IMG/VR virus record: IMGVR_UViG_2671181094_000002
Origin: a virus
Taxonomy: Duplodnaviria; Heunggongvirae; Uroviricota; Caudoviricetes
DNA: 38,185 nt
Strand: one strand, 5' to 3'
Part shown: one piece after another, positions 1 to 38,185 of the stretch
Layout: the number at the start of each line of letters is the position of its first letter
How positions within the stretch are numbered: the stretch's first letter is position 1
The notes under the pieces: generated by a model
The model's database searches: none
What the model was told of the DNA's origin: nothing
What the model saw: only the letters and a program-made list of their open reading frames with translations
Position numbers and translations under genes: made by a program

Positions 1-599
1 GACCCCACGCGCATTTCACCGTACAGAACCGGCAGAACATTGCCCTGGGCAACCATGTTATCCAGTGAGGAGAAATAGGTGTTCTGTTTGCCGTTATCCG
101 TTGTCTGTGTACGGGGAGTTCTGGCTTTCGGTGCCAGCATCTGCGCCACACCACCGAGCACCATACTGGCACCGAGAGAAAACAGGATGCCGGTCATACC
201 ACCGGCCCCAATGGCTGCCCCCCATGCTGCAAGGGTGGCCCCGGCGGTAAAGAATGATCCGGCAATGGCGGCAGCCCCCAGGACAATCTGGAATACGCCA
301 CCTGACTTGGCCCCGGCGACTCTGGGAACAATATGAATCACAGCGCCATCAGGCAGAGTCTCATGTAACTGCGCCGTTAATCCGGACGTGCTGACATCCT
401 GCCCGGCAATCCGTACCTGATACCAGCCGTCGCTCAGTTTCTGACGAAACGCCGGGAGCTGTGTGGCCAGTGCGCGGATGGCTTCAGCCCCCGTTTTCAC
501 ACGAAGGTCGATGCGGCGGCCAAATCGTTGTAAATCCCCGTAAAGGCAGATGCGCGCCATGCCCGGTGACGCCAGAGGGAGTGTGTGCGTCGCTGCCAT
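1..599 (-). CDS. I: Tail tip assembly protein I (gene start at 599; 3' end lies beyond window start)
   Basis: Minus-strand translation from ATG at 597-599 reads MAATHTLPLASPGMARICLYGDLQRFGRRIDLRVKTGAEAIRALATQLPAFRQKLSDGWYQVRIAG..., recognised as lambda gpI; overlaps K 3' end by about 100 nt as in lambda. Not in ORF track because no stop inside window. Confidence 0.85.
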   Translation of the reverse strand, partial: MAATHTLPLASPGMARICLYGDLQRFGRRIDLRVKTGAEAIRALATQLPAFRQKLSDGWYQVRIAGQDVSTSGLTAQLHETLPDGAVIHIVPRVAGAKSGGVFQIVLGAAAIAGSFFTAGATLAAWGAAIGAGGMTGILFSLGASMVLGGVAQMLAPKARTPRTQTTDNGKQNTYFSSLDNMVAQGNVLPVLYGEMRVG

Positions 600-1240
600 T
601 TGTCGGTATACCTCTCTCGTTTGCTCAGTTGTTCAGGAATATGGTGCAGCAGCTCGCCATCACCACAGTAAATGGCGGCATGATTCGGCACCGATGAACC
701 AAAACAGCACAGCAGCACATCGCCCGGCTGCGCCTCTGTCAGTGCGACACGGTAAAAACCAGTCGCCTCCATATTGTCAAGATAGAGATTCTGGCCGTTA
801 CGCCACCAGTCATCTCCGCGATGAAAATCCGGCATCTCAATTCCCGCCAGATGGTATGCATCCCGGAACAGCGTGTAACAGTCCGTCACCCCGTGCTCAA
901 AGCGCCGCGCGGTAAGATGTGGCACACAGCGGAACTTGTGAATCGCCCCGCGGCAGACCAGCCACCACGGCAAATCACTCTGCACCTGCAGCCGCCGATC
1001 GGCCTCACTCAGCCAGGGCAGACCACCGGGATGACTGTGGACCAGCGCCACAATCTCACCCTGCATTTCTGCCCGCAGCCAGTCCTCCGGAGCCATCCGG
1101 AAATACGCCTCCGGCTCACCGGAGATATTCACGCAGGGAAAATATCTTTCTCCCTCCGGCGTTCTCACCACGAAGCCGCACGACTCCGCTGGCGCACATC
1201 GCCGGGCGTGCGCCAGAATCGCTGATTCTGTCTCTGTCAT
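497..1240 (-). CDS. K: Tail tip assembly protein K
   Basis: ORF track 247 aa, MTETESAILAHARRCAPAESCGFVV...HSHPGG (JAB/MPN-like motif) and C-terminal NlpC/P60-like Cys/His region; lambda gpK-like; follows L with 5-nt gap. Confidence 0.9.
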   Translation of the reverse strand: MTETESAILAHARRCAPAESCGFVVRTPEGERYFPCVNISGEPEAYFRMAPEDWLRAEMQGEIVALVHSHPGGLPWLSEADRRLQVQSDLPWWLVCRGAIHKFRCVPHLTARRFEHGVTDCYTLFRDAYHLAGIEMPDFHRGDDWWRNGQNLYLDNMEATGFYRVALTEAQPGDVLLCCFGSSVPNHAAIYCGDGELLHHIPEQLSKRERYTDKWQRRTHSLWRHRAWRASAFTGIYNDLAAASTFV

Positions 1241-1245
1241 GGGAT

Positions 1246-1944
1246 TTACTGCGAAAGTTTGTTAATGGAAAGGTAACCGCCAAAGTTGCCGACGTTATTG
1301 CGAAACTTACAGCCGCTCAGGCATTTGCTGCATTTATCTTTCGTGATATCGGACGTCGGCTGGTCATATTCATCCGCGACAGCCGGACCGTTATAACCGC
1401 ACTCATCACCGCGATAGGTCCATGTGCAGGTGTTGGCCAGCATGATACGCCCCGGAAAAACAGCGCCATCCGTTTCCGTCGGCGTGGACAGTACAAAGGA
1501 GGCACTCACCGCGCTCAGTTCGCTGCACTGCTCGATGCGCCAGCGGCTGATCACCTCCTGCTCCGGATCGGCGTCACTGTTTCCGTTGACGAAGTTCACC
1601 GCATCCAGAAAACGGGCGTAAACCTTACGCCGGACCACCGTTCCGCCGACCAGACTCTGCAGATCTTCCGCCATACCGGTGACCATACCGTGCAGGTTAG
1701 AAACCGTCAGTGTCGGACGGGCAGCACTGCCCTTGCCGTTCAGTTCAAATCCTGTCCCCTGAATGGGGTATGCCTGATACTGCCGCCCCTGCCAGGTAAC
1801 CGGCTCACCTTTTTCGTTCTGCTCATTACAGAAAAAATAACGTTCACCACCGACCTCTGTCAGATCGATTTCCCAGAGCACCACCTGGGCTGACTGAGTG
1901 AGGCGTGTCGTCTCATGATGTGTTTCCTGTGGAATATCCTGCAT
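1246..1944 (-). CDS. L: Tail tip assembly protein L
   Basis: 232-aa ORF with C-terminal Cys cluster (CSKCLSGCKF), lambda gpL-like, synteny M-L-K-I. Confidence 0.9.
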   Translation of the reverse strand: MQDIPQETHHETTRLTQSAQVVLWEIDLTEVGGERYFFCNEQNEKGEPVTWQGRQYQAYPIQGTGFELNGKGSAARPTLTVSNLHGMVTGMAEDLQSLVGGTVVRRKVYARFLDAVNFVNGNSDADPEQEVISRWRIEQCSELSAVSASFVLSTPTETDGAVFPGRIMLANTCTWTYRGDECGYNGPAVADEYDQPTSDITKDKCSKCLSGCKFRNNVGNFGGYLSINKLSQ

Positions 1945-1953
1945 CAGGGCCTC

Positions 1954-2283
1954 CTATGCCACGACCTGTTCAAAATCTGCCGTTATGGTTACCCACAGCG
2001 CCCCCACGCTTGCCGACCATTTACGACAAACCACCCTGATCGGCTTCCAGTCATAAGGTGGCGTCCACTGAAATGCGCGGACGCCACCGTGCCGTTCCAG
2101 AAAGGCTTTTAAAGATGGGTGTTCACATTTACGAACACGTATCGTCACGCTGTAAGTCGACAACTGGTTATTCAGTCCCGCCGCACGACGCTGTTCATAA
2201 CCATCGCCCAGCTTCACTGTCACCACTTTCGGCTCTGATACCACATTCATATCCGGGCGCACTTTCCAGTGAAACGTCTCCAT
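1954..2283 (-). CDS. M: Tail tip protein M
   Basis: 109-aa ORF METFHWKVRPDMNVVSEPKVV...AFQWTPPYDW, lambda gpM-like; directly downstream of tape measure gene. Confidence 0.9.
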   Translation of the reverse strand: METFHWKVRPDMNVVSEPKVVTVKLGDGYEQRRAAGLNNQLSTYSVTIRVRKCEHPSLKAFLERHGGVRAFQWTPPYDWKPIRVVCRKWSASVGALWVTITADFEQVVA

Positions 2284-5200
2284 TACCGATATGCTCCACT
2301 TAACCGACCACCATCACGGGCCTGCTGTTGCATAAAGTCCGCTGCCGCTTTTTTCCCGAGGTCATAAACCACCTTCAGGGCAGCCGGACCTATCTGCCCG
2401 TTCGTGCCATCGTTATTGATCTCGATGTTGTACTGCGGGGCAAACATCGCCATACCTGAACCACCAATATCCGCCACAACCCCCAGCTTACCGTCAGCAC
2501 CACGACGCAGTGGCAGAATGGCTTCAGGTCCAGCTTCCCCCATCACACCCGCGCCTTTTGCAAAAGCAAAAAACGTCGGACGGTTAACCACCGTGCCACT
2601 GTAACGACTCAAATCAGCAGACTGATAAATCCCCCCATTGGCATTCAGGGAAAGGCTGCTGAGATCAAATCCCAGTACACTGCCAATCCCTTTTATCGAT
2701 TTCATCATGGTTGCCTGCGCCAGGATTTTCGCCATATCTGACAGCACCGAAGAGGTGAAGGATTTGAAGTTGAGTTTGCCGGTAATGACAAAAGTTGCCA
2801 GGCCATTTCCCATGTTGCTGAAGGCTGACGAGAACACCTGTTCTGCTGTTCCTGCCGTATTATCTGCATCCACGGTAAAATCCTGAAATGAACGCAGGAC
2901 TCCGTTTTTCCAGTTACCCTGCACAACTTCAAGCTGTTGCCAGTAACGGCGATTCTCATTCAGTTGTCGGTTCAGGCTCTCCGTCAGCGCCTGCTCGGCC
3001 TTTCTGTAGTCATCCGTGTTATATGTCCCTTTCTGCTCACTATCCCGCCTCAACTGCTCCAGCTGTTGCTGGTATTTCTGGCGAAGACTCAGTTGTACCT
3101 GATATCGCTGCCGCTGCTGATCACCCATACCCACCGTGGCGATATCCAGGTCATGTTGCTGACGCTGAGCGCGCTCTTCTTCAGCCAGTTGACTGGTCAG
3201 CTGAATTGTTTTTTTCTTCAGATCGTTGAGTGCCGTCTGTTTCTGAAGCTCCTGCTGTTTTACATCCAGCAGCGTCAGTGCCTGAATCAGTTCATCTTTA
3301 CGGGCCAGCACACTCTTTTCATCTGCCGTCAGTTTTTTCCCGTCCAGATCGCTGATGCGCTGCTGCAGAGCCAGAAGCTGTTTATGCGCTTCTGTCATCC
3401 TGTCAGTGGCAATGCCTGCTGACTGTCTTGCAGCAGCAATCTGTCCTTCCACCTGTGCCTGTTGCTGACTGTACTGCAGCAATAACCGGGTGGCCTCGTC
3501 ATTACGGATTTCGCGTGTTTTTTTCTTACCGGATGCCAGGGCTTTCTCGTAACGTTCATTTTCACGTTGTATCGCCGCATCCCTGACAGTCTGATCGGCG
3601 TACTGCATGGCATTAATACGCGCAATTTCACGCTGATGTCGTGCAGCTTCCGTTTCATTCATCCGGTTCAGTGCAGCATTTTCAGCATTACGGCGTTTCT
3701 GTTGCTCCTGATAATTCCGCTCTGCCTGCTCTTTTGCATCCTGCAAATCCTTCTGGCGTTTTTTCTCCTGAAGATCGTTAAGACGCTGCTGATCGTATTC
3801 AACCTGAGAAGATGATGCCGTCCAGGGGAGTCTTTTCGCCCGCGACACTTTCTCCTGCAAAGAGGCAATCTGCGCATCCAGCGAATCTTCACGACCAATA
3901 TTCATGGCCGCATCCCAGAACTGCTTCCACCAGTCAGACAAGGTTTGCAGCGTACTACCCAGCGCATTGAGGTTATTATCAATATCCGCAGTACGCCGAC
4001 CGGTTTCCTCTGCCAGTGCAGACATGGCTATCCGTGCCGCATCACTGGACCGCCCCTGCTCTCCAAGGACGCGTATCTGCTCAAGCTGAGTGGCAGTAAG
4101 AAAATGCAGCTCATTGTCCAGAGCCTTCGCGGCATTTACAGGATCATCCTTCAGCCGCTTAAACTGATTTATGGTATCGCTGACCGACTGGCCAACCGAT
4201 CGCTCCATCTGTGCGGCAGCTCTCGCCACCATACCGATATCGTTTCCACGAAATGCACCACTCCCCACCACCTGAGCCAGCGCACCGGCTGCAGCATGTT
4301 GCGTGATACCATTCCCGGAAATAGCACGACTGAGCGTCCACAGCTGCCCGGCAGTGACTCCGGCATAATGCCCCGTCAGCGACAGCTGGCGGTTAAATTC
4401 TTCCCCCTCCTTCTGACCGTCATACCAGGCTTTACCCAGACCATAGACAGCCGCGGCAATACCACCAATAACCCCGCCCAGCATCATGCCTTTCGGTGAC
4501 ATCAGTGTGTCTATCCACCCGGCACGGTTAGCCAGCGTTATTCCGGATCCCCTCAGCGCACCTAAATTTCCGCGGGCCAGTTCACCTATCAGAACGCCTA
4601 TCTCCTGACGGGCCGCTGCACTTTTCAGACCCAGCGAATGCGTGGCTTTTCCTGCCTGCTCCATTTTGCGGATATACACTTCTGCAGCACTGCTTACCCC
4701 CAGCTGGGCAGCCTTAGCACGAAGCAACTCAGAAGAAGAAAGATTCTGGCGGGTTGCCTGCTCTTTAAGCTGACGGATAAACGCCACTTTCTGTCGGGTA
4801 GCCTCTTCCTCAGCCTGTGTAAGAACACGGGTTTTCGCCGTAACCTCAGAAATCAGCGCCAGATAATCCTGCTGACCAATCCCGCCACTGTTTCTGGCCT
4901 GTCGGATCTGCTGCTGAATACGCTGTAATTCCTGCAGACCCGCACTGGCCTGTTTCACACTGTCAATCTGACGATAAAACGCAGCAGCCGCTTTATCCTG
5001 AGCCTCCGCCAGAGCCATGGCCTGCGCCTGTTCCTCGCGCATTTTCTGGCTCAGCGCCTCCATGCGCTGGCGGGTTTTCTCCACCTCGCGGGCCATGCGT
5101 TCATGAGCCTGTGCGTTCTTCTCCACCGTCTGCGCATGGACGGATGCGGCTGTTGCAGCCGAAGACGCCGCCTGCGTTGTCTGCCGGGCGGCCTGAGTCT

Positions 5201-5348
5201 GACGCTCCATAAAACGCTGCATACGGGCAGAAGACCGTTCTGCATCGCTGGCTGCACCATTCAGAAGGTTTTTGATACGGGGGATTTCATTTTTAAACTC
5301 TGCCGCATCAATCCCCAAATCAATGACCAGGTTGGCTATCTGGTCCAT
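2283..5348 (-). CDS. H: Tail tape measure protein H
   Basis: Long coiled-coil-rich ORF (track 2283..5378); probable start MDQIANLVIDLGIDAAEF at 5348 preceded by GGAGG; C-terminus NNDGTNGQIGPAALKVVYD resembles lambda gpH C-terminus. Confidence 0.9.
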   Translation of the reverse strand: MDQIANLVIDLGIDAAEFKNEIPRIKNLLNGAASDAERSSARMQRFMERQTQAARQTTQAASSAATAASVHAQTVEKNAQAHERMAREVEKTRQRMEALSQKMREEQAQAMALAEAQDKAAAAFYRQIDSVKQASAGLQELQRIQQQIRQARNSGGIGQQDYLALISEVTAKTRVLTQAEEEATRQKVAFIRQLKEQATRQNLSSSELLRAKAAQLGVSSAAEVYIRKMEQAGKATHSLGLKSAAARQEIGVLIGELARGNLGALRGSGITLANRAGWIDTLMSPKGMMLGGVIGGIAAAVYGLGKAWYDGQKEGEEFNRQLSLTGHYAGVTAGQLWTLSRAISGNGITQHAAAGALAQVVGSGAFRGNDIGMVARAAAQMERSVGQSVSDTINQFKRLKDDPVNAAKALDNELHFLTATQLEQIRVLGEQGRSSDAARIAMSALAEETGRRTADIDNNLNALGSTLQTLSDWWKQFWDAAMNIGREDSLDAQIASLQEKVSRAKRLPWTASSSQVEYDQQRLNDLQEKKRQKDLQDAKEQAERNYQEQQKRRNAENAALNRMNETEAARHQREIARINAMQYADQTVRDAAIQRENERYEKALASGKKKTREIRNDEATRLLLQYSQQQAQVEGQIAAARQSAGIATDRMTEAHKQLLALQQRISDLDGKKLTADEKSVLARKDELIQALTLLDVKQQELQKQTALNDLKKKTIQLTSQLAEEERAQRQQHDLDIATVGMGDQQRQRYQVQLSLRQKYQQQLEQLRRDSEQKGTYNTDDYRKAEQALTESLNRQLNENRRYWQQLEVVQGNWKNGVLRSFQDFTVDADNTAGTAEQVFSSAFSNMGNGLATFVITGKLNFKSFTSSVLSDMAKILAQATMMKSIKGIGSVLGFDLSSLSLNANGGIYQSADLSRYSGTVVNRPTFFAFAKGAGVMGEAGPEAILPLRRGADGKLGVVADIGGSGMAMFAPQYNIEINNDGTNGQIGPAALKVVYDLGKKAAADFMQQQARDGGRLSGAYR

Positions 5349-5649
5349 AACGCACACCTCCGGAAATACCTTCCCCAAGATGCATCAGTTCTTCGTCCGT
5401 TCGCTCCGGTATCCCGTTCTCTTCCGGTAAAAGGCTGAAATCAGCCACCGCAGCATCACTGCTGCCGGACACCATTCTCACGATCAATGCCTTCAGCGAG
5501 GCAAACTGCGCATCCATCCACACATCACTGAAGCTCTGCATCCGGAAATAATCGCCCCACTCACCAAGCTCAGTGGCCGACATTTCCGACAGCATCCGCC
5601 GCCAGTCTGCCCGCCGGAACTCCCGGGCAAGCCGCATGACAAACTGCAT
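5320..5649 (-). CDS. T: Tail assembly chaperone T segment (expected to be made as G-T fusion by -1 frameshift)
   Basis: ORF in -1 frame relative to G; MRLAREFRRADWRRMLSEMSATELGEWGDYF resembles lambda gpT; -1 frame is open from the G 3' end (about 5665) into this ORF. Confidence 0.8.
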   Translation of the reverse strand: MQFVMRLAREFRRADWRRMLSEMSATELGEWGDYFRMQSFSDVWMDAQFASLKALIVRMVSGSSDAAVADFSLLPEENGIPERTDEELMHLGEGISGGVRYGPDSQPGH

Positions 5650-5657
5650 TTCCCGCG

Positions 5658-6047
5658 TCAGGACTTTTCCGGCGTCAGCACCTCATGCTCCAAATCCCCG
5701 GCATTCTCAATGGCTCCCATACCGCTCAGCGACAGAACCATCTCCGCCCCCGCACCCAGGGCATCATACGACCATGTTGTAATTACGGATGCGCAAAGCG
5801 TCTCAACATCCTGAGACTGTTCCGCATTCCACAGTGAGCGGGAAACCAGCCAGGCATTGATATCCATCCCCATCCGCAGAAAAGCAATCTGTCGTTCAGC
5901 CTCCGGCAGTTCTCCCTCTTCGGCATCAAACTTTGCCGTTCGCTGCTGAACAAACGCCAGATATTCAATTCTCTGCAGCCCGGACAGCTCACTGAGCACC
6001 ACGGACTGCTTTTCATAATTAAACGTGCCCTGTTTCAGAAACATCAT
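5658..6047 (-). CDS. G: Tail assembly chaperone G
   Basis: ORF track 5658..6086; probable start at internal Met (MFLKQGTF..., lambda G starts MFLK) at 6044-6047 with GGTGGAG upstream; SELSGLQRIEYLA motif like lambda gpG. Confidence 0.8.
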   Translation of the reverse strand: MMFLKQGTFNYEKQSVVLSELSGLQRIEYLAFVQQRTAKFDAEEGELPEAERQIAFLRMGMDINAWLVSRSLWNAEQSQDVETLCASVITTWSYDALGAGAEMVLSLSGMGAIENAGDLEHEVLTPEKS

Positions 6048-6104
6048 GTTCTCCACCTGCAAAAAAGCCCCGGATAACCGGGGCAAATGATGAGTATCGT
6101 CCTG

Positions 6105-6848
6105 TTAACCTGCGGCGCTGACAGTCACCGTAGCCACTGCCACAAAATCGCCGTCAGAAGTCATGCCCACAATGCTGACACTGCCCTGCTTCACGCCTTT
6201 CACCGTGGCCACAAGCCCGTTCAGGGTCACCGTGGCAGTCTGTGGATCTGTCGAATGCACACTGATCGCTTTGTCACTGGCTCCGTCAGGTTTTACTGTA
6301 AAGGTCAGCGTGGTGGTTGCTCCCACTTTTACACTGGCAGATGCCGGTGCCACCGTCAGCCCGGTAACGCTCACTGTTTCAGTGCCTTCCTCTGCCAGAT
6401 ACGGACGCCCCACACCGCTGATTTTCACAGTGCGGGTCATCACGTCTTTTGAGGCAATGGTTTTACCCAGTGAACTCAGCCAGCCACGGAAAACATCAAC
6501 AGTACCGTTGGGATATTTGATACGAAACGCGCAGACTTCACCGGAGTCGAACAACTGAACCAGTTTTTTCTGCCCGCTGTCACCCGGACGCCAGGCCAGC
6601 GTCGCCGAAGTATCACCGACTGATTTCTGCCCCTGGGTTGTCGTTTTCCAGTCTGCATCTTCATCATCGAGATAAGTGTCATCTTCTGCATCAGCGGTCA
6701 TTTCGCCAGGTTGCAGATCCTTCACCATCGCAAGACGCAGCCAGTCAGTGTCCGACAAAGGATTCGCAAACGCATCGCCGTTGCCGGTATACATCCAGAA
6801 CGTCGTCCCCGCACCTTTCGTCTTTGCCAGTGGATTTGGTGTGGTCAT
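6105..6848 (-). CDS. V: Major tail protein V with C-terminal Ig-like (Big_2-type) domain
   Basis: Start at internal Met MTTPNPLAKTKGAGTTFWMY (ATG 6846-6848, AAGGAGGTGG upstream); NGTVDVFRGW and C-terminal Ig-like repeat as in lambda gpV; 247 aa. Confidence 0.9.
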   Translation of the reverse strand: MTTPNPLAKTKGAGTTFWMYTGNGDAFANPLSDTDWLRLAMVKDLQPGEMTADAEDDTYLDDEDADWKTTTQGQKSVGDTSATLAWRPGDSGQKKLVQLFDSGEVCAFRIKYPNGTVDVFRGWLSSLGKTIASKDVMTRTVKISGVGRPYLAEEGTETVSVTGLTVAPASASVKVGATTTLTFTVKPDGASDKAISVHSTDPQTATVTLNGLVATVKGVKQGSVSIVGMTSDGDFVAVATVTVSAAG

Positions 6849-6858
6849 TACCACCTCC

Positions 6859-7272
6859 TTAATTCGTGTACGTGATCTGGTACGTGATTTCCGCCATCGC
6901 CCAGGTGGCCATCTCATTATCACGTTGATAGTTAAAACCGAGTGGGATAAGGGTGTCGATGAGTCCGGAAAGTGCCGGTATATCATTCAGGGCAGGAAAA
7001 ATGGTGCTCTCCATCCACATATCCAGCTCTGAATCCGGTGCCTGTGCCCGGATGAAGACGGCAATATGCAGAACAGCCTGCCAGTCATCTTCATCCGTCA
7101 TTTTTCCGGTGTACTGAGCATCACTCAGCCACACCGCCACGGCAGGCAGTTCCTGCGCATCAATAAATGCCGGAAGCCCGTCAAAAAACGTGGCGCTGTC
7201 TCCACACTGTTCCCGAAGGCGTGCCAGTACGACCTGGCGGATTTGTGTATGTCGGTTCATCGGGTCAGCCAT
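6859..7272 (-). CDS. U: Tail terminator protein U
   Basis: 137-aa ORF; ATFFDGLPA...ELPAVAVWLSDAQYTG...ALSGLIDT motifs resemble lambda gpU. Confidence 0.85.
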   Translation of the reverse strand: MADPMNRHTQIRQVVLARLREQCGDSATFFDGLPAFIDAQELPAVAVWLSDAQYTGKMTDEDDWQAVLHIAVFIRAQAPDSELDMWMESTIFPALNDIPALSGLIDTLIPLGFNYQRDNEMATWAMAEITYQITYTN

Positions 7273-7847
7273 AATCTCAGTTGTTGTTTCAGTGCATACC
7301 CCAGCTGTTTCGGCATTTCCGCAGCAATGATGCGGTCGCGGGCATCTTCAAATGCCTGTGTCAGCGGTCCGGACAGCGGGATTTTCACTACCTCCACAGG
7401 AAGACGATTTTTTCTTGGCCTGCCCTGATGGTCATGCCCTGTTGCAAAACGCGCTTCAGGAAGACGCCTCAGAACATGCCAGCGGCCATTCGCCAGTTGC
7501 TGAACAAATGCCCCCCGGAAAAAGTATTTTCCCACTCTCAGTCCTTCACCAGCACGCCGCCGTGTTGTGTTCAGTTTGATGGCGGGCAGATTGCCCCGGT
7601 TAACGCGGATCCTGGCCGTCATTTTTCCTGACGGACTGGCTTTAAACACCCGGACACGCTGACGTACCAGTTTCAGGGGGATCCCTTTCACCTGGTTATC
7701 TCCCGCAACGGTATTCCCGGCAACCTGCCGGGTGGCAACCGAGACCGCTTTCTGTGCCACACGGTTTATCGCCCATGCGCTGGCCTGTGGCACCATACGG
7801 GTATCAAGGCTGTTCAGATTGCGGATGGCATTCTCAAGCCCCTTCAT
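7257..7847 (-). CDS. Z: Tail completion protein Z
   Basis: 196-aa ORF MKGLENAIRNLN...NGRWHVLRRL...VEVVKIPLSGPLTQAF...LGYALKQQLRLWL; colinear with lambda gpZ. Confidence 0.85.
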   Translation of the reverse strand: MKGLENAIRNLNSLDTRMVPQASAWAINRVAQKAVSVATRQVAGNTVAGDNQVKGIPLKLVRQRVRVFKASPSGKMTARIRVNRGNLPAIKLNTTRRRAGEGLRVGKYFFRGAFVQQLANGRWHVLRRLPEARFATGHDHQGRPRKNRLPVEVVKIPLSGPLTQAFEDARDRIIAAEMPKQLGYALKQQLRLWLTR

Positions 7848-7858
7848 CCCACACCTCT

Positions 7859-8134
7859 TTACTCAATAAAGATCATTGGCTTACCGTTAAAGCGTTCATG
7901 CCGTGTGACCGTCCATTGTTGTCCGTCATAAACAACGCGATCCCCGCGCCGTGGGCGGTATCCCGAAGAAAACACCACCAGAGAGACCGCAGGTCCGGAC
8001 AGAGCATTCAGCTCTGCCAGTGTTTCTCCCGGGATCACAGTCATATCGACATCATTAATCGAGGCTGTCTTTCCCATCTTTCTGACCGTGATCGCATCCA
8101 TACGCGCTGCCAGCCGGGAAAAGGGATCAGACAT
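7859..8134 (-). CDS. Head-tail joining protein (FII-like, putative)
   Basis: 91-aa ORF between head genes and Z; RRGDRVVYDGQQWTV resembles FII-type head-tail adaptors; assignment by position and weak motif only. Confidence 0.5.
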   Translation of the reverse strand: MSDPFSRLAARMDAITVRKMGKTASINDVDMTVIPGETLAELNALSGPAVSLVVFSSGYRPRRGDRVVYDGQQWTVTRHERFNGKPMIFIE

Positions 8135-8450
8135 TGAGTTTTACCGGCACTTCTTCTGCACTGGTTCCGGCATCTGCCCAGACAACCCCGACCAGCGGAT
8201 CAGAGCCGCTGTTAGTCAGCTGAACTTTTCCGGACTTCAGATAAACCTTCTTACCCGTTTTCATATCATCCGTTTTCAGCTTAGGCAGCATAAACACACC
8301 TTCGGTCATGCCGTCGCCTGTTTCACCCTGTGGAATATCGGTCAGCGCCACCGCAAAAACATCACCCACCTGCACCAGATCTCCGCTGCTGATGGCTGCA
8401 CTGGCAACAATCGCCACCGTTTTTCCTTCTTCTACAAAATTCTTTGCCAT
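8127..8450 (-). CDS. Small head-associated protein (decoration or head-completion protein, unassigned)
   Basis: ORF track 8127..8495; likely start MAKNFVEEGK at 8448-8450 with GGAGA upstream; sits between capsid and FII-like gene. Confidence 0.4.
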   Translation of the reverse strand: MAKNFVEEGKTVAIVASAAISSGDLVQVGDVFAVALTDIPQGETGDGMTEGVFMLPKLKTDDMKTGKKVYLKSGKVQLTNSGSDPLVGVVWADAGTSAEEVPVKLNV

Positions 8451-8536
8451 AACTGTCTCCGCACAGCCCCGTTCAGGGGCTGATTTCAGGTACAAAAAAA
8501 GCCCTTACGGGCCATCAGAGTTGTTGTCTGCGACGT

Positions 8537-10495
8537 TTACGCCGTACATTTCACCAGACCGCGGTGATCAACTGGCGCGACACCGGCGTCAATACGCACT
8601 TTCGTTGTCACGCCATCCACACTGAAGCCCTCCATCTGATCAATATATGGCGTATCCACACCGTTGAGATAAGCCACTTCAATTGTATCGGAGCCTTTTG
8701 ACGCAGCCAGGTAGAAGGTGGTCTGGCTGTTATCATCAAGACGAGGCTCTGCAATAACGGTCGCAAAATCTTTCACCGGGTTAATAATACCGGCGTTAAT
8801 GTCAGCCCCCTTGACACTTGAGGAGCGAATGACCTGGTTAGCAACAGACTCCATCGCCGTCGGTACCAGTACGAACGCAGGACGAATATTCAGATGACGC
8901 TCCCCCTCTTTCTGAACGCGCATCAACTGGCGGGCTTTATCCAGCGATGCCACGTCCATTGCAGCGCTCTCCAGTACGTTTGCATGTTTCGCTTTATCGA
9001 ACAGACTTACATTATCTGTGGAGATTTTCGGGTTAGACGTCAGAATGGCATAAACCAGATCGGCAATAGTGGATTTCGCCGCACGGCCCAGCTTCATCGG
9101 GACATCGGTCAGCATATTCAGATCATCATTGATAATGGCCTGACGGGTGATACTGAACAGCTCGCCATAGGTCGCCAGTGCAATAGTGGCCTGTTTATCT
9201 CCGGTGGTGACGTATTTATATTCCGCCCCTTCACGCACCTGACGCAGAGCACTGAAGCCCCCCATACCCACACGATGGGCAATTTTAAAATCAGACAACT
9301 GACCTTTCCGCGTCCACTGTTCATAGGTTTCAGGGGCATCTTCCCAGCCCTGCAGAATGGCTTTGTTCGCAACATCCAGCAGAATATTACCGAAGTCAGA
9401 CGTACTGTGTGTGAACGCCGCACCGACCATCTGCATCGGGTTATAACTGGAAACCCCAATACCCCGTTCAGTCAGTGACATACGGGCATATTCACGCAGG
9501 GTCATCCCGTTGTAGACATTATCACGTTCGGTTTTTTCAAATCCGGCACGCGCCATCAGCGCCTGGCGGATCCCGTCCCCCACAAAATTACCGTTACCGG
9601 CATAAATATGAGCCGGGGTATTTTTATTGGATGGCGTGGACTCGCGCCCCATCTCGTTCAACAGCTTTTCGCGGGCCTGCTCCAGCGAACATTCAGGATC
9701 GGCAAGACACTGAGCCTGCAGCGTCTGATAACGCCCGCCAAACATGGCAAACAGATCATTAATACCGTTTACACGCGCTTTTTGCTCTGCCAGTACCTGC
9801 GCACGGATACTGTTTTCATCCACCACGGGTGCTGCTGCCTGCACTGGCGTCCGGGAGGCTGCAGGTTCATTATCCTGTACGCGTGGAGCACTGTTACGTG
9901 GCGGAGTAATCATGTTTCGAATGGATTCCGGCATCTTTTTAAATTCCTCTGTACGTTTTGACTGAATACATGCCATTGCCTTAACGGCTGGCGTCACCTG
10001 ATCAGCAAATCCCTGTGCCAGACATTCGGCACCGGACATCCAGGTCTCATCCGCCAGCATGGCAGCAATTTCATCGGTGGTTTTCCCGGTTTTCTGTGCA
10101 TAAGCGGGTAACAGAACAGCCTCAACCTTATCGAGCAGGTCGGCATAGGTGCGCATGTCCTCCGCATCACCGCCCGTAAAGCCAAATGGTTTATGAATCA
10201 TCATGAAGGTGTTTTCCGGCATAATGACCGGGTTTCCCACCATCGCAATGACCGACGCCATTGACGCCGCCACACCGTCGACATAAACGGTAATGGACGC
10301 ACCATGTGTTTTCAGTGCATTAAAAATGGCGATGCCTTCAAAGACATCGCCACCCGGTGAATTGATATGGAGATTAATGTGGGTGATATCGCCCAGTGCA
10401 TTCAGATCACTGATAAACTGCTTCGCCGTAACACCCCAGAAACCAATCTCGTCATAAATATAAATATCCGCGTCACTCTGGTGACCAGCCTGCAT
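8537..10495 (-). CDS. Prohead protease (ClpP/S49-like) - scaffold - major capsid protein encoded in a single ORF
   Basis: ORF track 8537..10756; probable start MQAGHQSDADIYIYDEIGFWG at 10495 just after portal stop; N-terminal region has ClpP/S49-like motifs (INSPGGDV, ASMASVIA), then Ala/Gln-rich linker, then about 350 aa capsid-like domain. Confidence 0.75.
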   Translation of the reverse strand: MQAGHQSDADIYIYDEIGFWGVTAKQFISDLNALGDITHINLHINSPGGDVFEGIAIFNALKTHGASITVYVDGVAASMASVIAMVGNPVIMPENTFMMIHKPFGFTGGDAEDMRTYADLLDKVEAVLLPAYAQKTGKTTDEIAAMLADETWMSGAECLAQGFADQVTPAVKAMACIQSKRTEEFKKMPESIRNMITPPRNSAPRVQDNEPAASRTPVQAAAPVVDENSIRAQVLAEQKARVNGINDLFAMFGGRYQTLQAQCLADPECSLEQAREKLLNEMGRESTPSNKNTPAHIYAGNGNFVGDGIRQALMARAGFEKTERDNVYNGMTLREYARMSLTERGIGVSSYNPMQMVGAAFTHSTSDFGNILLDVANKAILQGWEDAPETYEQWTRKGQLSDFKIAHRVGMGGFSALRQVREGAEYKYVTTGDKQATIALATYGELFSITRQAIINDDLNMLTDVPMKLGRAAKSTIADLVYAILTSNPKISTDNVSLFDKAKHANVLESAAMDVASLDKARQLMRVQKEGERHLNIRPAFVLVPTAMESVANQVIRSSSVKGADINAGIINPVKDFATVIAEPRLDDNSQTTFYLAASKGSDTIEVAYLNGVDTPYIDQMEGFSVDGVTTKVRIDAGVAPVDHRGLVKCTA

Positions 10496-10508
10496 CCTGA
10501 ACCAGGAA

Positions 10509-12089
10509 TTATTCTTCGGACTGGTTGTTGGTGTGCTGCGGCTCCTGTCGTTTCGTTGCGGCACTGCTGCCTCCTTTATCACTGGCCGGATCGGTATCAA
10601 ATACCAGATCCAGCTTGCGGTTTTCATCAATTTCGGCCTTGCGCCGACGTTTGACATCATCCGGATTACGACCACCAGCACGTACCCAGTCTGATTCTGT
10701 CGCCGCTCCACCACGAATCTGGATTTTCCAGGCCTCAGCCTCCTTAACAGGGTCAATCCACGGCATCACCGGTCCGGAATACACCGCGGTATACAGTGAA
10801 GAACGATCAAGATCGCGGGGTAGCCTGATAACACCGGATGCCACAGCCTGTTTCAGCCAGGCACGGTACATCGGGCGGGTGACGGCACCAATAAACCAGT
10901 CCTGCAGGATCAGGTAGCCATCAGTAGACTCAACCAGCTCCTGACGCTGGGCGCTGTAAGTGCCGTTATAGTTGCGCGCTGTACTGGAAAAACTCAGACG
11001 ACTGCCAGCCGCCACTGCACGCAACTGACCATTACGAAAAGTTTCAAGATTAGGATTGGGACGATCCGACTTCACCATTCCGATTTCTTCGCCGGGTTTC
11101 AGATCGTCGTAAATAATGCCTGGCTGAATGGTAAGCTCGCGTTCCTTATCCTTGCTGCCATTACCATCCGGTTCATAGCTCTGCCCGTCGCCTTTCCGGA
11201 TGTACATCCCCAGAGCAGCGGCGATCCTTGCTGCAGTCAGCTCAGAATCTTCATACTCTTTCAGAGCACTGAGGCGGATCAGCACACCGGACAACAAAGA
11301 CGTCCCGCGCATCTGGTGCAGACGGCGAACAAATTTAAGATGCAGCATTCGCTCTGCATCCACTTCTTTGGTTTCCATCTGCCGTCCGGATACAGGACGA
11401 CTTTTATACACCAGATATTTTTCGGGACGCCCCCAGTCATCAACAAACACGCCCTGATTCAGCCTGTTGCTCTCATCACTGGTCATGGGAATAAAGTCCG
11501 GCTCGAGTGCCTCCAGCCAGAAATGAACACCGGCAGAAGGCGTCAGGCTGTTTATGCGCCCGGAAACCATCTGGGCAAACACCTCACCATCGCGCAGCCA
11601 GGTACGCAGCATCAGACGTTCGAGCATCGGACGGGTAAACTGCCCGGTGACTTCCGGACTGACAGACCATTCACTCCATCGGGTGCGTATCTCCGCTGCC
11701 AGATCACGGGCAATGGCCCCATTGCGTAATACCGGATGTGGCTCGACAATAATCCCGTTTTTCCCCACCACCCGTTCTTCCAGCTTGTCAAATACACCAA
11801 TGACCAGATCGTGGTTGTTATCAAGGTAACGGGCCTGCTCACGTAACGACACGGCCCCGTACTGGCTTAACTGGTCGGCAGTTCGGTTCTCCCGTCGGGC
11901 TTTGTGTGTCCGCGTCGTTTTTACGGCCTCATAAGCCTGAATCACCGCACGGGAACGCAGCCTTGCCGCTTTCCATCCTGGTGAAAAAACGCCAATCACA
12001 TCATCAAGAATTGCCATCAGAACCTCGCCAGCCGGTACCCGGGATGCCCCCGTCGTCGTGTAATCAGAGCCGCAAGGCGGCGCTCCCAC
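10509..12089 (-). CDS. Portal protein
   Basis: 526-aa ORF immediately downstream of W and terminase, upstream of protease/capsid; size and position as lambda gpB; track start is a GTG, an internal ATG (MAILDDV) near 12017 is an alternative. Confidence 0.8.
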   Translation of the reverse strand: MGAPPCGSDYTTTGASRVPAGEVLMAILDDVIGVFSPGWKAARLRSRAVIQAYEAVKTTRTHKARRENRTADQLSQYGAVSLREQARYLDNNHDLVIGVFDKLEERVVGKNGIIVEPHPVLRNGAIARDLAAEIRTRWSEWSVSPEVTGQFTRPMLERLMLRTWLRDGEVFAQMVSGRINSLTPSAGVHFWLEALEPDFIPMTSDESNRLNQGVFVDDWGRPEKYLVYKSRPVSGRQMETKEVDAERMLHLKFVRRLHQMRGTSLLSGVLIRLSALKEYEDSELTAARIAAALGMYIRKGDGQSYEPDGNGSKDKERELTIQPGIIYDDLKPGEEIGMVKSDRPNPNLETFRNGQLRAVAAGSRLSFSSTARNYNGTYSAQRQELVESTDGYLILQDWFIGAVTRPMYRAWLKQAVASGVIRLPRDLDRSSLYTAVYSGPVMPWIDPVKEAEAWKIQIRGGAATESDWVRAGGRNPDDVKRRRKAEIDENRKLDLVFDTDPASDKGGSSAATKRQEPQHTNNQSEE

Positions 12090-12235
12090 TCCTGCCGCCC
12101 CTGCCGGATCTCAGATAAGTTTTCCATGGTCATCTGCTGACCATTAAAGGTGACGGATTTTCCGTCCAGCACCGCCATTTCAGCTTCCGTATAACGCTGA
12201 ATCATGGCTTCAATATCATTCTGATTCATAACCAT
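12017..12235 (-). CDS. W: Head-tail joining protein W-like
   Basis: 72-aa ORF between terminase large subunit and portal; C-terminal RRRGHPGY resembles lambda gpW C-terminus. Confidence 0.7.
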   Translation of the reverse strand: MVMNQNDIEAMIQRYTEAEMAVLDGKSVTFNGQQMTMENLSEIRQGRQEWERRLAALITRRRGHPGYRLARF

Positions 12236-14328
12236 CCTCCGGAAGTCAGCCAGGGGTTAACATCGTCAGTTACTGTTTTCTTCCGTTTTTGTTTTTTAAC
12301 AGGCGTGGATACCGGTTCCGGTGAGGGTGACGGTTCGGTACTGTCCGGGACACACTCCAGCCAGGTTTCCCGGCTCGCCCACTCCGGTGCATCCGGCCAG
12401 CGGATATTTTCGTATCCATGCAGAATGACCAGAGCCTCGGCATACACCATCAGGTCAAAAGCTTCGTTGGTACCGCGACCCGGCTTACTCCATTTCCCGT
12501 CACTGCTCCGCTCTTCATACGTCAGTTCGTCGTAAAACCAGCTCCCCAGCCAGTCAGGGAAATGCACATAGCCTGGACCTGGCGAGTCACGCCATAACGC
12601 GTTATTCACCCGGTCTTTCAGGGCATCCGTCTGCAGAAGCCAGAGCGGCACATCACCTGCGGCCTGCGCCCGGCGGCCCGTTCGTCCGGTGTTATCAGGG
12701 AATGTACGGCTGATCAGTTTTGCGCGCCGGATGCTGTCACCCTTAAACAGGTAAATACGTTTACCAAGGCCATCACGACGGCAACGACGCCAGAATTTAT
12801 AGGCATTATCAGTGACCCCGTCTTCACCGCCGGAGTCCACCGCCATTGCCATCAGTCGCATTTGTTGAGAAGGATCGGAGGCCAGCGGCCAGCTTTTATG
12901 AAAAACATCCGTCAGCAGGACATCCCAGTCTTCCGGATAGCTGGCCGGATCAATTCGCTGGCTCTCCCCGTCGCTGTCACCGCGCAATGACTGCGTGATG
13001 TTGTAACGATCAATAATCCAGCGTTCGCCACGGCTGCCATAGCCCGTTACCTGAACCACAAAACGGCGATGACGTCCCGCCTGCACATCCACTGTCGCCA
13101 CAAGGAAATTAACGCCATCCGGCACACTGCGGGAAGGAACTGGCTCTGCCCGCTGCTCAAGCAGTTCACTTTTTCGTTGCTCCATGCTGGCGCGGGGAAG
13201 ATAAGGTAATCCCCAGTCAGTATTGATAACCGTCTTGAGTGTTTCTTCACTTCCGGTTGTCTCGTATTCCTGTTCTGCAGTAAGCAGTTTGTAAACGAGT
13301 TGCGAGAGTGTCTGGTAAGCAGCTGCCGGACCCTCCATCCAGAATGACGCAATACGTGAGCGTCGGGGATCACCATAACGACTGCCATCCGCATTGATGG
13401 ATTCACCATCCCGCAACCAGACCCCACGTCCGTTCAGCTCACGTTTTTGTTCAGGCATAATCCGTCCTGAACAGGAAGGACACTGAATATAAGCCGCCTC
13501 ACTTGCCAGCACGGGATCGGCAATATCACGGAAACCAGCAACCACATCGCCGCAGGGCTGAAAATACTCACCACAGTGTGGACAGGGCCAGTACCAGCGA
13601 CGGCGATCGCCACGGTTATAGAGCGACAGTATCCCCGTGGTTGGTGGAGCCTCATGCGGTGAAGTCCGTCGCCATTTCACATCCTTCACATCCCTGCCGG
13701 GGGAACTCTCCACCAGCGTCATACCGCTGGACATAAATGTGGTGGTACGTTTTGAGGCAAGAGAGAAGGCATCCCCCTCGCCATCAATATCTTCCGGAAA
13801 ACGGTCATAATCCGTCAGCGCGACGCATTTATAATCTGATGAGGACATGATATTGACTGACGGCCAGCCGATTTTCAGGTAGTTGCCAGCAAGGAATGTT
13901 CTGTCATAAACGTTGTTGTCATTTTTGTTCGGACTCAGGCGACTGACCACTTCCGGGCTGACGCGAAACGTTCTGGCGAGTCGTTTTTTAGAGTGTTCGC
14001 GGGCTTTTTCCTCCGTCATCTGAATGATCAGCATATCCGCAGGATCGCAAATCACGTTGTAAATCACCCAGCCGTCAATCAGGCCGATAGTCTTGCCGGT
14101 TCGTGCCGGGCCAACAAATATCACTGCGTCGTATTCACGCGAGGCCAGGCAGTTCATCGGCTCAATAACATACGGTGCCACCAGCGGATCCCACGGGACT
14201 GAGTTCCCTGCCCCCATGGGCACCCGCATATACTGAGCAACGGCATCAGCAACCCGCATTCGTCTCGGTGCGCGAAGGATATAACCTGAATCGGTTCGTG
14301 CTGCCTTTGCGGTTTCCTGATTCAGCAT
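12226..14328 (-). CDS. Terminase large subunit (GpA-like, cos-type)
   Basis: 700-aa ORF with Walker-A-like VGPARTGKT and CPHCG zinc-ribbon-like motif, organisation like lambda gpA family. Confidence 0.85.
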   Translation of the reverse strand: MLNQETAKAARTDSGYILRAPRRMRVADAVAQYMRVPMGAGNSVPWDPLVAPYVIEPMNCLASREYDAVIFVGPARTGKTIGLIDGWVIYNVICDPADMLIIQMTEEKAREHSKKRLARTFRVSPEVVSRLSPNKNDNNVYDRTFLAGNYLKIGWPSVNIMSSSDYKCVALTDYDRFPEDIDGEGDAFSLASKRTTTFMSSGMTLVESSPGRDVKDVKWRRTSPHEAPPTTGILSLYNRGDRRRWYWPCPHCGEYFQPCGDVVAGFRDIADPVLASEAAYIQCPSCSGRIMPEQKRELNGRGVWLRDGESINADGSRYGDPRRSRIASFWMEGPAAAYQTLSQLVYKLLTAEQEYETTGSEETLKTVINTDWGLPYLPRASMEQRKSELLEQRAEPVPSRSVPDGVNFLVATVDVQAGRHRRFVVQVTGYGSRGERWIIDRYNITQSLRGDSDGESQRIDPASYPEDWDVLLTDVFHKSWPLASDPSQQMRLMAMAVDSGGEDGVTDNAYKFWRRCRRDGLGKRIYLFKGDSIRRAKLISRTFPDNTGRTGRRAQAAGDVPLWLLQTDALKDRVNNALWRDSPGPGYVHFPDWLGSWFYDELTYEERSSDGKWSKPGRGTNEAFDLMVYAEALVILHGYENIRWPDAPEWASRETWLECVPDSTEPSPSPEPVSTPVKKQKRKKTVTDDVNPWLTSGGWL

Positions 14329-14822
14329 TACTCCTCCTGCTGTAATTCCTCCTCATCATCCGCACCTGCTTCGGTCACCCGCAGGGCTATCTGATCGCGC
14401 AGATCATCAATAATGGACTGAACACGGCTCACAGCGGCAGGCTGCAGACCGCAGTCACGTTCCAGAATATCCGGTAATGTCTCCAGCACCTGCACGACCG
14501 CTTTTGCCCAGATGGCAAACTCCCGTCTGACATCACTGGCCGGAATGAGTTGTGCCGTTTCCTGCTCGAACTTAAGACGCTCACGTTCAGACTGATACCA
14601 GGCTTTGCGCTCATGCGCGTCCATTTCGCCTTCTGCAACCGGCGGTGGTAATGCCAGAAATGCCGACACAATATCAACCACCCGATAAAGCTTGAGGTTG
14701 CTTTCATGCCCCCCTGCAACGGGTAGATTTTGCAGCCTTGCCGCAGCAGTCTGGCGATGTACACCTGACAGTGCCGCCAGTTGACTGATATTCAGCGTCA
14801 GATTTTTTAACTCTCGATCCAT
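14328..14822 (-). CDS. Terminase small subunit (putative, not Nu1-like in sequence)
   Basis: 164-aa ORF immediately upstream of and overlapping terminase large subunit; N-terminal HTH-like segment LTLNISQLAALSGVHRQTAAARL; acidic C-terminus. Confidence 0.55.
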   Translation of the reverse strand: MDRELKNLTLNISQLAALSGVHRQTAAARLQNLPVAGGHESNLKLYRVVDIVSAFLALPPPVAEGEMDAHERKAWYQSERERLKFEQETAQLIPASDVRREFAIWAKAVVQVLETLPDILERDCGLQPAAVSRVQSIIDDLRDQIALRVTEAGADDEEELQQEE

Positions 14823-14925
14823 ACCCGCTCCAGAATGTTTTAAACATGCATCTTGCGAACAACTTTAGGCAAACGGTGTTAGTGATGAACAAAAAACAAT
14901 CAAAATCGACACCACAAAAATAAAA

Positions 14926-14953
14926 CTACTGTAATATCAATCTATTACAGTAG
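14926..14953. promoter_or_regulatory. Perfect inverted repeat ctactgtaata-N6-tattacagtag upstream of the packaging genes
   Basis: 11-bp arms, exact reverse complements, 6-bp spacer, about 100 bp upstream of the terminase small subunit start in an otherwise non-coding stretch. Confidence 0.4.
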
Positions 14954-15140
14954 TGGTGATGACGAATGAAATTTCAAAAACTAGCCTTTTTCCGCGACGC
15001 TCCCGCCCCGTGGCAGGCCACCCCACCGGGAGGACCCGTCAGCCTGACAGCTCTGACGAACGTCTGATACAACGCCTTGCATGAATGGCATCGGGATAAT
15101 CCAGAAAGGCATAGCATCGCGCCCACAAGAATCTGTGTAA

Positions 15141-15356
15141 GTGTCCTGTTTCTTCCACCCCCGCACAGGACTGGCGAGCATGAGGGACAAACCCGCGAAC
15201 CATAAACGCGGTAAAAACCCGGTGTGCATCGTTTTTGATTATTCCCGCACACTCTCGCAGAAGGAGTTCCCCGTCGGGCTACGGTCTCTGTTAATACGGG
15301 AATACGGCGACGATACAGCGCATGATGTGTCAGGCTTGAATACCTTTATCCGTTAA
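15141..15356 (+). CDS. Hypothetical small protein on opposite strand between lysis and packaging genes (position of lambda bor)
   Basis: 71-aa ORF (possible internal start MRDKPANHKRGKNPVCIVFDY...); followed 40 nt downstream by a plus-strand hairpin with T-run; no family recognised. Confidence 0.25.
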   Translation: MSCFFHPRTGLASMRDKPANHKRGKNPVCIVFDYSRTLSQKEFPVGLRSLLIREYGDDTAHDVSGLNTFIR

Positions 15357-15395
15357 AAGGGATATCAGTTAAGTTATCCCGTGTAGGGTATAAGC

Positions 15396-15425
15396 CATTA
15401 TCAAAGCCACTCTGTAGGGAGTGGC
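15396..15425 (+). terminator. Rho-independent terminator-like hairpin
   Basis: aagccactc-tgtaggg-gagtggctt stem-loop followed by ttttgtaat. Confidence 0.35.
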
Positions 15426-15637
15426 TTTTGTAATGGCAATAAAAAGCCCCGCGAATACGAGGCTAAATCCTGGTATTTGTAATGACTGGCTCTTATTTCA
15501 ACGCAGCCCCTTACCGCGCGCCAGATGCTCAACTTCAAGCATCAGCAATGAGATGTTTAATCTGGATTCACTCCAGAAGTGATCACCACCCTGTCTACAG
15601 AGCCAGATGTGAAGGATGATGAGTAAAATTATCGCTA

Positions 15638-16117
15638 TCATCGAAGGCATTGCGTCCTGATATATTCCTGAAGCGTTCTCAGTGCTGTCTGGTCTCTGAT
15701 GATTCCGTCCCGGATACCGAGAACGTTTCGTCCAGCAACTGGAGAGAGTTCGACGGTGGCATCATTGCCCATGCCGGAGGCGCTGGAGGTTTCGGCTGAG
15801 GATGGCACAGAGCATTTTCCTTTGACGAGCACCCGACCACCATTATCAAGCTTGCGCCGAAGAGCATCATTTTTAGCTTTCGCATCAGCTAACTCCTTCG
15901 TGTATTTAGCATCGAGTGCATCAGCAGAACGCTGGCGCTGCTGCATGTCAGTAATGGTGGCGGTCGCCTGCTTCAGCTCACTGACTTTTTTATCTCGCTG
16001 TTCTTTGTAGGCGATGGCGTTATCACGGTAATGATTGACCGCCCACGACAGGCAGACGATGATGCAGATAACCAGAGCGGAGATAATCGCGGTTACTCTG
16101 CTCATTGTTGCCCCCAC
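15638..16117 (-). CDS. Rz: Spanin inner-membrane subunit Rz (i-spanin)
   Basis: 159-aa ORF with N-terminal TM segment ([16 protein letters not shown]) and coiled-coil periplasmic region, directly after endolysin gene. Confidence 0.85.
15679..15885 (-). CDS. Rz1: Spanin outer-membrane lipoprotein Rz1 (o-spanin), embedded in +1 frame of Rz
   Basis: 68-aa ORF fully inside Rz; lipoprotein signal with lipobox MVVGC, proline-rich [11 protein letters not shown] as in Rz1. Confidence 0.8.
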
Positions 16118-16599
16118 AAACAGACTTCACGCTCAATCTCACGGCGAGTCATCAGTCCTTTCCATTGATTACCGCCAGCGTATGTCCAGCGCCGTAGCTG
16201 ATCACATGCGCCTTTAATATCACCCTGGTTTATTTTGCGAAGAAGCGTCGATGTTCTGAAATTGCCAGCACCCACGTTGTAGACGAACGAGTAAAGAGCG
16301 CCGCGCGTTGTTTCCGGTATATCGACTTTGATGTACCGGTTAATTTGTCTGGCGACAGTGGCAAGGTCTTTATTCAGGAGGGCTTTGCACTCTGCTTCGG
16401 TATACGTTTTACCGGGAATGATGTCTTTTCCTGTATGCCCGTAACATACAGTCCATACACCAACTATGTCTTTGTAAGGATTATGTCTCACACCTTCCAG
16501 ACCATCGTTACCACTTGGGCCAGTGATTAACACAGATGCTATAGCAATAGCCCCGCCACCAATAGCAGCAGCAACAGCTTTTCGTAATGATGGAGGCAT
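16102..16599 (-). CDS. R: SAR endolysin (phage 21 R-type lysozyme)
   Basis: 165-aa ORF; N-terminal Gly/Ala-rich signal-arrest-release segment [20 protein letters not shown] followed by lysozyme catalytic region (E...D...T pattern), like R21 / DLP12 RrrD. Confidence 0.9.
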
Positions 16600-16814
16600 T
16601 ATTCACCTCTCGCAGCCTTGCGCTTATCTTCTTTAATCTTGAAATAAAGGTTTGTCAGGTACGTCAGCAGGCCAAATACCAGGCTACCCAGCACACCTAT
16701 TGCTGCCCACTGTGAGGGCGTGACTTTATCGAGCAGCTGTAAAAACCAGTACCCGGCACTACCTGCTGAGGTGCCATAGGCGACACCCGTTGTTAACTTA
16801 TCCATGGATTTCAT
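16599..16814 (-). CDS. S: Pinholin S (phage 21 S-type) with dual-start motif
   Basis: 71-aa [29 protein letters not shown]... two TM segments; Met1 and Met4 dual start (holin/antiholin) as in S21 / DLP12 EssD. Confidence 0.9.
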
Positions 16815-17387
16815 AACCCCACCTCGCAGACAAAGCGGGTGTAAATTGAGGGAATACTACGAAACGTAACAGACTCGGAGTCAGTGAATAACTCAGGTAT
16901 TGGGTTATCAGCTAATATCGAGACTCAAAAAATGGAAAAACCCGCTCGACGGCGGGTTTAAGCTGTGTGACGAAGTAACCACTCTTAACAGCATAACCAA
17001 TTTTTTACGTACGTAAACCACTAAATGATATTTGCGAGAATGCTACCGAGTATTGAAAACACCACTACAAATACATAAGCAAATCTCAACAAATAACCAA
17101 CAAATAATTTCCAGCGTTACTTTTAGCCAATTTAAATTGAACCTTCAAATTATAGAGCGCTTATAAATAACAGCCATTAATATAAATTGGCTAATAGATT
17201 TATTTTTATTCAGCCAAGAGCCATGAATAGGATTCGATAGAAAAAAGTTCAGATAAAAATAGAGATCTACTTCACAAATTAAACGAGAAACCAAAACTTA
17301 CATCTTGAAATAATCACATTGATTAGATGAATATTTATCGCGCAGTGACATCATTTTTTAATAATAGTTCAAAAAAAAGGGCTCACG

Positions 17388-18470
17388 ATGAAAAAATTAA
17401 CAGTGGCAATTTCTGCTGTAGCTGCATCAGTACTGATGGCGATGTCTGCTCAGGCAGCTGAAATTTATAATAAAGACAGTAACAAGCTGGATCTGTACGG
17501 GAAAGTTAATGCTAAGCACTACTTCTCCTCTAATGATGCAGATGATGGTGATACTACTTATGCCCGTCTTGGCTTCAAAGGTGAAACCCAAATCAACGAT
17601 CAACTGACTGGTTTCGGTCAGTGGGAATATGAATTCAAAGGCAACCGCGCTGAATCTCAAGGTTCCTCCAAAGATAAAACCCGTCTTGCCTTCGCTGGCC
17701 TGAAATTCGGTGACTACGGCTCCATCGATTATGGCCGTAACTACGGTGTAGCATACGATATTGGTGCATGGACCGACGTTCTGCCAGAATTCGGTGGCGA
17801 TACCTGGACCCAAACAGATGTATTCATGACTGGTCGCACCACAGGTGTTGCAACTTATCGTAACAACGACTTCTTTGGTCTGGTTGATGGCCTGAACTTT
17901 GCAGCTCAGTATCAGGGCAAAAATGACCGAAAAGAAGTAACTGAAGCTAATGGCGATGGTTTCGGTTTCTCAACTACTTATGAGTATGAAGGATTCGGCG
18001 TGGGTGCAACCTATGCTAAATCTGATCGCACTAATAATCAGGTTATCTACGGTAACAACGGTCTGAATGCTTCTGGTCAAAATGCTGAAGTATGGGCAGC
18101 TGGTCTGAAATATGATGCGAACAACATCTATCTGGCCACCACCTATTCTGAAACCCAGAACATGACTGTTTTTGGTAATAACCATATTGCCAACAAAGCA
18201 CAAAACTTCGAAGCTGTTGCACAATATCAGTTCGACTTCGGCCTGCGTCCATCCGTTGCTTACCTGCATTCTAAAGGAAAAGACTTGGGTGTTTGGGGTG
18301 ATCAGGACCTGGTTGAATATGTTGATGTAGGTGCAACCTATTACTTCAACAAAAATATGTCCACTTTTGTTGACTACAAAATCAACCTGATTGATAAGAG
18401 CGATTTCACGAAAGCATCTGGCGTTGCTACCGATGATATCGTTGCTGTAGGTATGGTTTACCAGTTCTAA
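17388..18470 (+). CDS. nmpC: Outer membrane general porin, OmpC/NmpC/Lc family (prophage-borne)
   Basis: 360-aa ORF with signal peptide ...MAMSAQA|[16 protein letters not shown], porin signature and C-terminal VYQF; preceded by 570 bp AT-rich non-coding region and AAAAGGG SD; located between Q and S as nmpC in DLP12. Confidence 0.9.
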
Positions 18471-18632
18471 TTTGATTACTAAAAGATATGTTGTGGGAGG
18501 CTTTGCCTCCCCAACATATAAGTGGCTCCCTCAAGCCACTTCCTTTAGAAGCACAACCTTGCTTCTAACTATACAAACCTTCTGTTATATATTACCCTTT
18601 ATTTTTGGGGGCGTTTCAACGCCCCATTTTTA
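18471..18632 (+). ncRNA. Structured porin 3' UTR; candidate IpeX-like small RNA
   Basis: Three consecutive hairpins (long near-palindrome 18486-18519; aagtggct/agccactt; gaagca/tgcttc) ending in an intrinsic terminator; IpeX sRNA is encoded immediately downstream of nmpC in DLP12. Confidence 0.3.
18606..18632 (+). terminator. Rho-independent terminator of the porin gene
   Basis: gggggcg-tttcaa-cgcccc stem-loop followed by atttttaat. Confidence 0.6.
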
Positions 18633-18658
18633 ATAACTTTTAGTAAATAATTGGCGTA

Positions 18659-19057
18659 TTAATTAGAGTTATTAACAACGATATCCATCTCTAACCGGAT
18701 ATCTAATGCCATTAACATCCCTTCAATTATGCCCTCAGCCTTTTGTAACCTTTTCCCGATATAACCATCAGAGCAGCAATGCTTACCTGCCAGTGACATG
18801 AATGTCATACCGACTACATAATAATCTACTAATAAATCGTGCAAATCGCTGTTGTTCTTTTTCAGACGGGCCATGCACCCGCAAATGATCATCGCGTCAT
18901 CGTCACAACATTGCGGGCGAGATTTTACTTTTGAAGGAATTAATCCCTTAAAACCGGCGGCAATGGACGACCAGGTCACATCTTCATGATTATTAGCCGC
19001 CCACGCTCCCCAACGCTCAAGAACCATCTGAATATCACGCATCAACTTACTCCACAA
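18659..19057 (-). CDS. Q: Late gene antiterminator Q (DLP12 QuuD / phage 82-21 type, not lambda Q type)
   Basis: 132-aa [29 protein letters not shown]... with Cys cluster ([16 protein letters not shown]), upstream of lysis cassette and downstream of rusA/ylcG. Confidence 0.85.
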
Positions 19058-19127
19058 AAATCAGACCAGAACGCCAATTACAAGCAAAAATCAACAAAAC
19101 AGTATTAGTTGATTGTTATCTCTGACT

Positions 19128-19268
19128 TCATACTCCTGCTCCTGTCAGGGTTTTGGCGTAATTCTTCAGTATTCGGTAATCGGTCAAAACAGAACCGGGG
19201 AAACGATATAAGCGCAGATGCCCCCAGCGGTGGCGAAGAAGTTCTGCCATATAAAACTCAAACATCAT
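19128..19268 (-). CDS. ylcG: YlcG-like small protein
   Basis: 46-aa [49 protein letters not shown] read by hand; start overlaps rusA stop (ATGA); below ORF-track length cutoff. Confidence 0.6.
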
Positions 19269-19627
19269 TCATTCCCCATTTCGGTGATGGTCAGTTCCAG
19301 CCTCCCACCTTTGGTAACAGGCATCTTCACAACGCGGTAATCAACGACCTGAGCATCATCCAGCCAGAAACCTGCTTTAGTGAGTGCGTCAAAAGCGGCT
19401 TTTTGCAGATTATCCAGGTCACGGCGACGGCGATCCGGCATGTGGCACTCAATGCGGATTTTCACAGGCATAGCCAGGCCGATATCCAGCATTGCGTTTT
19501 TAATGATTCGGGCGACGTTATCGCGGTATGCCTGCCCCTCTGCGCTGACGTGCGTGCGCCCGCGATTATGGCGGTAATAGCGGTTATTGCTCGGCGGCCA
19601 GGGTAGTGTGATGTGGTAAGTATTCAC
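19265..19627 (-). CDS. rusA: Holliday junction resolvase RusA
   Basis: 120-aa ORF (GTG start) ...[14 protein letters not shown]...[28 protein letters not shown], classic RusA motifs. Confidence 0.9.
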
Positions 19628-19750
19628 GCCTTAATTACCCCCTCTTTCAGCCAGATAACCTGCGTTCTCGCCATACCTTCCAGCGCGCATTCTTTTGCAT
19701 ATGCAGCATCGACTTGCTTGGCATGCCCTTTACCGGCAATCTTCTGTATG
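19624..19750 (-). pseudogene. ybcO-like (DUF1364) gene remnant, C-terminal part only
   Basis: Minus-strand frame reads ...[38 protein letters not shown]-stop, whose stop overlaps rusA start (GTGA); frame is closed by two stop codons just upstream, no start and no Cys-rich N-terminal half present. Confidence 0.5.
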
Positions 19751-19833
19751 CGCTAAACCTAGATAGAATCCACTCTGTGCACATTGAAGCCCGCTCTATG
19801 CTTCCTTTCAGGTATTGAAGGGATTGAGATGGG

Positions 19834-20181
19834 CTAAGCATTATTGGCCTCCTGCATCAGGAGAAAGACAATCATGGCGGCGCGGAGAGGTCTGGTATCA
19901 AATATTGGGCTTACGCCTTTTGCATCCACACACCATTCAGTTAACTGGTCTAAGATAGAAATCCTGTATTTCTCAATAATCGGCCATGAAGCGCTCGGAT
20001 CATTGCAGTAGTCAGGCAAATGATTTAATGGCTCAAAAGTTGTATCAGCATTTCCGTAATACCATTTGTTGGTGTTATTCCCTGATGTTTCCGGTTTACT
20101 TGCCCAAAGGCCTTTAAAAATTATGTCTCCTACCATTCTGTTAATTTCAAAATCACTTAACTGTGAATAATCCATTGTCAT
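19834..20181 (-). CDS. Hypothetical nin-region protein
   Basis: ORF track 19834..20217; likely start [18 protein letters not shown] at 20181 overlapping ninE stop (ATGA); family not recognised. Confidence 0.5.
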
Positions 20182-20354
20182 TTCCTCGCACGATATCTTA
20201 GCCACCGGATATCCCACAGGTGAGCTGTGTAATTGAAGGTTTTTACGTCAGATTCTTTTGGGATTGGCTTGCGTTTATTTCTGGAGCGTTTCGTTGGAAG
20301 GTATTTGCAGTTTTCGCAGATGATGTCGGTGAAACTTCGTCGCTGTCGCCTCAT
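20178..20354 (-). CDS. ninE: NinE
   Basis: Internal start [52 protein letters not shown], lambda NinE-like; start overlaps methyltransferase stop. Confidence 0.8.
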
Positions 20355-20878
20355 GCCGCCCTCCTGACACCCTGCCCGATCGCCATCAATGCCGCTTTGG
20401 ATACGGTAGTAAACATCCGTCGAGGACTGATGAACGGTCGCCAAATCAGCAGCATGGAACCTTTGCTGTTTCCCTTCTTCTCCAGCCCTGTCGATGGTTC
20501 GATAAAATTAATCCGTCCATCAGTGATAATGCGAACTTCGTCGACACTCTCCAGAGCCTTGCTGAACCATCCGACTGACATATCCTCTGGCACAAGCATA
20601 ACTACCGTCTGTCGCTGTTGTATGCACTGCTCAGCGGCTTTTTCCACCCACGGCCTGATATTGCTGTACGGTGGGTTATTCCAGATTGCACCGTGGCTTA
20701 CCCACTCAGAATTGAGCGCGTCGTCGGCCTCAGTTAGCCAGTGAGCACACAGAGCATTTTTGTCGCTCGCTGCCGAATCCAGCCAGAATCCAAACTCAAT
20801 ATCCAGTGCATCAAAAAGCCAAAGCGGCGTTTGCCAGCAGTCCTTGTCGTGTGCTGGCGTATTTGATTTGATAGTCAT
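20351..20878 (-). CDS. DNA N6-adenine methyltransferase (phage Dam-like)
   Basis: ORF track 20351..20938; likely start [18 protein letters not shown] at 20878 overlapping ninB stop; NPPY catalytic motif (IWNNPPYSN). Confidence 0.8.
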
Positions 20879-21333
20879 GCAGCCCGATCTCCCCATCTCG
20901 CTTTCCACTCCAGAGCCAGTCTCGCTTCGTCTGACCACTTAACGCCACGCTCTGTACCGAATGCCTGTATAAGCTCTAATAGCTCCGCAAATTCGCCTAC
21001 ACGCATCCTGCTGGTTGACTGGCCTATTACCACAAAGCCATTCCCGGCAAGGTTAGGAACAACATCCTGCTGCTTTAATGCTGCGGTAAACACACACTTC
21101 CAGCTTTCTGCATCCAGCCAGCGACCATGCCATTCAACCTGACGAGAGACGTCACCTAAGCAGGCCCATAGCTTCCTGTTTTGGTCTAAGCTGCGGTTGC
21201 GTTCCTGAATGGTTACTACGATTGGTTTGGTTGGGTCTGGAAGGATTTGCTGTACTGCGTGAATAGCGTTTTGCTGATGTGCTGGAGATCGAATTTCAAA
21301 GGTTAGTTTTTTCATGACTTCCCTCTCCCCCAA
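20875..21333 (-). CDS. ninB: NinB (Orf-family recombination mediator)
   Basis: 152-aa ORF MKKLTFEIRSPAHQQNAIHAVQQILPDPTKPIVVTIQERNRSLDQNRKLWACLGD..., lambda NinB-like. Confidence 0.85.
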   Translation of the reverse strand: MGEREVMKKLTFEIRSPAHQQNAIHAVQQILPDPTKPIVVTIQERNRSLDQNRKLWACLGDVSRQVEWHGRWLDAESWKCVFTAALKQQDVVPNLAGNGFVVIGQSTSRMRVGEFAELLELIQAFGTERGVKWSDEARLALEWKARWGDRAA

Positions 21334-21335
21334 AT

Positions 21336-21372
21336 AAAAAGGCCTCCGATTACCAGCAGGCCTGTTATTAGC
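21336..21372 (-). terminator. Candidate intrinsic terminator between ren and ninB (tR2-like position)
   Basis: AGGCCT...AGGCCT stem with T-run on the minus strand; weak stem, positional analogy to lambda tR2. Confidence 0.3.
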
Positions 21373-21388
21373 TCAGTAATGTAGATGG

Positions 21389-21679
21389 TCATCTTTTAAC
21401 TCCATATACCGCCAATACCCGTTTCATCGCGGCACTCTGGCGACACTCCTTAAAAATCAGGTTCGTGCTCATCTTTCCTTCCCGTTCTTCCTTGGTAGCA
21501 AACCGGTAATACACCGTTCGCCAGACCTTACCTTCGATAACCAGAAGATCTGCCCGTGCCATTTTAGCCGCGGCCTGATTTATGCTGGTTACTGTTGCGC
21601 CTGTTGCCGCAGCTACATCCGGCGCGCAGAAAGTCCGGTGCGTTTTCAGGTAGTGAAGAATTGCCTCTTTGCCTGTCAT
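21389..21679 (-). CDS. ren: Ren
   Basis: 96-aa ORF MTGKEAILHYLKTHRTFCAPDVAAATGATVTSINQAAAKMARADLLVIEGKVWRTVYYRF..., lambda Ren-like. Confidence 0.9.
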   Translation of the reverse strand: MTGKEAILHYLKTHRTFCAPDVAAATGATVTSINQAAAKMARADLLVIEGKVWRTVYYRFATKEEREGKMSTNLIFKECRQSAAMKRVLAVYGVKR

Positions 21680-22377
21680 ACACTGGCTCCTTTCAGTCCG
21701 AACTTAGCTTTGATTTCTGCGATCTTCGCCAGAGCCTGCGCACGATTTAGAGGTCTATCGCCCATGACAGGAAGTTGTTTTACTGGTTCAGGTATAGCCT
21801 CACCACGGTTAATTCGCGCGGTCATACAGGCCAGTTCATCGGCAGCCTTGCGCCGTAATTCCGCGTCAGTCAACGCATTGGCCCGCATGTTCTGATACAG
21901 GTTGGTAACCAGCCAGTAGTGCGCGTTTGATTTCCACGGATAAGACTCCGCATCCGGATACAGGCCTCGCTTCCGGCAATACTCGTAAACCATATCAACC
22001 AGCTCGCTGACGTTTGGCAGTCCGGCGATAACGGATGCTTCTTCCCGGCACCATGCAACAAACTGCCCGGGTGATGGCAGAAATGGTCGATTCTGCCGAC
22101 GGGCTACGCGCATTCCTGCGTTAACCTGTTCCATTGTGGTGATCCCGTTTTCCCGGAAAGCCAGAACCCACTGGCGGCGGATTTCGTTCAGTTCGTTCTG
22201 GTCACGGTTAGCCAGACTCGCCGGGAAAGTTGCCAGTAACTGGCTGAACACACCGTTGATGATCTGCGCTACCTGCTGTACCTGTGGCTTTTCGTCGTAC
22301 TGTTCCGGCATGTTGTTGGCGATCCGACGCATCTGCTCACGGTCAAAGTTAACCATCTGTGCGGCGATGTTTTTCAT
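21676..22377 (-). CDS. P: Replication protein P (DnaB helicase loader)
   Basis: 233-aa ORF MKNIAAQMVNFDREQMRRIANNMPEQYDEKPQVQQVAQIINGVF..., recognised as lambda P. Confidence 0.95.
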   Translation of the reverse strand: MKNIAAQMVNFDREQMRRIANNMPEQYDEKPQVQQVAQIINGVFSQLLATFPASLANRDQNELNEIRRQWVLAFRENGITTMEQVNAGMRVARRQNRPFLPSPGQFVAWCREEASVIAGLPNVSELVDMVYEYCRKRGLYPDAESYPWKSNAHYWLVTNLYQNMRANALTDAELRRKAADELACMTARINRGEAIPEPVKQLPVMGDRPLNRAQALAKIAEIKAKFGLKGASV

Positions 22378-23273
22378 AGATCCACCCCGTAAATCCAGTC
22401 AGTGTTTGTCAGGTCGAGTTTTGGTTTTCCGGCTGTCACGCCAGCCTGTTGCTTGTTACGGTTGATTTCGAGCTGGGTCCACTTGTCGCGGAGTTTGGCC
22501 GGACTCAGCACGTTACCGGACCAGAAGTTGTCCTGGCAGGCCCAGCGGAAAAGCACACACATATCGCGGTGGTTACGTCCGTCACGTTCACGCATCAGGC
22601 GGATATCGTTAGCCCACCCAGCAAAATTCGGTTTTCTGGCTGATGGCGCGATGGTCTTCACCATGTCAAACATCCACTCTGCGGCGGTCAGGTCTTCTGC
22701 TGTTCCCCACTTACTGCCGCTCTGAATTGCAGCATCCGGTTTAACCACAGAAAGATCGTTTTCTGGCTGGTCAGAGGATTCGCCAGAATTCTCGGACGAA
22801 TAATCTTTTCTTTTTTCTTTTGTAATAGTGTCTTTTGTGTCCCCCTGTTTTGAGGGATAGCAATCCCTCAATTTGAGGGATGTTTTATCCCTCGTTTTAG
22901 GGGATTTTCCCTCGTTTTGAGGGATACACCATTCTGAGATGTTTTTATTTGGTCCAAACATGCCGCCTTGCTGCTTGATAATATTCATTCTGACGAGTTC
23001 TAACTTGGCTTCATTGCACCGTTTGACAGGTAACTTTGTAATCTCGCTAAGTTGAGAATCGGTGATTCTGTCCATTGGTTTATTCCACCCATAGGTTTTA
23101 CGCAGAATGGCAAGCAGCACTTTAAACTGTCGCTTGGTCAGATCTGCGCCTGAATAAGCCTCAAGCAGCATATTTGATAGTCTGGCGTAACCATCATCGA
23201 GATCTGCCACATTACGCTCCTGTCCGGCAAAGTTACCTCTGCCGAAGTTGAGTATTTTTGCTGTATTTGTCAT
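22374..23273 (-). CDS. O: Replication initiator O
   Basis: 299-aa ORF MTNTAKILNFGRGNFAGQERNVADLDDGYARLSNMLLEAYSGADLTKRQFKVLLAILRKTYGWNKP..., recognised as lambda O; contains origin iterons. Confidence 0.95.
   Translation of the reverse strand: MTNTAKILNFGRGNFAGQERNVADLDDGYARLSNMLLEAYSGADLTKRQFKVLLAILRKTYGWNKPMDRITDSQLSEITKLPVKRCNEAKLELVRMNIIKQQGGMFGPNKNISEWCIPQNEGKSPKTRDKTSLKLRDCYPSKQGDTKDTITKEKRKDYSSENSGESSDQPENDLSVVKPDAAIQSGSKWGTAEDLTAAEWMFDMVKTIAPSARKPNFAGWANDIRLMRERDGRNHRDMCVLFRWACQDNFWSGNVLSPAKLRDKWTQLEINRNKQQAGVTAGKPKLDLTNTDWIYGVDL
22841..22975. other. Replication origin (ori-lambda-type): four iterons plus AT-rich segment inside the O gene
   Basis: Repeated ~18-bp inverted-repeat units tccctcaaa/ttgaggga-type (ccccctgttttgagggata, atccctcaatttgagggat, atccctcgttttaggggat, tccctcgttttgagggata) followed by AT-rich tract. 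Confidence 0.8.
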
Positions 23274-23283
23274 AATGACTCCT

Positions 23284-23360
23284 GTTGATAGATCCAGTAA
23301 TGACCTCAGAACTCCATCTGGATTTGTTCAGAACGCTCGGTTGCCGCCGGGCGTTTTTTA
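23284..23360 (+). ncRNA. oop: oop antisense RNA
   Basis: Sequence gttgatagatccagtaatgacctcagaactccatctggatttgttcagaacgctcggttgccgccgggcgttttttatt matches my recollection of lambda oop including terminator hairpin; antisense to cII 3' end. Confidence 0.8.
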
Positions 23361-23599
23361 TTGGTGAGAATCGCAGCAACTTGTCGCGCCAATCGAGCCA
23401 TGTCGTCGTCAACGACCCCCCATTCAAGAACAGCAAGCAGCATTGAGAACTTTGGAATCCAGTCCCTCTTCCACCTGCTGATCTGCGACTTATCAACGCC
23501 CACAGCTTCCGCTGTCTTCTCAGTTCCAAGCATTGCGATTTTGTTAAGCAACGCACTCTCGATTCGTAGAGCCTCGTTGCGTTTGTTTGCACGAACCAT
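23306..23599 (-). CDS. cII: Transcriptional activator cII
   Basis: 97-aa protein from internal Met of ORF 23306..23659: MVRANKRNEALRIESALLNKIAMLGTEKTAEAVGVDKSQISRWKRDWIPKFSMLLAVLEWGVVDDDMARLARQVAAILTNKKRPAATERSEQIQMEF. Confidence 0.95.
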   Translation of the reverse strand: MVRANKRNEALRIESALLNKIAMLGTEKTAEAVGVDKSQISRWKRDWIPKFSMLLAVLEWGVVDDDMARLARQVAAILTNKKRPAATERSEQIQMEF

Positions 23600-23717
23600 A
23601 TGTAAGTATTTCCTTAGATAACAATTGATTGAATGTATGCAAATAAATGCATACACCATAGGTGTGGTTTAATTTGATGCCCTTTTTCAGGGCTGGGATG
23701 TGTAAGAGCGGTGTTAT
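23600..23717 (-). promoter_or_regulatory. cro-cII intergenic region: nutR (boxA cgctcttaca, boxB gccctgaaaaagggc) and tR1 region
   Basis: Minus-strand boxA and boxB hairpin directly downstream of cro; AT-rich tR1-like segment with atgcatttatttgcatacat palindrome before cII. Confidence 0.75.
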
Positions 23718-24732
<1,015 letters not shown>

Positions 24733-24850
24733 CCACAATACAACCTTGTTGTCGCAAAAAGATCGCATATGCGATTGTTTATTAGAAATAGAAATCGCCA
24801 TATAGGCGAATAGTCGATCTCAGCGCATAACATAAGGAAATCAATAACAT

Positions 24851-25756
24851 ATGCCAAATTTACCGATGGGCGGATCGCAGGGTGAATTACCCTTAGTACC
24901 TACAGTAGAAGTTGTTGCTGATGGCATTCCTATGGGGGTGCTTAATGATGGAACCCCTTATCTAACTCTTTACGGTTTAGCCAAATTATGTGGCATAGAT
25001 GAAGCACCTCTTCGAATGTTTACATCTAACTGGGAGACTGAAAAAAATAAGCCAAGAGGACAAAAAGTAGCTGCATACTTAGCTGAGAAAGGATTTAACA
25101 ACGTTGACCGACTGTATACCCGCGTCATAAATAGCTCAAACGTTGAAACACATGCTTATCCTGACTATGTTTGTATGGCTATCCTCCGTTACTACGCTCT
25201 AGATGCCACCAATTTTGATAGGTCAGTCGCAATAGGTAATTTTGTTCGCTTGGCTGAGTACACGCTTAAGCGAATGATTTATGAAAAGTCAAATTACAAC
25301 CCAAATGCTTCAATAGATATCTCATTCGAGAACTATAGAGCAAGGATTAAGCTAAACGATCAGATACCGACAACTCATTTTGCAGTATTCAGAGAGATAG
25401 CTGACATTGCCATGAACCTGATCGGAGGAGGATTCCCAATGGATGACACCACATCTTTGGATGGAAGTGTTGGAATTCACTGGGGAAAGTATTGGACAGC
25501 TAATGGGCTATCTGAGAAATTCGGGGAAAGGGTGCAGTACCCACATCTATTCCCCGAAAATTACAGGCAGTCAGCTGCAAATAAGCATATAACAGCTTGG
25601 ATTTATCCTATTGAGGCACTTGGCGTGTTCAGAAAATGGCTACACGATAATTACGCAATGGAAAAACTGCCAAATTACCTTGGGAACAAAAAGATTAGTA
25701 ATGCCTCCGAGCTATTAGAGTCGATAAAAAAACCAGCACTCCCAAATAAGCATTGA
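24851..25756 (+). CDS. Hypothetical 301-aa protein with KilA-N/Bro-N-like N-terminal domain, occupying the rexAB position downstream of cI
   Basis: ORF in same orientation as cI, 118 bp downstream, followed by intrinsic terminator; AT-rich codon usage; N-terminal segment ...TPYLTLYGLAKLCGIDEAPLRMF...HAYPDYVCMAILRYYALD resembles KilA-N-type DNA-binding folds; not RexA/RexB. Confidence 0.6.
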   Translation: MPNLPMGGSQGELPLVPTVEVVADGIPMGVLNDGTPYLTLYGLAKLCGIDEAPLRMFTSNWETEKNKPRGQKVAAYLAEKGFNNVDRLYTRVINSSNVETHAYPDYVCMAILRYYALDATNFDRSVAIGNFVRLAEYTLKRMIYEKSNYNPNASIDISFENYRARIKLNDQIPTTHFAVFREIADIAMNLIGGGFPMDDTTSLDGSVGIHWGKYWTANGLSEKFGERVQYPHLFPENYRQSAANKHITAWIYPIEALGVFRKWLHDNYAMEKLPNYLGNKKISNASELLESIKKPALPNKH

Positions 25757-25767
25757 TCTCCACCACA

Positions 25768-25794
25768 ACCCGGCATCTGCGCCGGGTTTTCTTT
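25768..25794 (+). terminator. Rho-independent terminator ending the cI-moron transcription unit
   Basis: acccggc-atctgc-gccgggt stem-loop followed by tttctttg. Confidence 0.6.
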
Positions 25795-25944
25795 GCCTAA
25801 CGCCCCCAAAAAACACATAACCAATTGTATTTATTTTAAAATTAATAGATACAACTCGCTAAACATCGCAATTCAGATCTCTCGATCACCTTCCCAATCC
25901 ACACAACCCTGCAAAAAATAAATCTATAAAAAAAACATACAGAT

Positions 25945-26010
25945 AACCATCTGCGGTGATAAATTATCTCTGGCGGTGTTGACACAGATACCACTGGCGG
26001 TGATACTAAG
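25945..26010. promoter_or_regulatory. Left operator OL1-OL3 and promoter pL (transcribing rightward in this window toward N)
   Basis: aaccatctgcggtgata, tatctctggcggtgttg, taccactggcggtgata operator sites; ttgaca -35 and gatact -10. Confidence 0.85.
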
Positions 26011-26046
26011 CGCATCAGCAGGACGCACTAACCACCATTGAAGGTG

Positions 26047-26078
26047 AGGCTCTTAAAAATTTAGCCCTGAAGAAGGGC
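26047..26078 (+). promoter_or_regulatory. nutL (boxA gctcttaaa, boxB gccctgaagaagggc)
   Basis: boxA-like sequence followed by 15-nt boxB hairpin upstream of N. Confidence 0.8.
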
Positions 26079-26188
26079 AGCATTCAAAGCAGAAAGCTTT
26101 GAGTAGCGCGAAATGCAGCTGCAAGACAGCAACCGTGGAGATAAGCATCACGGCGCGTTACTCAAAGCTAACTGACAGGAGAATCCAG

Positions 26189-26512
26189 ATGGATGCACAA
26201 ACACGCCGCCGCGAACGTCGCGCAGAGAAACAGGCTCAATGGAAAGCAGCAAATCCCCTGTTGGTTGGGGTAAGCGCAAAACCAGTTAACCGCCCTATTC
26301 TCTCGCTGAATCGCAAACCGAAATCACGAGTAGAAAGCGCACTAAATCCGATAGACCTTACAGTGCTGGCTGAATACCACAAACAGATTGAAAGCAACCT
26401 GCAACGTATTGAGCGCAAGAATCAGCGCACATGGTACAGCAAGCCTGGCGAACGCGGCATAACATGCAGTGGACGCCAGAAAATTAAGGGAAAATCGATT
26501 CCTCTTACTTAG
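26189..26512 (+). CDS. N: Antitermination protein N
   Basis: 107-aa protein from internal Met of ORF 26099..26512: MDAQTRRRERRAEKQAQWKAANPLLVGVSAKPVNRPILSLNRKPKSRVESALNPIDLTVLAEYHKQIESNLQRIERKNQRTWYSKPGERGITCSGRQKIKGKSIPL.; arginine-rich motif at N-terminus. Confidence 0.95.
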   Translation: MDAQTRRRERRAEKQAQWKAANPLLVGVSAKPVNRPILSLNRKPKSRVESALNPIDLTVLAEYHKQIESNLQRIERKNQRTWYSKPGERGITCSGRQKIKGKSIPLT

Positions 26513-27067
26513 TTACTTAGATATTGGCCTTGGCTTTATCTCAATATTATATGGATCATAGCTGGCAACTAATTCAGTCCAGTAAATATCCTCAATAGGG
26601 AATAATATATGCTTCCCGTTCCATCGGGAAAAAGTTTTGTTCAACACACCAAGCTCAATCAACTCACTAATGTATGGGAATTGTTTTGATGTAACCACAT
26701 ACTTCCTGCCTTCATTAAGGGCTGCGCACAAAACCATAGATTGCTCTTCTGTAAGGTTTTGAATTACTGATCGCACTTTATCGTTTTGCATCTTAATGCG
26801 TTTTCTTAGCTTAAATCGCTTATATCTGGCGCTGGCAATAGCTGATAATCGATGCACATTAATTGCTAGCGAAAATGCAAGAGCAAAGACGAAAACATGC
26901 CACACATGAGGAATACCGATTCTCTCATTAACATATTCAGGCCAGTTATCTGGGCTTAAAAGCAGAAGTCCAACCCAGATAACGATCATATACATGGTTC
27001 TCTCCAGAGGTTCATTACTGAACACTCGTCCGAGAATAACGAGTGGATCCATTTCTATACTCATCAA
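26513..27067 (-). CDS. sieB: Superinfection exclusion protein B
   Basis: 184-aa membrane protein ORF MMSIEMDPLVILGRVFSNEPLERTMYMIVIWVGLLLLSPDNWPEY..., opposite to pL transcription as lambda sieB. Confidence 0.85.
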   Translation of the reverse strand: MMSIEMDPLVILGRVFSNEPLERTMYMIVIWVGLLLLSPDNWPEYVNERIGIPHVWHVFVFALAFSLAINVHRLSAIASARYKRFKLRKRIKMQNDKVRSVIQNLTEEQSMVLCAALNEGRKYVVTSKQFPYISELIELGVLNKTFSRWNGKHILFPIEDIYWTELVASYDPYNIEIKPRPISK

Positions 27068-27191
27068 ACTGTAGGGGTTGTAATAGTTTATCCGATTTCT
27101 CGCTGTAGGGGTACACGAGAACCACCGAGCCTGATGTGGTTAAAAGACAGGCACAATCTTTACTACCGCAATCCACTATTTAAGGTGATAT

Positions 27192-27278
27192 ATGGAAGAA
27201 GAATTTGAAGAGTTCGAAGAGCATCCTCAGGATGTGATGGAACAATACCAGGACTATCCGTATGACTACGACTATTGA
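27192..27278 (+). CDS. Small acidic protein (lambda orf28-like)
   Basis: 28-aa ORF MEEEFEEFEEHPQDVMEQYQDYPYDYDY read by hand, overlapping ral start; below track cutoff. Confidence 0.5.
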   Translation: MEEEFEEFEEHPQDVMEQYQDYPYDYDY

Positions 27279-27462
27279 TAAAAATCAATGGTGTGGACAA
27301 TTCAAGCGATGCAATGGATGCAAGCTGCAATCGGAATACATGGTTAAGCCTGAAGAAATGTTTCCTGTAATGGAAGATGGGAAATATGTCGATAAATGGG
27401 CAATACGAACGACGGCAATGATTGCCAGAGAACTTGGTAAACAGAACAACAAAGCTGCCTGA
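27262..27462 (+). CDS. ral: Restriction alleviation protein Ral
   Basis: 66-aa ORF MTTTIDKNQWCGQFKRCNGCKLQSEYMVKPEEMFPVMEDGKYVDKWAIRTTAMIARELGKQNNKAA. Confidence 0.9.
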   Translation: MTTTIDKNQWCGQFKRCNGCKLQSEYMVKPEEMFPVMEDGKYVDKWAIRTTAMIARELGKQNNKAA

Positions 27463-27644
27463 TAGTGACCTTTATTTTTGGCATAAATAACAGAATAAAC
27501 ACTGCACTGTGTATTCATTCCAACGAGTGAATACACGGAGCAATGTCGCTCGTAACTAAACAGGAGCCGACTTGTTCTGATTATTGGAAATCTTCTTTGC
27601 CCTCCAGTGTGAGGGAGATTTTTTATCTATGAGGATATGAATAG

Positions 27645-28013
27645 ATGTCAAACATCAAAAAATACATCATTGATTACGACTGGAAAGCATCAATAGAAAT
27701 TGAAATCGACCATGACGTAATGACAGAGGAAAAACTTCACCAGATTAATAATTTCTGGTCAGACTCTGAATACCGACTCAATAAACACGGCTCTGTATTA
27801 AATGCTGTATTAATCATGCTGGCGCAACATGCTCTGCTTATAGCAATTTCAAGCGACTTAAATGCATATGGTGTTGTGTGTGAGTTCGACTGGAATGATG
27901 GAAATGGTCAGGAAGGATGGCCTCCAATGGATGGTAGCGAAGGAATAAGAATTACCAATATCGATACATCAGGAATATTTGATCCAGATGATATGACTAT
28001 CAAAGCCGCCTGA
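27645..28013 (+). CDS. ea10: Ea10-like early protein
   Basis: 122-aa ORF MSNIKKYIIDYDWKASIEIEIDHDVMTEEKLHQINNFWSD... in the position of lambda ea10. Confidence 0.7.
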   Translation: MSNIKKYIIDYDWKASIEIEIDHDVMTEEKLHQINNFWSDSEYRLNKHGSVLNAVLIMLAQHALLIAISSDLNAYGVVCEFDWNDGNGQEGWPPMDGSEGIRITNIDTSGIFDPDDMTIKAA

Positions 28014-28085
28014 GCGCGGCGTTACCGCATACCAATTACGCTTCACTCGAGGCGTTTTTCGTTATGTATAAATAAGGAGCACACC

Positions 28086-28250
28086 ATGCAATATGCCATT
28101 GCAGGGTGGCCTGTTGCTGGCTGCCCTTCCGAATCTTTACTTGAACGAATCACCCGTAAATTACGTGACGGATGGAAACGCCTTATCGACATACTTAATC
28201 AGCCAGGAGTCCCAAAAAATGGATCAAACACTTATGGCTATCCAGACTAA
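28086..28250 (+). CDS. cIII: cIII (FtsH inhibitor protecting cII)
   Basis: 54-aa [57 protein letters not shown] read by hand; below track cutoff. Confidence 0.85.
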   Translation: MQYAIAGWPVAGCPSESLLERITRKLRDGWKRLIDILNQPGVPKNGSNTYGYPD

Positions 28251-28362
28251 ATTCACTATCGCCACTTTTATTGGCGATGAAAAGATGTTTCGTGAGGCCG
28301 TCGACGCTTATAAAAAATGGATATTAATACTGAAACTGAGATCAAGCAAAAGCATTCACTAA
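28219..28362 (+). CDS. kil: Kil (host killing, FtsZ inhibitor)
   Basis: 47-aa protein from internal Met of ORF 28093..28362: [47 protein letters not shown]; overlaps cIII and gam. Confidence 0.85.
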
Positions 28363-28733
28363 CCCCCTTTCCTGTTTTCCTAATCAGCCCGGCATTTCGC
28401 GGGCGATATTTTCACAGCTATTTCAGGAGTTCAGCCATGAACGCTTATTACATTCAGGATCGTCTTGAGGCTCAGAGCTGGGCGCGTTACTACCAGCAGA
28501 TCGCCCGTGAAGAGAAAGAGGCAGAACTGGCAGACGACATGGAAAAAGGCCTGCCCCAGCACCTGTTTGAATCGCTATGCATCGATCATTTGCAACGCCA
28601 CGGGGCCAGCAAAAAAGCCATTACCCGTGCGTTTGATGACGATGTTGAGTTTCAGGAGCGCATGGCAGAACACATCCGGTACATGGTTGAAACCATTGCT
28701 CACCACCAGGTTGATATTGATTCAGAGGTATAA
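28317..28733 (+). CDS. gam: Gam (RecBCD inhibitor)
   Basis: 138-aa [73 protein letters not shown]... Confidence 0.95.
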
Positions 28734-28738
28734 AACGG

Positions 28739-29524
28739 ATGAGTACAGCACTCGCAACGCTGGCAGGGAAGCTGGCTGAACGTGTCGGCATGGATTCTGT
28801 CGACCCACAGGAACTGATCACCACTCTTCGCCAGACGGCATTTAAAGGTGATGCCAGCGATGCGCAGTTCATCGCATTGCTGATCGTCGCCAACCAGTAC
28901 GGCCTTAATCCGTGGACGAAAGAAATTTACGCCTTCCCTGATAAGCAGAACGGAATCGTTCCGGTGGTGGGCGTTGATGGCTGGTCCCGCATCATCAACG
29001 AAAACCAGCAGTTTGACGGCATGGACTTTGAACAGGACAACGAATCCTGCACATGCCGGATTTACCGCAAAGACCGCAATCATCCAATCTGCGTTACCGA
29101 GTGGATGGATGAATGCCGCCGCGAACCATTCAAAACCCGCGAAGGCAGAGAAATCACCGGACCGTGGCAGTCGCATCCCAAACGGATGTTACGGCATAAA
29201 GCCATGATTCAGTGTGCCCGTCTGGCCTTCGGATTTGCTGGTATCTATGACAAGGATGAAGCCGAGCGCATTGTCGAAAATACCGCATACACTGCAGAAC
29301 GTCAGCCGGAACGCGACATCACTCCGGTTAACGATGAAACCATGCAGGAGATTAACACTCTGCTGATTGCCCTGGATAAAACATGGGATGACGACTTATT
29401 GCCGCTCTGTTCCCAGATATTTCGCCGCGACATTCGCGCATCGTCAGAACTGACACAGGCCGAAGCAGTGAAAGCTCTTGGATTCCTGAAACAGAAAGCC
29501 ACTGAGCAGAAGGTGGCAGCATGA
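28739..29524 (+). CDS. bet: Bet (Red beta single-strand annealing protein)
   Basis: 261-aa [85 protein letters not shown]... Confidence 0.95.
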
Positions 29525-30201
29525 CACCGGACATTATCCTGCAGCGTACCGGGATCGACGTGAGAGCTGTCGAACAGGGGGATGATGCATGGCACAAATT
29601 ACGGCTCGGCGTCATCACCGCTTCAGAAGTTCACAATGTGATAGCAAAACCCCGCTCCGGAAAGAAGTGGCCTGACATGAAAATGTCCTACTTCCACACC
29701 CTGCTTGCCGAGGTTTGCACCGGTGTGGCTCCGGAAGTTAACGCTAAGGCGCTGGCCTGGGGAAAACAGTACGAGAACGACGCCAGAGCCCTCTTTGAGT
29801 TCACTTCCGGCGTGAATGTTACTGAATCCCCGATCATCTATCGCGACGAAAGTATGCGCACCGCCTGCTCTCCCGATGGTTTATGCAGTGACGGCAACGG
29901 CCTTGAACTGAAATGCCCGTTTACCTCCCGGGATTTCATGAAGTTCCGGCTCGGTGGTTTCGAGGCCATAAAATCGGCTTACATGGCCCAGGTGCAGTAC
30001 AGCATGTGGGTGACACAAAAAGATGCCTGGTACTTTGCCAACTATGACCCGCGTATGAAGCGTGAAGGACTGCATTATGTCGTGGTTGAGCGGGATGAAA
30101 AGTACATGGCGAGTTTTAACGAGATGGTGCCGGAGTTCATCGAAAAAATGGACGAGGCACTGGCTGAAATTGGTTTTGTATTTGGGGAGCAATGGCGATG
30201 A
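29521..30201 (+). CDS. exo: Exo (lambda exonuclease, Red alpha)
   Basis: 226-aa [68 protein letters not shown]... Confidence 0.95.
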
Positions 30202-30380
30202 CGCATCCTCACGATAATATCCGGGTAGGCGCGATCACTTTCGTCTACTCCGTTACAAAGCGAGGCTGGGTATTTCCCGGCCTTTCTGTTATCAGAAATC
30301 CACTGAAAGCACAGCGGCTGGCTGAGAAGATAAATAATAAACGGGAGGCGGTATGCACAAAGCATCTCCTGTTGAGTTAA
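30192..30380 (+). CDS. Small early protein (lambda orf61-like)
   Basis: 62-aa ORF immediately after exo, position and size as lambda orf61. Confidence 0.6.
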
Positions 30381-30544
30381 GAACGAGTATTGAGATGGCA
30401 CATAGCCTTGCTCAAATTGGAGTCAGGTTTGTGCCAATACCAGTAGAAACAGACGAAGAATTTCATACGTTAGCCGCATCTCTTTCACAAAAGCTGGAAA
30501 TGATGGTGGCGAAAGCAGAAGCAGATGAGAGAGACCCGGTATGA
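30353..30544 (+). CDS. Small early protein (lambda orf63-like)
   Basis: 63-aa ORF overlapping previous ORF end, position and size as lambda orf63. Confidence 0.6.
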   Translation: MHKASPVELRTSIEMAHSLAQIGVRFVPIPVETDEEFHTLAASLSQKLEMMVAKAEADERDPV

Positions 30545-30620
30545 CAGCCACGGAATGCATTTTTCTGGCAGCGGGCTTCATATTCTGTGTGCTTATGCTT
30601 GCCGACATGGGACTTGTTCA

Positions 30621-30842
30621 ATGACACCTCAGCAGGAAAACGCCCTTCGCAGCATTGCCCGTCAGGCTAATTCTGAAATCAAAAAAGCCAGACAGCAGTT
30701 TCCGGATAAAAACGTCGATGACATTTGCCGTAGCGTACTGAAGAAGCACCGTGAAACGGTAACGCTGATGGGATTCACACCGACTCATTTAAGTCTGGCG
30801 ATCGGCATGTTAAACGGCGTCTTTAAGGAACGGTTAACATGA
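30621..30842 (+). CDS. Small early protein (lambda orf60a-like)
   Basis: ORF track 30525..30842; probable start at internal MTPQQENALRSIARQANSEIKKARQQF. Confidence 0.5.
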   Translation: MTPQQENALRSIARQANSEIKKARQQFPDKNVDDICRSVLKKHRETVTLMGFTPTHLSLAIGMLNGVFKERLT

Positions 30843-30934
30843 AAAGCAAAATCATCAGGGAGCTACAGGCTCCTTTTTTATTGTTCGCATTCATCCTCAA
30901 GCGTATTAACCAACAATTCAGGGATTAATGGAAG

Positions 30935-31156
30935 ATGGCAGACATCATTGATTCAGCATCAGAAATTGAAGAATTACAGCGCAACACAGCAATTAAAATG
31001 CGCCGCCTGAACCACCAGGCTATATCTGCCACTCATTGTTGTGAGTGTGGCGATCCGATAGATGAACGAAGACGCCTGGTCGTTCAGGGTTGTCGGACTT
31101 GTGCAAGTTGCCAGGAGGATCTGGAGCTTATCAGTAAACAGAGAGGTTCGAAGTGA
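30935..31156 (+). CDS. TraR/DksA-family C4 zinc-finger protein (lambda orf73-like)
   Basis: 73-aa ORF with CxxC-N17-CxxC (CCECGDPIDERRRLVVQGCRTCASC) as in TraR/DksA-like RNA polymerase-binding proteins. Confidence 0.7.
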   Translation: MADIIDSASEIEELQRNTAIKMRRLNHQAISATHCCECGDPIDERRRLVVQGCRTCASCQEDLELISKQRGSK

Positions 31157-31366
31157 GCGAAATTAACTAGAAGCCAAAGATAAAATCATCGCTGAGCAGG
31201 AGAAAATCGCTAACGGAGAAAAGACAGTAAGTCAGTATATGAAAACCGCATGATATCATCAGATAAAAATCGGTCGTAAAGCGAAATATTAATACCAGAA
31301 CAAACGAGTCGAGGTAAATTATATTACCTCGATAAATTAACTAAAACTTGCCCGCTATATACTATA

Positions 31367-31969
31367 TCATTCAGTATCATCACGCGCGGTCTGTGCATAT
31401 GTCACTACCGCACCTAATATATTAATTTTCTTTTCAACATAGATAATATTATCGTACTCATAATTGCCATACGGATAGCAAATGCGAATATTCTCATGTA
31501 GATCGGGGTCATCCACCTCAGCTCCAGAACAACTTTTTGAACTACCGGAAGTATACCGATACGGTGCAACATAAGACGATGTCTCTCCAGGCAAAAAATA
31601 AGTTAGTGTCGTAAGGGGTATAATCAGAAAAAATCCAGCAAATATGCACATCCCTGCATAAACCTTAAGGTATGCTGACAGACTCTTCCAGCCTCTTTGT
31701 TTTACTATCCCCTTCTTAACCCAAAACAGAGATAACAGAAAAGCTATTCCCATGCTAAACAGAATGTAATAGTGGGATATACTCTGATTAAGAAACGTGA
31801 CCCTGTAGATATCTGCCCGCCACCAGAAGAAAAGGAAAATAAAGATCAGCCCTGAAACTGTCATGCAAATCAAATAAGGATACGAATCTTTTTTCATGTT
31901 TAGCGCCCATAAAATTTTTCCTGACCCGGACAAATTTACCATCCATTTTTTGCGCAGAAAATAGCTCAT
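31367..31969 (-). CDS. Hypothetical multi-pass membrane protein in AT-rich island (moron)
   Basis: 200-aa ORF with at least three hydrophobic helices (LICMTVSGLIFIFLFFWW; ILFSMGIAFLLSLFWV; MCIFAGFFLIIPLTTLTYFL) and a Cys/Tyr-containing soluble C-terminus; opposite strand to pL operon; start codon uncertain (M1, M10 or M25). Confidence 0.5.
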   Translation of the reverse strand: MSYFLRKKWMVNLSGSGKILWALNMKKDSYPYLICMTVSGLIFIFLFFWWRADIYRVTFLNQSISHYYILFSMGIAFLLSLFWVKKGIVKQRGWKSLSAYLKVYAGMCIFAGFFLIIPLTTLTYFLPGETSSYVAPYRYTSGSSKSCSGAEVDDPDLHENIRICYPYGNYEYDNIIYVEKKINILGAVVTYAQTARDDTE

Positions 31970-32211
31970 TACTTACTGCACAATAATACACAAAATTGCG
32001 TAAATTTTTTGCATGGATTTTAGCTCTTTCAGCCGACATTTAAGGGGTAAATAGCATTTCCTAAAAGCAACTGCACCAACCCAACAGAATGGGCTACCGC
32101 TTACGTTGAGAGCAAAAAAGTGTATAGCAGCAATGAACAGCATCCTCGCACTGACGAGGATTTCTTTTATCTGAACTCGCTACGGCGGGTTTTGTTTTAT
32201 GGAGATGATAA

Positions 32212-32379
32212 ATGCACTTCCGAGTCACAGGTGAATGGAATGGAGAACCATTCAACAGAGTTATCGAAGCCGAGAACATCAGCGACTGCTATGACCACTG
32301 GATGCTGTGGGCGCAGATAGCACATGCAGACGTAACCAATATTCGAATTGAAGAACTGAAAGAACACCAAGCCGCCTGA
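32212..32379 (+). CDS. Small protein (lambda orf55-like)
   Basis: 55-aa ORF MHFRVTGEWNGEPFNRVIEAENISDCYDHWMLWAQIAHADVTNIRIEELKEHQAA read by hand, GGAG SD upstream, ends inside a terminator hairpin. Confidence 0.5.
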   Translation: MHFRVTGEWNGEPFNRVIEAENISDCYDHWMLWAQIAHADVTNIRIEELKEHQAA

Positions 32380-32393
32380 TGGCGGTTTTTTCT
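32371..32393 (+). terminator. Rho-independent terminator upstream of xis
   Basis: gccgcc-tgat-ggcggt stem-loop followed by tttttct. Confidence 0.5.
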
Positions 32394-32418
32394 TGCGTGT
32401 AATTGCGGAGACTTTGCG

Positions 32419-32637
32419 ATGTACTTGACACTTCAGGAGTGGAACGCACGCCAGCGACGCCCAAGAAGCCTTGAAACAGTTCGTCGATGGGTACGCGAGT
32501 GCAGGATATTCCCTCCTCCGGTTAAGGATGGAAGAGAGTATCTGTTCCACGAATCAGCGGTAAAGGTTGACTTAAATCGACCAGTAACAGGTAGCCTTTT
32601 GAAGAGGATCAGAAATGGGAAGAAGGCGAAGTCATGA
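32419..32637 (+). CDS. xis: Excisionase Xis
   Basis: 72-aa ORF MYLTLQEWNARQRRPRSLETVRRWVRECRIFPPPVKDGREYLFHESAVKVDLNRPVTGSLLKRIRNGKKAKS. Confidence 0.95.
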   Translation: MYLTLQEWNARQRRPRSLETVRRWVRECRIFPPPVKDGREYLFHESAVKVDLNRPVTGSLLKRIRNGKKAKS

Positions 32638-33685
32638 GCGCCGGGATTTACCCCCTAACCTTTATATAAGAAACAATGGATATTACTGCTACAGGGACCC
32701 AAGGACGGGTAAAGAGTTTGGATTAGGCAGAGACAGGCGAATCGCAATCACTGAAGCCATACAGGCCAACATTGAGTTATTTTCAGGACACAAACACAAG
32801 CCTCTGACAGCGAGAATCAACAGTGATAATTCCGTTACGTTACATTCATGGCTTGATCGCTACGAAAAAATCCTGGCCAGCAGAGGAATCAAGCAGAAGA
32901 CACTCATAAATTACATGAGCAAAATTAAAGCAATAAGGAGGGGTCTGCCTGATGCTCCACTTGAAGACATCACCACAAAAGAAATTGCGACAATGCTCAA
33001 TGGATACATAGACGAGGGCAAGGCGGCGTCAGCCAAGTTAATCAGATCAACACTGAGCGATGCATTCCGAGAGGCAATAGCTGAAGGCCATATAACAACA
33101 AACCCTGTCGCTGCCACTCGCGCAGCAAAATCAGAGGTAAGGAGATCAAGACTTACGGCTGACGAATACCTGAAAATTTATCAAGCAGCAGAATCATCAC
33201 CATGTTGGCTCAGACTTGCAATGGAACTGGCTGTTGTTACCGGGCAACGAGTTGGTGATTTATGCGAAATGAAGTGGTCTGATATCGTAGATGGATATCT
33301 TTATGTCGAGCAAAGCAAAACAGGCGTAAAAATTGCCATCCCAACAACATTGCATGTTGATGCTCTCGGGATATCAATGAAGGAAACACTTGATAAATGC
33401 AAAGAGATTCTTGGCGGAGAAACCATAATTGCATCTACTCGTCGTGAACCGCTTTCATCCGGCACAGTATCAAGGTATTTTATGCGCGCACGAAAAGCAT
33501 CAGGTCTTTCCTTCGAAGGGGATCCGCCTACCTTTCACGAGTTGCGCAGTTTGTCTGCAAGACTCTATGAGAAGCAGATAAGCGATAAGTTTGCTCAACA
33601 TCTTCTCGGGCATAAGTCGGACACCATGGCATCACAGTATCGTGATGACAGAGGCAGGGAGTGGGACAAAATTGAAATCAAATAA
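32615..33685 (+). CDS. int: Integrase Int (tyrosine recombinase)
   Basis: 356-aa ORF MGRRRSHERRDLPPNLYIRNNGYYCYRDPRTGKEFGLGRDRRIAITEAIQANIELFSGHKHK...; overlaps xis 3' end as in lambda. Confidence 0.95.
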   Translation: MGRRRSHERRDLPPNLYIRNNGYYCYRDPRTGKEFGLGRDRRIAITEAIQANIELFSGHKHKPLTARINSDNSVTLHSWLDRYEKILASRGIKQKTLINYMSKIKAIRRGLPDAPLEDITTKEIATMLNGYIDEGKAASAKLIRSTLSDAFREAIAEGHITTNPVAATRAAKSEVRRSRLTADEYLKIYQAAESSPCWLRLAMELAVVTGQRVGDLCEMKWSDIVDGYLYVEQSKTGVKIAIPTTLHVDALGISMKETLDKCKEILGGETIIASTRREPLSSGTVSRYFMRARKASGLSFEGDPPTFHELRSLSARLYEKQISDKFAQHLLGHKSDTMASQYRDDRGREWDKIEIK

Positions 33686-33790
33686 TGATTTTATTTTGAC
33701 TGATAGTGACCTGTTCGTTGCAACAAATTGATAAGCAATGCTTTTTTATAATGCCAACTTAGTATAAAAAAGCAGGCTTCAACGGATTCA
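33686..33790. other. attL: phage P' arm, 15-bp core (ttagtataaaaaagc, 33759-33773) and bacterial arm
   Basis: Sequence downstream of int matches my recollection of the lambda attP P' arm (reverse complement) up to the core gcttttttatactaa, then switches to chromosomal sequence (cagg...). Confidence 0.8.
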
Positions 33791-33819
33791 TTTTTCTATT
33801 TCATAGCCCGGAGCAACCT

Positions 33820-35103
33820 GTGAACACATTTTCAGTTTCCCGTCTGGCGCTGGCATTGGCTTTTGGCGTGACGCTGACCGCCTGTAGCTCAACCCCGCCC
33901 GATCAACGTCCTTCTGATCAAACCGCGCCTGGTACCTCTTCTCGCCCGATTCTGTCGGCAAAAGAAGCGCAGAATTTCGATGCTCAACACTATTTTGCAT
34001 CCCTGACACCAGGTGCTGCAGCGTGGAATCCTTCCCCGATTACCCTGCCTGCGCAACCTGACTTTGTTGTCGGCCCGGCGGGCACTCAAGGTGTAACGCA
34101 TACCACGATTCAGGCGGCGGTAGATGCGGCAATTATCAAGCGTACCAACAAGCGCCAGTATATTGCCGTGATGCCTGGTGAGTATCAGGGAACGGTATAT
34201 GTCCCTGCCGCTCCGGGTGGAATTACTCTGTACGGTACAGGTGAAAAACCGATTGATGTGAAGATTGGGCTTTCCCTTGATGGTGGCATGAGCCCTGCCG
34301 ACTGGCGTCACGACGTCAACCCGCGCGGCAAATATATGCCAGGTAAACCAGCGTGGTATATGTACGATAGCTGCCAGAGCAAACGCAGCGACAGTATCGG
34401 TGTTCTCTGCTCTGCGGTCTTCTGGTCACAAAACAATGGCCTGCAACTGCAAAATCTGACCATCGAAAACACGCTGGGCGATAGCGTAGATGCAGGTAAC
34501 CATCCGGCGGTGGCACTGCGTACTGATGGTGACCAGGTACAGATTAACAACGTTAACATTCTCGGTCGTCAGAACACCTTCTTTGTCACCAACAGCGGTG
34601 TGCAGAACCGTCTGGAAACGAATCGTCAGCCGCGTACGCTGGTGACCAACAGCTACATTGAAGGGGATGTGGATATCGTTTCTGGTCGCGGCGCAGTGGT
34701 GTTCGATAACACCGAATTCCGCGTGGTGAACTCACGTACTCAGCAAGAAGCGTATGTGTTTGCACCGGCTACGCTGTCCAACATTTACTACGGTTTCCTC
34801 GCCGTAAACAGCCGTTTCAATGCTTTCGGTGATGGTGTGGCGCAACTGGGCCGCTCGCTGGATGTTGATGCCAATACCAACGGTCAGGTGGTGATCCGTG
34901 ATAGCGCCATCAACGAAGGTTTTAACACGGCTAAACCGTGGGCCGATGCGGTGATCTCTAATCGTCCGTTTGCGGGTAATACCGGCAGCGTAGATGATAA
35001 CGACGAAATACAGCGCAATCTGAATGACACTAACTACAACCGCATGTGGGAATACAATAACCGCGGCGTGGGTAGTAAAGTGGTTGCAGAGGCGAAGAAG
35101 TAA
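33820..35103 (+). CDS. ybhC: YbhC, pectinesterase-family outer-membrane lipoprotein (chromosomal gene flanking the lambda attachment site)
   Basis: 427-aa ORF with lipoprotein signal (LTAC) and pectin-lyase-fold region; recognised as the gene adjacent to attB-lambda on the gal side. Confidence 0.85.
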   Translation: MNTFSVSRLALALAFGVTLTACSSTPPDQRPSDQTAPGTSSRPILSAKEAQNFDAQHYFASLTPGAAAWNPSPITLPAQPDFVVGPAGTQGVTHTTIQAAVDAAIIKRTNKRQYIAVMPGEYQGTVYVPAAPGGITLYGTGEKPIDVKIGLSLDGGMSPADWRHDVNPRGKYMPGKPAWYMYDSCQSKRSDSIGVLCSAVFWSQNNGLQLQNLTIENTLGDSVDAGNHPAVALRTDGDQVQINNVNILGRQNTFFVTNSGVQNRLETNRQPRTLVTNSYIEGDVDIVSGRGAVVFDNTEFRVVNSRTQQEAYVFAPATLSNIYYGFLAVNSRFNAFGDGVAQLGRSLDVDANTNGQVVIRDSAINEGFNTAKPWADAVISNRPFAGNTGSVDDNDEIQRNLNDTNYNRMWEYNNRGVGSKVVAEAKK

Positions 35104-35336
<233 letters not shown>

Positions 35337-37574
35337 TTACATCTGACGGTTTTTATTGAAGTTAATCAAACTACCCGCCTTGATAATCTCGCGCTCTTCA
35401 GCAGTCAGACTTTCCATATAGAGCGTAATTTCCGTTACCGGCGCATCTTCATGGATCACATAACCTTTAAACGTCGTACCCGGATTATCCAGCGCCGCTT
35501 TAATGCCAGGGATGTAAATGTAATCCCCCACTTCAAAGGTTGGCACTTCCGCCATCTGCAGCGGTAACATCCCCCAGTTGATGACGTTAGAACGGTAGCG
35601 TTTAGTCGCGTACTCTTCGGCAATATTCGCCAGACCGCCAATCACACGCTGGCAGCTCGCCGCCTGTTCACGCGCAGAACCATCGCCTGGTTTCACCGCA
35701 TATACCATGCTGCCAATTTCAGTTTGCAGCGGATCAATATGCTCCTGACCAGCAATCTGCTTAATGCGCGCAAACACCTCTGTCAGCTCGCTGACATTCC
35801 CCGCCAGACGCTGATTTTCCAGCTCAGCAGTCGCTTTACTTCTGCCAACATAACCGGGATCGCGGCGTGACAGGGTAAACTCCGCCAGACCAATCGGATT
35901 TGAACGATAAGAAGAGGTTTCACCGGAAGGAATCAGTTCGTCGGTGGTGGTCACTTCGTCGAGGATCTTCGAGCACACTTTCAGGACGATATTGTCAGTC
36001 AGCGCACCCAATTCCGGCCAGTCTTTAATGTTCGGTCCGTAAATCAGCGGTTGCTGAGTTGCCCCTTTCACAAAGCCCTGATAAACACGGTTTTTATACG
36101 GCGTTACATCGAAGGCGTACTCCGGCACGTTGTCCCAGCAATCAAGTTCGCTGGCAGAGGTTAAATAGCCACCGTTTGCCGCAGTCGCAGCGATAGAACG
36201 AGCGTCCATCAACGCCACCGCTGACATCTGCCCATTAGCTGGCTTAGAGCCTTCGCGGTTCGGGAAGTTGCGCGTGGTGTGGCGAATACTTAATCCGTTG
36301 TTGATTGGCGTATCGCCCGCGCCAAAGCATGGGCCGCAGAACGCGGTTCTGATGATTGCGCCTGCGCCAATCAAATCTGCTACCACACCTTTTTTGGCGA
36401 GATCCATAAACACCGGCTGTGATGACGGGTAAACTGCCAGCGAGAAGGTGTCATTGCCACAGGATTGACCGCGCAGTGCATTCGCCGCCGCGATGACGTT
36501 TTCGTAGTTACCGCCAGAACAGCCCGCGATAATCCCCTGCTGCACTTTCAGGCGACCATTTTCCACTTTATCCAGCAGCGAGAGTTTGGCTTTACCGTGC
36601 GCCACGCGTTCGGACTCAATTTCAATCTCACGCAGAATGTCGGTCAGGTTCTGGTTCAGTGTGTCGATTTCATACACGTTGCTCGGGTGGAACGGCAGCG
36701 CAATCATTGGTTTGATGGCGCTTAAATCAACGCTGATGCAGCCATCGTAGTACGCCATCGGTTGAGGGTTAAGCTGGCAGTAATCCTGGCCGCGACCGTG
36801 CAGCGCCAGCCAGTTATGGACTTCTTCATCGGTTTGCCAGACAGAACTTAAACAGGTCGTTTCAGTGGTCATAACGTCAACGCTGTTACGGAAATCGGTA
36901 GAGAGCGCAGCAACACCGGGACCTACGAATTCCATCACTTTGTTTTTGACGTAGCCGTTTTTGAACACGGCACCGATGATAGCCAGCGCCACATCCTGCG
37001 GCCCCACATACGGCGCTGGTTTTCCGGTCAGATGCACCGCAACAACTCCCGGATAGTCGATATCCCAGGTGTCATTAAGCAGCTGTTTTACCAACTCACC
37101 GCCGCCCTCACCGACTGCCATTGTCCCTAATGCACCGTAACGGGTGTGGCTGTCTGACCCGAGGATCATTTTGCCGCCGCCTGCCATCATCTCACGCATA
37201 TATTGATGGATGACCGCAATATGCGGAGGCACAAAAATACCGCCATAACGCTGAGCTGCCGATAAACCAAAAACATGGTCATCACCGTTAATGGTGCCGC
37301 CGACGGCGCAGAGTGAGTTATGGCAGTTGGTCAGCACATACGGCAGCGGGAAACGTTCCATTCCGGACGCTTTAGCGGTCTGTACAATACCAACAAAGGT
37401 AATATCGTGAGAGGCTAATGAATCAAACTTAATTTTAAGTTTATCCATATTTCCGGACGTATTATGAGAAGAGAGAATAGACCAGGCAATAGTGCCTTTT
37501 TTGGCTTCTTCTTTTTTAATTTCGCCGGTGAAATGTTCTTCGGCAATTATTTCGTTATTACTGGCGAGAAACAC
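35337..37574 (-). CDS. ybhJ: YbhJ, aconitase-family protein (5' end abuts or is disrupted by IS1)
   Basis: 745-aa ORF with aconitase-family features (GSDSHT, Cys ligands CGPCFGAG); track start is a GTG 10 nt from the IS1 end and the frame continues into IS1. Confidence 0.75.
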
Positions 37575-37638
37575 GCCTTTTTCGGTGATGCTGCCAACTT
37601 ACTGATTTAGTGTATGATGGTGTTTTTGAGGTGCTCCA

Positions 37639-37914
37639 GTGGCTTCCATCTCCATCAGTTGTCCCTCCTGCTCAGCTACTGAAGGCGTGGTGCGTAACGG
37701 TAAAAGTACTGCCGGACATCAGCGCTATCTCTGCTCTCACTGCCGTAAAACATGGCAGCTACAGTTCACTTACACCGCCTCTCAGCCCGGTACGCACCAG
37801 AAAATCATTGATATGGCCATGAATGGCGTTGGATGCCGGGCAACCGCCCGCATTATGGGCGTTGGCCTCAACACGATTTTACGTCACTTAAAAAACTCAG
37901 GCCGCAGTCGGTAA
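37639..37914 (+). CDS. insA: IS1 InsA
   Basis: 91-aa [94 protein letters not shown]. Confidence 0.9.
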
Positions 37915-38185
37915 CCTCGCGCATACAACCGGGCAGCGATGTGATTGTCTGCGCTGAAATGGACGAACAGTGGGGCTACGTAGGTGCTAAATCACGTCAG
38001 CGCTGGCTGTTTTACGCGTATGACAGGATACGGAGGACGGTTGTGGCGCACGTCTTCGGTGAACGCACTCTGGCCACACTGGAGCGTCTTCTGAGCCTGC
38101 TGTCGGCCTTTGACGTGGTGATATGGATGACGGATGGCTGGCCGCTGTATGAATCCCGCCTGAAGGGAAAGCTGCACGTAATCAG
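37833..38185 (+). CDS. insB: IS1 InsB' (transposase frame, partial; normally expressed as InsAB' by -1 frameshift)
   Basis: Frame reading [79 protein letters not shown]... continues to window end. Confidence 0.75.

Follow-up and report, generated by a model that had tools for sequence, protein, structure and literature searches.

Described fusion systems and the locus

Effantin et al. (2010, Virology 402:355; cited in PMC12315714) dealt with the fusion of prohead protease and coat protein in Salmonella phage Gifsy-2. Gifsy-2 carries a trimeric decoration protein at its 3-fold axes (PMC8538268) and has been listed as T=7, in a published survey that recovered no HK97-fold major capsid protein for it (PMC8814770). 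For Pseudomonas phage MD8, gp5 has been read as protease, scaffold and major capsid protein in one gene, with a ClpP template used to model the protease and an HK97 template for the capsid part (PMC8508860). A three-domain reading has also been published for Paracoccus prophages (PMC6536676). The phage D3 capsid paper makes no mention of such fusions. The fusion architecture is already known.

Two other head systems provide useful comparisons. In HK97, a scaffolding function is fused N-terminal to the HK97-fold capsid protein, as the delta domain of gp5 of approximately 102 residues, and is cut off by the phage protease inside the procapsid (PMC8508860). The HK97 shell is stabilised by covalent cross-links rather than by a decoration protein, while the lambda shell, like that of Gifsy-2, is cemented by a trimeric decoration protein (PMC8538268). 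Lambda encodes its head functions in separate genes; Nu3 lies inside C, and D precedes E.

The window analysed here is a stretch of 38,185 nucleotides of viral DNA (Caudoviricetes, IMG/VR record IMGVR_UViG_2671181094_000002). Sequence comparison supports the presence within it of a Gifsy-2-type protease, scaffold and major capsid protein fusion gene in a lambdoid E. coli prophage. Along its entire length (100%) the protein shares 70.3% identity with the product of STM1034.3n, the 'tripartite capsid gene' of Gifsy-2, and the domain order is the same. The upstream order of terminase, small DUF6148-like gene, portal and fusion gene is shared with Gifsy-2, as is the downstream order of DUF2190 decoration gene, PF13856 'Gifsy-2' head-tail gene and lambda-like Z/U/V/G/T/H tail genes. 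The Gifsy-2 fusion gene likewise overlaps the end of its portal gene. In the Gifsy-2 protein, the N-terminal extension has another sequence and length and starts from an ATG that lies 99 nt further upstream than the aligned position, the low-complexity linker is different, and about 9 residues are inserted ahead of the conserved H-I/M-Y-x-G-N-G-N motif. These differences are of degree only. Essentially the same protein is found in phi458, cdtI, mEp460, Tritos and Ayreon, where nothing of substance differs; the isolated phages phi458, cdtI and mEp460 are 99.4 to 99.8% identical. MD8 gp5, from a phage of the F10/JBD68 group, is 56.8% identical over its full length, although it comes from a different host genus, has a more diverged linker and carries an extra 5-residue insertion in the capsid domain.

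These likenesses support the initial annotation, in which the gene was taken to encode a protease, scaffold and capsid polyprotein of an architecture known in some lambdoid prophages and unlike the lambda head. The same annotation called the removable part a delta domain, a label that is apt by analogy with HK97 and not by homology. The HK97 logic of fusing and then removing a scaffold is shared, but the HK97 protease, gp4, is encoded by a separate gene and has a different, herpesvirus-like fold rather than that of ClpP. No HK97 protease or HK97 capsid family is among the Pfam hits, and the NCBIfam and PHROG hits likewise include no HK97-type protease. An HK97-type module with a separate prohead protease was rejected, the protease here being ClpP-type and fused, with no separate protease gene in the module.

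With lambda, the locus shares the order of portal, protease/scaffold, and decoration and capsid functions, a lambda-family portal, a gpA-type terminase, and a protease of the same broad ClpP/SppA superfamily. At this locus a single gene stands in place of several, and the decoration gene follows it. Direct comparison found significant similarity for the portal only, and BLASTP and phmmer found none to lambda E and D. The decoration protein belongs to PF09956 and PHROG 122, not to the gpD family. A lambda C/Nu3/D/E module was also rejected, since the protease does not score as S49-type, C and Nu3 match only marginally, no conserved internal start for a nested Nu3 was found, and neither gpE nor gpD showed similarity.

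Reading frame, start codon and neighbouring genes

The frame from 8537 to 10495 is open on the minus strand, with 652 codons and a stop in both the ORF and its translation. The strand had not been given in the initial annotation. The features of the gene and its surroundings are as follows.

8127..8450, minus strand: head decoration (cement) protein gene, 107 aa (PF09956 Phage_cement_2, E 1.4e-20)
8491..8513, minus strand: hairpin resembling an intrinsic terminator (GGCCC-GTAA-GGGCT, then seven T in a row), located after the capsid stop and before the decoration gene
8537..10564, minus strand: complete fusion CDS from its most likely GTG start to the TAA stop at 8537-8539, 675 aa, 73.5 kDa, encoding a ClpP-like prohead protease, a scaffold-like region and the major capsid protein
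10496..10564, minus strand: N-terminal extension MPQRNDRSRSTPTTSPKNNSWFR, 23 codons, basic, absent from the ORF drawn at the ATG
10509..12017, minus strand: lambda-family portal protein gene (PF05136, E 6.4e-82; TIGR01539, 456 bits; PGAP coordinates mapped from L001)
10577..10570, minus strand: Shine-Dalgarno sequence AAAGGAGG, within the portal gene 3' end and 5 nt ahead of GTG 10564

The fusion CDS most likely begins at GTG 10564, 69 nt (23 codons) upstream of ATG 10495. The GTG is preceded by a strong ribosome-binding site (AAGGAGG), with a predicted anti-Shine-Dalgarno duplex energy of -11.6 kcal/mol compared with -2.2 kcal/mol for the ATG. Comparative evidence supports this start. The GTG and its Shine-Dalgarno sequence are also present in mEp213, a Stx2d phage and Kp4865-4, while the position of ATG 10495 is occupied by an isoleucine codon in Gifsy-2, Fels-1 and MD8 (ATC, ATC and ATT, respectively). 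An S-W-F/Y motif ahead of the ATG, downstream of the portal stop, is conserved in all 8 homologues. The same 2028-nt CDS is annotated by PGAP in a genome that is 100% identical over 8537..10495. That genome matches only 391..15448 of the window, because the prophage is mosaic; the early region was annotated from a second genome.

With a start at GTG 10564, the fusion gene would overlap the portal gene 3' end, such that 56 nt of the extension (10509..10564) are also portal coding sequence in another frame. The initial annotation described one uninterrupted frame through all of the domains, which is what is found, and a 653-aa ORF from the ATG placed right after the portal gene. The frame holds, whereas the full product would be 675 aa and its start would lie inside the portal gene.

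The synteny expected of a head module is present, with the portal upstream and the DUF2190/cement decoration gene downstream. Pfam, PHROG and PGAP annotation revealed no further protease, scaffold or capsid gene in the interval from the portal to the tail genes. The decoration gene also matches PHROG 122 'head decoration' (E 1.8e-47) and has the same position in Gifsy-2, mEp213 and MD8; its 107-aa product joins the capsid protein in building the mature shell. A rho-independent terminator is annotated in mEp213 at the position equivalent to that of the hairpin.

Domains of the fusion protein

The divisions of the 675-aa protein, and the residues predicted to be catalytic, are listed here.

9995..10471, minus strand: ClpP-related head maturation protease domain, about aa 32-190
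10262..10264, minus strand: predicted catalytic Ser101, motif GVAASMAS, aligned with the ClpP AASM active-site serine motif
10193..10195, minus strand: predicted catalytic His124, motif MMIHKP, aligned with ClpP MIHQP
10001..10003, minus strand: predicted third triad residue Asp188, motif GFADQ, aligned with ClpP G(F/L)(I/V)D
9821..9898, minus strand: low-complexity, variable linker rich in Ala, Pro, Val and Gln, aa 223-248
9614..9820, minus strand: conserved middle region, aa 249-317, proposed internal scaffolding region
8540..9613, minus strand: major capsid protein region, aa 318-675
8549..9433, minus strand: Pfam Phage_capsid_4 core, aa 378-672 (aa 355-649 in the 652-aa numbering)

That the N-terminal region is a protease domain is confirmed by profile searches. 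Pfam CLP_protease (PF00574) matches aa 23-168 of the 652-aa numbering (E 6.5e-36), and NF045542 Clp_rel_HeadMat ('head maturation protease, ClpP-related') scores 216 bits against a cutoff of 120. The domain aligns to solved ClpP structures, catalytic motifs included. Pfam annotation, which had been suggested as a means of placing the catalytic residues, together with the NCBIfam models and the ClpP alignments, puts the predicted triad of a ClpP/S14-type serine protease at Ser101, His124 and Asp188. Of the two alternatives in the original description 'ClpP/S49-like', only the ClpP part stands. An S49/SppA type was rejected, the SppA model TIGR00706 scoring 22.3 bits against a cutoff of 155 and the S49/SppA models generally falling far below their cutoffs. 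A cellular ATP-dependent ClpP subunit was likewise rejected, with 58.7 bits against a cutoff of 308.6 for TIGR00493 and the other equivalog models also far below theirs. By these profile scores, the domain shares the ClpP fold and catalytic motifs without being a ClpP orthologue.

The linker has the lowest sequence entropy in the protein and a mean identity to 7 homologues of only 0.25, with indels present. Across aa 226-262 the composition is 22% Ala, 14% Val, 11% Pro and 11% Gln. The Ala/Gln-rich low-complexity segment noted in the initial annotation is present, but it is short (approximately aa 223-248) and Val and Pro are as abundant as Gln or more so. The region that follows, aa 249-317, is of ordinary, moderately conserved sequence (mean identity 0.58) and is most likely the internal scaffold. 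It ends in a second variable patch at aa 305-317 (identity 0.44, with indels in Gifsy-2 and Fels-1), which is likely to be the zone of maturation cleavage. In a database of 6 proteins, lambda C gave a marginal alignment of 24% identity over fusion aa 120-324 (E 0.02) and lambda Nu3 a non-significant one of 27% over aa 177-324 (161 aa, E 0.26). Both of these alignments reach aa 324 and so span the middle region. A scaffold role for aa 197-317 is suggested by position, conservation and this non-significant resemblance to Nu3.

A capsid-like C-terminal domain of about 350 aa had been noticed, and aa 318-675 correspond to it. This region matches Phage_capsid_4 (PF25209) with E 2e-54 and Mu-like_gpT (PF10124) with E 3.7e-08, and its mean identity to the homologues is 0.75. 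On these profiles it is a major capsid protein of the HK97 fold, resembling Mu gpT, and it gives a weak sequence match (E 3e-4) to a protein of solved structure, the Mu-GpT-type capsid protein 8rkc/8rkx. A sequence search of the PDB matched no solved structure of the fusion family, only cellular ClpPs and this distant capsid protein. AlphaFold2 run on the full 675 aa without an alignment gave a mean pLDDT of 38.8 and a pTM of 0.25. This single-sequence model is unusable, thus the HK97 fold and the domain boundaries are drawn from the profile matches.

Assembly, alternatives and the fusion family

The protein is a full-length member of NCBIfam NF045540 (scaf_prot_MCP1), scoring 985.8 bits against a cutoff of 475 and aligning end to end, with residues 9-651 of the 652-aa numbering corresponding to profile positions 2-651 of 652. 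PHROG 133 covers aa 15-675 with 1201 bits. The RefSeq name is 'ClpP-like prohead protease/major capsid protein fusion protein'. Names given in GenBank vary and include 'putative protease', 'Nu3', 'Major Capsid Protein' and 'terminase protein'.

Very probably, then, this is a head-shell gene whose single chain from GTG 10564 would consist of a ClpP-type protease, tether, scaffold and HK97-fold capsid protein, self-processed in a T=7 procapsid. Translation would start inside the end of the portal gene and produce the basic N-terminal extension, the ClpP-fold protease, a flexible low-complexity tether, the scaffold and the capsid protein, in that order. Full-length chains would co-assemble around the portal, with the capsid domains forming the shell and the protease and scaffold parts pointing inward. 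Crowding inside the shell would activate the proteases, which would cut away the N-terminal 300 to 375 or so residues and then degrade them. The fragments would exit, the shell of mature capsid protein (approximately 33 to 39 kDa) would expand during DNA packaging, and trimers of the downstream 107-aa decoration protein would bind and cement it. Self-processing with loss of the N-terminal two-thirds is expected by homology to Gifsy-2, and the position of the mature N-terminus is likewise a predicted one.

It is possible to imagine that a second product, either scaffold and capsid without protease or a frameshifted truncation, supplies most of the shell subunits and leaves the protease sub-stoichiometric. 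By the standard of phages with a separate protease, a 1:1 ratio of protease to capsid protein, with some 415 proteases in a T=7 shell, would be unusually high. Lambda is annotated as making Nu3 from an internal start in C, and internal Met and Val codons are numerous in the window. However, when 8 homologues were scanned, no in-frame internal start preceded by a Shine-Dalgarno sequence was conserved in either the linker or the scaffold. A single such start recurs (4 of 8, alignment column 189); it falls within the protease domain, is a side effect of conserved Glu-Glu/Glu-Thr codons, and the window does not have it. No conserved X_XXY_YYZ slippery heptamer was found either, making such nested or recoded expression improbable. 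More improbable still is a catalytically dead ClpP-like domain that serves as extra scaffold mass and is removed by a host protease or not at all. The scores far under the cutoffs of the cellular ClpP equivalog models could be taken that way, as could the replacement of the triad Asp by Asn in Providencia phage PSTCR8lys. Asp188 is nevertheless kept in the other 7 of 8 homologues, while Ser101, His124 and their surrounding motifs are kept in all 8, down to 57% identity. The NF045542 cutoff is passed, conservation is at the same level in the protease and capsid regions (0.72 and 0.75), and the head module has no other protease gene.

Separate protease and capsid genes might also have been merged by a frameshift or stop missed in sequencing or assembly. 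Most phages with ClpP-type prohead proteases do keep these genes apart; for 1,569 of 1,649 phage records the match extended over less than 80% of the query, and in a sample of 40 spread down the ranking it was mostly confined to the protease part. PAN70 and VT1-Sakai carry disrupted copies, the latter with an IS629 insertion. Against this, 80 phage records, spread over Escherichia, Salmonella, Klebsiella, Providencia and Pseudomonas and 56 to 99.8% identical, keep the frame uninterrupted. Approximately 2,016 of 5,426 complete E. coli genomes carry the protein, annotated as a fusion, with the same open frame. There is thus no sign of the hidden frameshift or stop between domains that the initial annotation had considered. 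The reading frame is conserved through the linker and scaffold as well, and a curated full-length family model exists in NF045540. An artefact is effectively refuted.

The fusion architecture carries little weight as a discovery, given the characterisation of Gifsy-2 in 2010, the existence of dedicated NCBIfam and PHROG families and the presence of the gene in more than a third of complete E. coli genomes. For annotation, the CDS is best drawn on the minus strand as 10564..8537 instead of 10495..8537. The inconsistent database names mean that automated capsid-gene finders can miss the fusion protein.

The fusion family is a neat natural system in which to ask how a protease tethered 1:1 to the capsid protein stays inactive until assembly. 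The 23-residue basic N-terminal extension may serve a particular function, for instance by coupling translation to that of the portal gene or by contacting the portal. Cellular ClpP needs heptameric rings for activity. Since there would be one ClpP-fold protease on each shell subunit, or about 415 in a T=7 procapsid, it is conceivable, though rather unlikely, that these proteases work in an arrangement dictated by the 6-fold and 5-fold capsomers instead of in such rings. Both ideas apply across the family and are not specific to this window. If true, the capsomer arrangement would represent a way of oligomerising that is new for ClpP-fold proteases.

Reading frame and probable start of the fusion gene

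The initial annotation had placed a prohead protease, a scaffold-like linker and the major capsid protein in a single uninterrupted reading frame at 8537..10495, with no strand given. This frame is open on the minus strand, with 652 codons and a stop, and continues open upstream up to 10756. The ATG at 10495 that was taken as its start is 13 nt past the stop of the lambda-family portal gene (TAA, 10509-10511). In a genome that is 100% identical across 8537..10495, the RefSeq CDS for the fusion gene is 2028 nt, which places its start at a GTG at 10564. AAAGGAGG stands 5 nt before this GTG, at 10577..10570, and the computed anti-Shine-Dalgarno pairing is -11.6 kcal/mol for GTG 10564 versus -2.2 kcal/mol for ATG 10495. 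This GTG and its Shine-Dalgarno sequence recur in phage mEp213, an Stx2d phage and Klebsiella phage Kp4865-4, where the codon corresponding to the ATG comes 69 nt further downstream. That equivalent codon is ATC in the Salmonella phage Gifsy-2 and in Fels-1, and ATT in Pseudomonas phage MD8. Directly before it, S-W-F/Y is kept in all eight of the diverged homologues aligned; this is encoded downstream of the portal stop, thus its conservation is not explicable by portal coding. Based on the RefSeq CDS, the Shine-Dalgarno strength, the codons of the relatives and the S-W-F/Y conservation, the open frame stands and its predicted start is moved to GTG 10564:

10564..8537, minus strand, fusion gene, predicted 675 aa and 73.5 kDa, sharing 56 nt with the 3' end of the portal gene

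Both the ribosome-binding site of the fusion gene and its opening 19 codons sit within the portal 3' end (10509..10577, minus strand), where portal coding uses a different frame. mEp213, the Stx2d phage and Kp4865-4 share this layout. So do Gifsy-2, Fels-1 and MD8, whose start codons differ; in Providencia phage PSTCR8lys the annotation begins at the downstream ATG instead. This arrangement suggests that translation of portal and capsid is coupled.

Domains and relatives of the fusion protein

Profile searches found both the protease and the capsid domain in one frame, with approximately 185 residues between them.

Pfam matches of the fusion protein (652-aa numbering)
aa 23-168, CLP_protease, E 6.5e-36
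aa 355-649, Phage_capsid_4, E 2e-54, with a secondary match to Mu-like gpT

NCBIfam NF045540, 'ClpP-like prohead protease/major capsid protein fusion protein', with a cutoff of 475 bits, aligns to the protein end to end and scores 985.8 bits; the match to PHROG 133 spans aa 15-675. For the N-terminal domain, NF045542 ('head maturation protease, ClpP-related') gives 216 bits, above its cutoff of 120. With the equivalog models for ClpP and with the S49/SppA model, scores fall far short of the cutoffs. On these profiles, the domain has a ClpP fold but is not an orthologue of ClpP, nor an S49 peptidase like lambda gpC, so that of the earlier label 'ClpP/S49-like' just the first half is retained. 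In alignments with solved ClpP structures, GVAASMAS, MMIHKP and GFADQ fall on the Ser, His and Asp motifs, giving the predicted catalytic residues Ser101, His124 and Asp188. All eight homologues, of which the most distant is 57% identical, keep the Ser and His; a single one, from a Providencia phage, has Asn in place of the Asp.

The Ala/Gln-rich segment described between the domains is real, but short. Sequence entropy in the protein is lowest at approximately aa 223-248, and aa 226-262 are 22% Ala, 14% Val, 11% Pro and 11% Gln (675-aa numbering). Outside this stretch the middle region is ordinary sequence of moderate conservation. Identity to the homologues is 0.25 in the variable tether, 0.58 in the middle region and 0.75 in the strongly conserved C-terminal 358 residues. 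By sequence, the closest capsid protein with a solved structure is of the Mu-GpT type (8rkc/8rkx, E 3e-4). An AlphaFold single-sequence model of the fusion protein had a pLDDT of 38.8 and was unusable.

Effantin et al. 2010 reportedly described the Gifsy-2 protein as having three parts: a ClpP-type protease at the N-terminus, then a central domain of some 200 residues that may act in scaffolding, and lastly the capsid protein. The fusion gene is a routine member of a curated, experimentally founded family and was already known. For the MD8 homologue gp5 (693 aa), residues 16-204 have been modelled on a ClpP template and residues 456-690 on an HK97 template (PMC8508860). A Paracoccus virome study found 17 prophages with such a fusion, ClpP plus gpT-like and about 700 aa long (PMC6536676).

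In a tblastn search of phage genomes, 80 records cover at least 80% of the fusion protein.

Full-length relatives, with identity
phi458, cdtI, mEp460, Tritos and Ayreon (isolated phages), 99.4-99.8%
Stx-converting phages, ~77%
mEp213/mEp043/LLS, ~74%
Fels-1, 72%
Gifsy-2, 70.3%
Providencia phage, 64%
Pseudomonas F10/MD8/JBD68 group, ~57%

The remaining matching phage records (~1,570) cover less than 80% of the query. Most of 40 such records sampled down the ranking align to the protease part only, because separate protease and capsid genes are the usual arrangement. Of 5,426 complete E. coli genomes, 2,016 carry the gene over at least 80% of its length, and the matches listed name it as the fusion protein. 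The full-length frame in these phages and genomes rules out a local frameshift artefact. Broken copies are exceptions (PAN70, and VT1-Sakai with an IS629 insertion).

GenBank phage names for the protein differ widely (e.g. PV340537.1, PV340571.1, ON470598.1, OV696610.1), including 'terminase protein', 'head-tail preconnector protein Nu3', 'head-tail preconnector protease C', 'putative protease' and 'Major Capsid Protein'. As a result, anyone looking for the capsid gene by name in these phages will miss it or be misled.

The prophage and its head module

The stretch is a mosaic lambdoid prophage with host flank. Its structural module, 391..15448, has a counterpart in an E. coli fS58a prophage at 97.9% identity.

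Gene order
Structural module, first part: DUF1441 protein, gpA-type large terminase, DUF6148, portal, fusion gene
Structural module, then: DUF2190 decoration gene, PF13856 'Gifsy-2' head-tail gene, lambda-like Z/U/V/G/T/H/M/L/K/I tail genes
Early region, lambda-like: N, repressor, cro, cII, O/P, nin region, Q, porin moron, lysis genes, exo/bet/gam, xis, int

The early region adjoins host ybhC and ybhJ, the lambda attachment locus. The order of xis and int, then ybhC and ybhJ (~33400..38185), places the prophage at this classical site, and the prophage/host junction should be near 34.5 kb. The mosaic divides into a Gifsy-2-type head with a lambda-type tail, as in fS58a, versus 15449..~37600, where the early region is lambda-like and resembles that of other genomes (PCP06101, 97.4%); fS58a has a different early region (yfdP/Q/R, Rha, KilA-N). 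A low-GC island at ~17000..19500 (GC 0.39-0.41 versus ~0.52-0.57 in the structural genes) coincides with the porin gene, which is on the strand opposite the late genes and is assigned from L010, a 97%-identical genome. It lies between the QuuD-like Q antiterminator and the lysis genes, and looks like a moron. An ORF of the GIY-YIG nuclease family at ~15660..16150, between the lysis genes and the terminase region (annotated at L010 1447..1935), may be a homing-endonuclease-like insertion near cos.

Compared with lambda's own head proteins, the portal alone has significant similarity (23% identity, E 2e-8), and none was found to gpE or gpD. The initial annotation was thus right that this module differs from that of lambda. 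Lambda C and Nu3 match marginally over the middle region (E 0.02 and 0.26, 6-protein database).

The decoration gene is directly downstream of the fusion gene, beyond a terminator-like hairpin. The gap from the capsid stop is 86 nt and holds two hairpins (8463..8513, minus strand).

Features downstream of the fusion gene
8513..8491, minus strand, terminator-like hairpin, GGCCC-GTAA-GGGCT then seven T
~8481..8463, minus strand, second hairpin, CAGCCCC-TGAAC-GGGGCTG
7859..8134, minus strand, 91-aa gene after the decoration gene, Pfam PF13856 'Gifsy-2'

In mEp213 a terminator is annotated at the position equivalent to the first hairpin. The hairpins could fix the proportion of capsid to decoration transcript or make the mRNA more stable. 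The 91-aa gene is labelled 'ATP-binding sugar transporter from pro-phage' (PF13856), 'DNA breaking-rejoining protein' (RefSeq) and 'minor tail protein' (PHROG 153). These names look unreliable; its position and a weak Phage_attach match make a head-tail connector or head completion protein more likely.

Proposed head assembly and processing

The structural module has no other protease, scaffold or capsid gene. A nested product made in lambda style from an internal start is not supported, as no in-frame start with a Shine-Dalgarno sequence is conserved in the linker or scaffold region of the eight homologues, and neither is programmed frameshifting, with no slippery heptamer conserved. It is unlikely that the protease domain is catalytically dead, since its Ser and His are invariant and it is as conserved as the capsid part.

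The initial interpretation, a proposed self-processing polyprotein, is supported. The mature N-terminus is probably between approximately residues 300 and 375. A guess at the cleavage zone is a second variable patch at aa 305-317, where Gifsy-2 and Fels-1 carry indels; a conserved H-I-Y-A-G-N-G-N motif follows directly after it. On homology to Gifsy-2 and analogy with HK97 and lambda, full-length chains would build a T=7 procapsid on the portal, their N-terminal parts facing inside. The proteases would then cut off and degrade the protease and scaffold parts, packaging would expand the shell, and decoration trimers would cement it.

Follow-up and report, generated by a model that had tools for sequence, protein, structure and literature searches.

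How far is a prophage at the lambda attachment site actually lambda, and where along it does sequence of other origin begin? The question is raised by a lambdoid prophage that lies in reverse orientation at lambda attB, adjoining ybhC, in the 38,185-nucleotide stretch of DNA that we analysed (hereafter the window). Mosaicism of lambdoid phages is textbook knowledge, and the original prediction was that lambda-like immunity, replication, recombination and integration genes are joined here to lysis and Q genes of DLP12/phage 21 type and to a head module foreign to lambda. Lambdoid mosaicism, the cI-N hotspot and the head type with a fused protease-capsid have been published (PMC9836094, PMC8585504, PMC12315714). 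We compared the window with lambda (NC_001416) by blastn and gene by gene by tblastn, with E ≤ 1e-5 as the threshold for no alignment, profiled breakpoints against 11 references as mismatches per 100 bp and coverage in 250-bp bins, and assigned families with Pfam, PHROG (phrog), PADLOC and Rfam.

The left end of the prophage (J, the side fibres and attR) falls outside the window. The prophage part could be aligned to lambda over 43.5% of its length at 87–100% identity, in the tail-tip genes I-K-L, from ninB to cI, from pL/N to orf73 and in xis-int-att, while similarity to lambda was undetectable at 2422–6387, 7314–15214 and 16106–20180 by blastn of the window and per-gene tblastn. Each non-lambda block is 92–100% identical to other sequenced phages or prophages, and every 250-bp bin of the prophage part reaches at least 92.4% identity, mostly 98–100%, in some reference. 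A uniform match to a single phage was absent among the 11 references, which included lambda, DLP12 and phage 21: the highest, the JE86 prophage, aligned over 88% of the prophage part. The claimed mosaicism was thus confirmed, and its breakpoints could be located. Since 97–100% identity alternates with no alignment at that threshold in blocks of 1–13 kb, chance or uniform divergence is ruled out. A diverged lambda strain, whose non-matching parts had drifted past recognition, would account for the use of lambda attB and for the high identity of the aligned 43.5%, but we give this reading almost no weight: the non-lambda blocks are 97–100% identical to other phages, drift could not take identity from 98% to nothing across a stop codon, and different families are present (Q of PF06530 versus PF03589, a DUF1441 small terminase, a ClpP-MCP capsid fusion, an S21-type holin). 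It is ruled out by the blastn map, the Pfam families and the per-gene identities. Judged from its sequence, the prophage is an ordinary mosaic lambdoid, every piece of which is already known from sequenced phages, and in it a late switch and lysis region of DLP12 type and a head of Gifsy-2/mEp460 type are combined with the immunity, replication, recombination and integration genes of lambda. The lambda-type blocks, apart from the tail tip, are as follows.

20875–24732, strand unspecified: ninB, ren, P, O (with ori), cII, nutR, cro, OR1-3 and cI; 97.5% nucleotide identity to lambda 41084–37231
25767–31168, plus strand (sieB minus): OL1-3/pL, nutL, N, sieB, ral, ea10, cIII thermosensor, cIII, kil, gam, bet, exo, orf60a, orf63 and orf73; nucleotide identity to lambda 89% (pL region) and 98.1%
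32142–33773, plus strand: lambda orf55, xis, int and the attL junction; 98.5% nucleotide identity to lambda 29355–27724

The proteins that had been called very close to lambda are 92–100% identical in amino acids (cI 98%, 233/237; cro, cII and N 100%; by tblastn, O 99%, P 98%, ren 92%, gam 98%, bet 100%, exo 97%, xis 99% and int 99%), as is ninB (100%). Because the helix-turn-helix region of cI and the whole of Cro are identical to lambda's, and OR2, OR3 and OL1-3 are the same in operator alignments, the predicted lambda immunity is supported; OR1 is one base off, a variant also found in the wild lambda-immunity phages CL707 and mEp332. The boxB elements of nutR and nutL lie at 23679–23693 and 26064–26078, the cIII thermosensor has an Rfam match (Lambda_thermo, 28073–28131), and attL holds the lambda core TTAGTATAAAAAAGC at 33759–33773, adjoining ybhC. 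The ybhC/ybhJ flank is 99% identical to E. coli JE86, and an IS1 is located 3.8 kb past attL.

Between ninB and the packaging genes the prophage takes on another character.

19714–20878, minus strand: non-lambda nin genes orf64, ninX (19834–20175), ninE (20178–20354) and a Dam-type N6-adenine methyltransferase gene (20351–20878); Pfam NinX, NinE and Dam
18659–19713, minus strand: QuuD-type Q antiterminator (18659–19042), ylcG (19128–19268), rusA (19265–19627) and a ybcO/DUF1364 remnant (19624–19713); DLP12 nucleotide match and Pfam
18471–18658, minus strand: Q-proximal regulatory region with presumed late promoter, Q loading site and terminator hairpins; sequence comparison and hairpin scan
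17388–18470, plus strand: intact OmpC/NmpC-type porin gene, a moron; Pfam Porin_1, 3e-152
16599–16814, minus strand: S, pinholin/antiholin with the dual start MKSM, 71/68 aa; Pfam PF04971 'Bacteriophage P21 holin S', 2e-35
16102–16599, minus strand: R, SAR endolysin, 165 aa; Pfam Phage_lysozyme
15218–16104, minus strand: zone common to both parental types, with a conserved patch (15218–15322), orf50 (15498–15650), Rz i-spanin (15638–16105) and embedded Rz1 o-spanin (15679–15885); reference homology limits and Pfam Phage_lysis

The nin block is 99–100% identical to ev243, mEp332, JE86 and 30EVA1; dam occupies the place of lambda ninC, and ninE is a lambda-like island (95% of nucleotides) among genes absent from lambda. 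A DLP12 match of 97.8% of nucleotides extends over 18429–19713 and ends at 19713, within ybcO, of which a 90-nt 3' piece is left; the annotations of the JE86, 30EVA1 and S1-CAM prophages list this fragment as a pseudogene. The DLP12 half of the predicted assignment holds for all five genes named (Q 99%, ylcG 96%, rusA 98%, S 100% and R 95% in amino acids), whereas the overlap with phage 21, which lacks rusA and ylcG, is confined to S (86%), R (93%) and a distant Q (30%). Q belongs to the Q21 family (Phage_antitermQ, PF06530, 8.5e-54; RusA is also matched by Pfam), a family with no relation to PF03589, that of lambda Q, so a Q specificity different from lambda's is supported; it is, however, of QuuD type rather than that of phage 21, whose Q-binding element (QBE) was searched for in the window and found absent. 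The Q-proximal region showed no similarity to lambda or phage 21. It lies within a 241-nt stretch (18440–18680) that is identical to ev243 and has nine differences from DLP12 (eight substitutions, one indel), and presumably it was inherited together with Q, the positions of the promoter and Q site being predicted. The porin gene, antisense to late transcription, encodes a protein 100% identical to that of ev243 and 91% to the IS5-disrupted NmpC of DLP12.

The predicted difference in lysis mechanism from lambda is likewise supported, since S is a dual-start holin of S21 type and residues 1–37 of R, including the SAR domain, are the same as in R21. The hydropathy profile of S has one strongly hydrophobic helix (residues 35–56), and its N-terminal segment (~9–28) is weakly hydrophobic and rich in Gly, Ala and Ser by inspection and hydropathy. 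R has an N-terminal hydrophobic stretch at residues 4–31 and conserves E35/D44/T50; identity to the 30EVA1 prophage is 100% in bins 16251–16750. In the Rz1 candidate, a hydrophobic signal sequence ends in VVGC.

The structural genes are of a third type.

1–1700, minus strand: tail-tip genes I (partial, 1–599), K (497–1240) and L (1246–1944); mismatch profile per 100 bp and amino-acid identities
1701–15218, minus strand: mEp460/cdtI/Gifsy-2-type structural block from M to the small terminase and cos, also holding T, G, U, Z and two head-completion genes; 97–100% nucleotide identity to mEp460, 569R4, phi458 and the JE86 prophage
2283–5348, minus strand: tape measure, in this block
6105–6848, minus strand: major tail, in this block
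8537–10564, minus strand: ClpP-protease/major-capsid fusion; Pfam CLP_protease and Phage_capsid_4 in one ORF
10509–12017, minus strand: portal, in this block
12017–12235, minus strand: head-tail adaptor, in this block
12226–14328, minus strand: large terminase; Pfam GpA_ATPase/GpA_nuclease
14328–14822, minus strand: small terminase; Pfam DUF1441
14997–15008, minus strand: putative cosN GGGCGGGAGCGT (lambda: GGGCGGCGACCT); similarity to lambda and deposited genome ends

The small terminase and the protease-capsid fusion, which had been predicted to differ from lambda, are each 99% identical to mEp460, and tblastn found no lambda counterpart of either; proteins of the block are 25–56% identical to lambda or undetectably similar. 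The tail genes V to I, in contrast, had been called lambda-like, which is true of I, K and L (99, 84 and 93% in amino acids) but not of M, H, T, G, V, U and Z (25–56%, mEp460 type). Positions 1–450 are of lambda/phage 21 type: positions 101–400 have 1–4 mismatches per 100 bp to lambda/P21 versus 31–53 to mEp460, a relation that is reversed from 1701, while all references are 92–97% alike at 450–1700. The cosN remains putative; cdtI, Tritos and mEp460_4F5, deposited as linear genomes, start at window 15008–15013.

Breakpoints fall in the K-L zone (~450–1700) and at 15218–16104, 19713, 20875, 24729/25767 and 31168/32142. Both junctions that had been predicted, in the nin region and near cos, were found: the stop codon of ninB is the exact point where lambda homology begins (window 20875, lambda 41084, by blastn), and homology to the lambda-headed relatives 30EVA1 and ev243 stops at ~15218, ~210 bp from the putative cosN. 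At least four more had been omitted (the K-L zone, 19713, the cI/pL exchange of rexAB for bstA, and the b-region), and the predicted span of 12017–21400 covers the terminase-to-ren part, several of the genes named lying outside it. From the left, mEp460/569R4 homology reaches 16104/16830, and 30EVA1-type homology reaches 15218 from the right, so that 15218–16104, ~0.2–1.1 kb from the putative cos, is likely the crossover zone of a head-module exchange; 450–1700 is possibly a crossover zone in the tail tip. Such crossovers are only bracketed because the parental types are nearly identical there, and the order and direction of the exchanges are beyond the reach of 11 references.

Two smaller swaps are seen in the early-left half.

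24733–25766, plus strand: bstA, putative abortive-infection gene, 301 aa (24851–25756); PADLOC BstA 3.6e-106, phrog_6287 5e-135
31169–32141, minus strand: non-lambda b-region insert with a 200-aa three-helix membrane protein (31367–31969); phrog_1416 (function unknown) and hydropathy profile

The bstA gene fills exactly the rexA-rexB slot, lambda homology ending at the cI stop codon and returning at the rexB stop codon; its product is 92% identical to CL70704 of phage CL707, and the region is 99.9% identical in nucleotides to the S1-CAM-02-A prophage. The b-region insert, for which blastn found no lambda match, replaces most of ea22 and all of ea8.5 and is 100% identical to mEp332.

Joints in stretches common to several phage types are also where an assembler can switch, and E. 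coli genomes carry a median of 4–5 places matching the region, so reads of two or more resident lambdoid prophages might have been merged via shared repeats (Rz, K-L, ninB). We consider such an artefact highly improbable, because each joint recurs in independent complete genomes or phage isolates. The orf50-Rz-R-S-porin stretch (15400–17400) is present in one piece in 215 complete E. coli genomes; 15858–23711 is found in 30EVA1, JE86, ev243 and mEp332, and the 30EVA1 prophage is 99.1% identical over 15218–21400; head-cos-Rz occurs in mEp460 and in 569R4, which matches 1–16830; a lambda-type I with an mEp460-type shaft occurs in phi458; and cI-bstA-pL occurs in CL707 and S1-CAM (cro-cI-bstA-pL, 99.9%). 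Furthermore, gene order is canonically lambdoid throughout, with no ORF broken at a joint.

Very probably, then, recombination between lambdoid phages and prophages assembled this patchwork of exchangeable modules, which occupies the lambda attachment site and lies mostly within the window. Its backbone is of lambda type (int/xis/att, the Red genes, N with nutL and nutR, cI/cro/operators, cII, O/P/ori, ren and ninB). A second module, for late control and lysis, is of DLP12/ev243/mEp332 type (dam, ninE, ninX, rusA, ylcG, QuuD-type Q with its downstream target region, the porin moron, S21-type pinholin and SAR endolysin), and a third, of Gifsy-2/mEp460/cdtI type, supplies packaging, head and tail shaft along with its own cos and is joined to a tail tip of lambda/21 type. 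In addition there are the two small swaps, in which bstA takes the place of rexAB and a membrane-protein gene that of ea22/ea8.5. Most joints appear to lie at gene boundaries or in short stretches common to both parents (K-L, 15218–16104, the ATGA overlap where ninB ends, the stop codons of cI and rexB), as expected if homologous crossovers took place within conserved linkers and selection then kept the units that work. Interacting partners seem to have moved as units: cI and its operators, Q and its target region, terminase and cos, Rz and Rz1, and the protease as a fusion with the capsid protein. The joints at 19713, inside ybcO, and 31168, inside ea22, are exceptions that look like old deletions or illegitimate joints.

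That ybcO remnant (19624–19713) is a scar, the left end lies outside the window, IS1 is near attL and many E. coli lambdoid prophages are defective; the prophage could be a non-inducible remnant like DLP12, its modules recombined between prophages of one chromosome and no longer a phage. We think this unlikely, though less so than the other alternatives. The same scar is seen in ev243 and mEp332, which are viable; of 55 ORFs that we compared, nearly all match their best homologue full-length and none has a frameshift or IS insertion; most best homologues belong to plaque-forming phages (mEp460, ev243, mEp332, lambda), and OR, OL, nutL, nutR and the att core are intact. The phage is predicted to be homoimmune with lambda and to depend on N for early transcription. 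Its late genes would be switched by a Q21-family antiterminator at its own site, not by lambda Q. Lysis would proceed by pinholin depolarisation and release of a membrane-tethered SAR endolysin, versus the large S holes and cytoplasmic R of lambda, and DNA would be packaged into a head made of the fused protease-capsid protein.

Among known systems, the natural lambda-immunity phages ev243 (NC_049955) and mEp332 (PV340541; immunity region EF120456) share with the window the lambda-type cI/cro/operators, O, P, ren and ninB and, at 98–100% identity, the series dam-ninE-ninX-ybcO remnant-rusA-ylcG-Q-porin-S-R; mEp332 also has the lambda int/xis and the b-region insert. The window has the mEp460-type structural block, but in both of these phages the head genes (Nu1, A, B, C, D, E) are of lambda type, Rz is of DLP12 type and bstA is absent, ev243 keeping rexAB and having another integrase, mEp332 having another gene in the rex slot. 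The JE86-ST05/JE86-ST02 prophage (NZ_AP022815, NZ_AP022811) resembles the window in its ybhC attachment site, mEp460-type head and tail shaft, nin-Q-porin-S-R and lambda-type early-left genes, but it has a non-lambda repressor and Cro without bstA (no match to 23711–26007), a different cos-to-Rz segment (15042–15857), a non-lambda gene I, and lambda ea22/ea8.5 in place of the insert. The phages mEp460, cdtI, vB_EcoS-569R4 and phi458 are 97–100% identical from M to the small terminase and cos, although their early regions, integrases, immunity and Q are unrelated and mEp460 has a different endolysin; Salmonella Gifsy-2 is likened by its head type with fused prohead protease-capsid, the identities being from the E. 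coli phages. Descriptions of lambda qsr' substitution phages date from the 1970s and 1980s. The rusA-ylcG-quuD-nmpC-essD-rrrD order is shared at 92–100% identity by the cryptic prophage DLP12 (qsr') of E. coli K-12. A laboratory precedent is 434B (OL657227), annotated as a 434 × DLP12 recombinant with the same ylcG-Q-porin-S region, which its record ascribes to a crossover in ylcG. DLP12 is, however, defective, with IS5-disrupted nmpC, most structural genes lost and another integrase at argU, whereas the window has an intact porin gene and the region sits within a complete-looking phage at attB lambda. Phage 21 (OL657228) shares, besides S, R and the Pfam family of Q, lambda-like O, P, ren, ninB and Red genes and the I-K-L tail tip (94–99% of amino acids), but it has no porin, its own immunity and integrase, and lambda-like heads. 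Finally, CL707 (EF120459; only the immunity region sequenced) has both the 301-aa rexAB-slot gene and the OR1 variant, and bstA of prophage BTP1 sits downstream of the prophage repressor, in the cI-N hotspot (PMC8585504); the product encoded in the window is a putative abortive-infection protein of BstA type.

The lambdoid prophage lies reversed in the window, with the tail genes at the left and int and xis at the right, as judged from the ORF map and similarity searches. Read on the minus strand between 33773 and 1, the ORFs and their homologues follow the order int-xis-...-N-cI-cro-cII-O-P-nin-Q-S-R-Rz-cos-terminase-head-tail, which keeps the canonical lambdoid gene order. The window's left edge falls within tail gene I, and the J/side-fibre/attR end lies outside it. 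At the right, the prophage stops at an attL junction followed by host genes.

Right-hand boundary of the prophage
33759-33773: attL junction with the lambda core TTAGTATAAAAAAGC, right end of the prophage
33820-35103: ybhC, an E. coli host gene past attL, followed by ybhJ

In the host flank, an IS1 copy at 37583-38185 is 95% identical to the IS1 of phage phi458; homology to the chromosome of E. coli JE86-ST05 (JE86) stops at the IS1 start, and comparison with the JE86 annotation showed that the IS1 removes the first few codons of ybhJ. The ybhC-ybhJ intergenic region contains a match to the Rfam family naRNA4, which is derived from REP elements, at 35172-35242 (minus strand), barely over the gathering score, and inverted reciprocal matches of 103 nt at 35119-35313; both features belong to the host and have no connection with the prophage. 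A search for tRNA genes in the window gave none, and the window's Rfam matches were limited to the lambda cIII thermosensor and this host REP element.

We compared the window with lambda, phage 21, DLP12, mEp460, vB_EcoS-569R4 (569R4), phi458, ev243 and mEp332, and added as references the prophages of E. coli JE86-ST05, 30EVA1 and S1-CAM-02-A. Lambda aligned to 43.5% of the prophage part by blastn, in segments 87-100% identical except for gene V (66%), and these high-identity stretches alternated with stretches that gave no blastn match.

Segments of the prophage aligned to lambda (NC_001416) by blastn
1-2421: I, K, L and M, 87.5% identity
6388-7313: gene V, 65.6%
15215-15322: a 108-nt patch
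15858-16105: Rz, 87.5%
20181-20347: ninE, 95%
20875-24728: ninB through cI, 97.5%
25767-26101: pL/OL, 89%
26163-31168: N through orf73, 98.1%
32142-33773: orf55, xis, int and att, 98.5%

By per-gene tblastn, cro, cII, N, ninB and bet are 100% identical to lambda, O, xis and int 99%, cI, P and gam 98%, exo 97% and ren 92%. The original prediction had named cI, cro, cII, O, P, ren, N, gam, bet, exo, xis and int as very close to lambda, and this gene list is correct by both the blastn and the tblastn identities (92-100%). Two patches inside the lambda-like blocks were only 90-97% identical to lambda: one in ren/P (21404-21987) is 99-100% identical to the S1-CAM-02-A prophage, and the other in bet/exo (28750-30250) is 99-100% identical to the 30EVA1 prophage; mosaicism therefore goes on at the sub-gene scale.

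Such alternation of near-identity and no similarity across kilobase blocks is far beyond chance. It is also not what simple divergence from lambda would leave, and this explanation is excluded by the family assignments of the genes and by the abrupt identity steps. In all 250-bp bins of the prophage, one of the 11 references reached at least 92.4% identity, usually 98-100%. Uniform identity to one described phage, which would speak against a mosaic, was not seen: the best single match, JE86, aligned to 88% of the prophage, and the best phage record, phi458, to 69.5%. The whole combination occurred in one piece in none of the records searched, which comprised 50,697 from phages and 5,426 complete genomes of E. 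coli; in the search of the E. coli genomes, the best single one covered 83% of the window from 9001 to 34000.

Junctions had been predicted in the nin region around ren/ninB and near cos. The alignment of the whole prophage against lambdoid genomes placed the breakpoints, some of them within a few bases at gene boundaries. DLP12 homology stops at 19713, within a ybcO remnant annotated as a pseudogene in other prophages, and lambda homology starts at 20875, where the ninB stop codon has its final base; an ATGA overlap joins ninB here to the following gene, which is ninC in lambda and dam in the window. Lambda homology halts at 24728, 4 nt short of where the cI stop codon ends, and returns at the rexB stop codon (25767, corresponding to lambda 35826), and therefore the rexA-rexB cassette has been replaced precisely. 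Further along, it stops at 31168, five codons into ea22, and returns at 32142, 19 nt beyond ea8.5.

On the head side, sequence of the mEp460/569R4 type extends rightward across cos, orf50 and Rz as far as 16104 (mEp460) or 16830 (569R4), and sequence of the 30EVA1/ev243 type runs leftward to 15218 (30EVA1) or 15858 (ev243, DLP12). The crossover is placed in 15218-16104 because this zone is common to both parental types, and can be bracketed only to this interval because R, S, Rz and orf50 are shared in various combinations. A junction at the R/Rz boundary (16104/16105), taken from the mEp460 comparison, was rejected after 569R4 and 30EVA1 had been added. The 15218-15322 patch is conserved also in lambda, phage 21 and DLP12. 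In the tail tip, positions 101-400 differ from lambda and phage 21 at 1-4 sites per 100 bp and from mEp460 at 31-53, a relation that is reversed from 1701; in 450-1700 (the tail-tip genes K and L), the types all agree with one another at 92-97%. That these joints arose by misassembly of reads from resident prophages is unlikely, because every joint recurs in independent complete sequences.

The immunity region closely follows that of lambda. CI is identical at 233 of 237 residues, the changes T3A, K71N, E84D and S140Y all lying outside the recognition helix, and Cro is 100% identical, so that both are of the imm-lambda type. The operators OR2, OR3, OL1, OL2 and OL3 have the lambda sequence, and OR1 at 23945-23961 (minus strand) reads TACCTCTAGCGGTGATA, with a single G-to-A change relative to lambda that is common to CL707 and mEp332, wild phages with lambda immunity, and to the S1-CAM-02-A prophage. 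The boxB hairpins of nutL and nutR are exact, N is 100% identical, and the lambda cIII thermosensor was detected by Rfam. From the match of cI, operators, boxB, N and thermosensor, we strongly infer that the prophage would be homoimmune with lambda.

The rex slot, between cI and pL, is occupied by a gene for a homologue of BstA, a prophage abortive-infection protein that is characteristically encoded downstream of the repressor (PMC8585504).

Gene in the rex slot
24851-25756, plus strand: bstA, 301 aa (PADLOC BstA 3.6e-106; phrog_6287 5e-135)

The gene begins 119 nt past the cI stop codon on the same strand (spacer 24733-24850), and thus has the expected place downstream of the repressor. Mosaicism is known to concentrate in the cI-N interval (PMC8585504), and CL707 has a gene of 92% identity at this position. 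The cro-cI-bstA-pL stretch is mostly held by 32 complete E. coli genomes, by 31 of them at 99% identity or higher. Between cI and bstA, at about 24760-24815, lie the palindromes GATCGCATATGCGATTG and TCGCCATATAGGCGA, which might be regulatory or part of a cognate anti-BstA (aba) element. In the b-region, the place of lambda ea22/ea8.5 is taken by a gene at 31367-31969 (minus strand, the opposite strand), whose product of 200 aa is predicted to have three membrane helices (phrog_1416) and is 100% identical in mEp332; it gave no Pfam or PADLOC match.

The late control and lysis genes had been described as DLP12/phage 21 type. The DLP12 half of this description fits all of them (Q 99%, ylcG 96%, rusA 98%, S 100% and R 95% identity by tblastn), and none of these five has a lambda counterpart detectable by tblastn. 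The phage 21 half fits only S and R, 86% and 93% identical to S21 and R21; rusA, ylcG and the porin gene described below are not present in phage 21. S matched PF04971 at 2e-35 with the MKSM dual start conserved, and inspection and hydropathy gave a single strong hydrophobic helix at residues 35-56 and a Gly/Ala/Ser-rich segment at 9-28. It thus has the dual start and the two helices, the first weakly hydrophobic, of an S21-type class II holin. R belongs to PF00959; its residues 1-37, which include the Gly/Ala-rich SAR helix and a hydrophobic stretch at 4-31, are identical to R21, and the catalytic E35, D44 and T50 are conserved in the R21 alignment, so that R has both a SAR domain and the lysozyme residues. 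The cassette also holds the i-spanin Rz and an embedded candidate lipoprotein Rz1.

For Q, the assignment to the phage 21 type holds at the family level: Q scored 181 bits to PF06530 (cut-off 26) in a full-length match covering profile residues 1-118, and a PDB search returned Q21 chains only (E 7.6e-08). PF06530 is defined as the Q21 family, distinct from lambda Q (PF03589) and Q82 (PF06323) (PMC9388147). A reading of QuuD, the DLP12-type Q antiterminator, as a phage 82-type Q was dropped, as Pfam puts QuuD in PF06530. The phage 21 Q-binding element (QBE) ATTGAGCAAATGAGCA (ATTGAGCA/AATGAGCA) was absent from the entire window at up to three mismatches, and the Q-to-S interval had no nucleotide similarity to phage 21 by blastn. 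Because of these two absences and of its 30% identity to phage 21 Q by per-gene tblastn, we regard Q as a member of the Q21 family that probably has a different target. Downstream of Q, a region of 188 bp has the same sequence as in ev243, and the 241-nt alignment containing it has 9 differences from DLP12. Since this region tracks ev243/DLP12 and the phage 21 QBE is absent, Q appears to have been passed on together with its own target region, and the target is probably unlike those of both lambda and phage 21.

Between Q and S, antisense to late transcription, lies an intact porin gene of the OmpC/NmpC type (17388-18470, plus strand), likely a lysogenic-conversion gene; nmpC of DLP12 has the same position but is broken by IS5, whereas the porin gene in the window is undisrupted. 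Several hairpins lie at 18498-18625 between Q and the porin stop codon, one of them reading as a plus-strand terminator, and a strong terminator-like hairpin with a T-run lies at 16938-16959 on the minus strand, that of the late transcript, 125 nt upstream of S. This arrangement suggests that Q-modified polymerase would have to read through several terminators. Directly upstream of rusA is the ybcO (DUF1364) remnant, 90 nt of the 3' part at 19624-19713 (minus strand), an old deletion joint common to ev243, mEp332 and the JE86, 30EVA1 and S1-CAM prophages. The mechanically called orf64 (19647-19841) overlaps this remnant and may not be a real gene.

The head module is of a type different from lambda. 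A single ORF encodes a fusion of protease (PF00574 CLP_protease, residues 95-255) and capsid (PF25209 Phage_capsid_4, residues 441-736), and the homologue in JE86 is entered in RefSeq as 'ClpP-like prohead protease/major capsid protein fusion protein'. Pfam also detected the domains of a DUF1441 small terminase and a GpA-type large terminase. By tblastn, the small terminase, the head-tail adaptor and the ClpP-protease/capsid fusion had no detectable lambda counterpart, and identity to lambda is 25% for the large terminase (to gpA) and 23% for the portal (to gpB); these five proteins are all 99-100% identical to mEp460. The small terminase and protease-capsid thus differ from lambda Nu1, C and E as had been predicted. 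A putative cos site lies about 210 bp from the 15218-15322 patch.

Putative packaging site
15008-14997, minus strand: putative cosN, 12 nt, GGGCGGGAGCGT (similarity to lambda cosN; starts of the cdtI, Tritos and mEp460_4F5 records)

Elsewhere in the window, the lambda/mEp213-like cosN pattern GGGCGGCGNNCT gave only chance-level matches at one mismatch. A cos at 14847/14848, position 1 of the mEp460 RefSeq record, was rejected, as that record begins at the ATG of the small terminase. The putative cosN falls inside an ORF of 82 codons at 14981-15229 (minus strand), which the mEp460 annotation lists as hypothetical; the ORF is unlikely to be a real gene, because linear virion DNA would split it there.

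The tail genes V to I had been called lambda-like, which stands for I, K and L only (99, 84 and 93% amino acid identity by tblastn). M, H, T, G, V, U and Z are 56, 25, 38, 33, 55, 53 and 40% identical to lambda and 80-100% to mEp460, and are thus of the mEp460 type. The original interpretation is then essentially right; it needs refinement in what it says about Q, phage 21 and the tail genes, and in how many junctions it counts and where it places them.

Most joints coincide with gene boundaries or with short stretches that the two parental types have in common, and interacting partners have always stayed together (cI and its operators, Q and its target, terminase and cos, Rz and Rz1), a pattern that agrees with co-transfer patterns in 95 lambdoid genomes (PMC9836094). 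Homologous crossover in conserved linkers, combined with selection for functional units, is expected to leave such a pattern and is the most likely origin of the joints. In sequence, the prophage unites lambda immunity and replication, BstA where lambda has RexAB, a late switch of the QuuD type, genes for pinholin/SAR lysis, a fused protease-capsid head of the Gifsy-2 type and a tail tip of the lambda/21 type. As far as sequence comparison tells, each module is already known at 92-100% identity and it is the combination itself that is new.

We tentatively propose, at somewhat less than even confidence, that the prophage is an intact, inducible phage whose module combination occurs in no single searched record, and that the 15218-15322 patch and K-L are preferred crossover linkers. 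If so, these two linkers would serve to exchange the head and tail-shaft module as a whole between phages with lambda-type heads and phages with Gifsy-2-type heads. A defective remnant has to be weighed against this proposal because the left prophage end lies outside the window, but we think it rather improbable: the compared ORFs have no truncation, frameshift or IS insertion, and nearly all ORFs match homologues from viable phages over their full length.

That lambdoid phages are mosaics is textbook knowledge, and the prophage leaves the current view of phage evolution unchanged. It adds one more well-resolved module exchange among lambdoid phages, with several gene-boundary breakpoints located within a few bases, and indicates that the immunity and replication core of lambda circulates in nature joined to very different late-control, lysis and head modules. 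For strain annotation, this prophage should not be labelled 'lambda'; its lysis and packaging genes are of other phage types, and it carries two genes for lysogenic conversion or defence, the intact OmpC/NmpC-type porin and BstA.

Similar exchanges are seen in known systems. Phage 434B, an annotated recombinant, gained ylcG-Q-nmpC-S from the DLP12 prophage of K-12 by a crossover in ylcG and provides a laboratory precedent. Prophages at the same attB as that of the window differ by single module swaps: JE86 has the same heads but a different immunity region, and 30EVA1 differs in having lambda-type heads and another immunity region. The S1-CAM-02-A prophage, at argU, shares the immunity-bstA and nin-Q-lysis regions with the window, but differs in its lambda-type heads and DLP12 integrase.

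Follow-up and report, generated by a model that had tools for sequence, protein, structure and literature searches.

Porin genes of the NmpC/Lc type, carried by prophages, have been textbook material since the 1980s, and Lc, the porin of phage PA-2, causes lysogenic conversion. In Salmonella the related chromosomal gene ompD is activated by CRP and repressed by acid. The promoter of nmpC in the K-12 prophage DLP12 (PnmpC) is contained in the 199 bp that precede the ATG (−199 to −1) and its transcript starts at a G, as mapped by 5′ RACE; CRP activates it at two sites, and OmpR, IHF and MprA repress it (PMC11677980). The K-12 nmpC/essD intergenic region has been classed as a 'promoter island': it is bound by H-NS in all ChIP studies and its output is suppressed (PMC3661553, Table 1). 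Expression of nmpC responds to temperature and pH (PMC12890032, PMC8544407, PMC10746267), and K-12 nmpC behaves like ompD (PMC10746267). Finally, a 167-nt sRNA, IpeX, is processed from the porin transcript (PMC12197685).

Here we compare with these systems a porin locus in a 38,185-nucleotide stretch of viral DNA (IMG/VR record IMGVR_UViG_2671181094_000002), referred to below as the window. The analysis established whether the gene is intact, which family it belongs to, what surrounds it, how its parts relate to known elements and how common it is in the population; the features are collected in Table 1. A preliminary description had proposed a complete OmpC/NmpC-family porin with a signal peptide and a C-terminal VYQF, and this is borne out. 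The gene runs intact from ATG to TAA, and the reading-frame check revealed neither frameshift nor internal stop, which removes the possibility of a frameshift that had been raised at the time. Residues 29-360 of the product span model positions 1-337 of 337 of Pfam Porin_1 (E 3.1e-152, profile search), the score against the NCBIfam OmpC subfamily is 515 bits (cutoff 484), and the closest solved structures in a PDB sequence comparison are OmpK37 and OmpC (E 1e-135); given the Porin_1 and OmpK37/OmpC values, chance can be excluded for the assignment. The 23-aa signal peptide, cleaved before AEIYNK, is identical to the sig_peptide annotated for PA-2 lc. A PEFGG motif, characteristic of loop 3, occurs at residue 133, and the C-terminus (...VGMVYQF) ends in the terminal Phe of general porins. 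The mature protein aligns end-to-end with the solved 16-stranded porins OmpK37, OmpC, PhoE and OmpF (E 1e-135 to 1e-119), and its predicted form is that of a 16-stranded trimeric general porin. A single-sequence AlphaFold model was unusable (pLDDT 29.5), so the β-barrel assignment rests on sequence homology.

Table 1. Features of the porin locus and its neighbours (positions in the window)
Feature	Position	Strand	Remarks
Rz, downstream of S and R	15638..16117		lysis cassette
R, downstream of S	16102..16599		lysis cassette
Holin/antiholin (pinholin) S, class II, phage 21-type	16599..16814	-	first lysis-cassette gene; PF04971 E 2e-35
Lysis-operon leader, hairpin over S ribosome-binding site	16815..16927	-	fold; 2.4% diversity; 16-nt indel in PA-2
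Predicted intrinsic terminator, phage strand	16928..16959	-	hairpin 16959-16938, then TTCCATTTTTT; terminator scan and fold
Predicted pR′ initial transcribed region	16960..16989	-	+1 about 16983; qut/pause-like element TTACTTCG; putative function
CRP-like half-site	16963-16983		overlaps predicted qut region; annotated in PA-2 J02580
pR′ homologue (933W/VT2-Sakai type)	16990..17017	-	−35 TTTACG 17017-17012, 16-nt spacer, −10 TATGCT 16995-16990
AT-rich (29.7% GC) hypervariable spacer between divergent promoters	17018..17255	.	in K-12, most of the H-NS-bound 'promoter island'
Porin promoter-proximal region, 132 bp	17256..17387	+	CRP site, OmpR-like box, PnmpC
CRP site	17259-17279	+	annotated in PA-2 J02580, identical here
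OmpR-like box TTACATCTTGAAA	17298-17310	+	overlaps −35
PnmpC −35 TTGAAA	17306-17311	+	
PnmpC −10	about 17330-17336	+	probable position
Published DLP12 lysis-cassette start and upstream GAACTA-N16-TCACT	17339..17370, start about 17339	-	overlaps porin 5′ UTR on other strand
Porin transcription start, G	about 17340/17342	+	probable exact position
A8 tract	17371-17378	+	
Shine-Dalgarno AAGGG	17377-17381	+	
Porin gene, NmpC/Lc family, allele class B	17388..18470	+	360-aa precursor; signal peptide 17388-17456, mature 17457-18467
Porin 3′ UTR, equivalent of DLP12 IpeX sRNA region	18471..18632	+	162 nt past stop
Terminator GGGGCGTTTCAACGCCCC-ATTTTT	18608-18625	+	terminator scan
Late antiterminator Q, QuuD/82/933W type, 127 aa	18659..19042	-	PF06530 E 8.5e-54

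From the coordinates and strands of Q, the porin gene and S (annotated as essD or class II holin in relatives), the porin lies between Q and the holin gene on the opposite strand, as first described. The arrangement had been likened to those of DLP12 nmpC and PA-2 lc, and the layout matches both. In DLP12 (and in phage 434B) nmpC sits between quuD and essD in the same orientation with a gap of equal length, and identity to DLP12-type sequence is 99.1% for S, 98.3% for the gap and 99.5% for Q, with 87.3% for the porin. The two prophages differ in attachment site, the proteins differ in length (365 aa in DLP12, 360 aa here), and the window copy lacks the IS5 that follows codon 346 in K-12 and 434B; the gene is indeed intact rather than IS-disrupted. 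PA-2 Lc shares the identical signal peptide and has its lysis genes on the other strand, and the region upstream of lc is about 96% identical to the window, including both annotated CRP sites. Unlike the window, PA-2 has an allele of class A, as does NmpC, and a 16-nt insertion in the S leader. The closest relatives outside Escherichia are OmpD of Salmonella and its Citrobacter and Enterobacter orthologues (76-80% aa identity), which are chromosomal and have another signal peptide and a 5′ UTR about 28 nt longer.

Several hallmarks of the NmpC/Lc cassette are present: a position on the strand opposite Q and S-R-Rz, the PnmpC region with its CRP sites, and an IpeX region at the 3′ end. We consider it very probable that the element is this known prophage porin cassette, which is common and has been studied. 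It also has the character of a moron. Similarity of Q to other Q genes ends past ...LEMD (position 18683), and each of four phages compared has a different sequence after that point; in other phages the junction is either empty or occupied by a Blc lipocalin gene or by a different gene on the reverse strand. The porin gene has its own promoter and terminator (PnmpC and 18608-18625) and is present or absent among similar phages; GC content is 29-44%, compared with 50% for the window. In all likelihood a lambda-like prophage carries here, from ∼17020 to 18682, a self-contained moron of ∼1.66 kb, a lysogenic-conversion porin cassette of the NmpC/Lc type.

The protein is not a simple copy of NmpC or Lc. 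It is colinear with PA-2 Lc and with NmpC as reconstructed, minus IS5, from the DLP12-type copy of phage 434B, but amino acid identity is 90.4% to each, predicted loops L4, L5, L6 and L8 differ, and there are two indels; identity to the porin of phage ev099 is 99.7%. Against NmpC, dS is 0.026 for codons 1-118, over which the protein is identical, and 0.94 thereafter. The substitutions and indels fall into four or five short clusters, which coincide with gaps in the OmpK37 alignment; the differences from NmpC/Lc lie almost entirely in predicted surface loops L4-L8. Judged from these comparisons, the window porin constitutes a separate allele class, shared with ev099: a variant of the same gene rather than a member of another family. 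A dN/dS of 0.08 indicates purifying selection on the protein.

The window allele was assembled by recombination near codon 118. All four combinations of spacer haplotype and porin allele occur, and 1,043 E. coli genome records contain a match of 95% identity or more to the variable 3′ segment. In a search for its donor across 80 genomes of other species, none, at 76-79%, came nearer to it than one allele does to another. The loop alleles carried on an almost identical scaffold number at least three and are deeply diverged, which amounts to a natural experiment on selection upon phage-borne surface proteins.

Upstream of the porin gene, the preliminary description recorded a 570-bp AT-rich non-coding region. 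The gap (16815..17387) is non-coding, measures 573 bp and has a GC content of 34.6%; the window as a whole has 49.8%, and among its segments of 573 bp the gap ranks within the bottom 0.8%. It is nevertheless composite: the 205 bp from 16815 to 17019 have a GC content of 43.9%, and only 17020-17387 is AT-rich (29.3% GC, near the minimum for its length in the 38 kb, lowest 0.2%). The distal third belongs to the late/lysis operon on the other strand, and the 573 bp should not be counted as a simple porin leader. Three small ORFs (17032-17166 (+), 17145-17294 (−) and 17327-17461 (+)) were considered as genes and rejected, since stops or frameshifts interrupt them in related modules.

The promoter-proximal 132 bp are almost invariant, with a mean pairwise difference of 2.0% among eight modules. 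The CRP site and −35 are common to the porin and to chromosomal ompD of Citrobacter, Salmonella and Enterobacter, which argues that the porin promoter is ancestral. By placement of the mapped start G, the porin 5′ UTR would be only about 46-48 nt long. It had been suggested that a long leader carries OmpR/H-NS-type regulation; control of this kind is documented for the near-identical K-12 region, but 'leader' is a misnomer, and the main activator, CRP, went unmentioned. Control by CRP, OmpR, IHF and H-NS is already on record for the K-12 sequence, which is 98% identical, and the regulators, start site and H-NS binding would be expected to hold for the window copy as they do in K-12. The CRP sites are called from the annotation of PA-2, published work and sequence conservation, not from a motif scan, which showed no enrichment over the whole window (10 matches, 19.6 expected). 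Likewise, a scan for consensus σ70 promoters returned nothing in either intergenic region, PnmpC and pR′ being non-consensus and below its threshold.

Between this promoter and the lysis side lies the spacer 17018..17255, in which the mean pairwise difference rises to 10.2%, as against 1-2% on both flanks (eight modules). It contains no conserved ORF and has no homology to the regions upstream of chromosomal ompD.

Beyond the spacer, a block of ∼82 bp (16936-17018), directed toward S, has 77-78% identity with the sequence labelled 'putative late promoter' in the annotation of AP000422 (VT2-Sakai) and KR781488 (Ss-VASD). The homology extends through promoter, qut and terminator of a characterised pR′/qut belonging to the same Q family; the window Q is 79% identical to VT2-Sakai Q at the amino acid level. 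With the pR′ of Stx phages 933W, VT2-Sakai and H-19B (the source of StxS) the block has in common the −35 TTTACG, the spacing, TAAGAGTGGTTAC and the hairpin stem. The element TTACTTCG aligns with the annotated 'putative Q-utilization' sequence TTACATTG of VT2-Sakai. The terminator, which precedes the start codon of S by about 114 nt, is homologous to the first annotated terminator after VT2-Sakai pR′: the stems are kept and the loops differ. Such a block occurs once in the whole window.

In Stx phages pR′ overlaps the 3′ end of Q, whereas in the window the block neither adjoins nor overlaps Q: a distance of 1.66 kb, taken up by the reverse-oriented porin cassette, separates the two, and what comes about 170 nt after the block is S rather than tRNAs and stx. 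A tRNA scan of the whole window gave none, so the tRNAs that follow pR′ in Stx phages are absent, as is the StxS-forming part (+173 to +258). Homology to other Q genes breaks off at 18683 and returns, in the form of the pR′ block, at ∼17020. In PhiR40_1 the block is kept behind a different reverse-strand cargo gene, and phage records deposited as complete with a named host (the PhiR series, Turner and Kati) have the same layout. We consider it fairly likely that the porin cassette lies between Q and Q's own late promoter, with 16928-17017 (−) acting as the Q-loading site for S-R-Rz. If Q does load there, late transcription would not cross the porin gene.

The classical lambda layout offers a different picture, in which a Q-dependent late promoter lies right after Q (∼18590-18650, −), its transcript runs antisense through the porin gene and the gap, and 16928-17017 is an inactive relic. 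Lambda and the Stx phages are arranged in that way, with pR′ overlapping the end of Q in the latter; the gap between Q and the porin gene holds several hairpins, one of them followed by CTTTT on the − strand; and the −10 of the pR′ homologue (TATGCT) is weaker than that of VT2-Sakai and its pause-like TACTTC lacks the final T of VT2-Sakai TACATT, both of which would suit a relic. Yet 18471-18658 contains nothing like the cognate pR′/qut of the Q family and no promoter-like site was found there, the break in Q homology leads from 18683 directly to the pR′ block, the block is retained in PhiR40_1 with its other cargo gene, and it varies tenfold less than the spacer next to it (1.0% vs 10.2%, eight modules). 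We regard this layout as decidedly unlikely. A specific candidate directly after Q (TTGAAA...TAATAT with a TATAGT pause, ∼18575-18625, −) was dropped, having no homology to the cognate pR′, and a literature search for its sequence was empty. A supposed remnant of the Q 3′ end beside the pR′ block (17020-17090) was also set aside: its similarity to VT2-Sakai is roughly 40% by eye, near chance.

A further start for the lysis genes has been published. PMC7918800 describes a DLP12 reporter fragment extending from −121 to +650, numbered from the start site of Rueggeberg 2015. Its primers map to 17460 (−) and about 16690 in the window, and from these positions the lysis +1 falls at about 17339, which differs from the pR′ block and is the only published DLP12 lysis-cassette start that could be mapped. 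Upstream of it GAACTA-N16-TCACT, identical in all eight modules, looks like a σE-type promoter. It is possible, if rather unlikely, that the lysis genes are driven mainly from here, so that most of the AT-rich gap is a lysis 5′ leader and Q acts at the 16938-16959 terminator. The primer-derived +1 and the invariance of the upstream sequence are consistent with such an arrangement, and the fragment responds to pH and osmolarity in the reporter (PMC7918800). These responses are, however, not assignable, since the fragment takes in PnmpC and the H-NS island as well as the pR′ block. Q-type antiterminators (lambda and phage 82, as generally understood) load at a σ70-dependent promoter-proximal pause, not onto a σE transcript 380 nt downstream, and the presumed leader would be hypervariable from 17255 to 17018. 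Because a promoter at ∼17339 is compatible with pR′, it is better seen as a complement than as a rival to Q loading at 16928-17017. Results from the reporter fragments of DLP12 lysis-cassette studies are harder to interpret because these carry the porin promoter along with the H-NS island and a pR′ homologue.

On the other side of the porin gene, 18471..18632 comprises three strong hairpins and the terminator, and 18468-18640 folds at −58.5 kcal/mol (z = −8.1). Like IpeX of DLP12, this 3′ UTR directly follows the porin stop on the porin strand, and the stop-to-terminator distance of 162 nt compares with the 167 nt of IpeX; unlike DLP12 IpeX, the window copy can come from an uninterrupted porin transcript. 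The gap 18471-18658 is 94.7% identical to DLP12, and diversity of the 3′ UTR among the eight modules is 3.1%, mostly in loops. An Rfam scan of 14800-19700 (E up to 1) returned neither IpeX nor another family; a sub-threshold Trp-leader match was produced by the 16938-16959 terminator hairpin and was discarded. The IpeX-type 3′ UTR does not figure in the preliminary description.

Taken together with what is known from K-12, these features suggest how the cassette may work. In the lysogen, cAMP-CRP bound about 72 bp upstream would activate the σ70 promoter PnmpC (start ∼17340), with modulation by OmpR, IHF and H-NS on the AT-rich DNA and higher expression at 37°C and neutral pH. The transcript would comprise the porin gene and the structured 3′ UTR. 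The precursor would be exported via Sec, lose its 23-aa signal peptide and insert into the outer membrane as a 16-stranded trimer, and the 3′ UTR would yield an IpeX-type sRNA that lowers OmpC and OmpF. With a new porin gained and OmpC and OmpF lowered, the lysogen would partly swap its porins, altering permeability and the receptors for phages and colicins.

H-NS could hold the window copy largely silent. Taken to its extreme, this would make the porin a quiescent passenger, intact but H-NS-silenced, with the lysogen unaffected. The title of a published study calls nmpC of E. coli B and K-12 quiescent, and upstream of the gene lies a promoter island that is bound by H-NS and whose output is suppressed (PMC3661553). 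K-12 PnmpC is nonetheless strong enough to account for the only detectable ins5A mRNA (PMC11677980), nmpC belongs to the genes with the strongest induction at 37°C, the porin has been seen as protein in CFT073 (PMC12890032, PMC8544407), and a dN/dS of 0.08 speaks for purifying selection on the protein. A wholly silent passenger is highly unlikely.

A more integrated model, which we think unlikely as a whole, would have the cassette split Q from its late promoter such that PnmpC (+), the σE-type promoter at ∼17339 (−) and the Q-responsive pR′ at 16990-17017 (−) share one H-NS-bound gap of 573 bp, with a CRP half-site on the pR′ pause/qut element. Carbon source, temperature, pH and envelope stress might then jointly set the porin swap and the readiness for lysis and late expression, and recombination at the invariant promoter and first 118 codons might shuffle the deeply diverged loop alleles among prophages.

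Whatever its regulation, intact copies of the cassette can alter antibiotic permeability and sensitivity to phages and colicins, which is relevant to phage therapy and resistance work, and automatic annotation as 'porin OmpC' or 'OmpD' conceals a phage cargo gene with its own putative sRNA. Finding the cassette is in itself not news, as it is a textbook element that nearly every second complete E. coli genome contains: of 5,426 such genomes, 2,396 have 80% or more of the stretch from Q to S (16599-19057), and so do 36 phage records. In IMG/VR there are 460 matches, and the best 80 of the 460 are all at least 98% identical.

The preliminary description placed a complete porin gene between the antiterminator gene Q and the holin gene S, on the opposite strand and behind a long AT-rich non-coding region. 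That observation was correct, and exact to the base: Porin_1 (Pfam) covers the plus-strand ORF with the whole model matched (E 3.1e-152), the protein scores above the cutoff of the OmpC subfamily (NCBIfam), its residues 1-23 are the signal peptide annotated for the Lc porin of phage PA-2, a PEFGG motif lies at residue 133, the C-terminus is VYQF, and Q and S lie where described. The nearest solved structures (OmpK37, OmpC, PhoE and OmpF) match over the whole mature protein (E 1e-135 to 1e-119). No conserved ORF was found in the 573-bp gap between S and the porin gene.

Features of the Q-porin-S region and lysis genes, with diversity as mean pairwise difference across eight such modules
Feature	Position	Strand	Diversity	Remark
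Rz	15638..16117	-		ORF list
Endolysin R	16102..16599	-		ORF list
Holin S	16599..16814	-	1.2%	Pfam P21 holin family
S leader			2.4%	
Gap	16815..17387			
Predicted terminator	16938-16959	-		
Predicted pR'	16990-17017	-		predicted +1 near 16983
Stretch with pR' and terminator	16938-17017		1.0%	
Spacer	17018-17255		10.2%	
Promoter-proximal 132 bp	17256-17387		2.0%	
CRP site	17259-17279			annotated in PA-2; within the 132 bp
TTACATCTTGAAA	17298-17310			overlaps TTGAAA -35; within the 132 bp
Porin ORF	17388..18470	+		ATG to TAA, 360 aa; ORF list
Porin codons 1-118			2.2%	
Porin beyond codon 118			10.5%	
Porin 3' UTR			3.1%	
Q	18659..19042	-	1.3%	127 aa from ATG; Pfam Phage_antitermQ

The earlier interpretation was right as well: the porin region is the known NmpC/Lc cassette, a well-known and very common element. 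In the cryptic prophage DLP12 of E. coli K-12 the order is quuD, reverse-strand IS5-disrupted nmpC, a 572-bp gap and essD-rrrD-rzpD; the same DLP12-type region is present in phage 434B. Identity of the window to this region is 99.1% in S, 98.3% in the gap, 99.5% in Q, 94.7% between porin and Q and 87.3% in the porin gene, and the PA-2 lc record (J02580) is ~96% identical across the gap. Of 5,426 complete E. coli genomes, 2,396 contain at least 80% of the stretch from Q to S (16599-19057); three of these match it at 100% identity and label the gene 'porin OmpC'. Among phages, 36 records have it (ev243, the PhiR series, Turner and Kati among them), and IMG/VR adds 460 related stretches, the best 80 of which are at least 98% identical. 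A 100%-identical module lies in a prophage at the argU/DLP12 site in NZ_CP063487. The window has a lambda-type integrase gene and, after it, host genes of pectinesterase-like and aconitase-family type (32615-37574), which places its prophage elsewhere; these neighbours suggest the lambda attB region. Prophages at different attachment sites thus share the cassette.

The gap (34.6% GC) is composite, a modest refinement of the earlier account: the AT-rich label holds for 17020-17387 (29.3% GC, close to the lowest of any equal-length stretch in the window) and fails for 16815-17019 (43.9%). A search with the gap alone matched 16936-17018 to the Q-gene ends of ~300 Stx and related phages. In the Stx phage VT2-Sakai the matched stretch is annotated 'putative late promoter' (pR'), 'putative Q-utilization' (qut) and terminator; the alignment shows conservation of TTTACG (-35), of the spacing, of TAAGAGTGGTTAC and of the hairpin stems, while the loops differ. 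Relative to the predicted +1, the pause-like element is placed as the +25 pause known for phage 82 would be.

Q of the window is 79% identical to that of VT2-Sakai up to ...LEMD, beyond which four phages carry four unrelated sequences. VT2-Sakai and Ss-VASD go straight on into pR', the window has the porin cassette, 1H12 (locus L006) carries a Blc lipocalin gene on the reverse strand, and PhiR40_1 (locus L168) has a hypothetical gene, likewise on the reverse strand, ahead of the pR' block. A second copy of the pR' block was not found in the window. Together with the junction comparison, this makes it probable that the cassette (17020-18682, 1.66 kb) was inserted between Q and the late promoter belonging to it; this likely displacement of pR' is a modest refinement made here. 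The codon after ...LEMD (18683) is a recurrent junction, and each cargo state gives Q another short C-terminal tail.

A different start has been published for the lysis cassette. PMC7918800 uses a '-121 to +650' fragment of the DLP12 cassette, after Rueggeberg 2015. Its primers map to 17460 (minus strand) and ~16690, which puts the published +1 at ~17339 (minus strand), elsewhere than pR' and overlapping the porin 5' UTR. GAACTA-N16-TCACT precedes this start and resembles a sigmaE promoter. Both minus-strand promoters can coexist.

On the porin side, we take TTACATCTTGAAA to be the core of the ompC C1 OmpR box, a lead rather than a test. The CRP site and -35 recur at chromosomal ompD orthologues (76-80% amino acid identity) in Citrobacter, Salmonella arizonae and Enterobacter; the distal spacer and signal peptide do not. 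In K-12 the porin promoter PnmpC falls inside the 199 bp before the ATG, and by 5' RACE its transcript begins with a G; CRP activates it through two operators, OmpR, IHF and MprA repress it, and it is strong enough for IS5 transposase transcription (PMC11677980). The K-12 nmpC/essD gap is a 'promoter island', H-NS-bound in all ChIP data sets (PMC3661553). The OmpR/H-NS-type regulation proposed earlier was therefore right, being documented for the K-12 sequence (PMC11677980, PMC3661553) and already known; the principal activator is CRP. Expression of nmpC is strongly up at 37 C versus 23 C, the porin has been detected at the protein level in CFT073 (PMC8544407, PMC12890032), and nmpC falls ~64-fold at pH 4.4 alongside CRP-regulon genes (PMC10746267). 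An A8 homopolymer (17371-17378) is located downstream of the porin transcription start and ahead of the ribosome-binding site. DLP12 and phage 2G7b have A7 instead, which puts an upstream ATG at 17327 in frame and accounts for the longer CDS annotated in 2G7b.

Alignment of nine porin proteins gave three classes: A (NmpC, Lc, PhiR26_1, Turner and PhiR29_1, each of 365 aa, NmpC being rebuilt without IS5 and its CTAA duplication), B (window and ev099, 360 aa) and C (2G7b); an E. albertii copy has the class A loop pattern. The window porin is 90.4% identical to both NmpC and Lc. Most copies, those of the window and NmpC included, do not differ over the first ~150 residues; differences are concentrated in short stretches coinciding with indels relative to OmpK37, which the known OmpF/OmpC topology predicts to be external loops L4, L5, L6 and L8. 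Between window and NmpC, dS is 0.026 over codons 1-118 and 0.94 over the remainder; this contrast, with a dN/dS of 0.08, indicates an old, purified divergence recombined onto a young scaffold. Among sampled chromosomal ompD genes of other genera there was no closer donor of the variable part, and 1,043 E. coli genome records match the allele-specific 3' part at 95% or more. All four combinations of spacer haplotype and porin allele occur, which shows that recombination has taken place inside the invariant block of promoter and 5' coding sequence. The mosaic loop allele is a further modest refinement.

The 162 nt from the porin stop codon to the T-run behind the 18608-18625 hairpin fold, at -58.5 kcal/mol (z = -8.1), into four strong hairpins, with variation among modules mostly confined to loops. 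This 3' UTR occupies the place of IpeX, again a modest refinement. IpeX is a 167-nt DLP12 sRNA that is processed from the porin transcript and lowers OmpC/OmpF (PMC12197685, PMC5069750, PMC3617542, PMC3333887). An uninterrupted gene would yield the porin along with IpeX, and joint production would bring about a porin swap. Such a swap has long been described for PA-2 lysogens.

Besides the porin, the prophage has several cargo genes that protect the host: a BstA abortive-infection gene (24851-25756, plus strand; phrog_6287 E 5e-135, PADLOC BstA E 4e-106) directly after the cI-like repressor (24019-24732), and a SieB superinfection-exclusion gene (26513-27067, minus strand) beside an N-like antiterminator. 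The spanin gene Rz shows indels and only ~70% identity to that of DLP12, against 93-99% for the adjoining R and S, and this is a further mosaic boundary inside the lysis cassette. From Rz to the terminase small-subunit gene, 815 bp (14823-15637) lack a long ORF and swing from 36% to 60% GC; relatives have bor, ylcI and nuclease genes, or a cos region, there. Finally, ClpP-type protease and major capsid protein domains share a single 739-aa ORF (8537-10756, minus strand); this fusion of prohead protease and capsid differs from the lambda-type head genes of the NZ_CP063487 prophage.

Follow-up and report, generated by a model that had tools for sequence, protein, structure and literature searches.

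Small RNAs of the CpxQ type are freed from the 3′UTR of an mRNA by RNase E and end at the same terminator as that mRNA. IpeX, an RNA of DLP12, is like them in that it uses the terminator of its parent message: transcription from the phage porin promoter yields it within the porin transcript, and it represses OmpC and OmpF. Its length is given as 167 nt in a review, and processing from a longer precursor is reported to be required, again as for the CpxQ type. Unlike those RNAs, IpeX may also be active without release from the porin mRNA, the literature holding the 167-nt tail to be active either within the message or once processed. Repression of OmpC and OmpF by multicopy IpeX DNA has been published for the K-12/PA-2 alleles. 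The RNA has been characterised as Hfq-independent and, according to one review, it works without base pairing, unlike MicF and MicC; another review states that its regulation does not rest on complementarity alone.

We analysed a 38,185-nt stretch of DNA from a tailed phage record (IMG/VR, IMGVR_UViG_2671181094_000002), hereafter the window, which contains the late-control region of a lambdoid prophage. The antiterminator gene Q (18659..19042), of the QuuD type and the Q21 family (PF06530 Phage_antitermQ, E 8.5e-54; Q21 in the PDB, E 7.6e-8), lies on the minus strand together with a P21-type holin gene S (16599-16814), the lysozyme gene R (16102-16599) and Rz (15638-16117). The plus strand carries between Q and S a gene for an Lc/NmpC-type porin of 360 aa (17388..18470; Pfam Porin_1, E 3e-152), whose homologues are annotated as porin, OmpC, OmpD or NmpC in related phages and genomes and whose mRNA bears IpeX in its 3′UTR. 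This order, Q followed by a reverse-oriented porin gene and then S-R-Rz, is common to the window, K-12 DLP12 and PA-2. The porin gene is intact here, as in PA-2, and split by IS5 in K-12.

The gap of interest (18471-18658) is delimited by the convergent stop codons of the porin gene and Q. The DLP12 and PA-2 sequences, which are identical to each other, match a 251-nt query spanning this region with 95.6% identity (blastn), and 187 nt of the intergenic stretch with 95.2%. Moreover, exactly 167 nt separate the porin stop codon from the end of the terminator U run (18468-18634, plus strand, both ends being predicted from the sequence). Since the identity (about 95%), the 167-nt length and the place directly after an nmpC/lc-type porin gene all agree, the element is one that is already known, the DLP12/PA-2 sequence being the one that defines IpeX. 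The preliminary description of this DNA had proposed a candidate IpeX-like RNA; by homology, the region is the orthologue of the IpeX locus and not merely similar to it. The reserve of the earlier wording may be explained by two negative searches: no Rfam family matches the IpeX region, either at the gathering score or at E values up to 10, and the K-12 RefSeq record lists micF and carries no ipeX feature.

The two forms of IpeX share their architecture. In both, the RNA runs for 167 nt from the porin stop codon to a rho-independent terminator, converges with Q and forms the same hairpins, and the unpaired stretch that precedes the terminator is identical except at 18574. The window allele differs at seven positions inside the RNA, which fall in the 5′ linker, in a bulge, in loops, or in the part of the unpaired stretch that lies 5′ of the nucleotides predicted to pair. 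A scan of the plus strand found no promoter-like site upstream of IpeX. Taken as a whole, we consider it highly probable that the locus is best explained as a self-contained, reversed cassette in which the 3′UTR of an Lc/NmpC porin message is IpeX, with a presumed antisense action on ompC and ompF.

The element is widespread within a narrow host range. We detected it by blastn in 2511 of 5426 complete E. coli genomes (~46%), with a median of one copy per genome, nearly always between a porin gene and quuD, and in 36 phage records as well. Copies were found solely in E. coli and E. albertii. Indeed, chromosomal ompD/nmpC-like porin genes of Citrobacter, Salmonella, Enterobacter and other genera, whose products are 73-80% identical to the window porin, had no detectable similarity downstream. 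Viral contigs, scanned with a seed pattern, gave 126 copies, of which 46 were distinct; all were mosaics of the same few alleles. A reading of the region as a dispersed, REP-like repeat was rejected, as the window has a single copy and the genomes a median of one. One hit (H40) had suggested a module boundary at 18595; as this hit is an IS-mediated truncation, it was also dropped.

The preliminary description had pictured the gap as highly structured, with a 34-bp near-perfect palindrome, two further hairpins and a strong terminator, and each of these is found where it had placed them. The palindrome (18486..18519) forms hairpin 1, with stems of 8 bp and 7 bp separated by a bulge at 18494 and closed by a 3-nt loop; this 34-mer is unique in the window, where shuffled sequences lead one to expect none. 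It is followed directly by hairpin 2 (18520..18541; 18520-18527 paired with 18534-18541, 8 bp, 6-nt loop) and then by hairpin 3 (18545..18568; 18545-18553 paired with 18560-18568, 9 bp, 6-nt loop). The rho-independent terminator of the porin/IpeX transcript (18608..18631) has a stem of seven to eight G+C-rich pairs (18608-18625) that is followed on the plus strand by ATTTTT, its T run covering 18627-18631. The folding prediction that had been proposed as a check gave -58.5 kcal/mol for the plus strand of 18468-18634, against -29.9 ± 3.4 for dinucleotide shuffles (n=200), none of which folded as well (z -8.4); for the minus strand z was -7.9. The only long unpaired part of the predicted IpeX structure lies between hairpin 3 and the terminator, and the 29 nt at 18576..18604 are single-stranded in both the MFE and the centroid structures.

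We aligned eight alleles of the region (window, Chlobot, K-12, mEp332, 4A7, PhiR63_2, a chromosomal remnant and E. albertii), all of which are at least 89% identical. Variation is strongly partitioned among the structural elements. Only 9 of 78 stem positions vary, against 24 of 55 of the other unpaired positions in loops and linkers (Fisher p 3.5e-5), and across the eight alleles 96.8% of the stem cells stay paired. In hairpin 1, E. albertii shows one compensatory change from C-G to U-A and the bulge has moved by one position in 4A7; in hairpin 2 the variation is confined to loop-proximal pairs plus one change from A-U to G-U; hairpin 3 retains its pairing through G-U changes in two alleles; and the terminator combines an invariant stem with a variable loop. 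Covariation over the eight alleles amounted to one compensatory pair, and 173 of 500 shuffles did as well, the similarity of the alleles being too high for covariation to prove the fold. The unpaired stretch 18576-18604 is unpaired and nearly invariant at the same time, with one variable position in 29 compared with the 24 in 55 of the other unpaired nucleotides (p 9.5e-5). The single change, C to T at 18597 in E. albertii, would leave a G-U pair with ompC. In principle, this invariance could also stem from a function on the other strand.

The same alignment bears on two other explanations of the region. A 53-codon open reading frame with a TTG start (18472-18633) could be thought to encode a small protein, and a shorter frame in the matching stretch of phage Chlobot is indeed annotated as a hypothetical protein. 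We rejected this candidate because indels of 1 and 2 nt near 18480 shift the frame between alleles; furthermore, the substitutions track stems and loops and not codons, so that a coding role can practically be dismissed. The second explanation would make the hairpins an insulator only, that is, 3′ structures that stabilise the mRNA and a stop for transcription from both sides, with no role in trans. It would fit the position of the region between convergent genes, the equally strong structure of the two strands and the short T run that follows the palindrome on the minus strand. However, that T run is variable as well as short, and the true terminator works in one direction: the stem 18608-18625 is preceded by TTTATTTTTG, so that the minus-strand RNA continues with CAAAAATAAA. 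The bidirectional terminator envisaged in the preliminary description thus failed this test. An insulator would also leave unexplained both the invariance of the unpaired 29-mer and the published multicopy repression of OmpC and OmpF, and we regard it as improbable.

What could the invariant single strand be for? IpeX nucleotides 5′-AACCUUCUGUUAUAU-AUUAC-CCUUUAUUU-3′ (18576-18604, of which CCUUUAUUU corresponds to 18596-18604) are complementary to positions -31 to -6 of the ompC leader. The partner in the K-12 leader, 5′-AAAUAAAGG-C-AUAUAACAGAGGGUU-3′, includes the Shine-Dalgarno sequence GAGGG, and the predicted duplex consists of 15 bp and 9 bp (24 bp) around a small internal loop. We scored pairing both by seed duplexes and by full-length cofolding. 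The seed duplex with ompC reaches -26.4 kcal/mol, a value that only 4 of 1000 shuffles equalled. As a natural background we used 506 translation-initiation regions from the full set of fetched loci. Leaders of ompC orthologues took all of the first 15 places among these and the best unrelated initiation region scored -22.5, which makes the ompC match the best against some 490 non-ompC initiation regions. This target is itself highly conserved: 5353 of 5426 genomes have an ompC leader with at least 99% identity.

The match with ompF is of a different order. With the register shifted, 13 of the 14 nt of 5′-UUAUAUAUUACCCU-3′ (18586-18599) are complementary to the ompF ribosome-binding site (-15 to -2). 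Taken alone this duplex was no better than shuffles (253 of 1000 as good), and E. coli ompF ranked 30th among the 506 initiation regions, the phage's own porin ranking 221st. Full-length cofolding, in which the IpeX hairpins were kept, gave gains of -21.6 kcal/mol for ompC, -18.4 for ompF, -7.7 for ompA and -6.0 for the phage's own porin; these energies set the reported targets apart from ompA and from the porin encoded next to IpeX, neither of whose leaders is matched by 18576-18604. In the 2006 study of IpeX, OmpA was reportedly unaffected.

To find a complementarity to the ompC and ompF ribosome-binding sites is a fresh point with respect to the literature consulted, where it is unreported or at least contradicted. 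It could have gone unnoticed because a blastn comparison of ipeX with the regions upstream of ompC and ompF returns nothing at a word size of 11, and at a word size of 7 the antisense match is the top hit for both genes.

The complementarity may nevertheless be incidental, and the active part of the RNA, as delimited by the deletions of the 2006 study, might lie elsewhere. If pairing plays no part, the structured RNA would serve to recruit a protein or to titrate it, be it a nuclease or an RNA chaperone, or would have some other, indirect effect, and its three stable hairpins and terminator could form the platform to which this protein binds. The reviews that deny base pairing, the description of IpeX as Hfq-independent and the lack of significance of the ompF match taken alone all speak for such an explanation, which we consider possible though rather doubtful. 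It would have to attribute to coincidence a 24-bp match that covers the Shine-Dalgarno sequence of ompC, is the best against all the non-ompC initiation regions compared and falls exactly within the one long segment of the molecule that is both unpaired and nearly invariant, as well as the energies that separate the reported targets from ompA and the phage porin. This match is also one that blastn misses at the larger word size and finds at the smaller, so that it could have escaped earlier notice.

We are thus somewhat inclined towards direct antisense repression, in which 18576-18604 would pair in two overlapping registers with the Shine-Dalgarno regions of both ompC (24 bp) and ompF (13-14 nt), and would spare the phage's own porin. 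Transcription from the porin promoter would stop at the terminator 18608-18631. The three 5′ hairpins and the terminator hairpin would most likely shield the RNA, and would also keep the 29-nt stretch 18576-18604 single-stranded. This stretch would then pair with the ribosome-binding region of the ompC mRNA (-31 to -6) and, in the shifted register that matches 13 of 14 nt, with that of ompF. Such pairing would block translation, so that the lysogen would trade its own porins for the phage porin, the leader of which is predicted to lack a pairing site. The locus identity of IpeX, its structure, its pattern of conservation, its complementarity to the two leaders and the position of the late promoter homologue (see below) are observed; pairing as the mechanism, processing and the protective role of the hairpins are what we infer from them.

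Since 2006 the RNA has been presented as working through a novel, non-pairing mechanism; by the same antisense reading, which we hold with the same slight preference, IpeX would be an ordinary antisense RNA. It would then resemble MicC and MicF, with a predicted imperfect antisense pairing over the Shine-Dalgarno sequences of the ompC and ompF mRNAs, and it is likewise linked to a porin gene. Unlike these two RNAs, to which it has no Rfam or sequence relationship, IpeX is phage-borne and resides in an mRNA 3′UTR, apparently not in a separate gene, and this one RNA would cover both targets through overlapping registers. In the 2006 abstract, only the effect on ompF reportedly needed Hfq. If the antisense reading is true, the long duplex with ompC and the short one with ompF would explain this difference.

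A temperate phage would rewire the host surface with a single cassette, which adds a porin and, with the tail of the same message, removes those of the host. OmpC is the receptor of PA-2-type phages, and its loss would give superinfection exclusion. Nearly half of the sequenced E. coli carry the sequence, and the loss of porins affects the entry of antibiotics. Should the pairing prove true, a mechanistic puzzle of 20 years would become a testable textbook mechanism.

Where does late transcription start in this phage? In lambda and in the Stx phages the late promoter directly follows Q, and the preliminary description had placed pR′, qut and tR′ between the porin gene and Q (18471-18658) on the Q strand, with a short leader that ends at the palindrome and a Q-modified polymerase that must then read antisense through the whole porin gene. 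The signals on which it drew are present: a TTGAAA hexamer lies in the terminator loop (minus strand, 18619-18614), and on the same strand the palindrome is followed by CTTTTAG. As a promoter element, however, the hexamer is polymorphic, reading TTGAGA, TTGCAA, TGGAAA or TAGAAA in other alleles, and no usable -10 hexamer accompanies it at a distance of 16-18 nt, the best candidates being GGTAAT, which lies at a spacing of 17 nt and does not have the conserved second-position A, and TAATAT, with a spacing of 19 nt. The T run that was to complete tR′ has only four T here, and three to five depending on the allele. A promoter scan detected no sigma-70 promoter on the minus strand of 18471-18658, and the gap bears no similarity to the pR′ region of phages with related Q, a clear homologue of which lies elsewhere, at 17017-16929.

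This homologous late promoter cassette (pR′, qut and terminator; 16929..17017, minus strand) is located beyond the porin gene, between its start and the holin gene. Its match with the annotated segment of 933W and VT1-Sakai that holds pR′, qut and the first terminator covers 17018-16936 with 77-78% identity, and the Q proteins of these two phages are 79-82% identical to that of the window. The -35 element TTTACG (17017-17012), identical to that of 933W and VT1-Sakai, is followed after a 16-nt spacer by the -10 element TATGCT (16995-16990), then by an initial transcribed sequence, TAAGAGTGGTTAC, that is invariant, and by a hairpin (16959-16938) with a T run, which a terminator scan also recovered. 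All porin-carrying relatives have a single copy of the cassette per locus, 98-100% identical and again beyond the porin gene. The pR′ start of strain Sakai, as mapped by dRNA-seq and Term-seq, lies 258 nt upstream of the 3′ end of tR′. Because this mapped start falls 7 nt after the homologous -10 element of VT1-Sakai, TATCAT, it validates the annotated promoter and, by analogy, predicts a start near 16983 in the window.

Since the pR′ homologue lies beyond the porin gene, late transcription most likely need not cross that gene, and the antisense passage that had been thought obligatory is most likely wrong. The order of Q, a reverse-oriented gene and the pR′ cassette recurs in PhiR40_1, and a late promoter in the gap itself now appears very unlikely. 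Between Q and the holin gene, the minus strand has no terminator-like site other than the hairpin 16959-16938, which for this reason is probably the tR′ of this phage; a further minus-strand match (18703-18680) falls within the coding sequence of Q. Polymerase reads through the equivalent hairpin in Stx phages, which gives a 258-nt leader (StxS). The pR′ leaders lambda 6S RNA and StxS therefore have their counterpart, a homologous promoter and first hairpin, at 17017-16929 and not in the gap, and the window shares with the Stx leader only its first ~50 nt, not the 3′ part from which the 74-nt StxS arises.

The comparison with 933W also outlines how the porin cassette is set into the locus. The window Q and 933W Q are 79% identical as far as about codon 120 and then diverge, the tail of the window Q being shorter than the 933W-type tail and of different sequence. 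Homology to 933W is thus lost near this codon (near 18680) and picks up again at 17019. At that point, the minus strand (17005-17019) holds a leftover of 933W-type final Q codons, GGT TTA CGT ACG TAA (AGT TTA CGA TCG TAA in 933W), and this remnant, as far as the alignment can tell, is the mark of the junction of the inserted porin cassette. The opposite end of the porin module is apparently marked by E. albertii, whose homology ends directly after the terminator T run. Because homology to 933W breaks and returns at these two places and the pR′ cassette lies beyond the porin gene, the porin promoter, gene, IpeX and terminator together are best read as a reverse-oriented insert of ~1.65 kb between Q and the promoter on which it acts. 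The common assumption that the late promoter directly follows Q is thereby corrected: in this phage group, an inserted gene separates the two.

Other accessory genes occupy comparable positions. SfII has a reverse-oriented gene immediately before the cassette, in a stretch that was fetched without the Q gene of this phage. The gene in question encodes a hypothetical protein both in SfII (121-1277 of L007) and in PhiR40_1 (240-1283 of L008). In ev087, whose Q is 89% identical, a gene for the lipocalin Blc (1501-2559 of L094) lies reversed after Q, and no pR′ cassette was found within the flank fetched. Accessory genes seem to have been inserted repeatedly at the junction between Q and pR′.

Several smaller features of the locus deserve mention. 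A 20-nt inverted repeat (18627-18646 and 18659-18678), 80% complementary, extends from the end of the terminator T run to the last Q codons, close to the point near 18680 at which homology to 933W Q is lost; it is A+T-rich and may have arisen by chance. At the other end of the porin module, the -35 element of the late promoter is overlapped by a perfect 14-bp palindrome, TTTACGTACGTAAA (17004-17017), which occurs once in the window (0.05 expected); 933W carries at the same place TTTACGATCGTAAA, also a perfect palindrome. This motif may be a binding site for a protein, perhaps a candidate Q-binding element. The 1986 record of PA-2 (L003, J02580) annotates a CRP-binding site at 1067-1087, which corresponds to ~16963-16983 of the window and overlaps the initial transcribed sequence of the late cassette (GTGGTTACTTCGTCACAC); this annotation is probably a prediction.

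The porin/IpeX cassette is a frequent target of insertion sequences, as judged from the loss of flanks in two IMG/VR contigs and from the IS5-family insertions in or beside the porin gene of K-12 and of strain JB2 (L004). In the first contig (L206), the sequence after the terminator of the IpeX copy is replaced by GGTAATGACTCCAACTTATTGA, which we take to be an end of IS1, and in the second (L198) IpeX homology begins only at hairpin 1.

Two Rfam matches elsewhere in the window may be added. The first, to naRNA4, a REP-derived nucleoid-associated RNA, at 35172-35242 (minus strand), scores 60.7 against a gathering score of 59.5 and suggests host chromosomal sequence at this end of the window. 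The second, a full-length match of 88.5 bits to Lambda_thermo, the cIII thermoregulator, at 28073-28131 (plus strand), confirms that the window holds a lambda-like early left operon.

What the first reader, a model, noticed from the sequence alone, without database searches (positions are those of the whole stretch)
24733..25935. rexAB replaced by an AT-rich single-gene moron in the cI operon: candidate lysogen-expressed anti-phage (abortive infection) gene
Seen in sequence: directly downstream of cI (same strand, 118-bp gap, no intervening terminator) lies one 301-aa ORF (24851..25756) followed by a clean intrinsic terminator (25768..25794), then OL/pL. This is exactly where lambda carries rexA-rexB, but the protein is unrelated to either. 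The block is visibly more AT-rich than the flanking cI and N genes, the signature of a horizontally acquired cassette. Its N-terminal ~130 aa looks like a KilA-N/Bro-N-type DNA-binding domain; the C-terminal ~170 aa has no motif I recognise. Established knowledge: genes co-transcribed with the repressor from pRM are expressed in the lysogen, and this slot is a known hotspot for exclusion systems (RexAB in lambda). The BstA family of prophage abortive-infection proteins is described as about 300 aa with a KilA-N N-terminus and encoded next to the repressor. Inference: this is a defense gene, possibly BstA-like or a new single-protein system; family membership is unverified.
Basis: partly seen in the sequence, partly recalled or inferred. 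Interest (0 to 1): 0.85.

Follow-up and report, generated by a model that had tools for sequence, protein, structure and literature searches.

The report
Known BstA phage-defence gene replacing rexAB

Summary
A 301-aa ORF (24851-25756) lies 118 bp after a lambda-type cI. It is followed by the Timm terminator and OL/pL, and it replaces lambda rexA-rexB exactly (lambda homology stops at 24728 and resumes at 25767).

The protein is BstA: PADLOC BstA E=3.6e-106, PHROG 6287 "BstA abortive infection system" E=5e-135, 43.5% identity to BstA of Salmonella phage BTP1, and 92% to the phage CL707 ORF. The CL707 ORF is of the same locus type as the tested BstA-Ec. Owen et al. 2021 (PMC8585504) already describe the family, its position behind the repressor and the rexAB synteny. 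Novelty is therefore low.

Two further findings:
- **Mosaic alleles.** This bstA clade occurs in 43 of 5426 complete E. coli genomes, as three mosaics. The window shares its 3' two-thirds with the BstA-Ec type, but has an unrelated upstream region and unrelated first 22 codons.
- **Conserved repeat pair.** That 5' region is where the anti-BstA (aba) element maps in BTP1. Across 77 diverse bstA loci, 49 carry a direct repeat spaced 56-57 bp at the same position. BTP1's copy is the published aba terminal repeat. The window has GATCTCAG/GATCGCAG (24816, 24873), so I predict aba at about 24816-24880, with a specificity different from BstA-Ec.

Function and aba activity remain untested.

The parts
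23984..24012 (+). pRM promoter (-35 TAGATA 23984-23989, -10 TAGATT 24007-24012), the presumed source of the cI-bstA transcript
   Evidence: Sequence. Positions mapped from the annotated CL707 immunity region. cI region 97.5% identical to lambda.
24019..24732 (+). cI repressor, lambda immunity type (237 aa)
   Evidence: ORF. 97.5% nt identity to lambda cro-cI. PGAP calls it a LexA family protein in the identical prophage.
24733..24850 (+). Cassette-specific 118-bp leader. Unrelated to the leader of the BstA-Ec/CL707 type except around the RBS. Contains two palindromes, ATCGCATATGCGAT (24762-24775) and TCGCCATATAGGCGA (24795-24809), of unknown role.
   Evidence: Alignments. 99.3% conserved behind a different repressor in E. 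coli 2013C-4538. Palindromes. Weak hairpins. RNA fold of the leader is not exceptional, z=-1.0.
24816..24880 (.). Predicted anti-BstA (aba) self-immunity DNA element: imperfect direct repeats GATCTCAG (24816-24823) and GATCGCAG (24873-24880), 57 bp start to start, flanking the RBS and start codon (-35 and +22 from the ATG)
   Evidence: 8/10 match at -116/-59 from the conserved MGVL codon. Same position and spacing as the validated CCCGCC repeats of BTP1 aba. Same position and spacing as the repeats in the CL707/BstA-Ec type and a BstA-Kp-like locus. Family-wide enrichment: 49/77 loci at spacing 56-57 against a mean of 2.7 for other spacings. Function here is inferred, not shown.
24851..25756 (+). 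bstA coding sequence (301 aa plus stop), BstA-family abortive-infection protein
   Evidence: PADLOC BstA 3.6e-106. PHROG 6287 5e-135. tblastn to BTP1 bstA 43.5% over 97%. Precomputed PF26567 and the UniRef/PGAP name "BstA(-like) C-terminal domain-containing protein".
24893..25291 (+). N-terminal domain (about residues 15-147), KilA-N/APSES-like putative DNA-binding domain
25159..25756 (+). 3' module of the mosaic gene (codons 104-301). The junction at about 25158/25159 lies in the invariant YPDYVCMA motif.
   Evidence: Sliding identity to CL707 jumps from 72-85% to about 100% at 25159. The three mosaic types are counted. Invariant motif.
25298..25735 (+). C-terminal BstA domain (about residues 150-295), with no recognisable solved relative
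25767..25798 (+). Intrinsic terminator (lambda Timm equivalent), right boundary of the replaced segment
   Evidence: -15.0 kcal/mol. Lambda homology resumes at 25767. Annotated as Timm in CL707.
25945..26007 (+). OL3-OL2-OL1 operators and the pL promoter
   Evidence: Sequence. pL called. Mapped from the CL707 annotation.

Best explanation
The 301-aa ORF is a bstA gene, a single-protein abortive-infection defence carried by a lambda-immunity lambdoid prophage in the slot where lambda has rexA-rexB.

By analogy with BstA-BTP1 and BstA-Ec, it is made in the lysogen, presumably on the pRM transcript that reads through cI, and is harmless until another phage starts lytic DNA replication. BstA then gathers at the replicating phage DNA through its KilA-N-like N-terminal domain and blocks replication. 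The infected cell dies without releasing progeny.

When the resident prophage itself is induced, it escapes because the 5' end of its own bstA locus carries a DNA element, aba, which neutralises the cognate BstA once amplified. I place aba at about 24816-24880, marked by the direct repeats GATCTCAG and GATCGCAG 57 bp apart around the start codon.

This stretch and the first 22 codons are unrelated to those of the tested BstA-Ec type, although the last 198 codons are identical. So I expect the defence activity to be the same but the aba/BstA self-recognition specificity to be different.

- **Shown here:** family membership, anatomy, exact replacement of rexAB, mosaic allele structure, and the conserved repeat architecture.
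- **Inferred:** expression in the lysogen, the phenotype, the aba position and the aba specificity.
For: **Family membership.**
- PADLOC BstA E=3.6e-106 over residues 8-286.
- PHROG 6287 "BstA abortive infection system, replication inhibitor" E=5e-135, full length.
- 43.5% identity over 97% to BTP1 bstA.
- 92% aa identity to the CL707 ORF.

**Link to the tested BstA-Ec.** The leader of the CL707 ORF starts with the exact primer site that Owen et al. used to amplify the bstA-Ec locus of NCTC10963. The reverse primer site is present in the window with one mismatch.

**Conservation and constraint.**
- 112 of the 113 homologues found carry the precomputed domain PF26567, and sources name the protein "BstA-like C-terminal domain-containing protein".
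- The synteny is repressor, then bstA, then its own terminator, as in BTP1.
- Purifying selection is strong: against type B, codons 23-103 give pS 0.68 and pN 0.067; against type C, codons 104-299 give pS 0.78 and pN 0.072.
- AF2 gives a two-domain model.

**Published functions of the family.** The family causes abortive infection, blocks phage DNA replication and has a cognate DNA-based aba. BstA-Ec is active in E. coli and Salmonella (PMC8585504).

**Placement of aba.**
- The repeats sit at -116/-59 from the MGVL codon. BTP1's validated CCCGCC repeats sit at -115/-59.
- 49/77 loci carry a repeat at spacing 56-57, against a mean of 2.7 (maximum 11) for other spacing pairs and 1-2 in CDS controls.
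- The leader is 99.3% conserved behind an unrelated repressor.
Against: - No experiment exists on this allele. [quoted passage not shown]
- Co-transcription with cI is presumed. No promoter-like site was found in the gap, and two weak hairpins lie between cI and bstA.
- The window's repeat is imperfect (8/10). On its own it would be only marginally significant: by my estimate, about 0.02 after allowing for the positions and spacings tested.
- aba has been mapped experimentally only in BTP1. In 28 of 77 loci no repeat passed the threshold.
- KilA-N membership is not supported by sequence profiles.
- The identity of NCTC10963 BstA-Ec with the CL707 type rests on primer sites and gene length, not on the full sequence.
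Confidence: 0.85

Rival explanations
1. It is a BstA-family defence gene, but the self-immunity element is not the repeat pair at 24816/24873. It could lie elsewhere in the locus (for example the two palindromes at 24762-24809), or this allele could lack aba, or the conserved 56-57 bp repeats could serve another purpose such as translational or transcriptional control of bstA.
For: The window's repeat is only 8/10. Other 8/10 matches at spacings 64 and 82 exist in the same stretch. In many alphaproteobacterial loci the repeated unit contains an SD-like AAGGA, which could point to a role in translation. aba has been mapped only in BTP1. The palindromes are conserved with the cassette.
Against: Position and spacing coincide with the only validated aba, within 1 bp. 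In BTP1, single-base changes in either repeat abolish aba. The spacing signal is specific to 56-57 bp and to this region. The BstA-Ec-type and BstA-Kp-like loci, which are known to carry cognate aba somewhere in the locus, each have their own repeat at the same place.
Confidence: 0.3
2. It is an antirepressor or KilA-type lytic regulator (KilA-N/Bro-N plus a C-terminal domain) rather than a defence protein.
Against: The hits are weak and confined to the N-terminal fold. Pfam KilA-N, Bro-N and ANT models do not match. The full-length match to BstA profiles is overwhelming. The C-domain has no antirepressor relative. The gene is co-oriented with cI and lies upstream of OL/pL, so an antirepressor expressed with the repressor would be self-defeating.
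Confidence: 0.03
3. The gene is a passenger with no current anti-phage role in this prophage: inactive, or serving another host phenotype. The BTP1 homologue was first named st313-td and linked to virulence phenotypes.
For: Owen et al. cite earlier virulence and anti-virulence reports for bstA. One E. coli genome has the gene interrupted by IS1. BstA-Ec was weaker against coliphages.
Against: The ORF is intact, and 99-100% identical copies occur in 23 complete genomes. Purifying selection on both modules is strong. Every BstA homologue tested so far confers defence.
Confidence: 0.07

Closest known systems
BstA-Ec type (E. coli NCTC10963, tested by Owen et al. 2021; same locus type as the phage CL707 ORF CL70704 and E. 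coli 2012C-4431 WP_000026554.1)
   Same: The length is the same (301 aa) and overall identity is 92%, with residues 104-301 identical. Position (directly after a lambda-type cI), terminator and OL/pL are the same. The RBS block ATAAGGAAATCA is the same.
   Different: The 118-bp leader is unrelated to the 86-bp leader of that type. 14 of the first 22 residues differ, with dN/dS about 1. Codons 23-103 differ at saturated synonymous sites. The repeat pair is GATC(T/G)CAG here and (G/A)ATCCCT(A/G)CA there, so I predict a different aba specificity. This allele has not been tested.
BstA-BTP1 with its 63-bp aba (Salmonella phage BTP1, STMMW_03531)
   Same: The family, the two-domain layout and the position behind the repressor with an own terminator are shared. 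The direct repeats sit at the same distance from the conserved MGVL codon and flank the RBS and start codon.
   Different: Identity is only about 42-44%. The repeat sequence is CCCGCC rather than GATCNCAG, and the spacing is 56 rather than 57. The host phage is a P22-like Lederbergvirus rather than a lambda-like phage.
Lambda RexA-RexB
   Same: Exactly the same genomic slot (cI stop to Timm), the same strand and the same presumed pRM operon. Both are prophage abortive-infection systems (discussion in PMC8585504).
   Different: There is no sequence relation. This is one protein instead of two, with no membrane channel component. The mechanism differs: a block of phage DNA replication rather than loss of membrane potential. 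No Rex model matched in PADLOC.
KilA-N / Bro-N / APSES DNA-binding domain proteins (phage KilA, antirepressors, fungal Mbp1)
   Different: There is no profile-level match. The C-terminal domain and the biological role are different.

Membership tests
BstA (prophage abortive-infection protein, Owen et al. 2021) | Full-length sequence homology to BstA profiles and to BstA-BTP1 | tested here: met
   PADLOC BstA 3.6e-106, residues 8-286 against model 4-281/292. PHROG 6287 5e-135, residues 5-301 against model 3-304/304. 43.5% identity over 97% to BTP1.
BstA (prophage abortive-infection protein, Owen et al. 2021) | Two domains: a KilA-N-like N-terminal domain and a BstA C-terminal domain, with a boundary near residue 150 | tested here: met
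   AF2 full model pLDDT 85.4 with pTM 0.58, and the C-domain alone gives pTM 0.81. Precomputed PF26567 on the 99%-identical cluster representative. The N-domain fold is only weakly similar to KilA-N/APSES.
BstA (prophage abortive-infection protein, Owen et al. 2021) | Encoded directly downstream of, and co-oriented with, the prophage repressor, with its own Rho-independent terminator | tested here: met
   cI 24019-24732, bstA 24851-25756, terminator 25767-25798. Same layout in BTP1 and CL707.
BstA (prophage abortive-infection protein, Owen et al. 2021) | Cognate aba DNA element at the 5' end of the locus, with terminal direct repeats | tested here: inconclusive
   An imperfect repeat (8/10) lies at the canonical position and spacing. 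The architecture is enriched family-wide. Activity cannot be tested in silico.
BstA (prophage abortive-infection protein, Owen et al. 2021) | Confers abortive infection by blocking phage DNA replication; expressed in the lysogen | not testable with these tools
   [quoted passage not shown] No data exist for this allele.
RexAB | Homology to RexA and RexB; a two-gene sensor plus membrane channel | tested here: not met
   Lambda homology is interrupted exactly over rexA-rexB. The replacement is a single ORF. No Rex hit in PADLOC.
KilA-N domain (Pfam) | Match to the KilA-N profile | tested here: not met
   hmmscan against Pfam-A returned no family at E<=10. Only fold-level resemblance was found. 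"KilA-N-like" is therefore the right wording.

The most novel reading that the evidence does not exclude
The conserved pair of direct repeats 56-57 bp apart at the 5' end of bstA loci is the general recognition architecture of aba, and its sequence acts as a specificity code. In that case E. coli prophages carry at least two mutually non-cross-immune BstA/aba pairs: the window's GATCNCAG type and the BstA-Ec ATCCCT type. These pairs are reassorted as a 5' module (leader plus about 100 codons of the DNA-binding domain) independently of the C-terminal effector module. The window's allele would then be an untested specificity variant, and aba could be predicted from sequence for most of the family.
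Probability: 0.4. Interest if true: 0.5.

Novelty: already known. Interest (0 to 1): 0.28.

Why it matters
As a finding it mainly confirms that a lambda-immunity prophage, found in about 0.8% of complete E. coli genomes (including ST131-like clinical strains), carries a published single-gene abortive-infection system in place of RexAB. That is useful for annotation, since RefSeq still labels many copies "hypothetical protein".

The added value is a testable prediction. The self-immunity element aba has been mapped only in one Salmonella phage. It appears to have a family-wide signature: two short direct repeats 56-57 bp apart around the start codon. This allele differs from the tested E. coli allele precisely there. 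If confirmed, aba could be predicted from sequence, and one could ask how BstA tells its own replicating prophage from a competitor.

Tried and rejected
- **Local profile libraries.** The local Pfam-A and NCBIfam copies gave no hit, because the BstA C-terminal family PF26567 is evidently newer than the local Pfam copy. Membership therefore rests on PADLOC, PHROGs and direct comparison.
- **Solved structures.** Sequence searches of the PDB with the protein and with a 94-sequence profile found nothing meaningful: best E values were 0.44 ("Abi family protein" 8vz6) and 0.92.
- **RNA element in the leader.** The fold is unexceptional, z=-1.0, and Rfam finds nothing in the region.
- **Dedicated bstA promoter in the gap.** The consensus scan found none on the + strand.
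- **Third repeat copy.** GATCGCAT at 24761 lies 55 bp upstream of the first repeat, but the family shows no signal at spacings of about 112-114. I treat it as chance.
- **Genome-wide enrichment of GATCKCAG in the window.** There are 6 sites against 2.5 expected, two of them being the repeat pair itself. This is not notable.
- **Literature.** Degnan et al. 2007 (PMID 17376085) is not held, so its content is cited only through the GenBank record EF120459 and through Owen et al. A search for later mechanistic work on aba found none in the held library.
Full report
**1. The observation**

The window is a lambdoid prophage read on lambda's leftward strand. cI occupies 24019-24732 (+). A 301-aa ORF runs 24851-25756 (+), 118 bp downstream. 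It is preceded by AAGGAAA at 24833-24839. It is followed by a G+C-rich hairpin at 25767-25788 with a T-tract, whose fold energy is -15.0 kcal/mol.

OL3, OL2 and OL1 (25945-26005) and pL (25979-26007) follow, then nutL and N. I read these from the sequence and mapped them from the annotated immunity region of phage CL707.

Against lambda itself, homology runs from cro through cI to window 24728 (lambda 37231) at 97.5%. It resumes at window 25767 (lambda 35826), the last codon of rexB. So rexA-rexB is replaced exactly, from the cI stop codon to the Timm terminator.

- The block is only modestly AT-rich. GC is 0.415, against 0.457 for cI and 0.498 for N. But cro is 0.418 and sieB 0.389, and 10% of equal-sized windows are as low.
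- The gap holds two short palindromic hairpins (24762-24775 and 24795-24809). They are weak (-6.9 and -7.6 kcal/mol) and lack U-tracts.
- The N-terminal "KilA-N" resemblance has no profile support.

**2. What it is**

The protein matches the PADLOC BstA model at E=3.6e-106 (residues 8-286). It matches PHROG 6287, "BstA abortive infection system, replication inhibitor", at E=5e-135 over its full length.

tblastn against phage genomes gives 43.5% identity over 97% to the bstA gene of Salmonella phage BTP1, and 94% to an ORF in the immunity region of coliphage CL707. A global alignment gives 92% to CL707 and 42% to BTP1.

The exact protein is in the public collection, in a cluster of 206 members. 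Both exact sequences looked up (this protein and the CL707 ORF) are recorded on more than 600 contigs each. UniRef names it "BstA-like C-terminal domain-containing protein". Newer RefSeq annotations say "BstA C-terminal domain-containing protein", while older ones say "hypothetical protein". Of 113 homologues retrieved, 112 carry the precomputed domain PF26567. The local Pfam and NCBIfam copies do not contain a matching model.

**3. What is already published**

Owen et al. 2021 (PMC8585504) define BstA as a family of prophage abortive-infection proteins. Family members have a KilA-N-like N-terminal domain (BTP1 residues 32-147), and homologues in many cases lie downstream of a putative prophage repressor.

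BstA co-localises with infecting phage DNA and blocks its replication. The resident prophage escapes through aba. In BTP1, aba is a 63-bp DNA element spanning 29 bp upstream and the first 34 bp of bstA. Its terminal CCCGCC direct repeats are essential.

BstA-Ec from E. coli NCTC10963 and BstA-Kp were shown to confer defence and to have their own cognate aba somewhere in the locus. The paper's discussion explicitly notes that lambda carries rexAB at the corresponding site. It cites Degnan et al. 2007 for the mosaic diversity of this slot.

The forward primer used to amplify the bstA-Ec locus matches exactly the first 24 nt after the cI stop codon in CL707 and in E. coli 2012C-4431, which is also listed in their Table S1. 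The reverse primer matches the window at 25795-25816 with one mismatch. So the tested BstA-Ec locus is of the CL707 type. The finding is therefore a member of a known, experimentally characterised family, in its known genomic position.

**4. Structure**

An AlphaFold2 model built on 94 homologues has mean pLDDT 85.4. Residues 1-12 are disordered and there are two domains. The C-terminal 155 residues modelled alone give pLDDT 88.3 and pTM 0.81.

So "KilA-N-like" is acceptable at fold level only.

**5. Allele structure**

Compared with CL707 and 2012C-4431:

| Window segment | Identity |
|---|---|
| cI | 97-100% |
| 24739-24918 (leader plus first 22 codons) | essentially unrelated (25-33 of 60 positions) |
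| 24919-25158 | 72-85% |
| from 25159 onward | about 100% |

In 5426 complete E. coli genomes, 43 carry this bstA clade, and they fall into three mosaics:

| Type | 5' module | 3' module | Genomes | Notes |
|---|---|---|---|---|
| A | window type | window type | 23 | includes ST131-type strains and the 100% identical prophage of S1-CAM-02-A |
| B | CL707/BstA-Ec type | window type | 10 | |
| C | window type | about 78% identical | 10 | mostly O111-type strains |

In type C the cassette sits behind a different repressor, yet it keeps about 30 nt of the lambda cI 3' end. So the 118-bp leader belongs to the bstA cassette, not to cI.

The junction falls in the invariant YPDYVCMA motif.

Substitution patterns show old, constrained modules shuffled recently:
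- Type A against B, codons 23-103: pS 0.68, pN 0.067.
- Type A against C, codons 104-299: pS 0.78, pN 0.072.
- Type A against B, codons 1-22: pS 0.44, pN 0.44, so there is no protein-level constraint on the N-terminal tail.

**6. A predicted aba**

The unrelated stretch coincides with the position of aba in BTP1. I fetched 80 further bstA loci from one-genome-per-species contigs. I anchored all loci on the conserved M-G-V-L codon (window 24932) and dereplicated them to 77.

Exact direct repeats of 6 nt or more in the 240 nt upstream of the anchor peak at spacing 56 (21 repeats) and 57 (36), against about 3 per other spacing. With a 10-nt window and at least 8 matches:
- 49 of 77 loci have a repeat at spacing 56 or 57.
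- Other adjacent-spacing pairs average 2.7, with a maximum of 11.
- The same test shifted into the coding region gives 1-2.

The second copy lies 57-83 nt before the anchor.

BTP1's repeat is the validated CCCGCC, at -115/-59. The others:

| Locus | First copy | Second copy | Position |
|---|---|---|---|
| CL707 / BstA-Ec type | GATCCCTACA | AATCCCTGCA | -116/-59 |
| Klebsiella phage close to the BstA-Kp locus | GGTCATCACC | GGTCACCAGC | -117/-60 |
| Window | GATCTCAGCG (24816) | GATCGCAGGG (24873) | -116/-59, spacing 57 |

In the window, the first copy is in the untranslated leader and the second is in codons 8-10. The repeat sequence differs between lineages: GGAAATCACC, GATCACC, GGTCACC, GAGCACC, CCGCGCAC, GATCGCC and others. 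The geometry is constant.

Owen et al. mention the repeats only for BTP1. I therefore predict that aba of this prophage is about 24816-24880, and that its specificity differs from that of BstA-Ec.

Caveats:
- The window's repeat is imperfect. Taken alone it is only marginally significant.
- The loci are phylogenetically related, so the count of 49 is not 49 independent events.
- The repeats might have another role, such as translation control.

**7. Mechanism and confidence**

Best explanation (0.85 for "BstA-family abortive-infection gene"): the gene is expressed with cI in the lysogen, binds replicating foreign phage DNA and blocks its replication. On induction it is neutralised by amplification of the prophage's own aba.
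- **Shown here:** family membership, anatomy, exact replacement of rexAB, mosaic alleles, and the conserved repeat architecture.
- **Inferred:** transcription from pRM (no promoter-like site in the gap), the phenotype of this allele, the aba position (about 0.55) and its distinct specificity (about 0.5).

Rivals, each with little support (see their entries):
- aba lies elsewhere, or the repeats have another role.
- The protein is an antirepressor or KilA-like regulator.
- The gene is an inactive passenger or is linked to virulence.

**8. Verdict**

But the system, its synteny and its comparison with RexAB are published, and standard defence-annotation models identify the gene at once. Novelty is "already known", and interest is low as a discovery.

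The allele-level mosaicism and the family-wide 56-57 bp repeat signature are a modest, testable addition to what is known about aba.

Noticed in passing
77 bstA loci: window 24816-24880; L001 (CL707), L002 (BTP1), L008-L085, L087: Family-wide signature: a pair of short direct repeats spaced 56-57 bp at a fixed distance upstream of the conserved MGVL codon. It is present in 49/77 diverse bstA loci, against about 2.7 for other spacings. The repeat sequence varies by lineage. BTP1's pair is the published aba terminal repeat. This is not reported in Owen et al. 2021.
   Followed up: yes
window 24733-25158 vs 25159-25756; L001, L004, L005: The bstA alleles in E. coli are mosaics of two anciently diverged modules joined at the invariant YPDYVCMA motif (codon about 103). 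Three combinations occur in 23, 10 and 10 of 5426 complete genomes. Codons 1-22 evolve with dN/dS about 1, while the rest is under strong purifying selection.
   Followed up: yes
window 24762-24775 and 24795-24809: Two similar palindromes lie in the cI-bstA leader, ATCGCATATGCGAT and TCGCCATATAGGCGA, 33 bp apart start to start. They are conserved with the cassette behind a different repressor and absent from the BstA-Ec-type leader, which has its own CATCTAGATG palindrome. Their role is unknown: operator-like site, RNA processing or stability element, or part of aba.
   Followed up: partly
L005 3450-3500 (E. coli 2013C-4538): In the type C locus, bstA sits behind a non-lambda repressor. About 30 nt of the lambda cI 3' end (…CCAGTGGCCTGAAGAGACGTTTGGGTAA) are retained between that repressor and the bstA leader. 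This is a footprint of the cassette having moved from a lambda-immunity context by recombination.
   Followed up: partly
E. coli ECO2947, NZ_CP046259.1 about 4048689-4050668 (hits H37, H116): One genome has this bstA interrupted by an IS1A element near the position equivalent to window 24934, just inside the N-terminal domain.
   Followed up: no
window 24816-24819 and 24873-24876; also L001, L006, L007, L009, L012, L018: Both copies of the predicted aba repeat contain GATC (Dam methylation sites), as do the repeats of several other gammaproteobacterial alleles. BTP1's CCCGCC does not. Whether methylation state of replicating versus resident DNA matters is unknown.
   Followed up: no
window 26513-27067 (-), 28073-28131 (+), 35172-35242 (-): A second exclusion gene, sieB (superinfection exclusion B family), lies just beyond N. 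Rfam finds the lambda cIII thermoregulator (88.5 bits) and, beyond the integrase ORF (32615-33685), apparently outside the prophage, a naRNA4 match (60.7 bits, just above the gathering score).
   Followed up: no
[not shown]
   Followed up: partly

Follow-up and report, generated by a model that had tools for sequence, protein, structure and literature searches.

We examined the segment between orf73 and orf55/xis of a lambda-like prophage, carried on 38,185 nucleotides of Caudoviricetes DNA (IMG/VR record IMGVR_UViG_2671181094_000002; the window). BLASTN aligned window positions 29051–31168 with lambda 32498–30380 (97% identity) and positions 32142–33773 with lambda 29355–27724 (98.5% identity). 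The homology stops at 31168 and resumes at 32142, and 973 bp (31169–32141) therefore stand for lambda ea22 and ea8.5; 1,024 bp of lambda DNA have been exchanged for this island between lambda-type flanks. On the left the match ends at lambda 30380, 16 nt inside ea22 (CDS 29847–30395). On the right, a terminator scan detected + strand hairpins at 32142–32161 and 32173–32192, and an old phage 434 record (M60848) marks t-L4 at the corresponding position.

The first-pass annotation had described about 1 kb of AT-rich DNA replacing ea8.5 and ea22 at this point, and both the lambda alignment and the base composition confirm it. GC content is 0.35–0.41 over approximately 31150–32200 and 0.45–0.55 in the flanks; it is 0.384 in the island as first drawn (31157–32211), 0.39 in the gene described below and 0.498 in the whole window. 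The island itself thus stands, and the BLASTN limits replace the earlier ones. Its neighbors were also named correctly: orf73 is of the TraR-type zinc-finger class (PF01258, E = 1.6e-8), orf55 matches phrog_676, and Xis (PF07825, E = 3.9e-41) is followed by Int. The island region is present at 98.8–99.8% identity in phages 434, 2B8 and mEp332. No structured RNA in the leader or island matched Rfam at E ≤ 1. The features of the locus are as follows (window coordinates):

31153–31170, + strand: ea22 remnant (GTG start, four codons, TAG), overlapping the orf73 stop codon
31169–32141, no strand: AT-rich substitution island of 973 bp, delimited by BLASTN against lambda
31309–31332, − strand: cassette hairpin terminator from the terminator scan, TCGAGGTAA-tataat-TTACCTCGA, then CTCGTTTGTT
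31367–31897, − strand: gene for a 176-aa predicted inner-membrane protein (stop codon 31367–31369; conserved ATG 31895–31897, which is M25 of the longer ORF)
31898–31969, − strand: 24-codon N-terminal extension of the 200-aa ORF, non-coding by comparison with relatives
31933–31941, − strand: predicted extended −10 element, TGGTAAATT, 36–44 nt upstream of the conserved ATG
31973–32143, − strand: 56-aa ORF, a CDS in the phage 434 and mEp332 records, overlapping the putative regulatory repeats and tL4
31976–32003, − strand: three phased direct repeats, TTACGCA / TTGTGTA / TTGTGCA, with a 10-bp period, upstream of the predicted promoter
32138–32192, + strand: terminators acting in the pL direction (tL4 and a second hairpin), in the lambda-type DNA that flanks the island on the right

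The gene at 31367–31897 is real, is the single gene of the island and is under purifying selection. The ORF had been described as 31367–31969 on the minus strand with a 200-aa product and M1, M10 or M25 as possible starts. The ORF exists as described, and the product is 176 aa, beginning at M25. Homologs of 169–180 aa in Salmonella, Klebsiella, Enterobacter and Cedecea all start at the Met equivalent to M25; an E. coli P2-type copy lacks the M1 ATG and has an in-frame TAA in the extension stretch; in locus L076 a single nucleotide is missing at 31924, yet the 176-aa ORF is intact. Homolog starts, the upstream alignment and the locus check rule out M1 and M10, and the predicted −10 element falls within the extension. 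Against a 78%-identical homolog dN/dS is 0.12 at a dS of about 1.0, and values across comparisons range from 0.09 to 0.17. The first-pass annotation had held that interruption in close relatives would mark the ORF as spurious; in the locus check it is uninterrupted and of full length everywhere except in five loci. These are a lambdoid copy with a frameshift (L090), two disrupted P2-type copies (L100, L106), a match with a stop (L025) and a copy cut at the locus end (L107). Low GC content, overlapping alternative ORFs and the absence of a family match are what a spurious ORF in AT-rich DNA would offer, but the comparative data refute this explanation, which is almost certainly wrong: dN/dS is about 0.1 at a dS of about 1, homologs down to 36% identity keep the length, layout and motifs, the structural model is confident, and nearly every locus has an unbroken ORF.

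The 56-aa CDS of the 434 and mEp332 records is, judging from its variation, probably spurious. Four of 68 near-identical loci have single-base deletions in it (at 32090 or 32074), its polymorphic sites comprise three non-synonymous and no synonymous changes, it accompanies lambdoid copies only, and it has no family match in PADLOC, PHROGs or NCBIfam. A two-gene operon including this upstream ORF was rejected because of the frameshifts in relatives.

The gene is antisense to the pL early transcript, as first reported, and was then said to require a promoter of its own. A conserved extended −10 element and a dedicated terminator, both predicted from sequence, bear this out in part. The motif TGnTAAaTT is invariant in a seven-sequence upstream alignment of lambdoid and P2-type copies, and lies at −44 to −48 in the window and in L004, L005, L010, L012, L091, L098, L106 and L020. 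The stretch from −60 to −30 is 65–94% identical in four copies that differ at 55–71% of synonymous sites, and 50% identical in the more distant L010. A generic consensus promoter scan did not list this −10 because it has no good −35; a recognizable −35 is absent. We infer a transcription start near 31926, and likewise infer use of this promoter and expression in the lysogen.

The repeats upstream of the promoter (TTGTGCA three times, with a 10–11-bp period) are kept upstream of P2-type copies, including a group of loci (L101 type) 51% identical in protein sequence. In this group the repeats are retained while the remaining leader differs. They may be a binding site for a regulator. In the phage 434 record the same place is marked as a site fitting the CII consensus (TTGY-N6-TTGY). 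A CII-dependent promoter was considered and rejected: the TTGY pattern occurs twice in the window against 2.6 expected, which is not above chance, and no suitable −10 lies at CII spacing. At the other end, the terminator has a 9-bp stem and lies 35 nt 3′ of the stop codon. The DNA common to the window and an E. coli P2-type copy (L091) runs from 32034 to 31277 (76% identity), that is, from promoter to terminator, terminator included. By this comparison the island is an autonomous single-gene cassette in which leader, ORF and terminator travel together.

The AF2 model of the protein (pLDDT 87, pTM 0.73) has helices at residues 5–29, 38–61 and 71–101 followed by five strands within 105–171, with an extra strand (34–36) contributed by loop 1; the C-terminal domain modeled alone gave a pLDDT of 86. 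The first-pass annotation, which had suggested topology and structure prediction, had counted three or more hydrophobic helices and a C-terminal tail of about 70 aa with Cys residues. There are three hydrophobic segments, matching the three modeled helices, and the tail, with the peptide then singled out, is a five-stranded β domain of about 70 aa. Lys and Arg are concentrated at the N-terminus and in loop 2, and the C-terminal domain is net acidic; the positive-inside rule predicts that the three transmembrane (TM) segments are preceded by a cytoplasmic N-terminus and followed by a periplasmic β domain. Conservation peaks in loop 1 and the C-terminal domain and is lowest in cytoplasmic loop 2, and the predicted periplasmic domain is strongly conserved (dN/dS 0.08–0.10). 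Cys123 and Cys140 are each present in 90% or more of 39 family members, and a disulfide between them probably staples the β domain. The anatomy of the cassette and the domain layout of the protein are near certain.

Two membrane-protein classes were considered and set aside on these features. The protein is not a lipoprotein and has no cleaved signal peptide: a lipobox is absent, and the TM1 Cys follows an Ile residue and varies within the family. Class I holins have three TM segments, about 95–110 aa, N-out/C-in topology and a short charged cytoplasmic C-terminus, and are encoded in the lysis cassette. The protein here has 176 aa, a folded C-terminal domain of 70 aa and a predicted N-in/C-out topology, and the lysis genes of the same prophage sit apart, at 15638–16599.

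A census of 107 loci placed all of the approximately 68 lambdoid copies between orf73 and orf55/xis, and all of the approximately 20 P2-type copies between portal Q and gpA, in lineages of which the most distant share just 32–36% gpA identity. The lambdoid copies (434, mEp332) are nearly identical, and P2-type copies are 47–79% identical to the window protein. The gene is present in 982 of 5,426 complete E. coli genomes (~18%), always on the chromosome, O157:H7 strains among them. The Enterobacter copies are resident and syntenic in six species with a GC content like that of their flanks, and those of Klebsiella, Citrobacter and Pseudescherichia lie amid ordinary or housekeeping chromosomal genes; no defense neighbors were seen beside the chromosomal copies of these four genera. 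Neighbors vary by context, and gene, leader and terminator are constant. These comparisons trace movement of the cassette among the exo-xis regions of lambdoid prophages, the gpA-gpQ hotspots of P2-type prophages, and chromosomes. Just one locus, L005, has a YafO toxin gene in the vicinity. In Salmonella P2-type loci, ORFs of 81 and 119 aa occur upstream; they were rejected as functional partners because other loci are without them.

The earlier statement that no family could be recognized proved right for named families. Pfam gave a sub-threshold match to DUF6057 only (E = 0.18), NCBIfam no match even at E ≤ 1, and PADLOC-DB v2 (including the PDC, PD-T4/T7/lambda and Rst systems) no defense family at E ≤ 1; a profile search of the PDB had a best E of 0.46, and there was no fold match. 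The sole PHROGs match was the unannotated phrog_1416 (E = 7e-51, residues 113–200 of the 200-aa ORF). A family HMM search gave 61 clusters, whose full-length members share the layout. Database records name the protein 'hypothetical' or 'putative membrane protein' throughout, and in the full-text literature searched, Brenes & Laub 2025 (Cell Host Microbe 33:1004, PMID 40409266) apart, no functional study of the family was found.

The family has nonetheless been catalogued. Rousset et al. 2022 (Cell Host Microbe; PMC9122126, Table S5B) list 'system #4, 3 TM' as the fourth most frequent hotspot cargo, with 470 occurrences. Its representative is of the L101 type, 51% identical to the window protein over residues 1–168, and shares its length, three TMs and CSGAxVDDPDL...ICYPxGxY motifs as a single gene without a Pfam domain. 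The window gene thus has full-length homology to system #4/phrog_1416 and, like it, forms a single-gene prophage-hotspot cassette. System #4 lies between gpA and gpQ of P2-like prophages, whereas the window copy occupies the exo-xis region in a prophage of the lambda type. System #4 was catalogued outside the set that was cloned and assayed (PMC9122126).

Three comparisons with characterized proteins bear on function. The best functional analog is P22 SieA, an inner-membrane protein of 162–164 aa with three predicted TMs that is expressed from the prophage and blocks DNA injection (PMC10883804); the likeness extends to size, TM number, a promoter of its own and an orientation opposite to the neighbors. 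The two are not homologs: hhalign gave a probability of 0.2% over nine aligned columns, and the FxRYPxEAxxFNK motif is absent from the alignment. The conserved motif of SieA is predicted to be cytoplasmic, whereas the conserved part of the window protein is predicted to be periplasmic and has two Cys; SieA is confined to the gene 16–9 interval of P22-like prophages, whereas the window family occurs in exo-xis regions, gpA-gpQ hotspots and chromosomes. Short NfeD proteins (PF01957; E. coli YbbJ, B. subtilis YuaF) were also rejected, with no Pfam match to the NfeD C-terminal OB-fold domain and an hhalign probability of 0.2% against YbbJ. No SPFH/stomatin partner gene adjoins any copy in the contexts examined, and the barrel of the window protein, in contrast to NfeD, is predicted to be periplasmic with conserved cysteines. 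Finally, small proteins such as HK97 gp15, T4 Imm and the DicB type stop DNA entry at the inner membrane through the tape-measure protein or a host permease (excerpt of PMC6832061). They offer a possible mode of action for the window protein, which by the PHROGs and Pfam searches has no sequence relation to them and is larger, with a folded domain predicted to be periplasmic.

Because the gene lies in phage 434, in ~18% of E. coli genomes and in a P2 anti-phage hotspot, we propose, as the likeliest reading, protection of the lysogen at the envelope, quite possibly superinfection exclusion at genome entry by a lysogen-expressed moron. The P2-type copies fill the old/tin locus, the gpA-gpQ hotspot of P2-like prophages, where defense systems have been validated and where three of eight newly cloned systems, as well as old-tin, conferred phage resistance (PMC9122126). 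The same prophage also encodes BstA, SieB and a porin, which protect the lysogen. The cassette would be a horizontally mobile moron that combines putative regulatory repeats, a promoter of the extended −10 type, the 176-aa ORF and a terminator. Its product would be a bitopic-style inner-membrane protein with a cytoplasmic N-terminus, three TMs and a small, β-barrel-like periplasmic domain packed onto the first periplasmic loop. Being antisense to pL, the gene could be transcribed freely in the lysogen, where pL is repressed, by a promoter of its own; in lytic growth its transcription would meet opposing transcription from pL. The conserved periplasmic face may bind either a conserved host component of the inner membrane or periplasm, or the incoming phage's trans-periplasmic DNA-delivery apparatus, and genome entry would thereby be blocked without killing the cell. 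The anti-phage role and the entry block are offered strictly as a hypothesis.

Several observations weigh against exclusion. The chromosomal copies without defense neighbors agree no less well with a general envelope function, and the periplasmic domain is conserved, whereas a protein in contact with fast-evolving phage parts would usually diversify. The protein has no homology to SieA or another exclusion family, its predicted promoter is without a recognizable −35, and the family lies outside PADLOC and outside the systems assayed by Rousset et al. The moron or defense role suggested by the first-pass annotation has circumstantial support from homologs in the gpA-gpQ hotspot, which also holds non-defense cargo such as partition systems and CDT (PMC9122126). 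That mixed cargo would suit a lysogenic-conversion factor unrelated to phages, an envelope protein that directly helps the host and whose gene prophages spread; as examples, it might be an orphan immunity protein that counters a toxin (bacteriocin, CDI or T6SS) acting on the membrane or in the periplasm, or might confer stress or antimicrobial tolerance. We consider this somewhat unlikely. The resident copies outside prophages, syntenic in six Enterobacter species at the GC of their flanks and lacking defense neighbors, agree with it, as does strong purifying selection on the periplasmic domain, of the kind that a conserved ligand or target would impose. Pore-forming colicin immunity proteins, which the window protein resembles, are small, have three or four TMs and are likewise encoded on the opposite strand under a promoter of their own. 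No immunity family of Pfam or NCBIfam matched even at E ≤ 1, however, and a cognate toxin gene adjoins the gene in no context examined, and no toxin gene recurs beside it, although a remote relationship to bacteriocin immunity proteins may exist; phage-borne copies also far outnumber chromosomal ones, in loci enriched for anti-phage genes.

Two further functions are improbable. An abortive-infection effector or toxin, also raised by the first-pass annotation, would stay inactive until infection is sensed and then depolarize or permeabilize the inner membrane. Suicide effectors of defense systems are frequently membrane proteins (PMC9122126), and AT-rich cassettes of this type are reportedly often silenced by H-NS (excerpt of bioRxiv 10.64898/2026.09.05.749240). 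We disfavor such an effector because a cytoplasmic domain is lacking and the conserved residues cluster on the side predicted to be periplasmic, the cytoplasmic loop being the least conserved part. The gene is always single, its neighbors change with context and a sensor partner is absent; it is stably carried as a chromosomal gene in Enterobacter; and the protein, with just three TM helices, matched no channel- or pore-forming fold. A phage developmental function replacing ea22 and ea8.5 (in the lysis–lysogeny decision, lysis timing or induction via the envelope) is scarcely to be expected either. The cassette sits exactly in the ea22/ea8.5 slot, exo-xis genes reportedly influence lysogenization and induction (excerpts of PMC7093339 and PMC3824215), and the fit of the repeats to the CII consensus would allow expression while lysogeny is established. 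But the gene runs opposite to the pL operon, from which the exo-xis genes are expressed, the same cassette occurs in P2-like phages and chromosomes with different developmental circuitry, and the CII-type match is at chance level and without an acceptable −10.

Taking envelope protection in its most specific form, the gene may define a new family of single-gene, periplasm-acting anti-phage proteins, a proposal we regard as possible and no firmer. A disulfide-stapled barrel on three TMs would intercept genome entry at the inner membrane by binding a host entry factor or the tape-measure/ejection conduit, in a cassette shuttled between exo-xis and gpA-gpQ and domesticated in Enterobacter.

For annotation, the product is 176 aa, and the 56-aa CDS recorded upstream of it in phages 434 and mEp332 is probably no gene. 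The gene is among the commonest unannotated prophage cargo of E. coli, including that of textbook phage 434, and the locus is a clean case of a promoter-to-terminator cassette shuttling between accessory hotspots of two unrelated temperate phage families. If the product is an exclusion protein, it would represent a family of new structure with no relation to SieA, Imm, Cor or gp15, would join the few proteins that act on the poorly understood passage of phage genomes through the periplasm and inner membrane, and would affect host-range predictions for phage therapy and typing. Phage 434 and ~18% of complete E. coli genomes would then hold an unrecognized exclusion system.

The prophage is of the lambda type and lies at attB-lambda. 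The gene order around the island is bet, exo, orf60a (DUF1317), orf63 (DUF1382), a TraR-type orf73, the island, orf55, xis and int, with a ybhC-like host gene and then an aconitase-family gene beyond int. BLASTN aligns both flanks with lambda (window 29051-31168 with lambda 32498-30380 at 97% identity; window 32142-33773 with lambda 29355-27724 at 98.5% identity), and the 973 bp between the two blocks are unrelated DNA that takes the place of 1,024 bp of lambda with ea22 and ea8.5. The first five codons of ea22 remain (31153-31170), followed by TAG. The first-pass annotation had placed an AT-rich island at this position; the lambda boundaries and a GC content of 0.384, against 0.498 for the window, bear this out as a literal replacement, and only its limits (31157-32211, over which the GC value was taken) needed correction. 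The features of the island are:

31169-32141, the island as delimited by the lambda matches
31309-31332, hairpin terminator
31367-31897, minus strand, the gene, encoding a 176-aa protein
31367-31969, minus strand, the 200-aa ORF originally proposed
31973-32143, minus strand, 56-aa 'putative membrane protein' CDS annotated in phages 434 (CPT_434_35) and mEp332 (XSB40998)
31976-32003, minus strand, three 10-bp-phased TTGTGCA direct repeats
right edge of the island, two terminators oriented for pL transcription, one of them tL4 of the phage 434 record (1991)

The gene is, as had been noted, antisense to the pL early transcript. Of the 74 database relatives of the 200-aa ORF, every non-E. coli one (Salmonella, Klebsiella, Enterobacter, Cedecea; 169-180 aa, 42-71% identity) starts at the Met equivalent to residue 25 of the ORF. 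The P2-type copy of E. coli, 78% identical, lacks an ATG at the M1 position and has a TAA in the frame of the supposed extension, and one of 68 near-identical lambdoid loci carries a 1-nt deletion in the extension (31924) that leaves the 176-aa ORF untouched. The ORF is therefore a real gene, as proposed, with a product of 176 rather than 200 aa; among the candidate starts M1, M10 and M25, the homologue starts uphold M25. The upstream 56-aa ORF is interrupted by 1-nt deletions (32074 or 32090) in four of the 68 loci, has no synonymous and three non-synonymous polymorphic sites, and overlaps tL4 and the conserved leader repeats. Together with the M1 and TAA differences and the deletion in the extension, these deletions dispose of both upstream coding claims, and the 56-aa CDS annotated for 434 and mEp332 is probably spurious.

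Comparison among homologues shows that 31367-31897 (minus strand) codes for protein and is subject to purifying selection. Against L091, the E. coli P2-type copy, dS is ~1.0, dN 0.12 and dN/dS 0.12 (0.08 for the C-terminal domain alone); the lambdoid group has 10 synonymous and 13 non-synonymous polymorphic sites. A spurious ORF in AT-rich DNA, which might be found interrupted in close relatives, is excluded: among ~68 lambdoid loci the 176-aa ORF is broken only in L090 (5-bp deletion). Two P2-type copies (L100, L106) are also broken, a distant chromosomal match (L025) has a stop inside the match, and L107 is cut by a contig end.

We mapped marker proteins in 107 fetched loci to establish genomic context. 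The ~68 lambdoid copies (97-100% identity), associated with more than one integrase type, always lie between orf73 and orf55/xis; phages 434, 2B8 and mEp332 carry the gene. For the ~20 P2-type copies (47-79% identity; E. coli, Salmonella, Klebsiella) the position is invariably the interval from portal gpQ to replication gpA; they come from several P2-like lineages, with gpA identities as low as 32-36%. Chromosomal copies (36-55% identity) occur amid ordinary genes in Enterobacter, Klebsiella, Citrobacter and Pseudescherichia. The phage copies are AT-rich (GC 0.39-0.44 vs 0.45-0.54 for their loci); six Enterobacter species share one syntenic chromosomal locus, where gene GC equals flank GC, and the Enterobacter copy is a resident and apparently vertically inherited form of an otherwise phage-borne gene. 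These syntenic homologues (L007, L021-L024, L028) are 36-45% identical, and the neighbours in L007-L009 were called as LysR-regulator and GGDEF-protein genes. The gene is present in 982 of 5,426 complete E. coli genomes (915 at >=95% identity, 67 at 60-90%), every copy being chromosomal and annotated 'hypothetical protein' in all records listed.

DNA homology between the window and L091 (31277-32034 at 76%, plus 32030-32092) spans leader, ORF and hairpin terminator and ends there. An extended -10 (TGnTAAaTT, -44 to -36 from the ATG) is invariant in lambdoid and P2-type copies; it falls within the supposed N-terminal extension, so a transcript from this predicted element could not encode M1-M24, consistent with the 176-aa start. 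Further upstream, the TTGTGCA repeats recur in L004, L005, L091, L098, L101-L103 and L106, and are kept even in a 51%-identical group whose remaining leader differs. The phage 434 record names the repeat site a CII consensus (TTGY-N6-TTGY), and P2-like phages retain it too. From -110 to -30 the leader is 63-94% identical in four copies in which 55-71% of synonymous sites differ (L010, a more distant copy, reaches only ~50%); conservation is lower between -29 and -1 and in the 3' flank. A lysogen could plausibly express the gene. That the island is an autonomous mobile moron cassette is well founded: the moron reading of the first-pass annotation gains promoter-to-terminator homology with a P2-type copy and a predicted promoter and terminator of its own.

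In L091 an Ead/Ea22-like gene (8622-9005, minus strand; PF13935, 2.7e-29) lies convergent and downstream of the gene, so that lambdoid exo-xis DNA is present in a P2 hotspot of this type, a hint that the L091-type variant passed from lambdoid to P2-like phages. Beyond the Ead/Ea22-like gene, E. coli P2-like prophages carry a StbA/partition module. Other cargo alongside the gene is likewise unannotated: the Salmonella hotspots hold an 81-aa and 119-aa ORF pair (L004/L006/L010/L011/L099, about 5230-5890) and the Klebsiella hotspots a 790-aa AAA_16 protein with a 279-aa protein (L013-L015, 2281-5623); neither cargo matched PADLOC, making both candidate further systems.

Between gpA and gpQ lies the accessory hotspot of P2 that houses old and tin. 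Rousset et al. catalogued 169 systems there, obtained phage resistance from three of eight newly cloned ones plus old-tin, and encountered partition systems and a cytolethal distending toxin as well (PMC9122126). System #4 of their Table S5B (a single protein, no Pfam, '3 TM', 470 occurrences) is a member of our family, of the L101 type, and is absent from their table of tested systems (PMC9122126). A 2026 P2/P4 hotspot follow-up, in which many unknown hotspot genes score as defensive, does not name the family (PMC13586616). The gene is already catalogued, yet uncharacterised. Full-text literature searches, which did not extend to Brenes & Laub 2025 (reportedly a screen of E. coli prophages for defences against temperate phages), turned up no functional study of the family.

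That no family could be recognised still holds: the protein has one sub-threshold Pfam match, no match in NCBIfam or PADLOC, and in PHROGs only phrog_1416 (function unknown), a 90-residue profile spanning TM3 and the C-domain. For remote homology, a PDB profile search of the family returned nothing, and an exhaustive HMM search of 1.84 billion cluster representatives gave only 61 clusters, the full-length ones sharing length and layout. One hit, a giant 3,074-aa protein (P0152), matches the profile in eight stretches, best at positions 122-158 (the Cys-hairpin region, E = 2.7e-6); its Pfam matches (trimeric-autotransporter Trp-ring, filamin) are at or below cutoff and assigned to no stretch, and the similarity may reflect a common small beta-hairpin repeat, or chance. 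A scan of GTDB species representatives places the family in Enterobacteriaceae, plus one contig labelled 'Nanosynbacter' with E. coli phage DNA. This contig (L019; JARKOR010000073.1, 3,561 bp, binned 'Candidatus Nanosynbacter') bears the lambdoid segment of E. coli (protein identity 100% for the gene product and orf73, 97% for exo) and is almost certainly mis-binned or contaminating.

An AlphaFold2 model built with a 19-sequence alignment (pLDDT 87, pTM 0.73) has helices at 5-29, 38-61 and 71-101, a short strand in the first loop (34-36) and five strands within 105-171; the C-terminal 80 residues alone give the same five strands (pLDDT 86). Hydropathy concurs with three TM segments, in line with the three or more hydrophobic helices originally noticed. 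Lys and Arg cluster in the N-terminal MKKD and the loop-2 segment KKGIVKQRGWK, whereas acidic residues prevail in the C-domain; Cys123 and Cys140, on either side of a beta-hairpin, are kept in >=90% of 39 family members, very distant ones included; and the model places the loop-1 strand and the C-domain at the same end of the helices. Together these suggest an N-in/C-out topology with a disulfide-stapled periplasmic C-domain. Conservation across the 39 members peaks in loop 1 and the C-domain (YxY, CSGAxV, DPxL, IxICYPxGxY, KRSNxLG) and is lowest in the cytoplasmic loop; the functional end is predicted to be periplasmic, with no cytoplasmic domain.

The same prophage carries other lysogen-protection genes, BstA and SieB, and a porin:

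17388-18470, plus strand, full-length general porin gene (Porin_1, E = 3e-152), on the other strand from the lysis and late genes
24019-24732, cI-like repressor (HTH_3 and Peptidase_S24 domains)
24851-25756, plus strand, 301-aa BstA-family abortive-infection defence protein (PADLOC BstA, E = 3.6e-106; no Pfam match)
26513-27067, minus strand, and 26099-26512, plus strand, SieB and N antiterminator genes

The BstA-family gene occupies the lambda rexAB position just downstream of the repressor, and the SieB superinfection-exclusion protein (PF14163, 1e-29) adjoins N as in lambda. The porin is similar to prophage porins of the Lc/NmpC type and is likely another lysogenic-conversion gene.

A lysogen-expressed envelope protection function fits best, given a gene that is always single and without a sensor partner, its conserved predicted-periplasmic face, predicted own promoter and terminator and antisense position, its presence in accessory/defence hotspots of two unrelated temperate phage families, and BstA, SieB and the porin in the same prophage. 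Defence is a plausible function. Its specific form could be superinfection exclusion at the genome-entry step, a possibility we put forward tentatively, in which a conserved host entry factor or a phage conduit would be the binding partner of the periplasmic barrel; strong conservation of the barrel favours a host target. The protein is structurally unrelated to known exclusion proteins, and P22 SieA shows no homology to the family.

The main rival, which we consider rather unlikely, is an envelope function unconnected with phages, for example orphan immunity or tolerance; in its favour are the resident copies on chromosomes and the absence of diversifying selection. With no sensor partner and no predicted cytoplasmic domain, an abortive-infection effector is improbable, and a developmental role in the phage, for a gene shared by two unrelated phage families and resident chromosomal loci, equally so. 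Envelope protection of the lysogen remains the best-fitting reading of this very common gene, which a classical phage also carries and which could be tested cheaply.

Follow-up and report, generated by a model that had tools for sequence, protein, structure and literature searches.

How did a copy of the insertion sequence IS1 come to lie against the 5′ end of ybhJ, and what has become of the gene behind it? The question arises at the end of the window, by which we mean the whole stretch of DNA analysed (38,185 nt), where ybhJ on the minus strand abuts an IS1 copy that is itself cut by the window end. The ybhJ gene encodes a putative aconitase-family hydratase and is the final gene in the ybhH-ybhI-ybhJ cluster, which is under ybhD regulation. 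The features of the region are the following.

35337–37583, minus strand: ybhJ remnant, coding nt 16–2262 through the stop codon, without ATG ATC AAG TTA TCT and everything upstream
37583–37584, no strand: IS1-ybhJ junction, ybhJ nt 16 joined to IS1 nt 1; probable endpoint of a 584-bp IS1-adjacent deletion
37584–38185, plus strand: IS1 element, nt 1–602 of 768, cut by the window end; a mosaic isoform
37584–37606, plus strand: IS1 left inverted repeat (IRL), 23 bp, an exact match to GGTGATGCTGCCAACTTACTGAT and the same as in K-12 IS1A
37591–37618, plus strand: promoter-like site CTGCCA-16-TATGAT, directed inward toward insA (promoter scan)
37639–37914, plus strand: insA, 91 aa, zinc ribbon and HTH, intact (NF033558, IS1 transposase; NF050000, Zn domain)
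37833–38185, plus strand: insB′ (DDE) frame, 117 codons, open to the window end (NF033558 profile positions 75–173)
37890–37896, plus strand: AAAAAAC motif (A6C), read from the sequence

Alignment with the IS-free ybhJ of K-12 showed that the coding sequence is broken after nt 15, with nt 16 the first base kept. The K-12 gene begins with ATG ATC AAG TTA TCT, followed by GAA AAA GGC GTG, and carries GGAG 6 nt upstream; in the window, IS1 is fused directly to GAAAAAGGCGTG. The native start codon consequently does not lie downstream of the junction; it has been lost, together with the GGAG ribosome-binding site, the DNA between ybhI and ybhJ and whatever promoter the gene may have had. On the plus strand, the 9 bp on the ybhJ side of the junction read GCCTTTTTC. 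The first ATG, GTG or TTG after the upstream stop in the ybhJ frame is the GTG at 37574–37572, giving an ORF of 745 aa, and the IRL starts 10 nt beyond it (37584 − 37574 = 10), exactly as an earlier note on this DNA had described. The same note had the ybhJ frame running without interruption into IS1; the frame does enter the element, but it comprises only five codons there (15 nt, 37584–37598, reading ..VGSIT), none of them a canonical start (ATG, GTG or TTG), and is closed by an in-frame TAA at 37599–37601.

Apart from the five missing codons the ybhJ remnant showed zero frameshifts or internal stops. Its 745-aa ORF was identical to residues 9–753 of K-12 YbhJ at 742 of 745 positions and matched the NCBIfam profile PRK11413 (YbhJ hydratase, aconitase superfamily) with 1526 bits, at a cut-off of 641. 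The match was restricted to positions 9–753 of the 753 in the profile; thus, the N-terminus of YbhJ is missing. At the nucleotide level, the remnant differed from K-12 at 34 positions, from isolate S1-INA-02-B at two, and from strain 127 at none; the 0–2 differences from these relatives point to a recent event within one lineage.

The element on the other side of the junction has the canonical layout of IS1 (IS1A, IS1F), with a 91-aa InsA, the A6C motif, the insB′ DDE frame and the inward IRL promoter all at the expected positions. The CTGCCA-16-TATGAT site corresponds in position to the promoter that IS1 is known to carry in its IRL, and AAAAAAC is the site of the programmed −1 frameshift by which insA and insB′ are joined; RefSeq annotates the IS1 copies of sister genomes, which are 768 bp long and carry a right inverted repeat (IRR), with a “programmed frameshift”. 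Both the InsA and the insB′ parts of the window copy matched NF033558, and the Pfam families Zn_ribbon_InsA, HTH_Tnp_IS1 and DDE_Tnp_IS1 were matched in the sister loci. With insA, the A6C site and the insB′ frame all intact, the visible part of the element looks functional. A chance resemblance is excluded, as the 602 nt matched thousands of E. coli IS1 copies at 93–98% identity.

The copy departs from IS1A and IS1F in being a patchwork, and over the visible 602 nt it differed from K-12 IS1A at 40 positions (6.6%) and from K-12 IS1F at 32 (5.3%). In a megablast search of 5,426 complete E. coli genomes the best IS1 matches reached 98.0–98.2%, and no record was identical, so that the genome of the window is absent from that collection. 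The earlier suspicion of a variant isoform is borne out by these values. The encoded InsA protein is a widespread variant, found exactly in 4010 blocks of assemblies; in the ten InsA-identical copies inspected, the DNA departed from that of the window IS1 at one common set of 15 sites, and none of the ten is thus an exact donor. Relative to the sister copies there were 16 differing sites, all within 37647–37845 (586/602 identical), while the segments 37584–37646 and 37846–38185 were the same as in CH4784 and GCA_948470525. The insA part thereby resembles one isoform group, and the insB part is that of the sister copies, whose own insA part is IS1A-like. A mosaic copy was also seen in another member of the lineage, GCA_041330615, differing in the 3′ part where the window copy differs in the 5′ part. 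The window IS1 is a recombinational mosaic of IS1 isoforms. A conversion tract would be the more parsimonious source of the 16-site difference, because the flanks and both outer IS1 segments are identical to those of CH4784 and GCA_948470525; alternatively, the difference may be an artefact of assembling or polishing multicopy IS1 sequences.

The junction recurs in other isolates. It was identical in CH4784 (L001), GCA_041330615 (L004), GCA_948470525 (L005) and one further assembly (L006), with 0–1 mismatches over the approximately 3.8 kb from ybhJ to ybhC; another (L007) was 99.97% identical until its contig ended 5 nt before the junction. Several E. coli assemblies matched the window at 100% identity from ybhJ to ybhC, and a Shigella origin, which had been considered, was set aside for this reason; the exact 745-aa ORF was present in 74 blocks of assemblies. 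Among the 5,426 complete E. coli genomes, CH4784 alone carried the junction as one continuous piece, and the exact 37-nt junction gave 0 matches in a collection of species-representative genomes (one genome per species). An assembly chimera at the repeat was considered and dropped, since at least four independent assemblies have the same junction.

What lies beyond the IS1 in these genomes bears directly on how the junction arose. No target-site duplication was present at the IRR end in CH4784, GCA_041330615 or GCA_948470525, all with the identical junction: the IRR was flanked by three different, unrelated sequences, and the 9 bp on the ybhJ side were not repeated. The ybhJ 5′ end was missing beyond IS1 in all public genomes found with this junction. 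In CH4784, the 5′ part of ybhI (nt 1–1056) was located about 12 kb away, where it terminates in ...GCTGAAGTC against the IRL of a further IS1 in inverted orientation. The counterpart of this end was found in S1-INA-02-B. There, an IS1 identical to the sister copy at 768/768 positions, with the same transposase accession (WP_223411729.1), adjoins ybhI nt 1048 (GCTGAAGTC...), and beyond it follow ybhI nt 1048–1434, the intergenic region and a full-length ybhJ. S1-INA-02-B thus retains 584 bp, made up of ybhI nt 1048–1434 (the last 387 nt), the 182 bp between the two genes, and ybhJ nt 1–15. In strain 127, the same IS1 copy (1 mismatch) adjoins ybhJ nt 184, corresponding to a 752-bp deletion. Nested endpoints therefore extend from the same IS1 end, at ybhJ nt 15 in the window, CH4784, GCA_041330615, GCA_948470525 and L006 and at nt 183 in strain 127, and the deletion sizes across the related isolates are 0, 584 and 752 bp.

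Since a target duplication is lacking and an identical IS1 lies 584 bp further out in S1-INA-02-B, the junction is best read as a deletion endpoint. We consider it likely that the window junction was produced by an IS1-adjacent deletion starting from an IS1 that bounds a foreign island in ybhI, leaving the truncated ybhJ. Judged by the sister genomes, the anchored IS1 forms one border of a large foreign island that lies within ybhI and has IS1 at its boundaries. In those genomes the island includes the clpK heat-resistance locus and Klebsiella-like DNA.

In the proposed sequence of events, an IS1-bounded block of foreign DNA would have entered ybhI at GCTGAAGTC (nt 1048–1056) in an ancestor of this E. 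coli lineage, generating a 9-bp target duplication and placing the IRL of one flanking IS1 toward ybhJ. This composite insertion was pieced together from two genomes, the left junction from CH4784 and the right junction from S1-INA-02-B. The flanking IS1 would then have promoted the adjacent deletion of 584 bp, with the IS1 kept and no target duplication formed. The lost DNA would comprise 387 nt at the 3′ end of ybhI, the 182 bp between the genes, which carry the ybhJ Shine-Dalgarno sequence, and 15 nt at the start of the ybhJ coding sequence. The deletion may have arisen when the IS1 transposed replicatively into a nearby target on the same molecule or, in a formally equivalent manner, from a new insertion followed by recombination between the two IS1 elements. 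The order of events, the deletion mechanism and the likeness of the window's far side to that of its sisters are what we infer from the sister genomes.

IS-promoted adjacent deletions are classically described for IS1 next to gal. The ybhJ locus shares their characteristics: the IS is kept at a fixed anchor, flanking DNA is missing as far as a new endpoint, a target duplication is absent, and the endpoints in related isolates are nested. Stepwise IS150 deletions have been followed in the long-term evolution experiment (PMC11708052), in comparison with which the history of ybhJ was deduced from natural isolates and not from a time series. Adjacent deletions and IS × IS recombination are given there as the usual causes of missing target duplications, and such losses tend to extend stepwise (PMC11708052).

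The second of the two routes deserves consideration in a specific form, in which a second IS1 entered ybhJ at nt 7–15 in the same orientation and RecA-dependent recombination with the ybhI IS1 then removed the 584 bp together with one IS1 copy. Its end product, with IS1 kept, no duplication and the intervening DNA lost, would be sequence-identical to that of the one-step adjacent deletion, and the two routes are indistinguishable from sequence alone. The IS1 copies of the lineage are visibly recombinant mosaics, and IS × IS recombination is a recognised source of missing duplications (PMC11708052). However, an intermediate with two IS1 copies around the 584 bp was not found among the genomes inspected, and each of the two endpoints (ybhJ nt 15 and nt 183) would call for an extra insertion of its own, whereas nested deletions driven by the transposase account for both directly. 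We therefore rate recombination between two separately inserted copies as a rather unlikely origin of the junction.

The earlier note had favoured an insertion that removed the start and upstream signals of ybhJ. The loss of these signals is confirmed by the K-12 alignment, but a simple insertion found no support. Such an event would be a transposition of IS1 into codons 3–6 of ybhJ with an 8–9 bp duplication, and just past the right end of the element the start of ybhJ with its ATG, the DNA between the genes and ybhI would all still be intact. The window by itself is compatible with it, the far end of IS1 lying beyond the window, and the isoform in the window is unlike that of the sister genomes. 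IS1 also does insert nearby, being present in the 3′ part of ybhI in many genomes. In TUM9812, an IS1 in the same neighbourhood and orientation, with the IRL toward ybhJ, lies 8 nt upstream of the ybhJ ATG; unlike the window, this is an IS1A-type copy with ybhJ and ybhI sequence kept on both sides and an 8-bp duplication (CAAATGCT). Against a simple insertion, all public genomes with the exact junction and an identical ybhJ have neither a duplication nor the ybhJ 5′ end past IS1. Moreover, the junction nucleotide, the 4-kb flank and 586/602 IS1 positions are the same as in the sisters, which makes it improbable that the same clone was hit independently at this very base. A simple insertion is accordingly judged an unlikely explanation, and the IS1-adjacent deletion from the island edge remains the preferred one.

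The other half of the question is whether the truncated gene is still expressed. The earlier suggestion that IS1 might supply an outward-reading promoter did not hold up: a promoter scan of the minus strand revealed no consensus outward or hybrid promoter spanning or preceding the junction. The IRL contains TTGGCA, which resembles a −35 element, but the hexamers at 16–18 nt from it are CGTGTT, GTGTTT and TGTTTC, none of them a −10 hexamer. In total, the promoter/terminator scan gave two promoter-like sites, one of them the inward IS1 promoter on the plus strand, versus 0.7 expected from shuffles, i.e. chance level; because of this chance-level count, an internal ybhJ promoter-like site (37489–37461, minus strand) was rejected as evidence for expression. 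The GTG at 37574 is preceded by AAAGG at a distance of merely 1 nt, a poor ribosome-binding site. Having lost its ATG, ribosome-binding site, promoter and transport partner, and lying against an IS1 end without an outward consensus promoter, ybhJ is probably silent, and we regard it as probably a recent, unexpressed 5′-truncated remnant. Some translation from GTG 37574 could occur via read-through transcription from beyond IS1.

The opposite outcome would be a re-activation of ybhJ by IS1, in which a hybrid or read-through promoter from the IRL drives synthesis from GTG 37574 of a YbhJ lacking 8 residues, outside YbhD/Nac control. The 745-aa ORF is intact and free of stops, RefSeq labels the CH4784 gene an intact “hydratase”, and IS1 fusion promoters are documented (Prentki et al. 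1986, and the activation of acrEF by IS1, as listed in PMC9330008). As in these cases, an IS1 end with a −35-like TTGGCA stands directly upstream of a promoterless ORF; unlike in them, the ybhJ flank offers neither a −10-like hexamer at the needed spacing nor a usable ribosome-binding site. The intactness of the ORF is accounted for by recency, given the 0–2 nt differences from the relatives. In addition, the 750-aa RefSeq CDS of the sister genome relies on a non-canonical ATC start within the IRL, the strain 127 allele is flagged as a pseudogene, and the partner transporter gene ybhI is broken. Re-activation thus appears very unlikely. Also very unlikely is a scenario in which the island-edge IS1 acts as an unusually active natural deletion generator, producing graded ybhJ truncations, with read-through from GTG 37574 yielding a deregulated hydratase of some selective value.

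Truncation of ybhJ by IS1 is an ordinary, already known kind of gene inactivation, and its significance is small: it adds a further case of IS1 eroding the cryptic, poorly characterised ybhH-ybhI-ybhJ cluster in an E. coli lineage rich in IS1. Annotations would do better to treat the 745-aa ORF, like the 750-aa RefSeq CDS with its ATC start, as a 5′-truncated pseudogene, and a simple insertion with target duplication should not be presumed for the window IS1. The junction serves as a clone-specific marker, and the related genomes together provide a natural illustration of nested IS1-adjacent deletions.

The observation that IS1 abuts the 5′ end of ybhJ was confirmed, with the junction between 37583 and 37584. 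The features on its two sides (36900-38185 read for IS1) were:

37574-35337, minus strand: ybhJ open reading frame of 745 aa, GTG 37574 to stop 35337 (ORF call)
37584-38185, plus strand: IS1, 602 of the 768 nt of the element, to the window end
37591-37618, plus strand: promoter-like CTGCCA-16-TATGAT inside the left terminal inverted repeat (IRL), inward-reading, the sole plus-strand site in the promoter scan
37639-37914, plus strand: insA, 91 aa, intact
37890-37896, plus strand: AAAAAAC frameshift motif within the visible IS1

The IRL of canonical IS1 (GGTGATGCTGCCAACTTACTGAT) begins at 37584, and the insB′ frame is open across the visible IS1. The distance of 10 nt from the GTG to IS1 given in the earlier note was reproduced. 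The ybhJ frame, described there as running uninterrupted into IS1, stays open for five codons and then meets TAA at 37599-37601; no ATG, GTG, or TTG was found in these five codons. Against PRK11413, the NCBIfam equivalog for YbhJ, the 745-aa frame scored 1526 bits, covering profile positions 9-753 only; it was identical to residues 9-753 of K-12 YbhJ at 742/745 positions without gaps. In K-12, ybhJ starts with ATG ATC AAG TTA TCT GAA AAA GGC GTG (MIKLSEKGV), preceded by GGAG 6 nt upstream. In the alignment with this IS-free allele, the window matches through ...GCCTTTTTC (reverse complement of GAAAAAGGC) and continues with IS1; thus, the junction lies between ybhJ coding nucleotides 15 and 16. 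On the ybhJ side, the native ATG is lost together with the Shine-Dalgarno sequence, the 182-bp spacer between ybhI and ybhJ, and all that lies upstream, in line with the loss of start and upstream signals proposed earlier; the K-12 comparison does not place the native start downstream of the insertion. In K-12 (L003 6440-6500), the spacer deleted here carries a perfect hairpin, CTGCGCACTTCACGGTGCGCAG, shortly before the ybhJ ribosome-binding site. This hairpin could act as a terminator or attenuator between the two genes and is relevant to whether ybhJ is normally transcribed from a promoter of its own.

As the far IS1 flank lies outside the window, the same ybhJ allele was traced in public assemblies. 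The exact 745-aa frame occurred in 74 assembly blocks, and the four assemblies spanning the junction (GCA_041330615, GCA_948470525, L006, and RefSeq CH4784) had the identical junction, with 0-1 mismatches to the window across ~3.8 kb of ybhJ-ybhC. A further assembly (L007) was 99.97% identical, its contig stopping 5 nt before the junction. Past the IS1 right end of the same-junction assemblies, neither a repeat of the ybhJ-side bases nor the ybhJ 5′ end was found. Instead, three unrelated flanks, each different from the others, were present: plasmid-like DNA (CH4784), a MobI region (GCA_948470525), and a Klebsiella-like biotin-carboxylase/urea-amidolyase cluster (GCA_041330615). CH4784 retains the 5′ part of ybhI (nt 1-1056) ~12 kb away, where it ends ...GCTGAAGTC against the IRL of another IS1, which is inverted and more divergent; ybhH, ybhD, and pgl come next in their normal order.

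In E. coli S1-INA-02-B, the IRL of a 768/768-identical IS1 lies against GCTGAAGTCTTTAAAA, corresponding to ybhI nt 1048 onward; next to IS1 come the 387 nt left of ybhI, then the intergenic region and full-length ybhJ. One transposase accession (WP_223411729.1) is common to S1-INA-02-B, CH4784, and strain 127. The S1-INA-02-B junction and the CH4784 ybhI junction overlap by 9 bp (GCTGAAGTC, ybhI nt 1048-1056), the expected trace of a single 9-bp target duplication, which points to an original insertion into ybhI; from these two junctions in two different genomes, an IS1-bounded block would have entered the gene. Strain 127 has the same IS1, with 1 mismatch, against ybhJ nt 184, and its ybhJ carries a RefSeq pseudogene flag for a missing N-terminus. 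One anchored IS1 end is thus found in three states: no deletion (S1-INA-02-B), 584 bp (window type), and 752 bp (strain 127). The ybhJ remnant differs at 2 nt from S1-INA-02-B, at 0 from strain 127, and at 34 from K-12; the 0-2 differences among these strains identify them as close relatives and the truncation as recent.

The IS is kept, target duplication is missing, flank loss stops at varying points, and these endpoints form a nested series. This four-part pattern is the signature of IS-promoted adjacent deletion; most likely, an IS1 anchored in ybhI deleted adjacent DNA into ybhJ. Adjacent deletion by IS1 in particular is classical. The general concept, including stepwise extension over time, is covered in PMC11708052. 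A formally equivalent route, insertion of a second IS1 at ybhJ nt 7-15 and then IS1 × IS1 recombination, is unlikely, and is listed as a rival because sequence does not separate two steps from one. Simple IS1 insertion in the window's strain is improbable: such insertions do occur nearby, as in TUM9812 (L002 4323-5090), where an IS1A-type copy with an 8-bp duplication (CAAATGCT) precedes the ybhJ ATG by 8 nt, and in the ybhI 3′ part of many genomes, but here a second, independent hit on that exact nucleotide within one clone would be needed. The earlier interpretation is therefore partly supported: 5′ truncation of ybhJ by IS1 stands, and simple insertion is not supported, given the missing duplication in sister genomes.

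Independent IS1 insertions at the ybhI 3′ end or ybhJ 5′ end were seen in many E. coli genomes, and ~20 genomes carry IS1 within ybhI, some 490-640 bp upstream from the junction. These insertions may mark a local hot spot for IS1, or common descent within lineages rich in IS1.

The suspicion of a variant IS1 isoform was borne out. Over 602 nt, the window copy differs from K-12 IS1A at 40 sites, from K-12 IS1F at 32, from ten copies encoding an identical InsA protein at 15, and from the best complete-genome match, CP52E, at 11. Relative to the CH4784 and GCA_948470525 copies at this junction, the window copy has 16 differences, confined to 37647-37845 (insA region), and none in 37584-37646 and 37846-38185; the GCA_041330615 copy has five further differences (38156-38180). 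The sister copy differs from IS1A at 25 positions, all in IS1 nt 262-523, insA matching IS1A and insB diverging, and is itself a mosaic. The simplest reading of the 16-site difference is a ~200-bp conversion tract from another IS1 copy; it could also have arisen as an error of assembly or polishing among the many IS1 copies.

In sister genomes, the IS1 beside ybhJ/ybhI forms the edge of a large IS1-bounded island in ybhI, of ~45 kb in S1-INA-02-B (L024 16500-49900 plus L012 1-12558) and reduced to ~12 kb in CH4784 (L011 1016-13218). The S1-INA-02-B island carries a clpK/hsp20/trx-GI/kefB-GI/psiE-GI heat-resistance locus, a ColE1-like rop, IS26 copies, and Klebsiella-type genes; IS5 copies, a MobI(A/C) gene, and a Klebsiella-type urea-amidolyase/biotin-carboxylase cluster also occur in the island in sister genomes. 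Its other edge has eroded into ybhD in S1-INA-02-B, and IS1-adjacent erosion differs between strains at both edges. Most of the window (1-33700) is a lambda-like prophage, with the integrase (32615-33685) beside ybhC at the classical lambda attachment site, a lambda cIII thermoregulator at 28073-28131 (Rfam match), and a structural half 97-98% identical to phi458, mEp460, and similar phages. At this site, CH4784 and GCA_948470525 have no prophage and GCA_041330615 only a remnant. The ybhC-ybhJ 3′ intergenic region (35119-35314) holds a REP/BIME-like 93-bp unit, repeated 2.1 times in tandem (91% match), with an Rfam naRNA4 (RF02564) match at 35172-35242 on the minus strand (60.7 bits, just over the gathering score of 59.5).

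The ybhH-ybhI-ybhJ cluster, whose function is still putative, ends with ybhJ and is divergent from the LysR regulator gene ybhD; ybhH and ybhI are responsive to YbhD, and probably to Nac as well (PMC9068703). After the deletion, ybhJ is without ATG, ribosome-binding site, and promoter, ybhI is broken, and the AAAGG near GTG 37574 is only 1 nt from it. Outward from the IRL, a −35-like TTGGCA is followed 16-18 nt downstream by the hexamers CGTGTT, GTGTTT, and TGTTTC, and the promoter scan revealed nothing promoter-like reading from the IRL into ybhJ. The junction resembles the IS1 fusion promoters listed in PMC9330008 in the TTGGCA of the IRL but differs in having no −10-like hexamer at the required spacing downstream; thus, no such promoter is formed here, and the outward promoter earlier considered possible was dropped. 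RefSeq/PGAP presents the truncated ybhJ of CH4784 (L001 2053-4305) as an intact 750-aa ‘hydratase’ with an ATC start inside the IRL, which is an annotation artefact. Most probably, as judged from the sequence, ybhJ is a silent, recently made remnant. The case represents a known element, IS1, in a known action, gene truncation through adjacent deletion, and public databases already contain the lineage.
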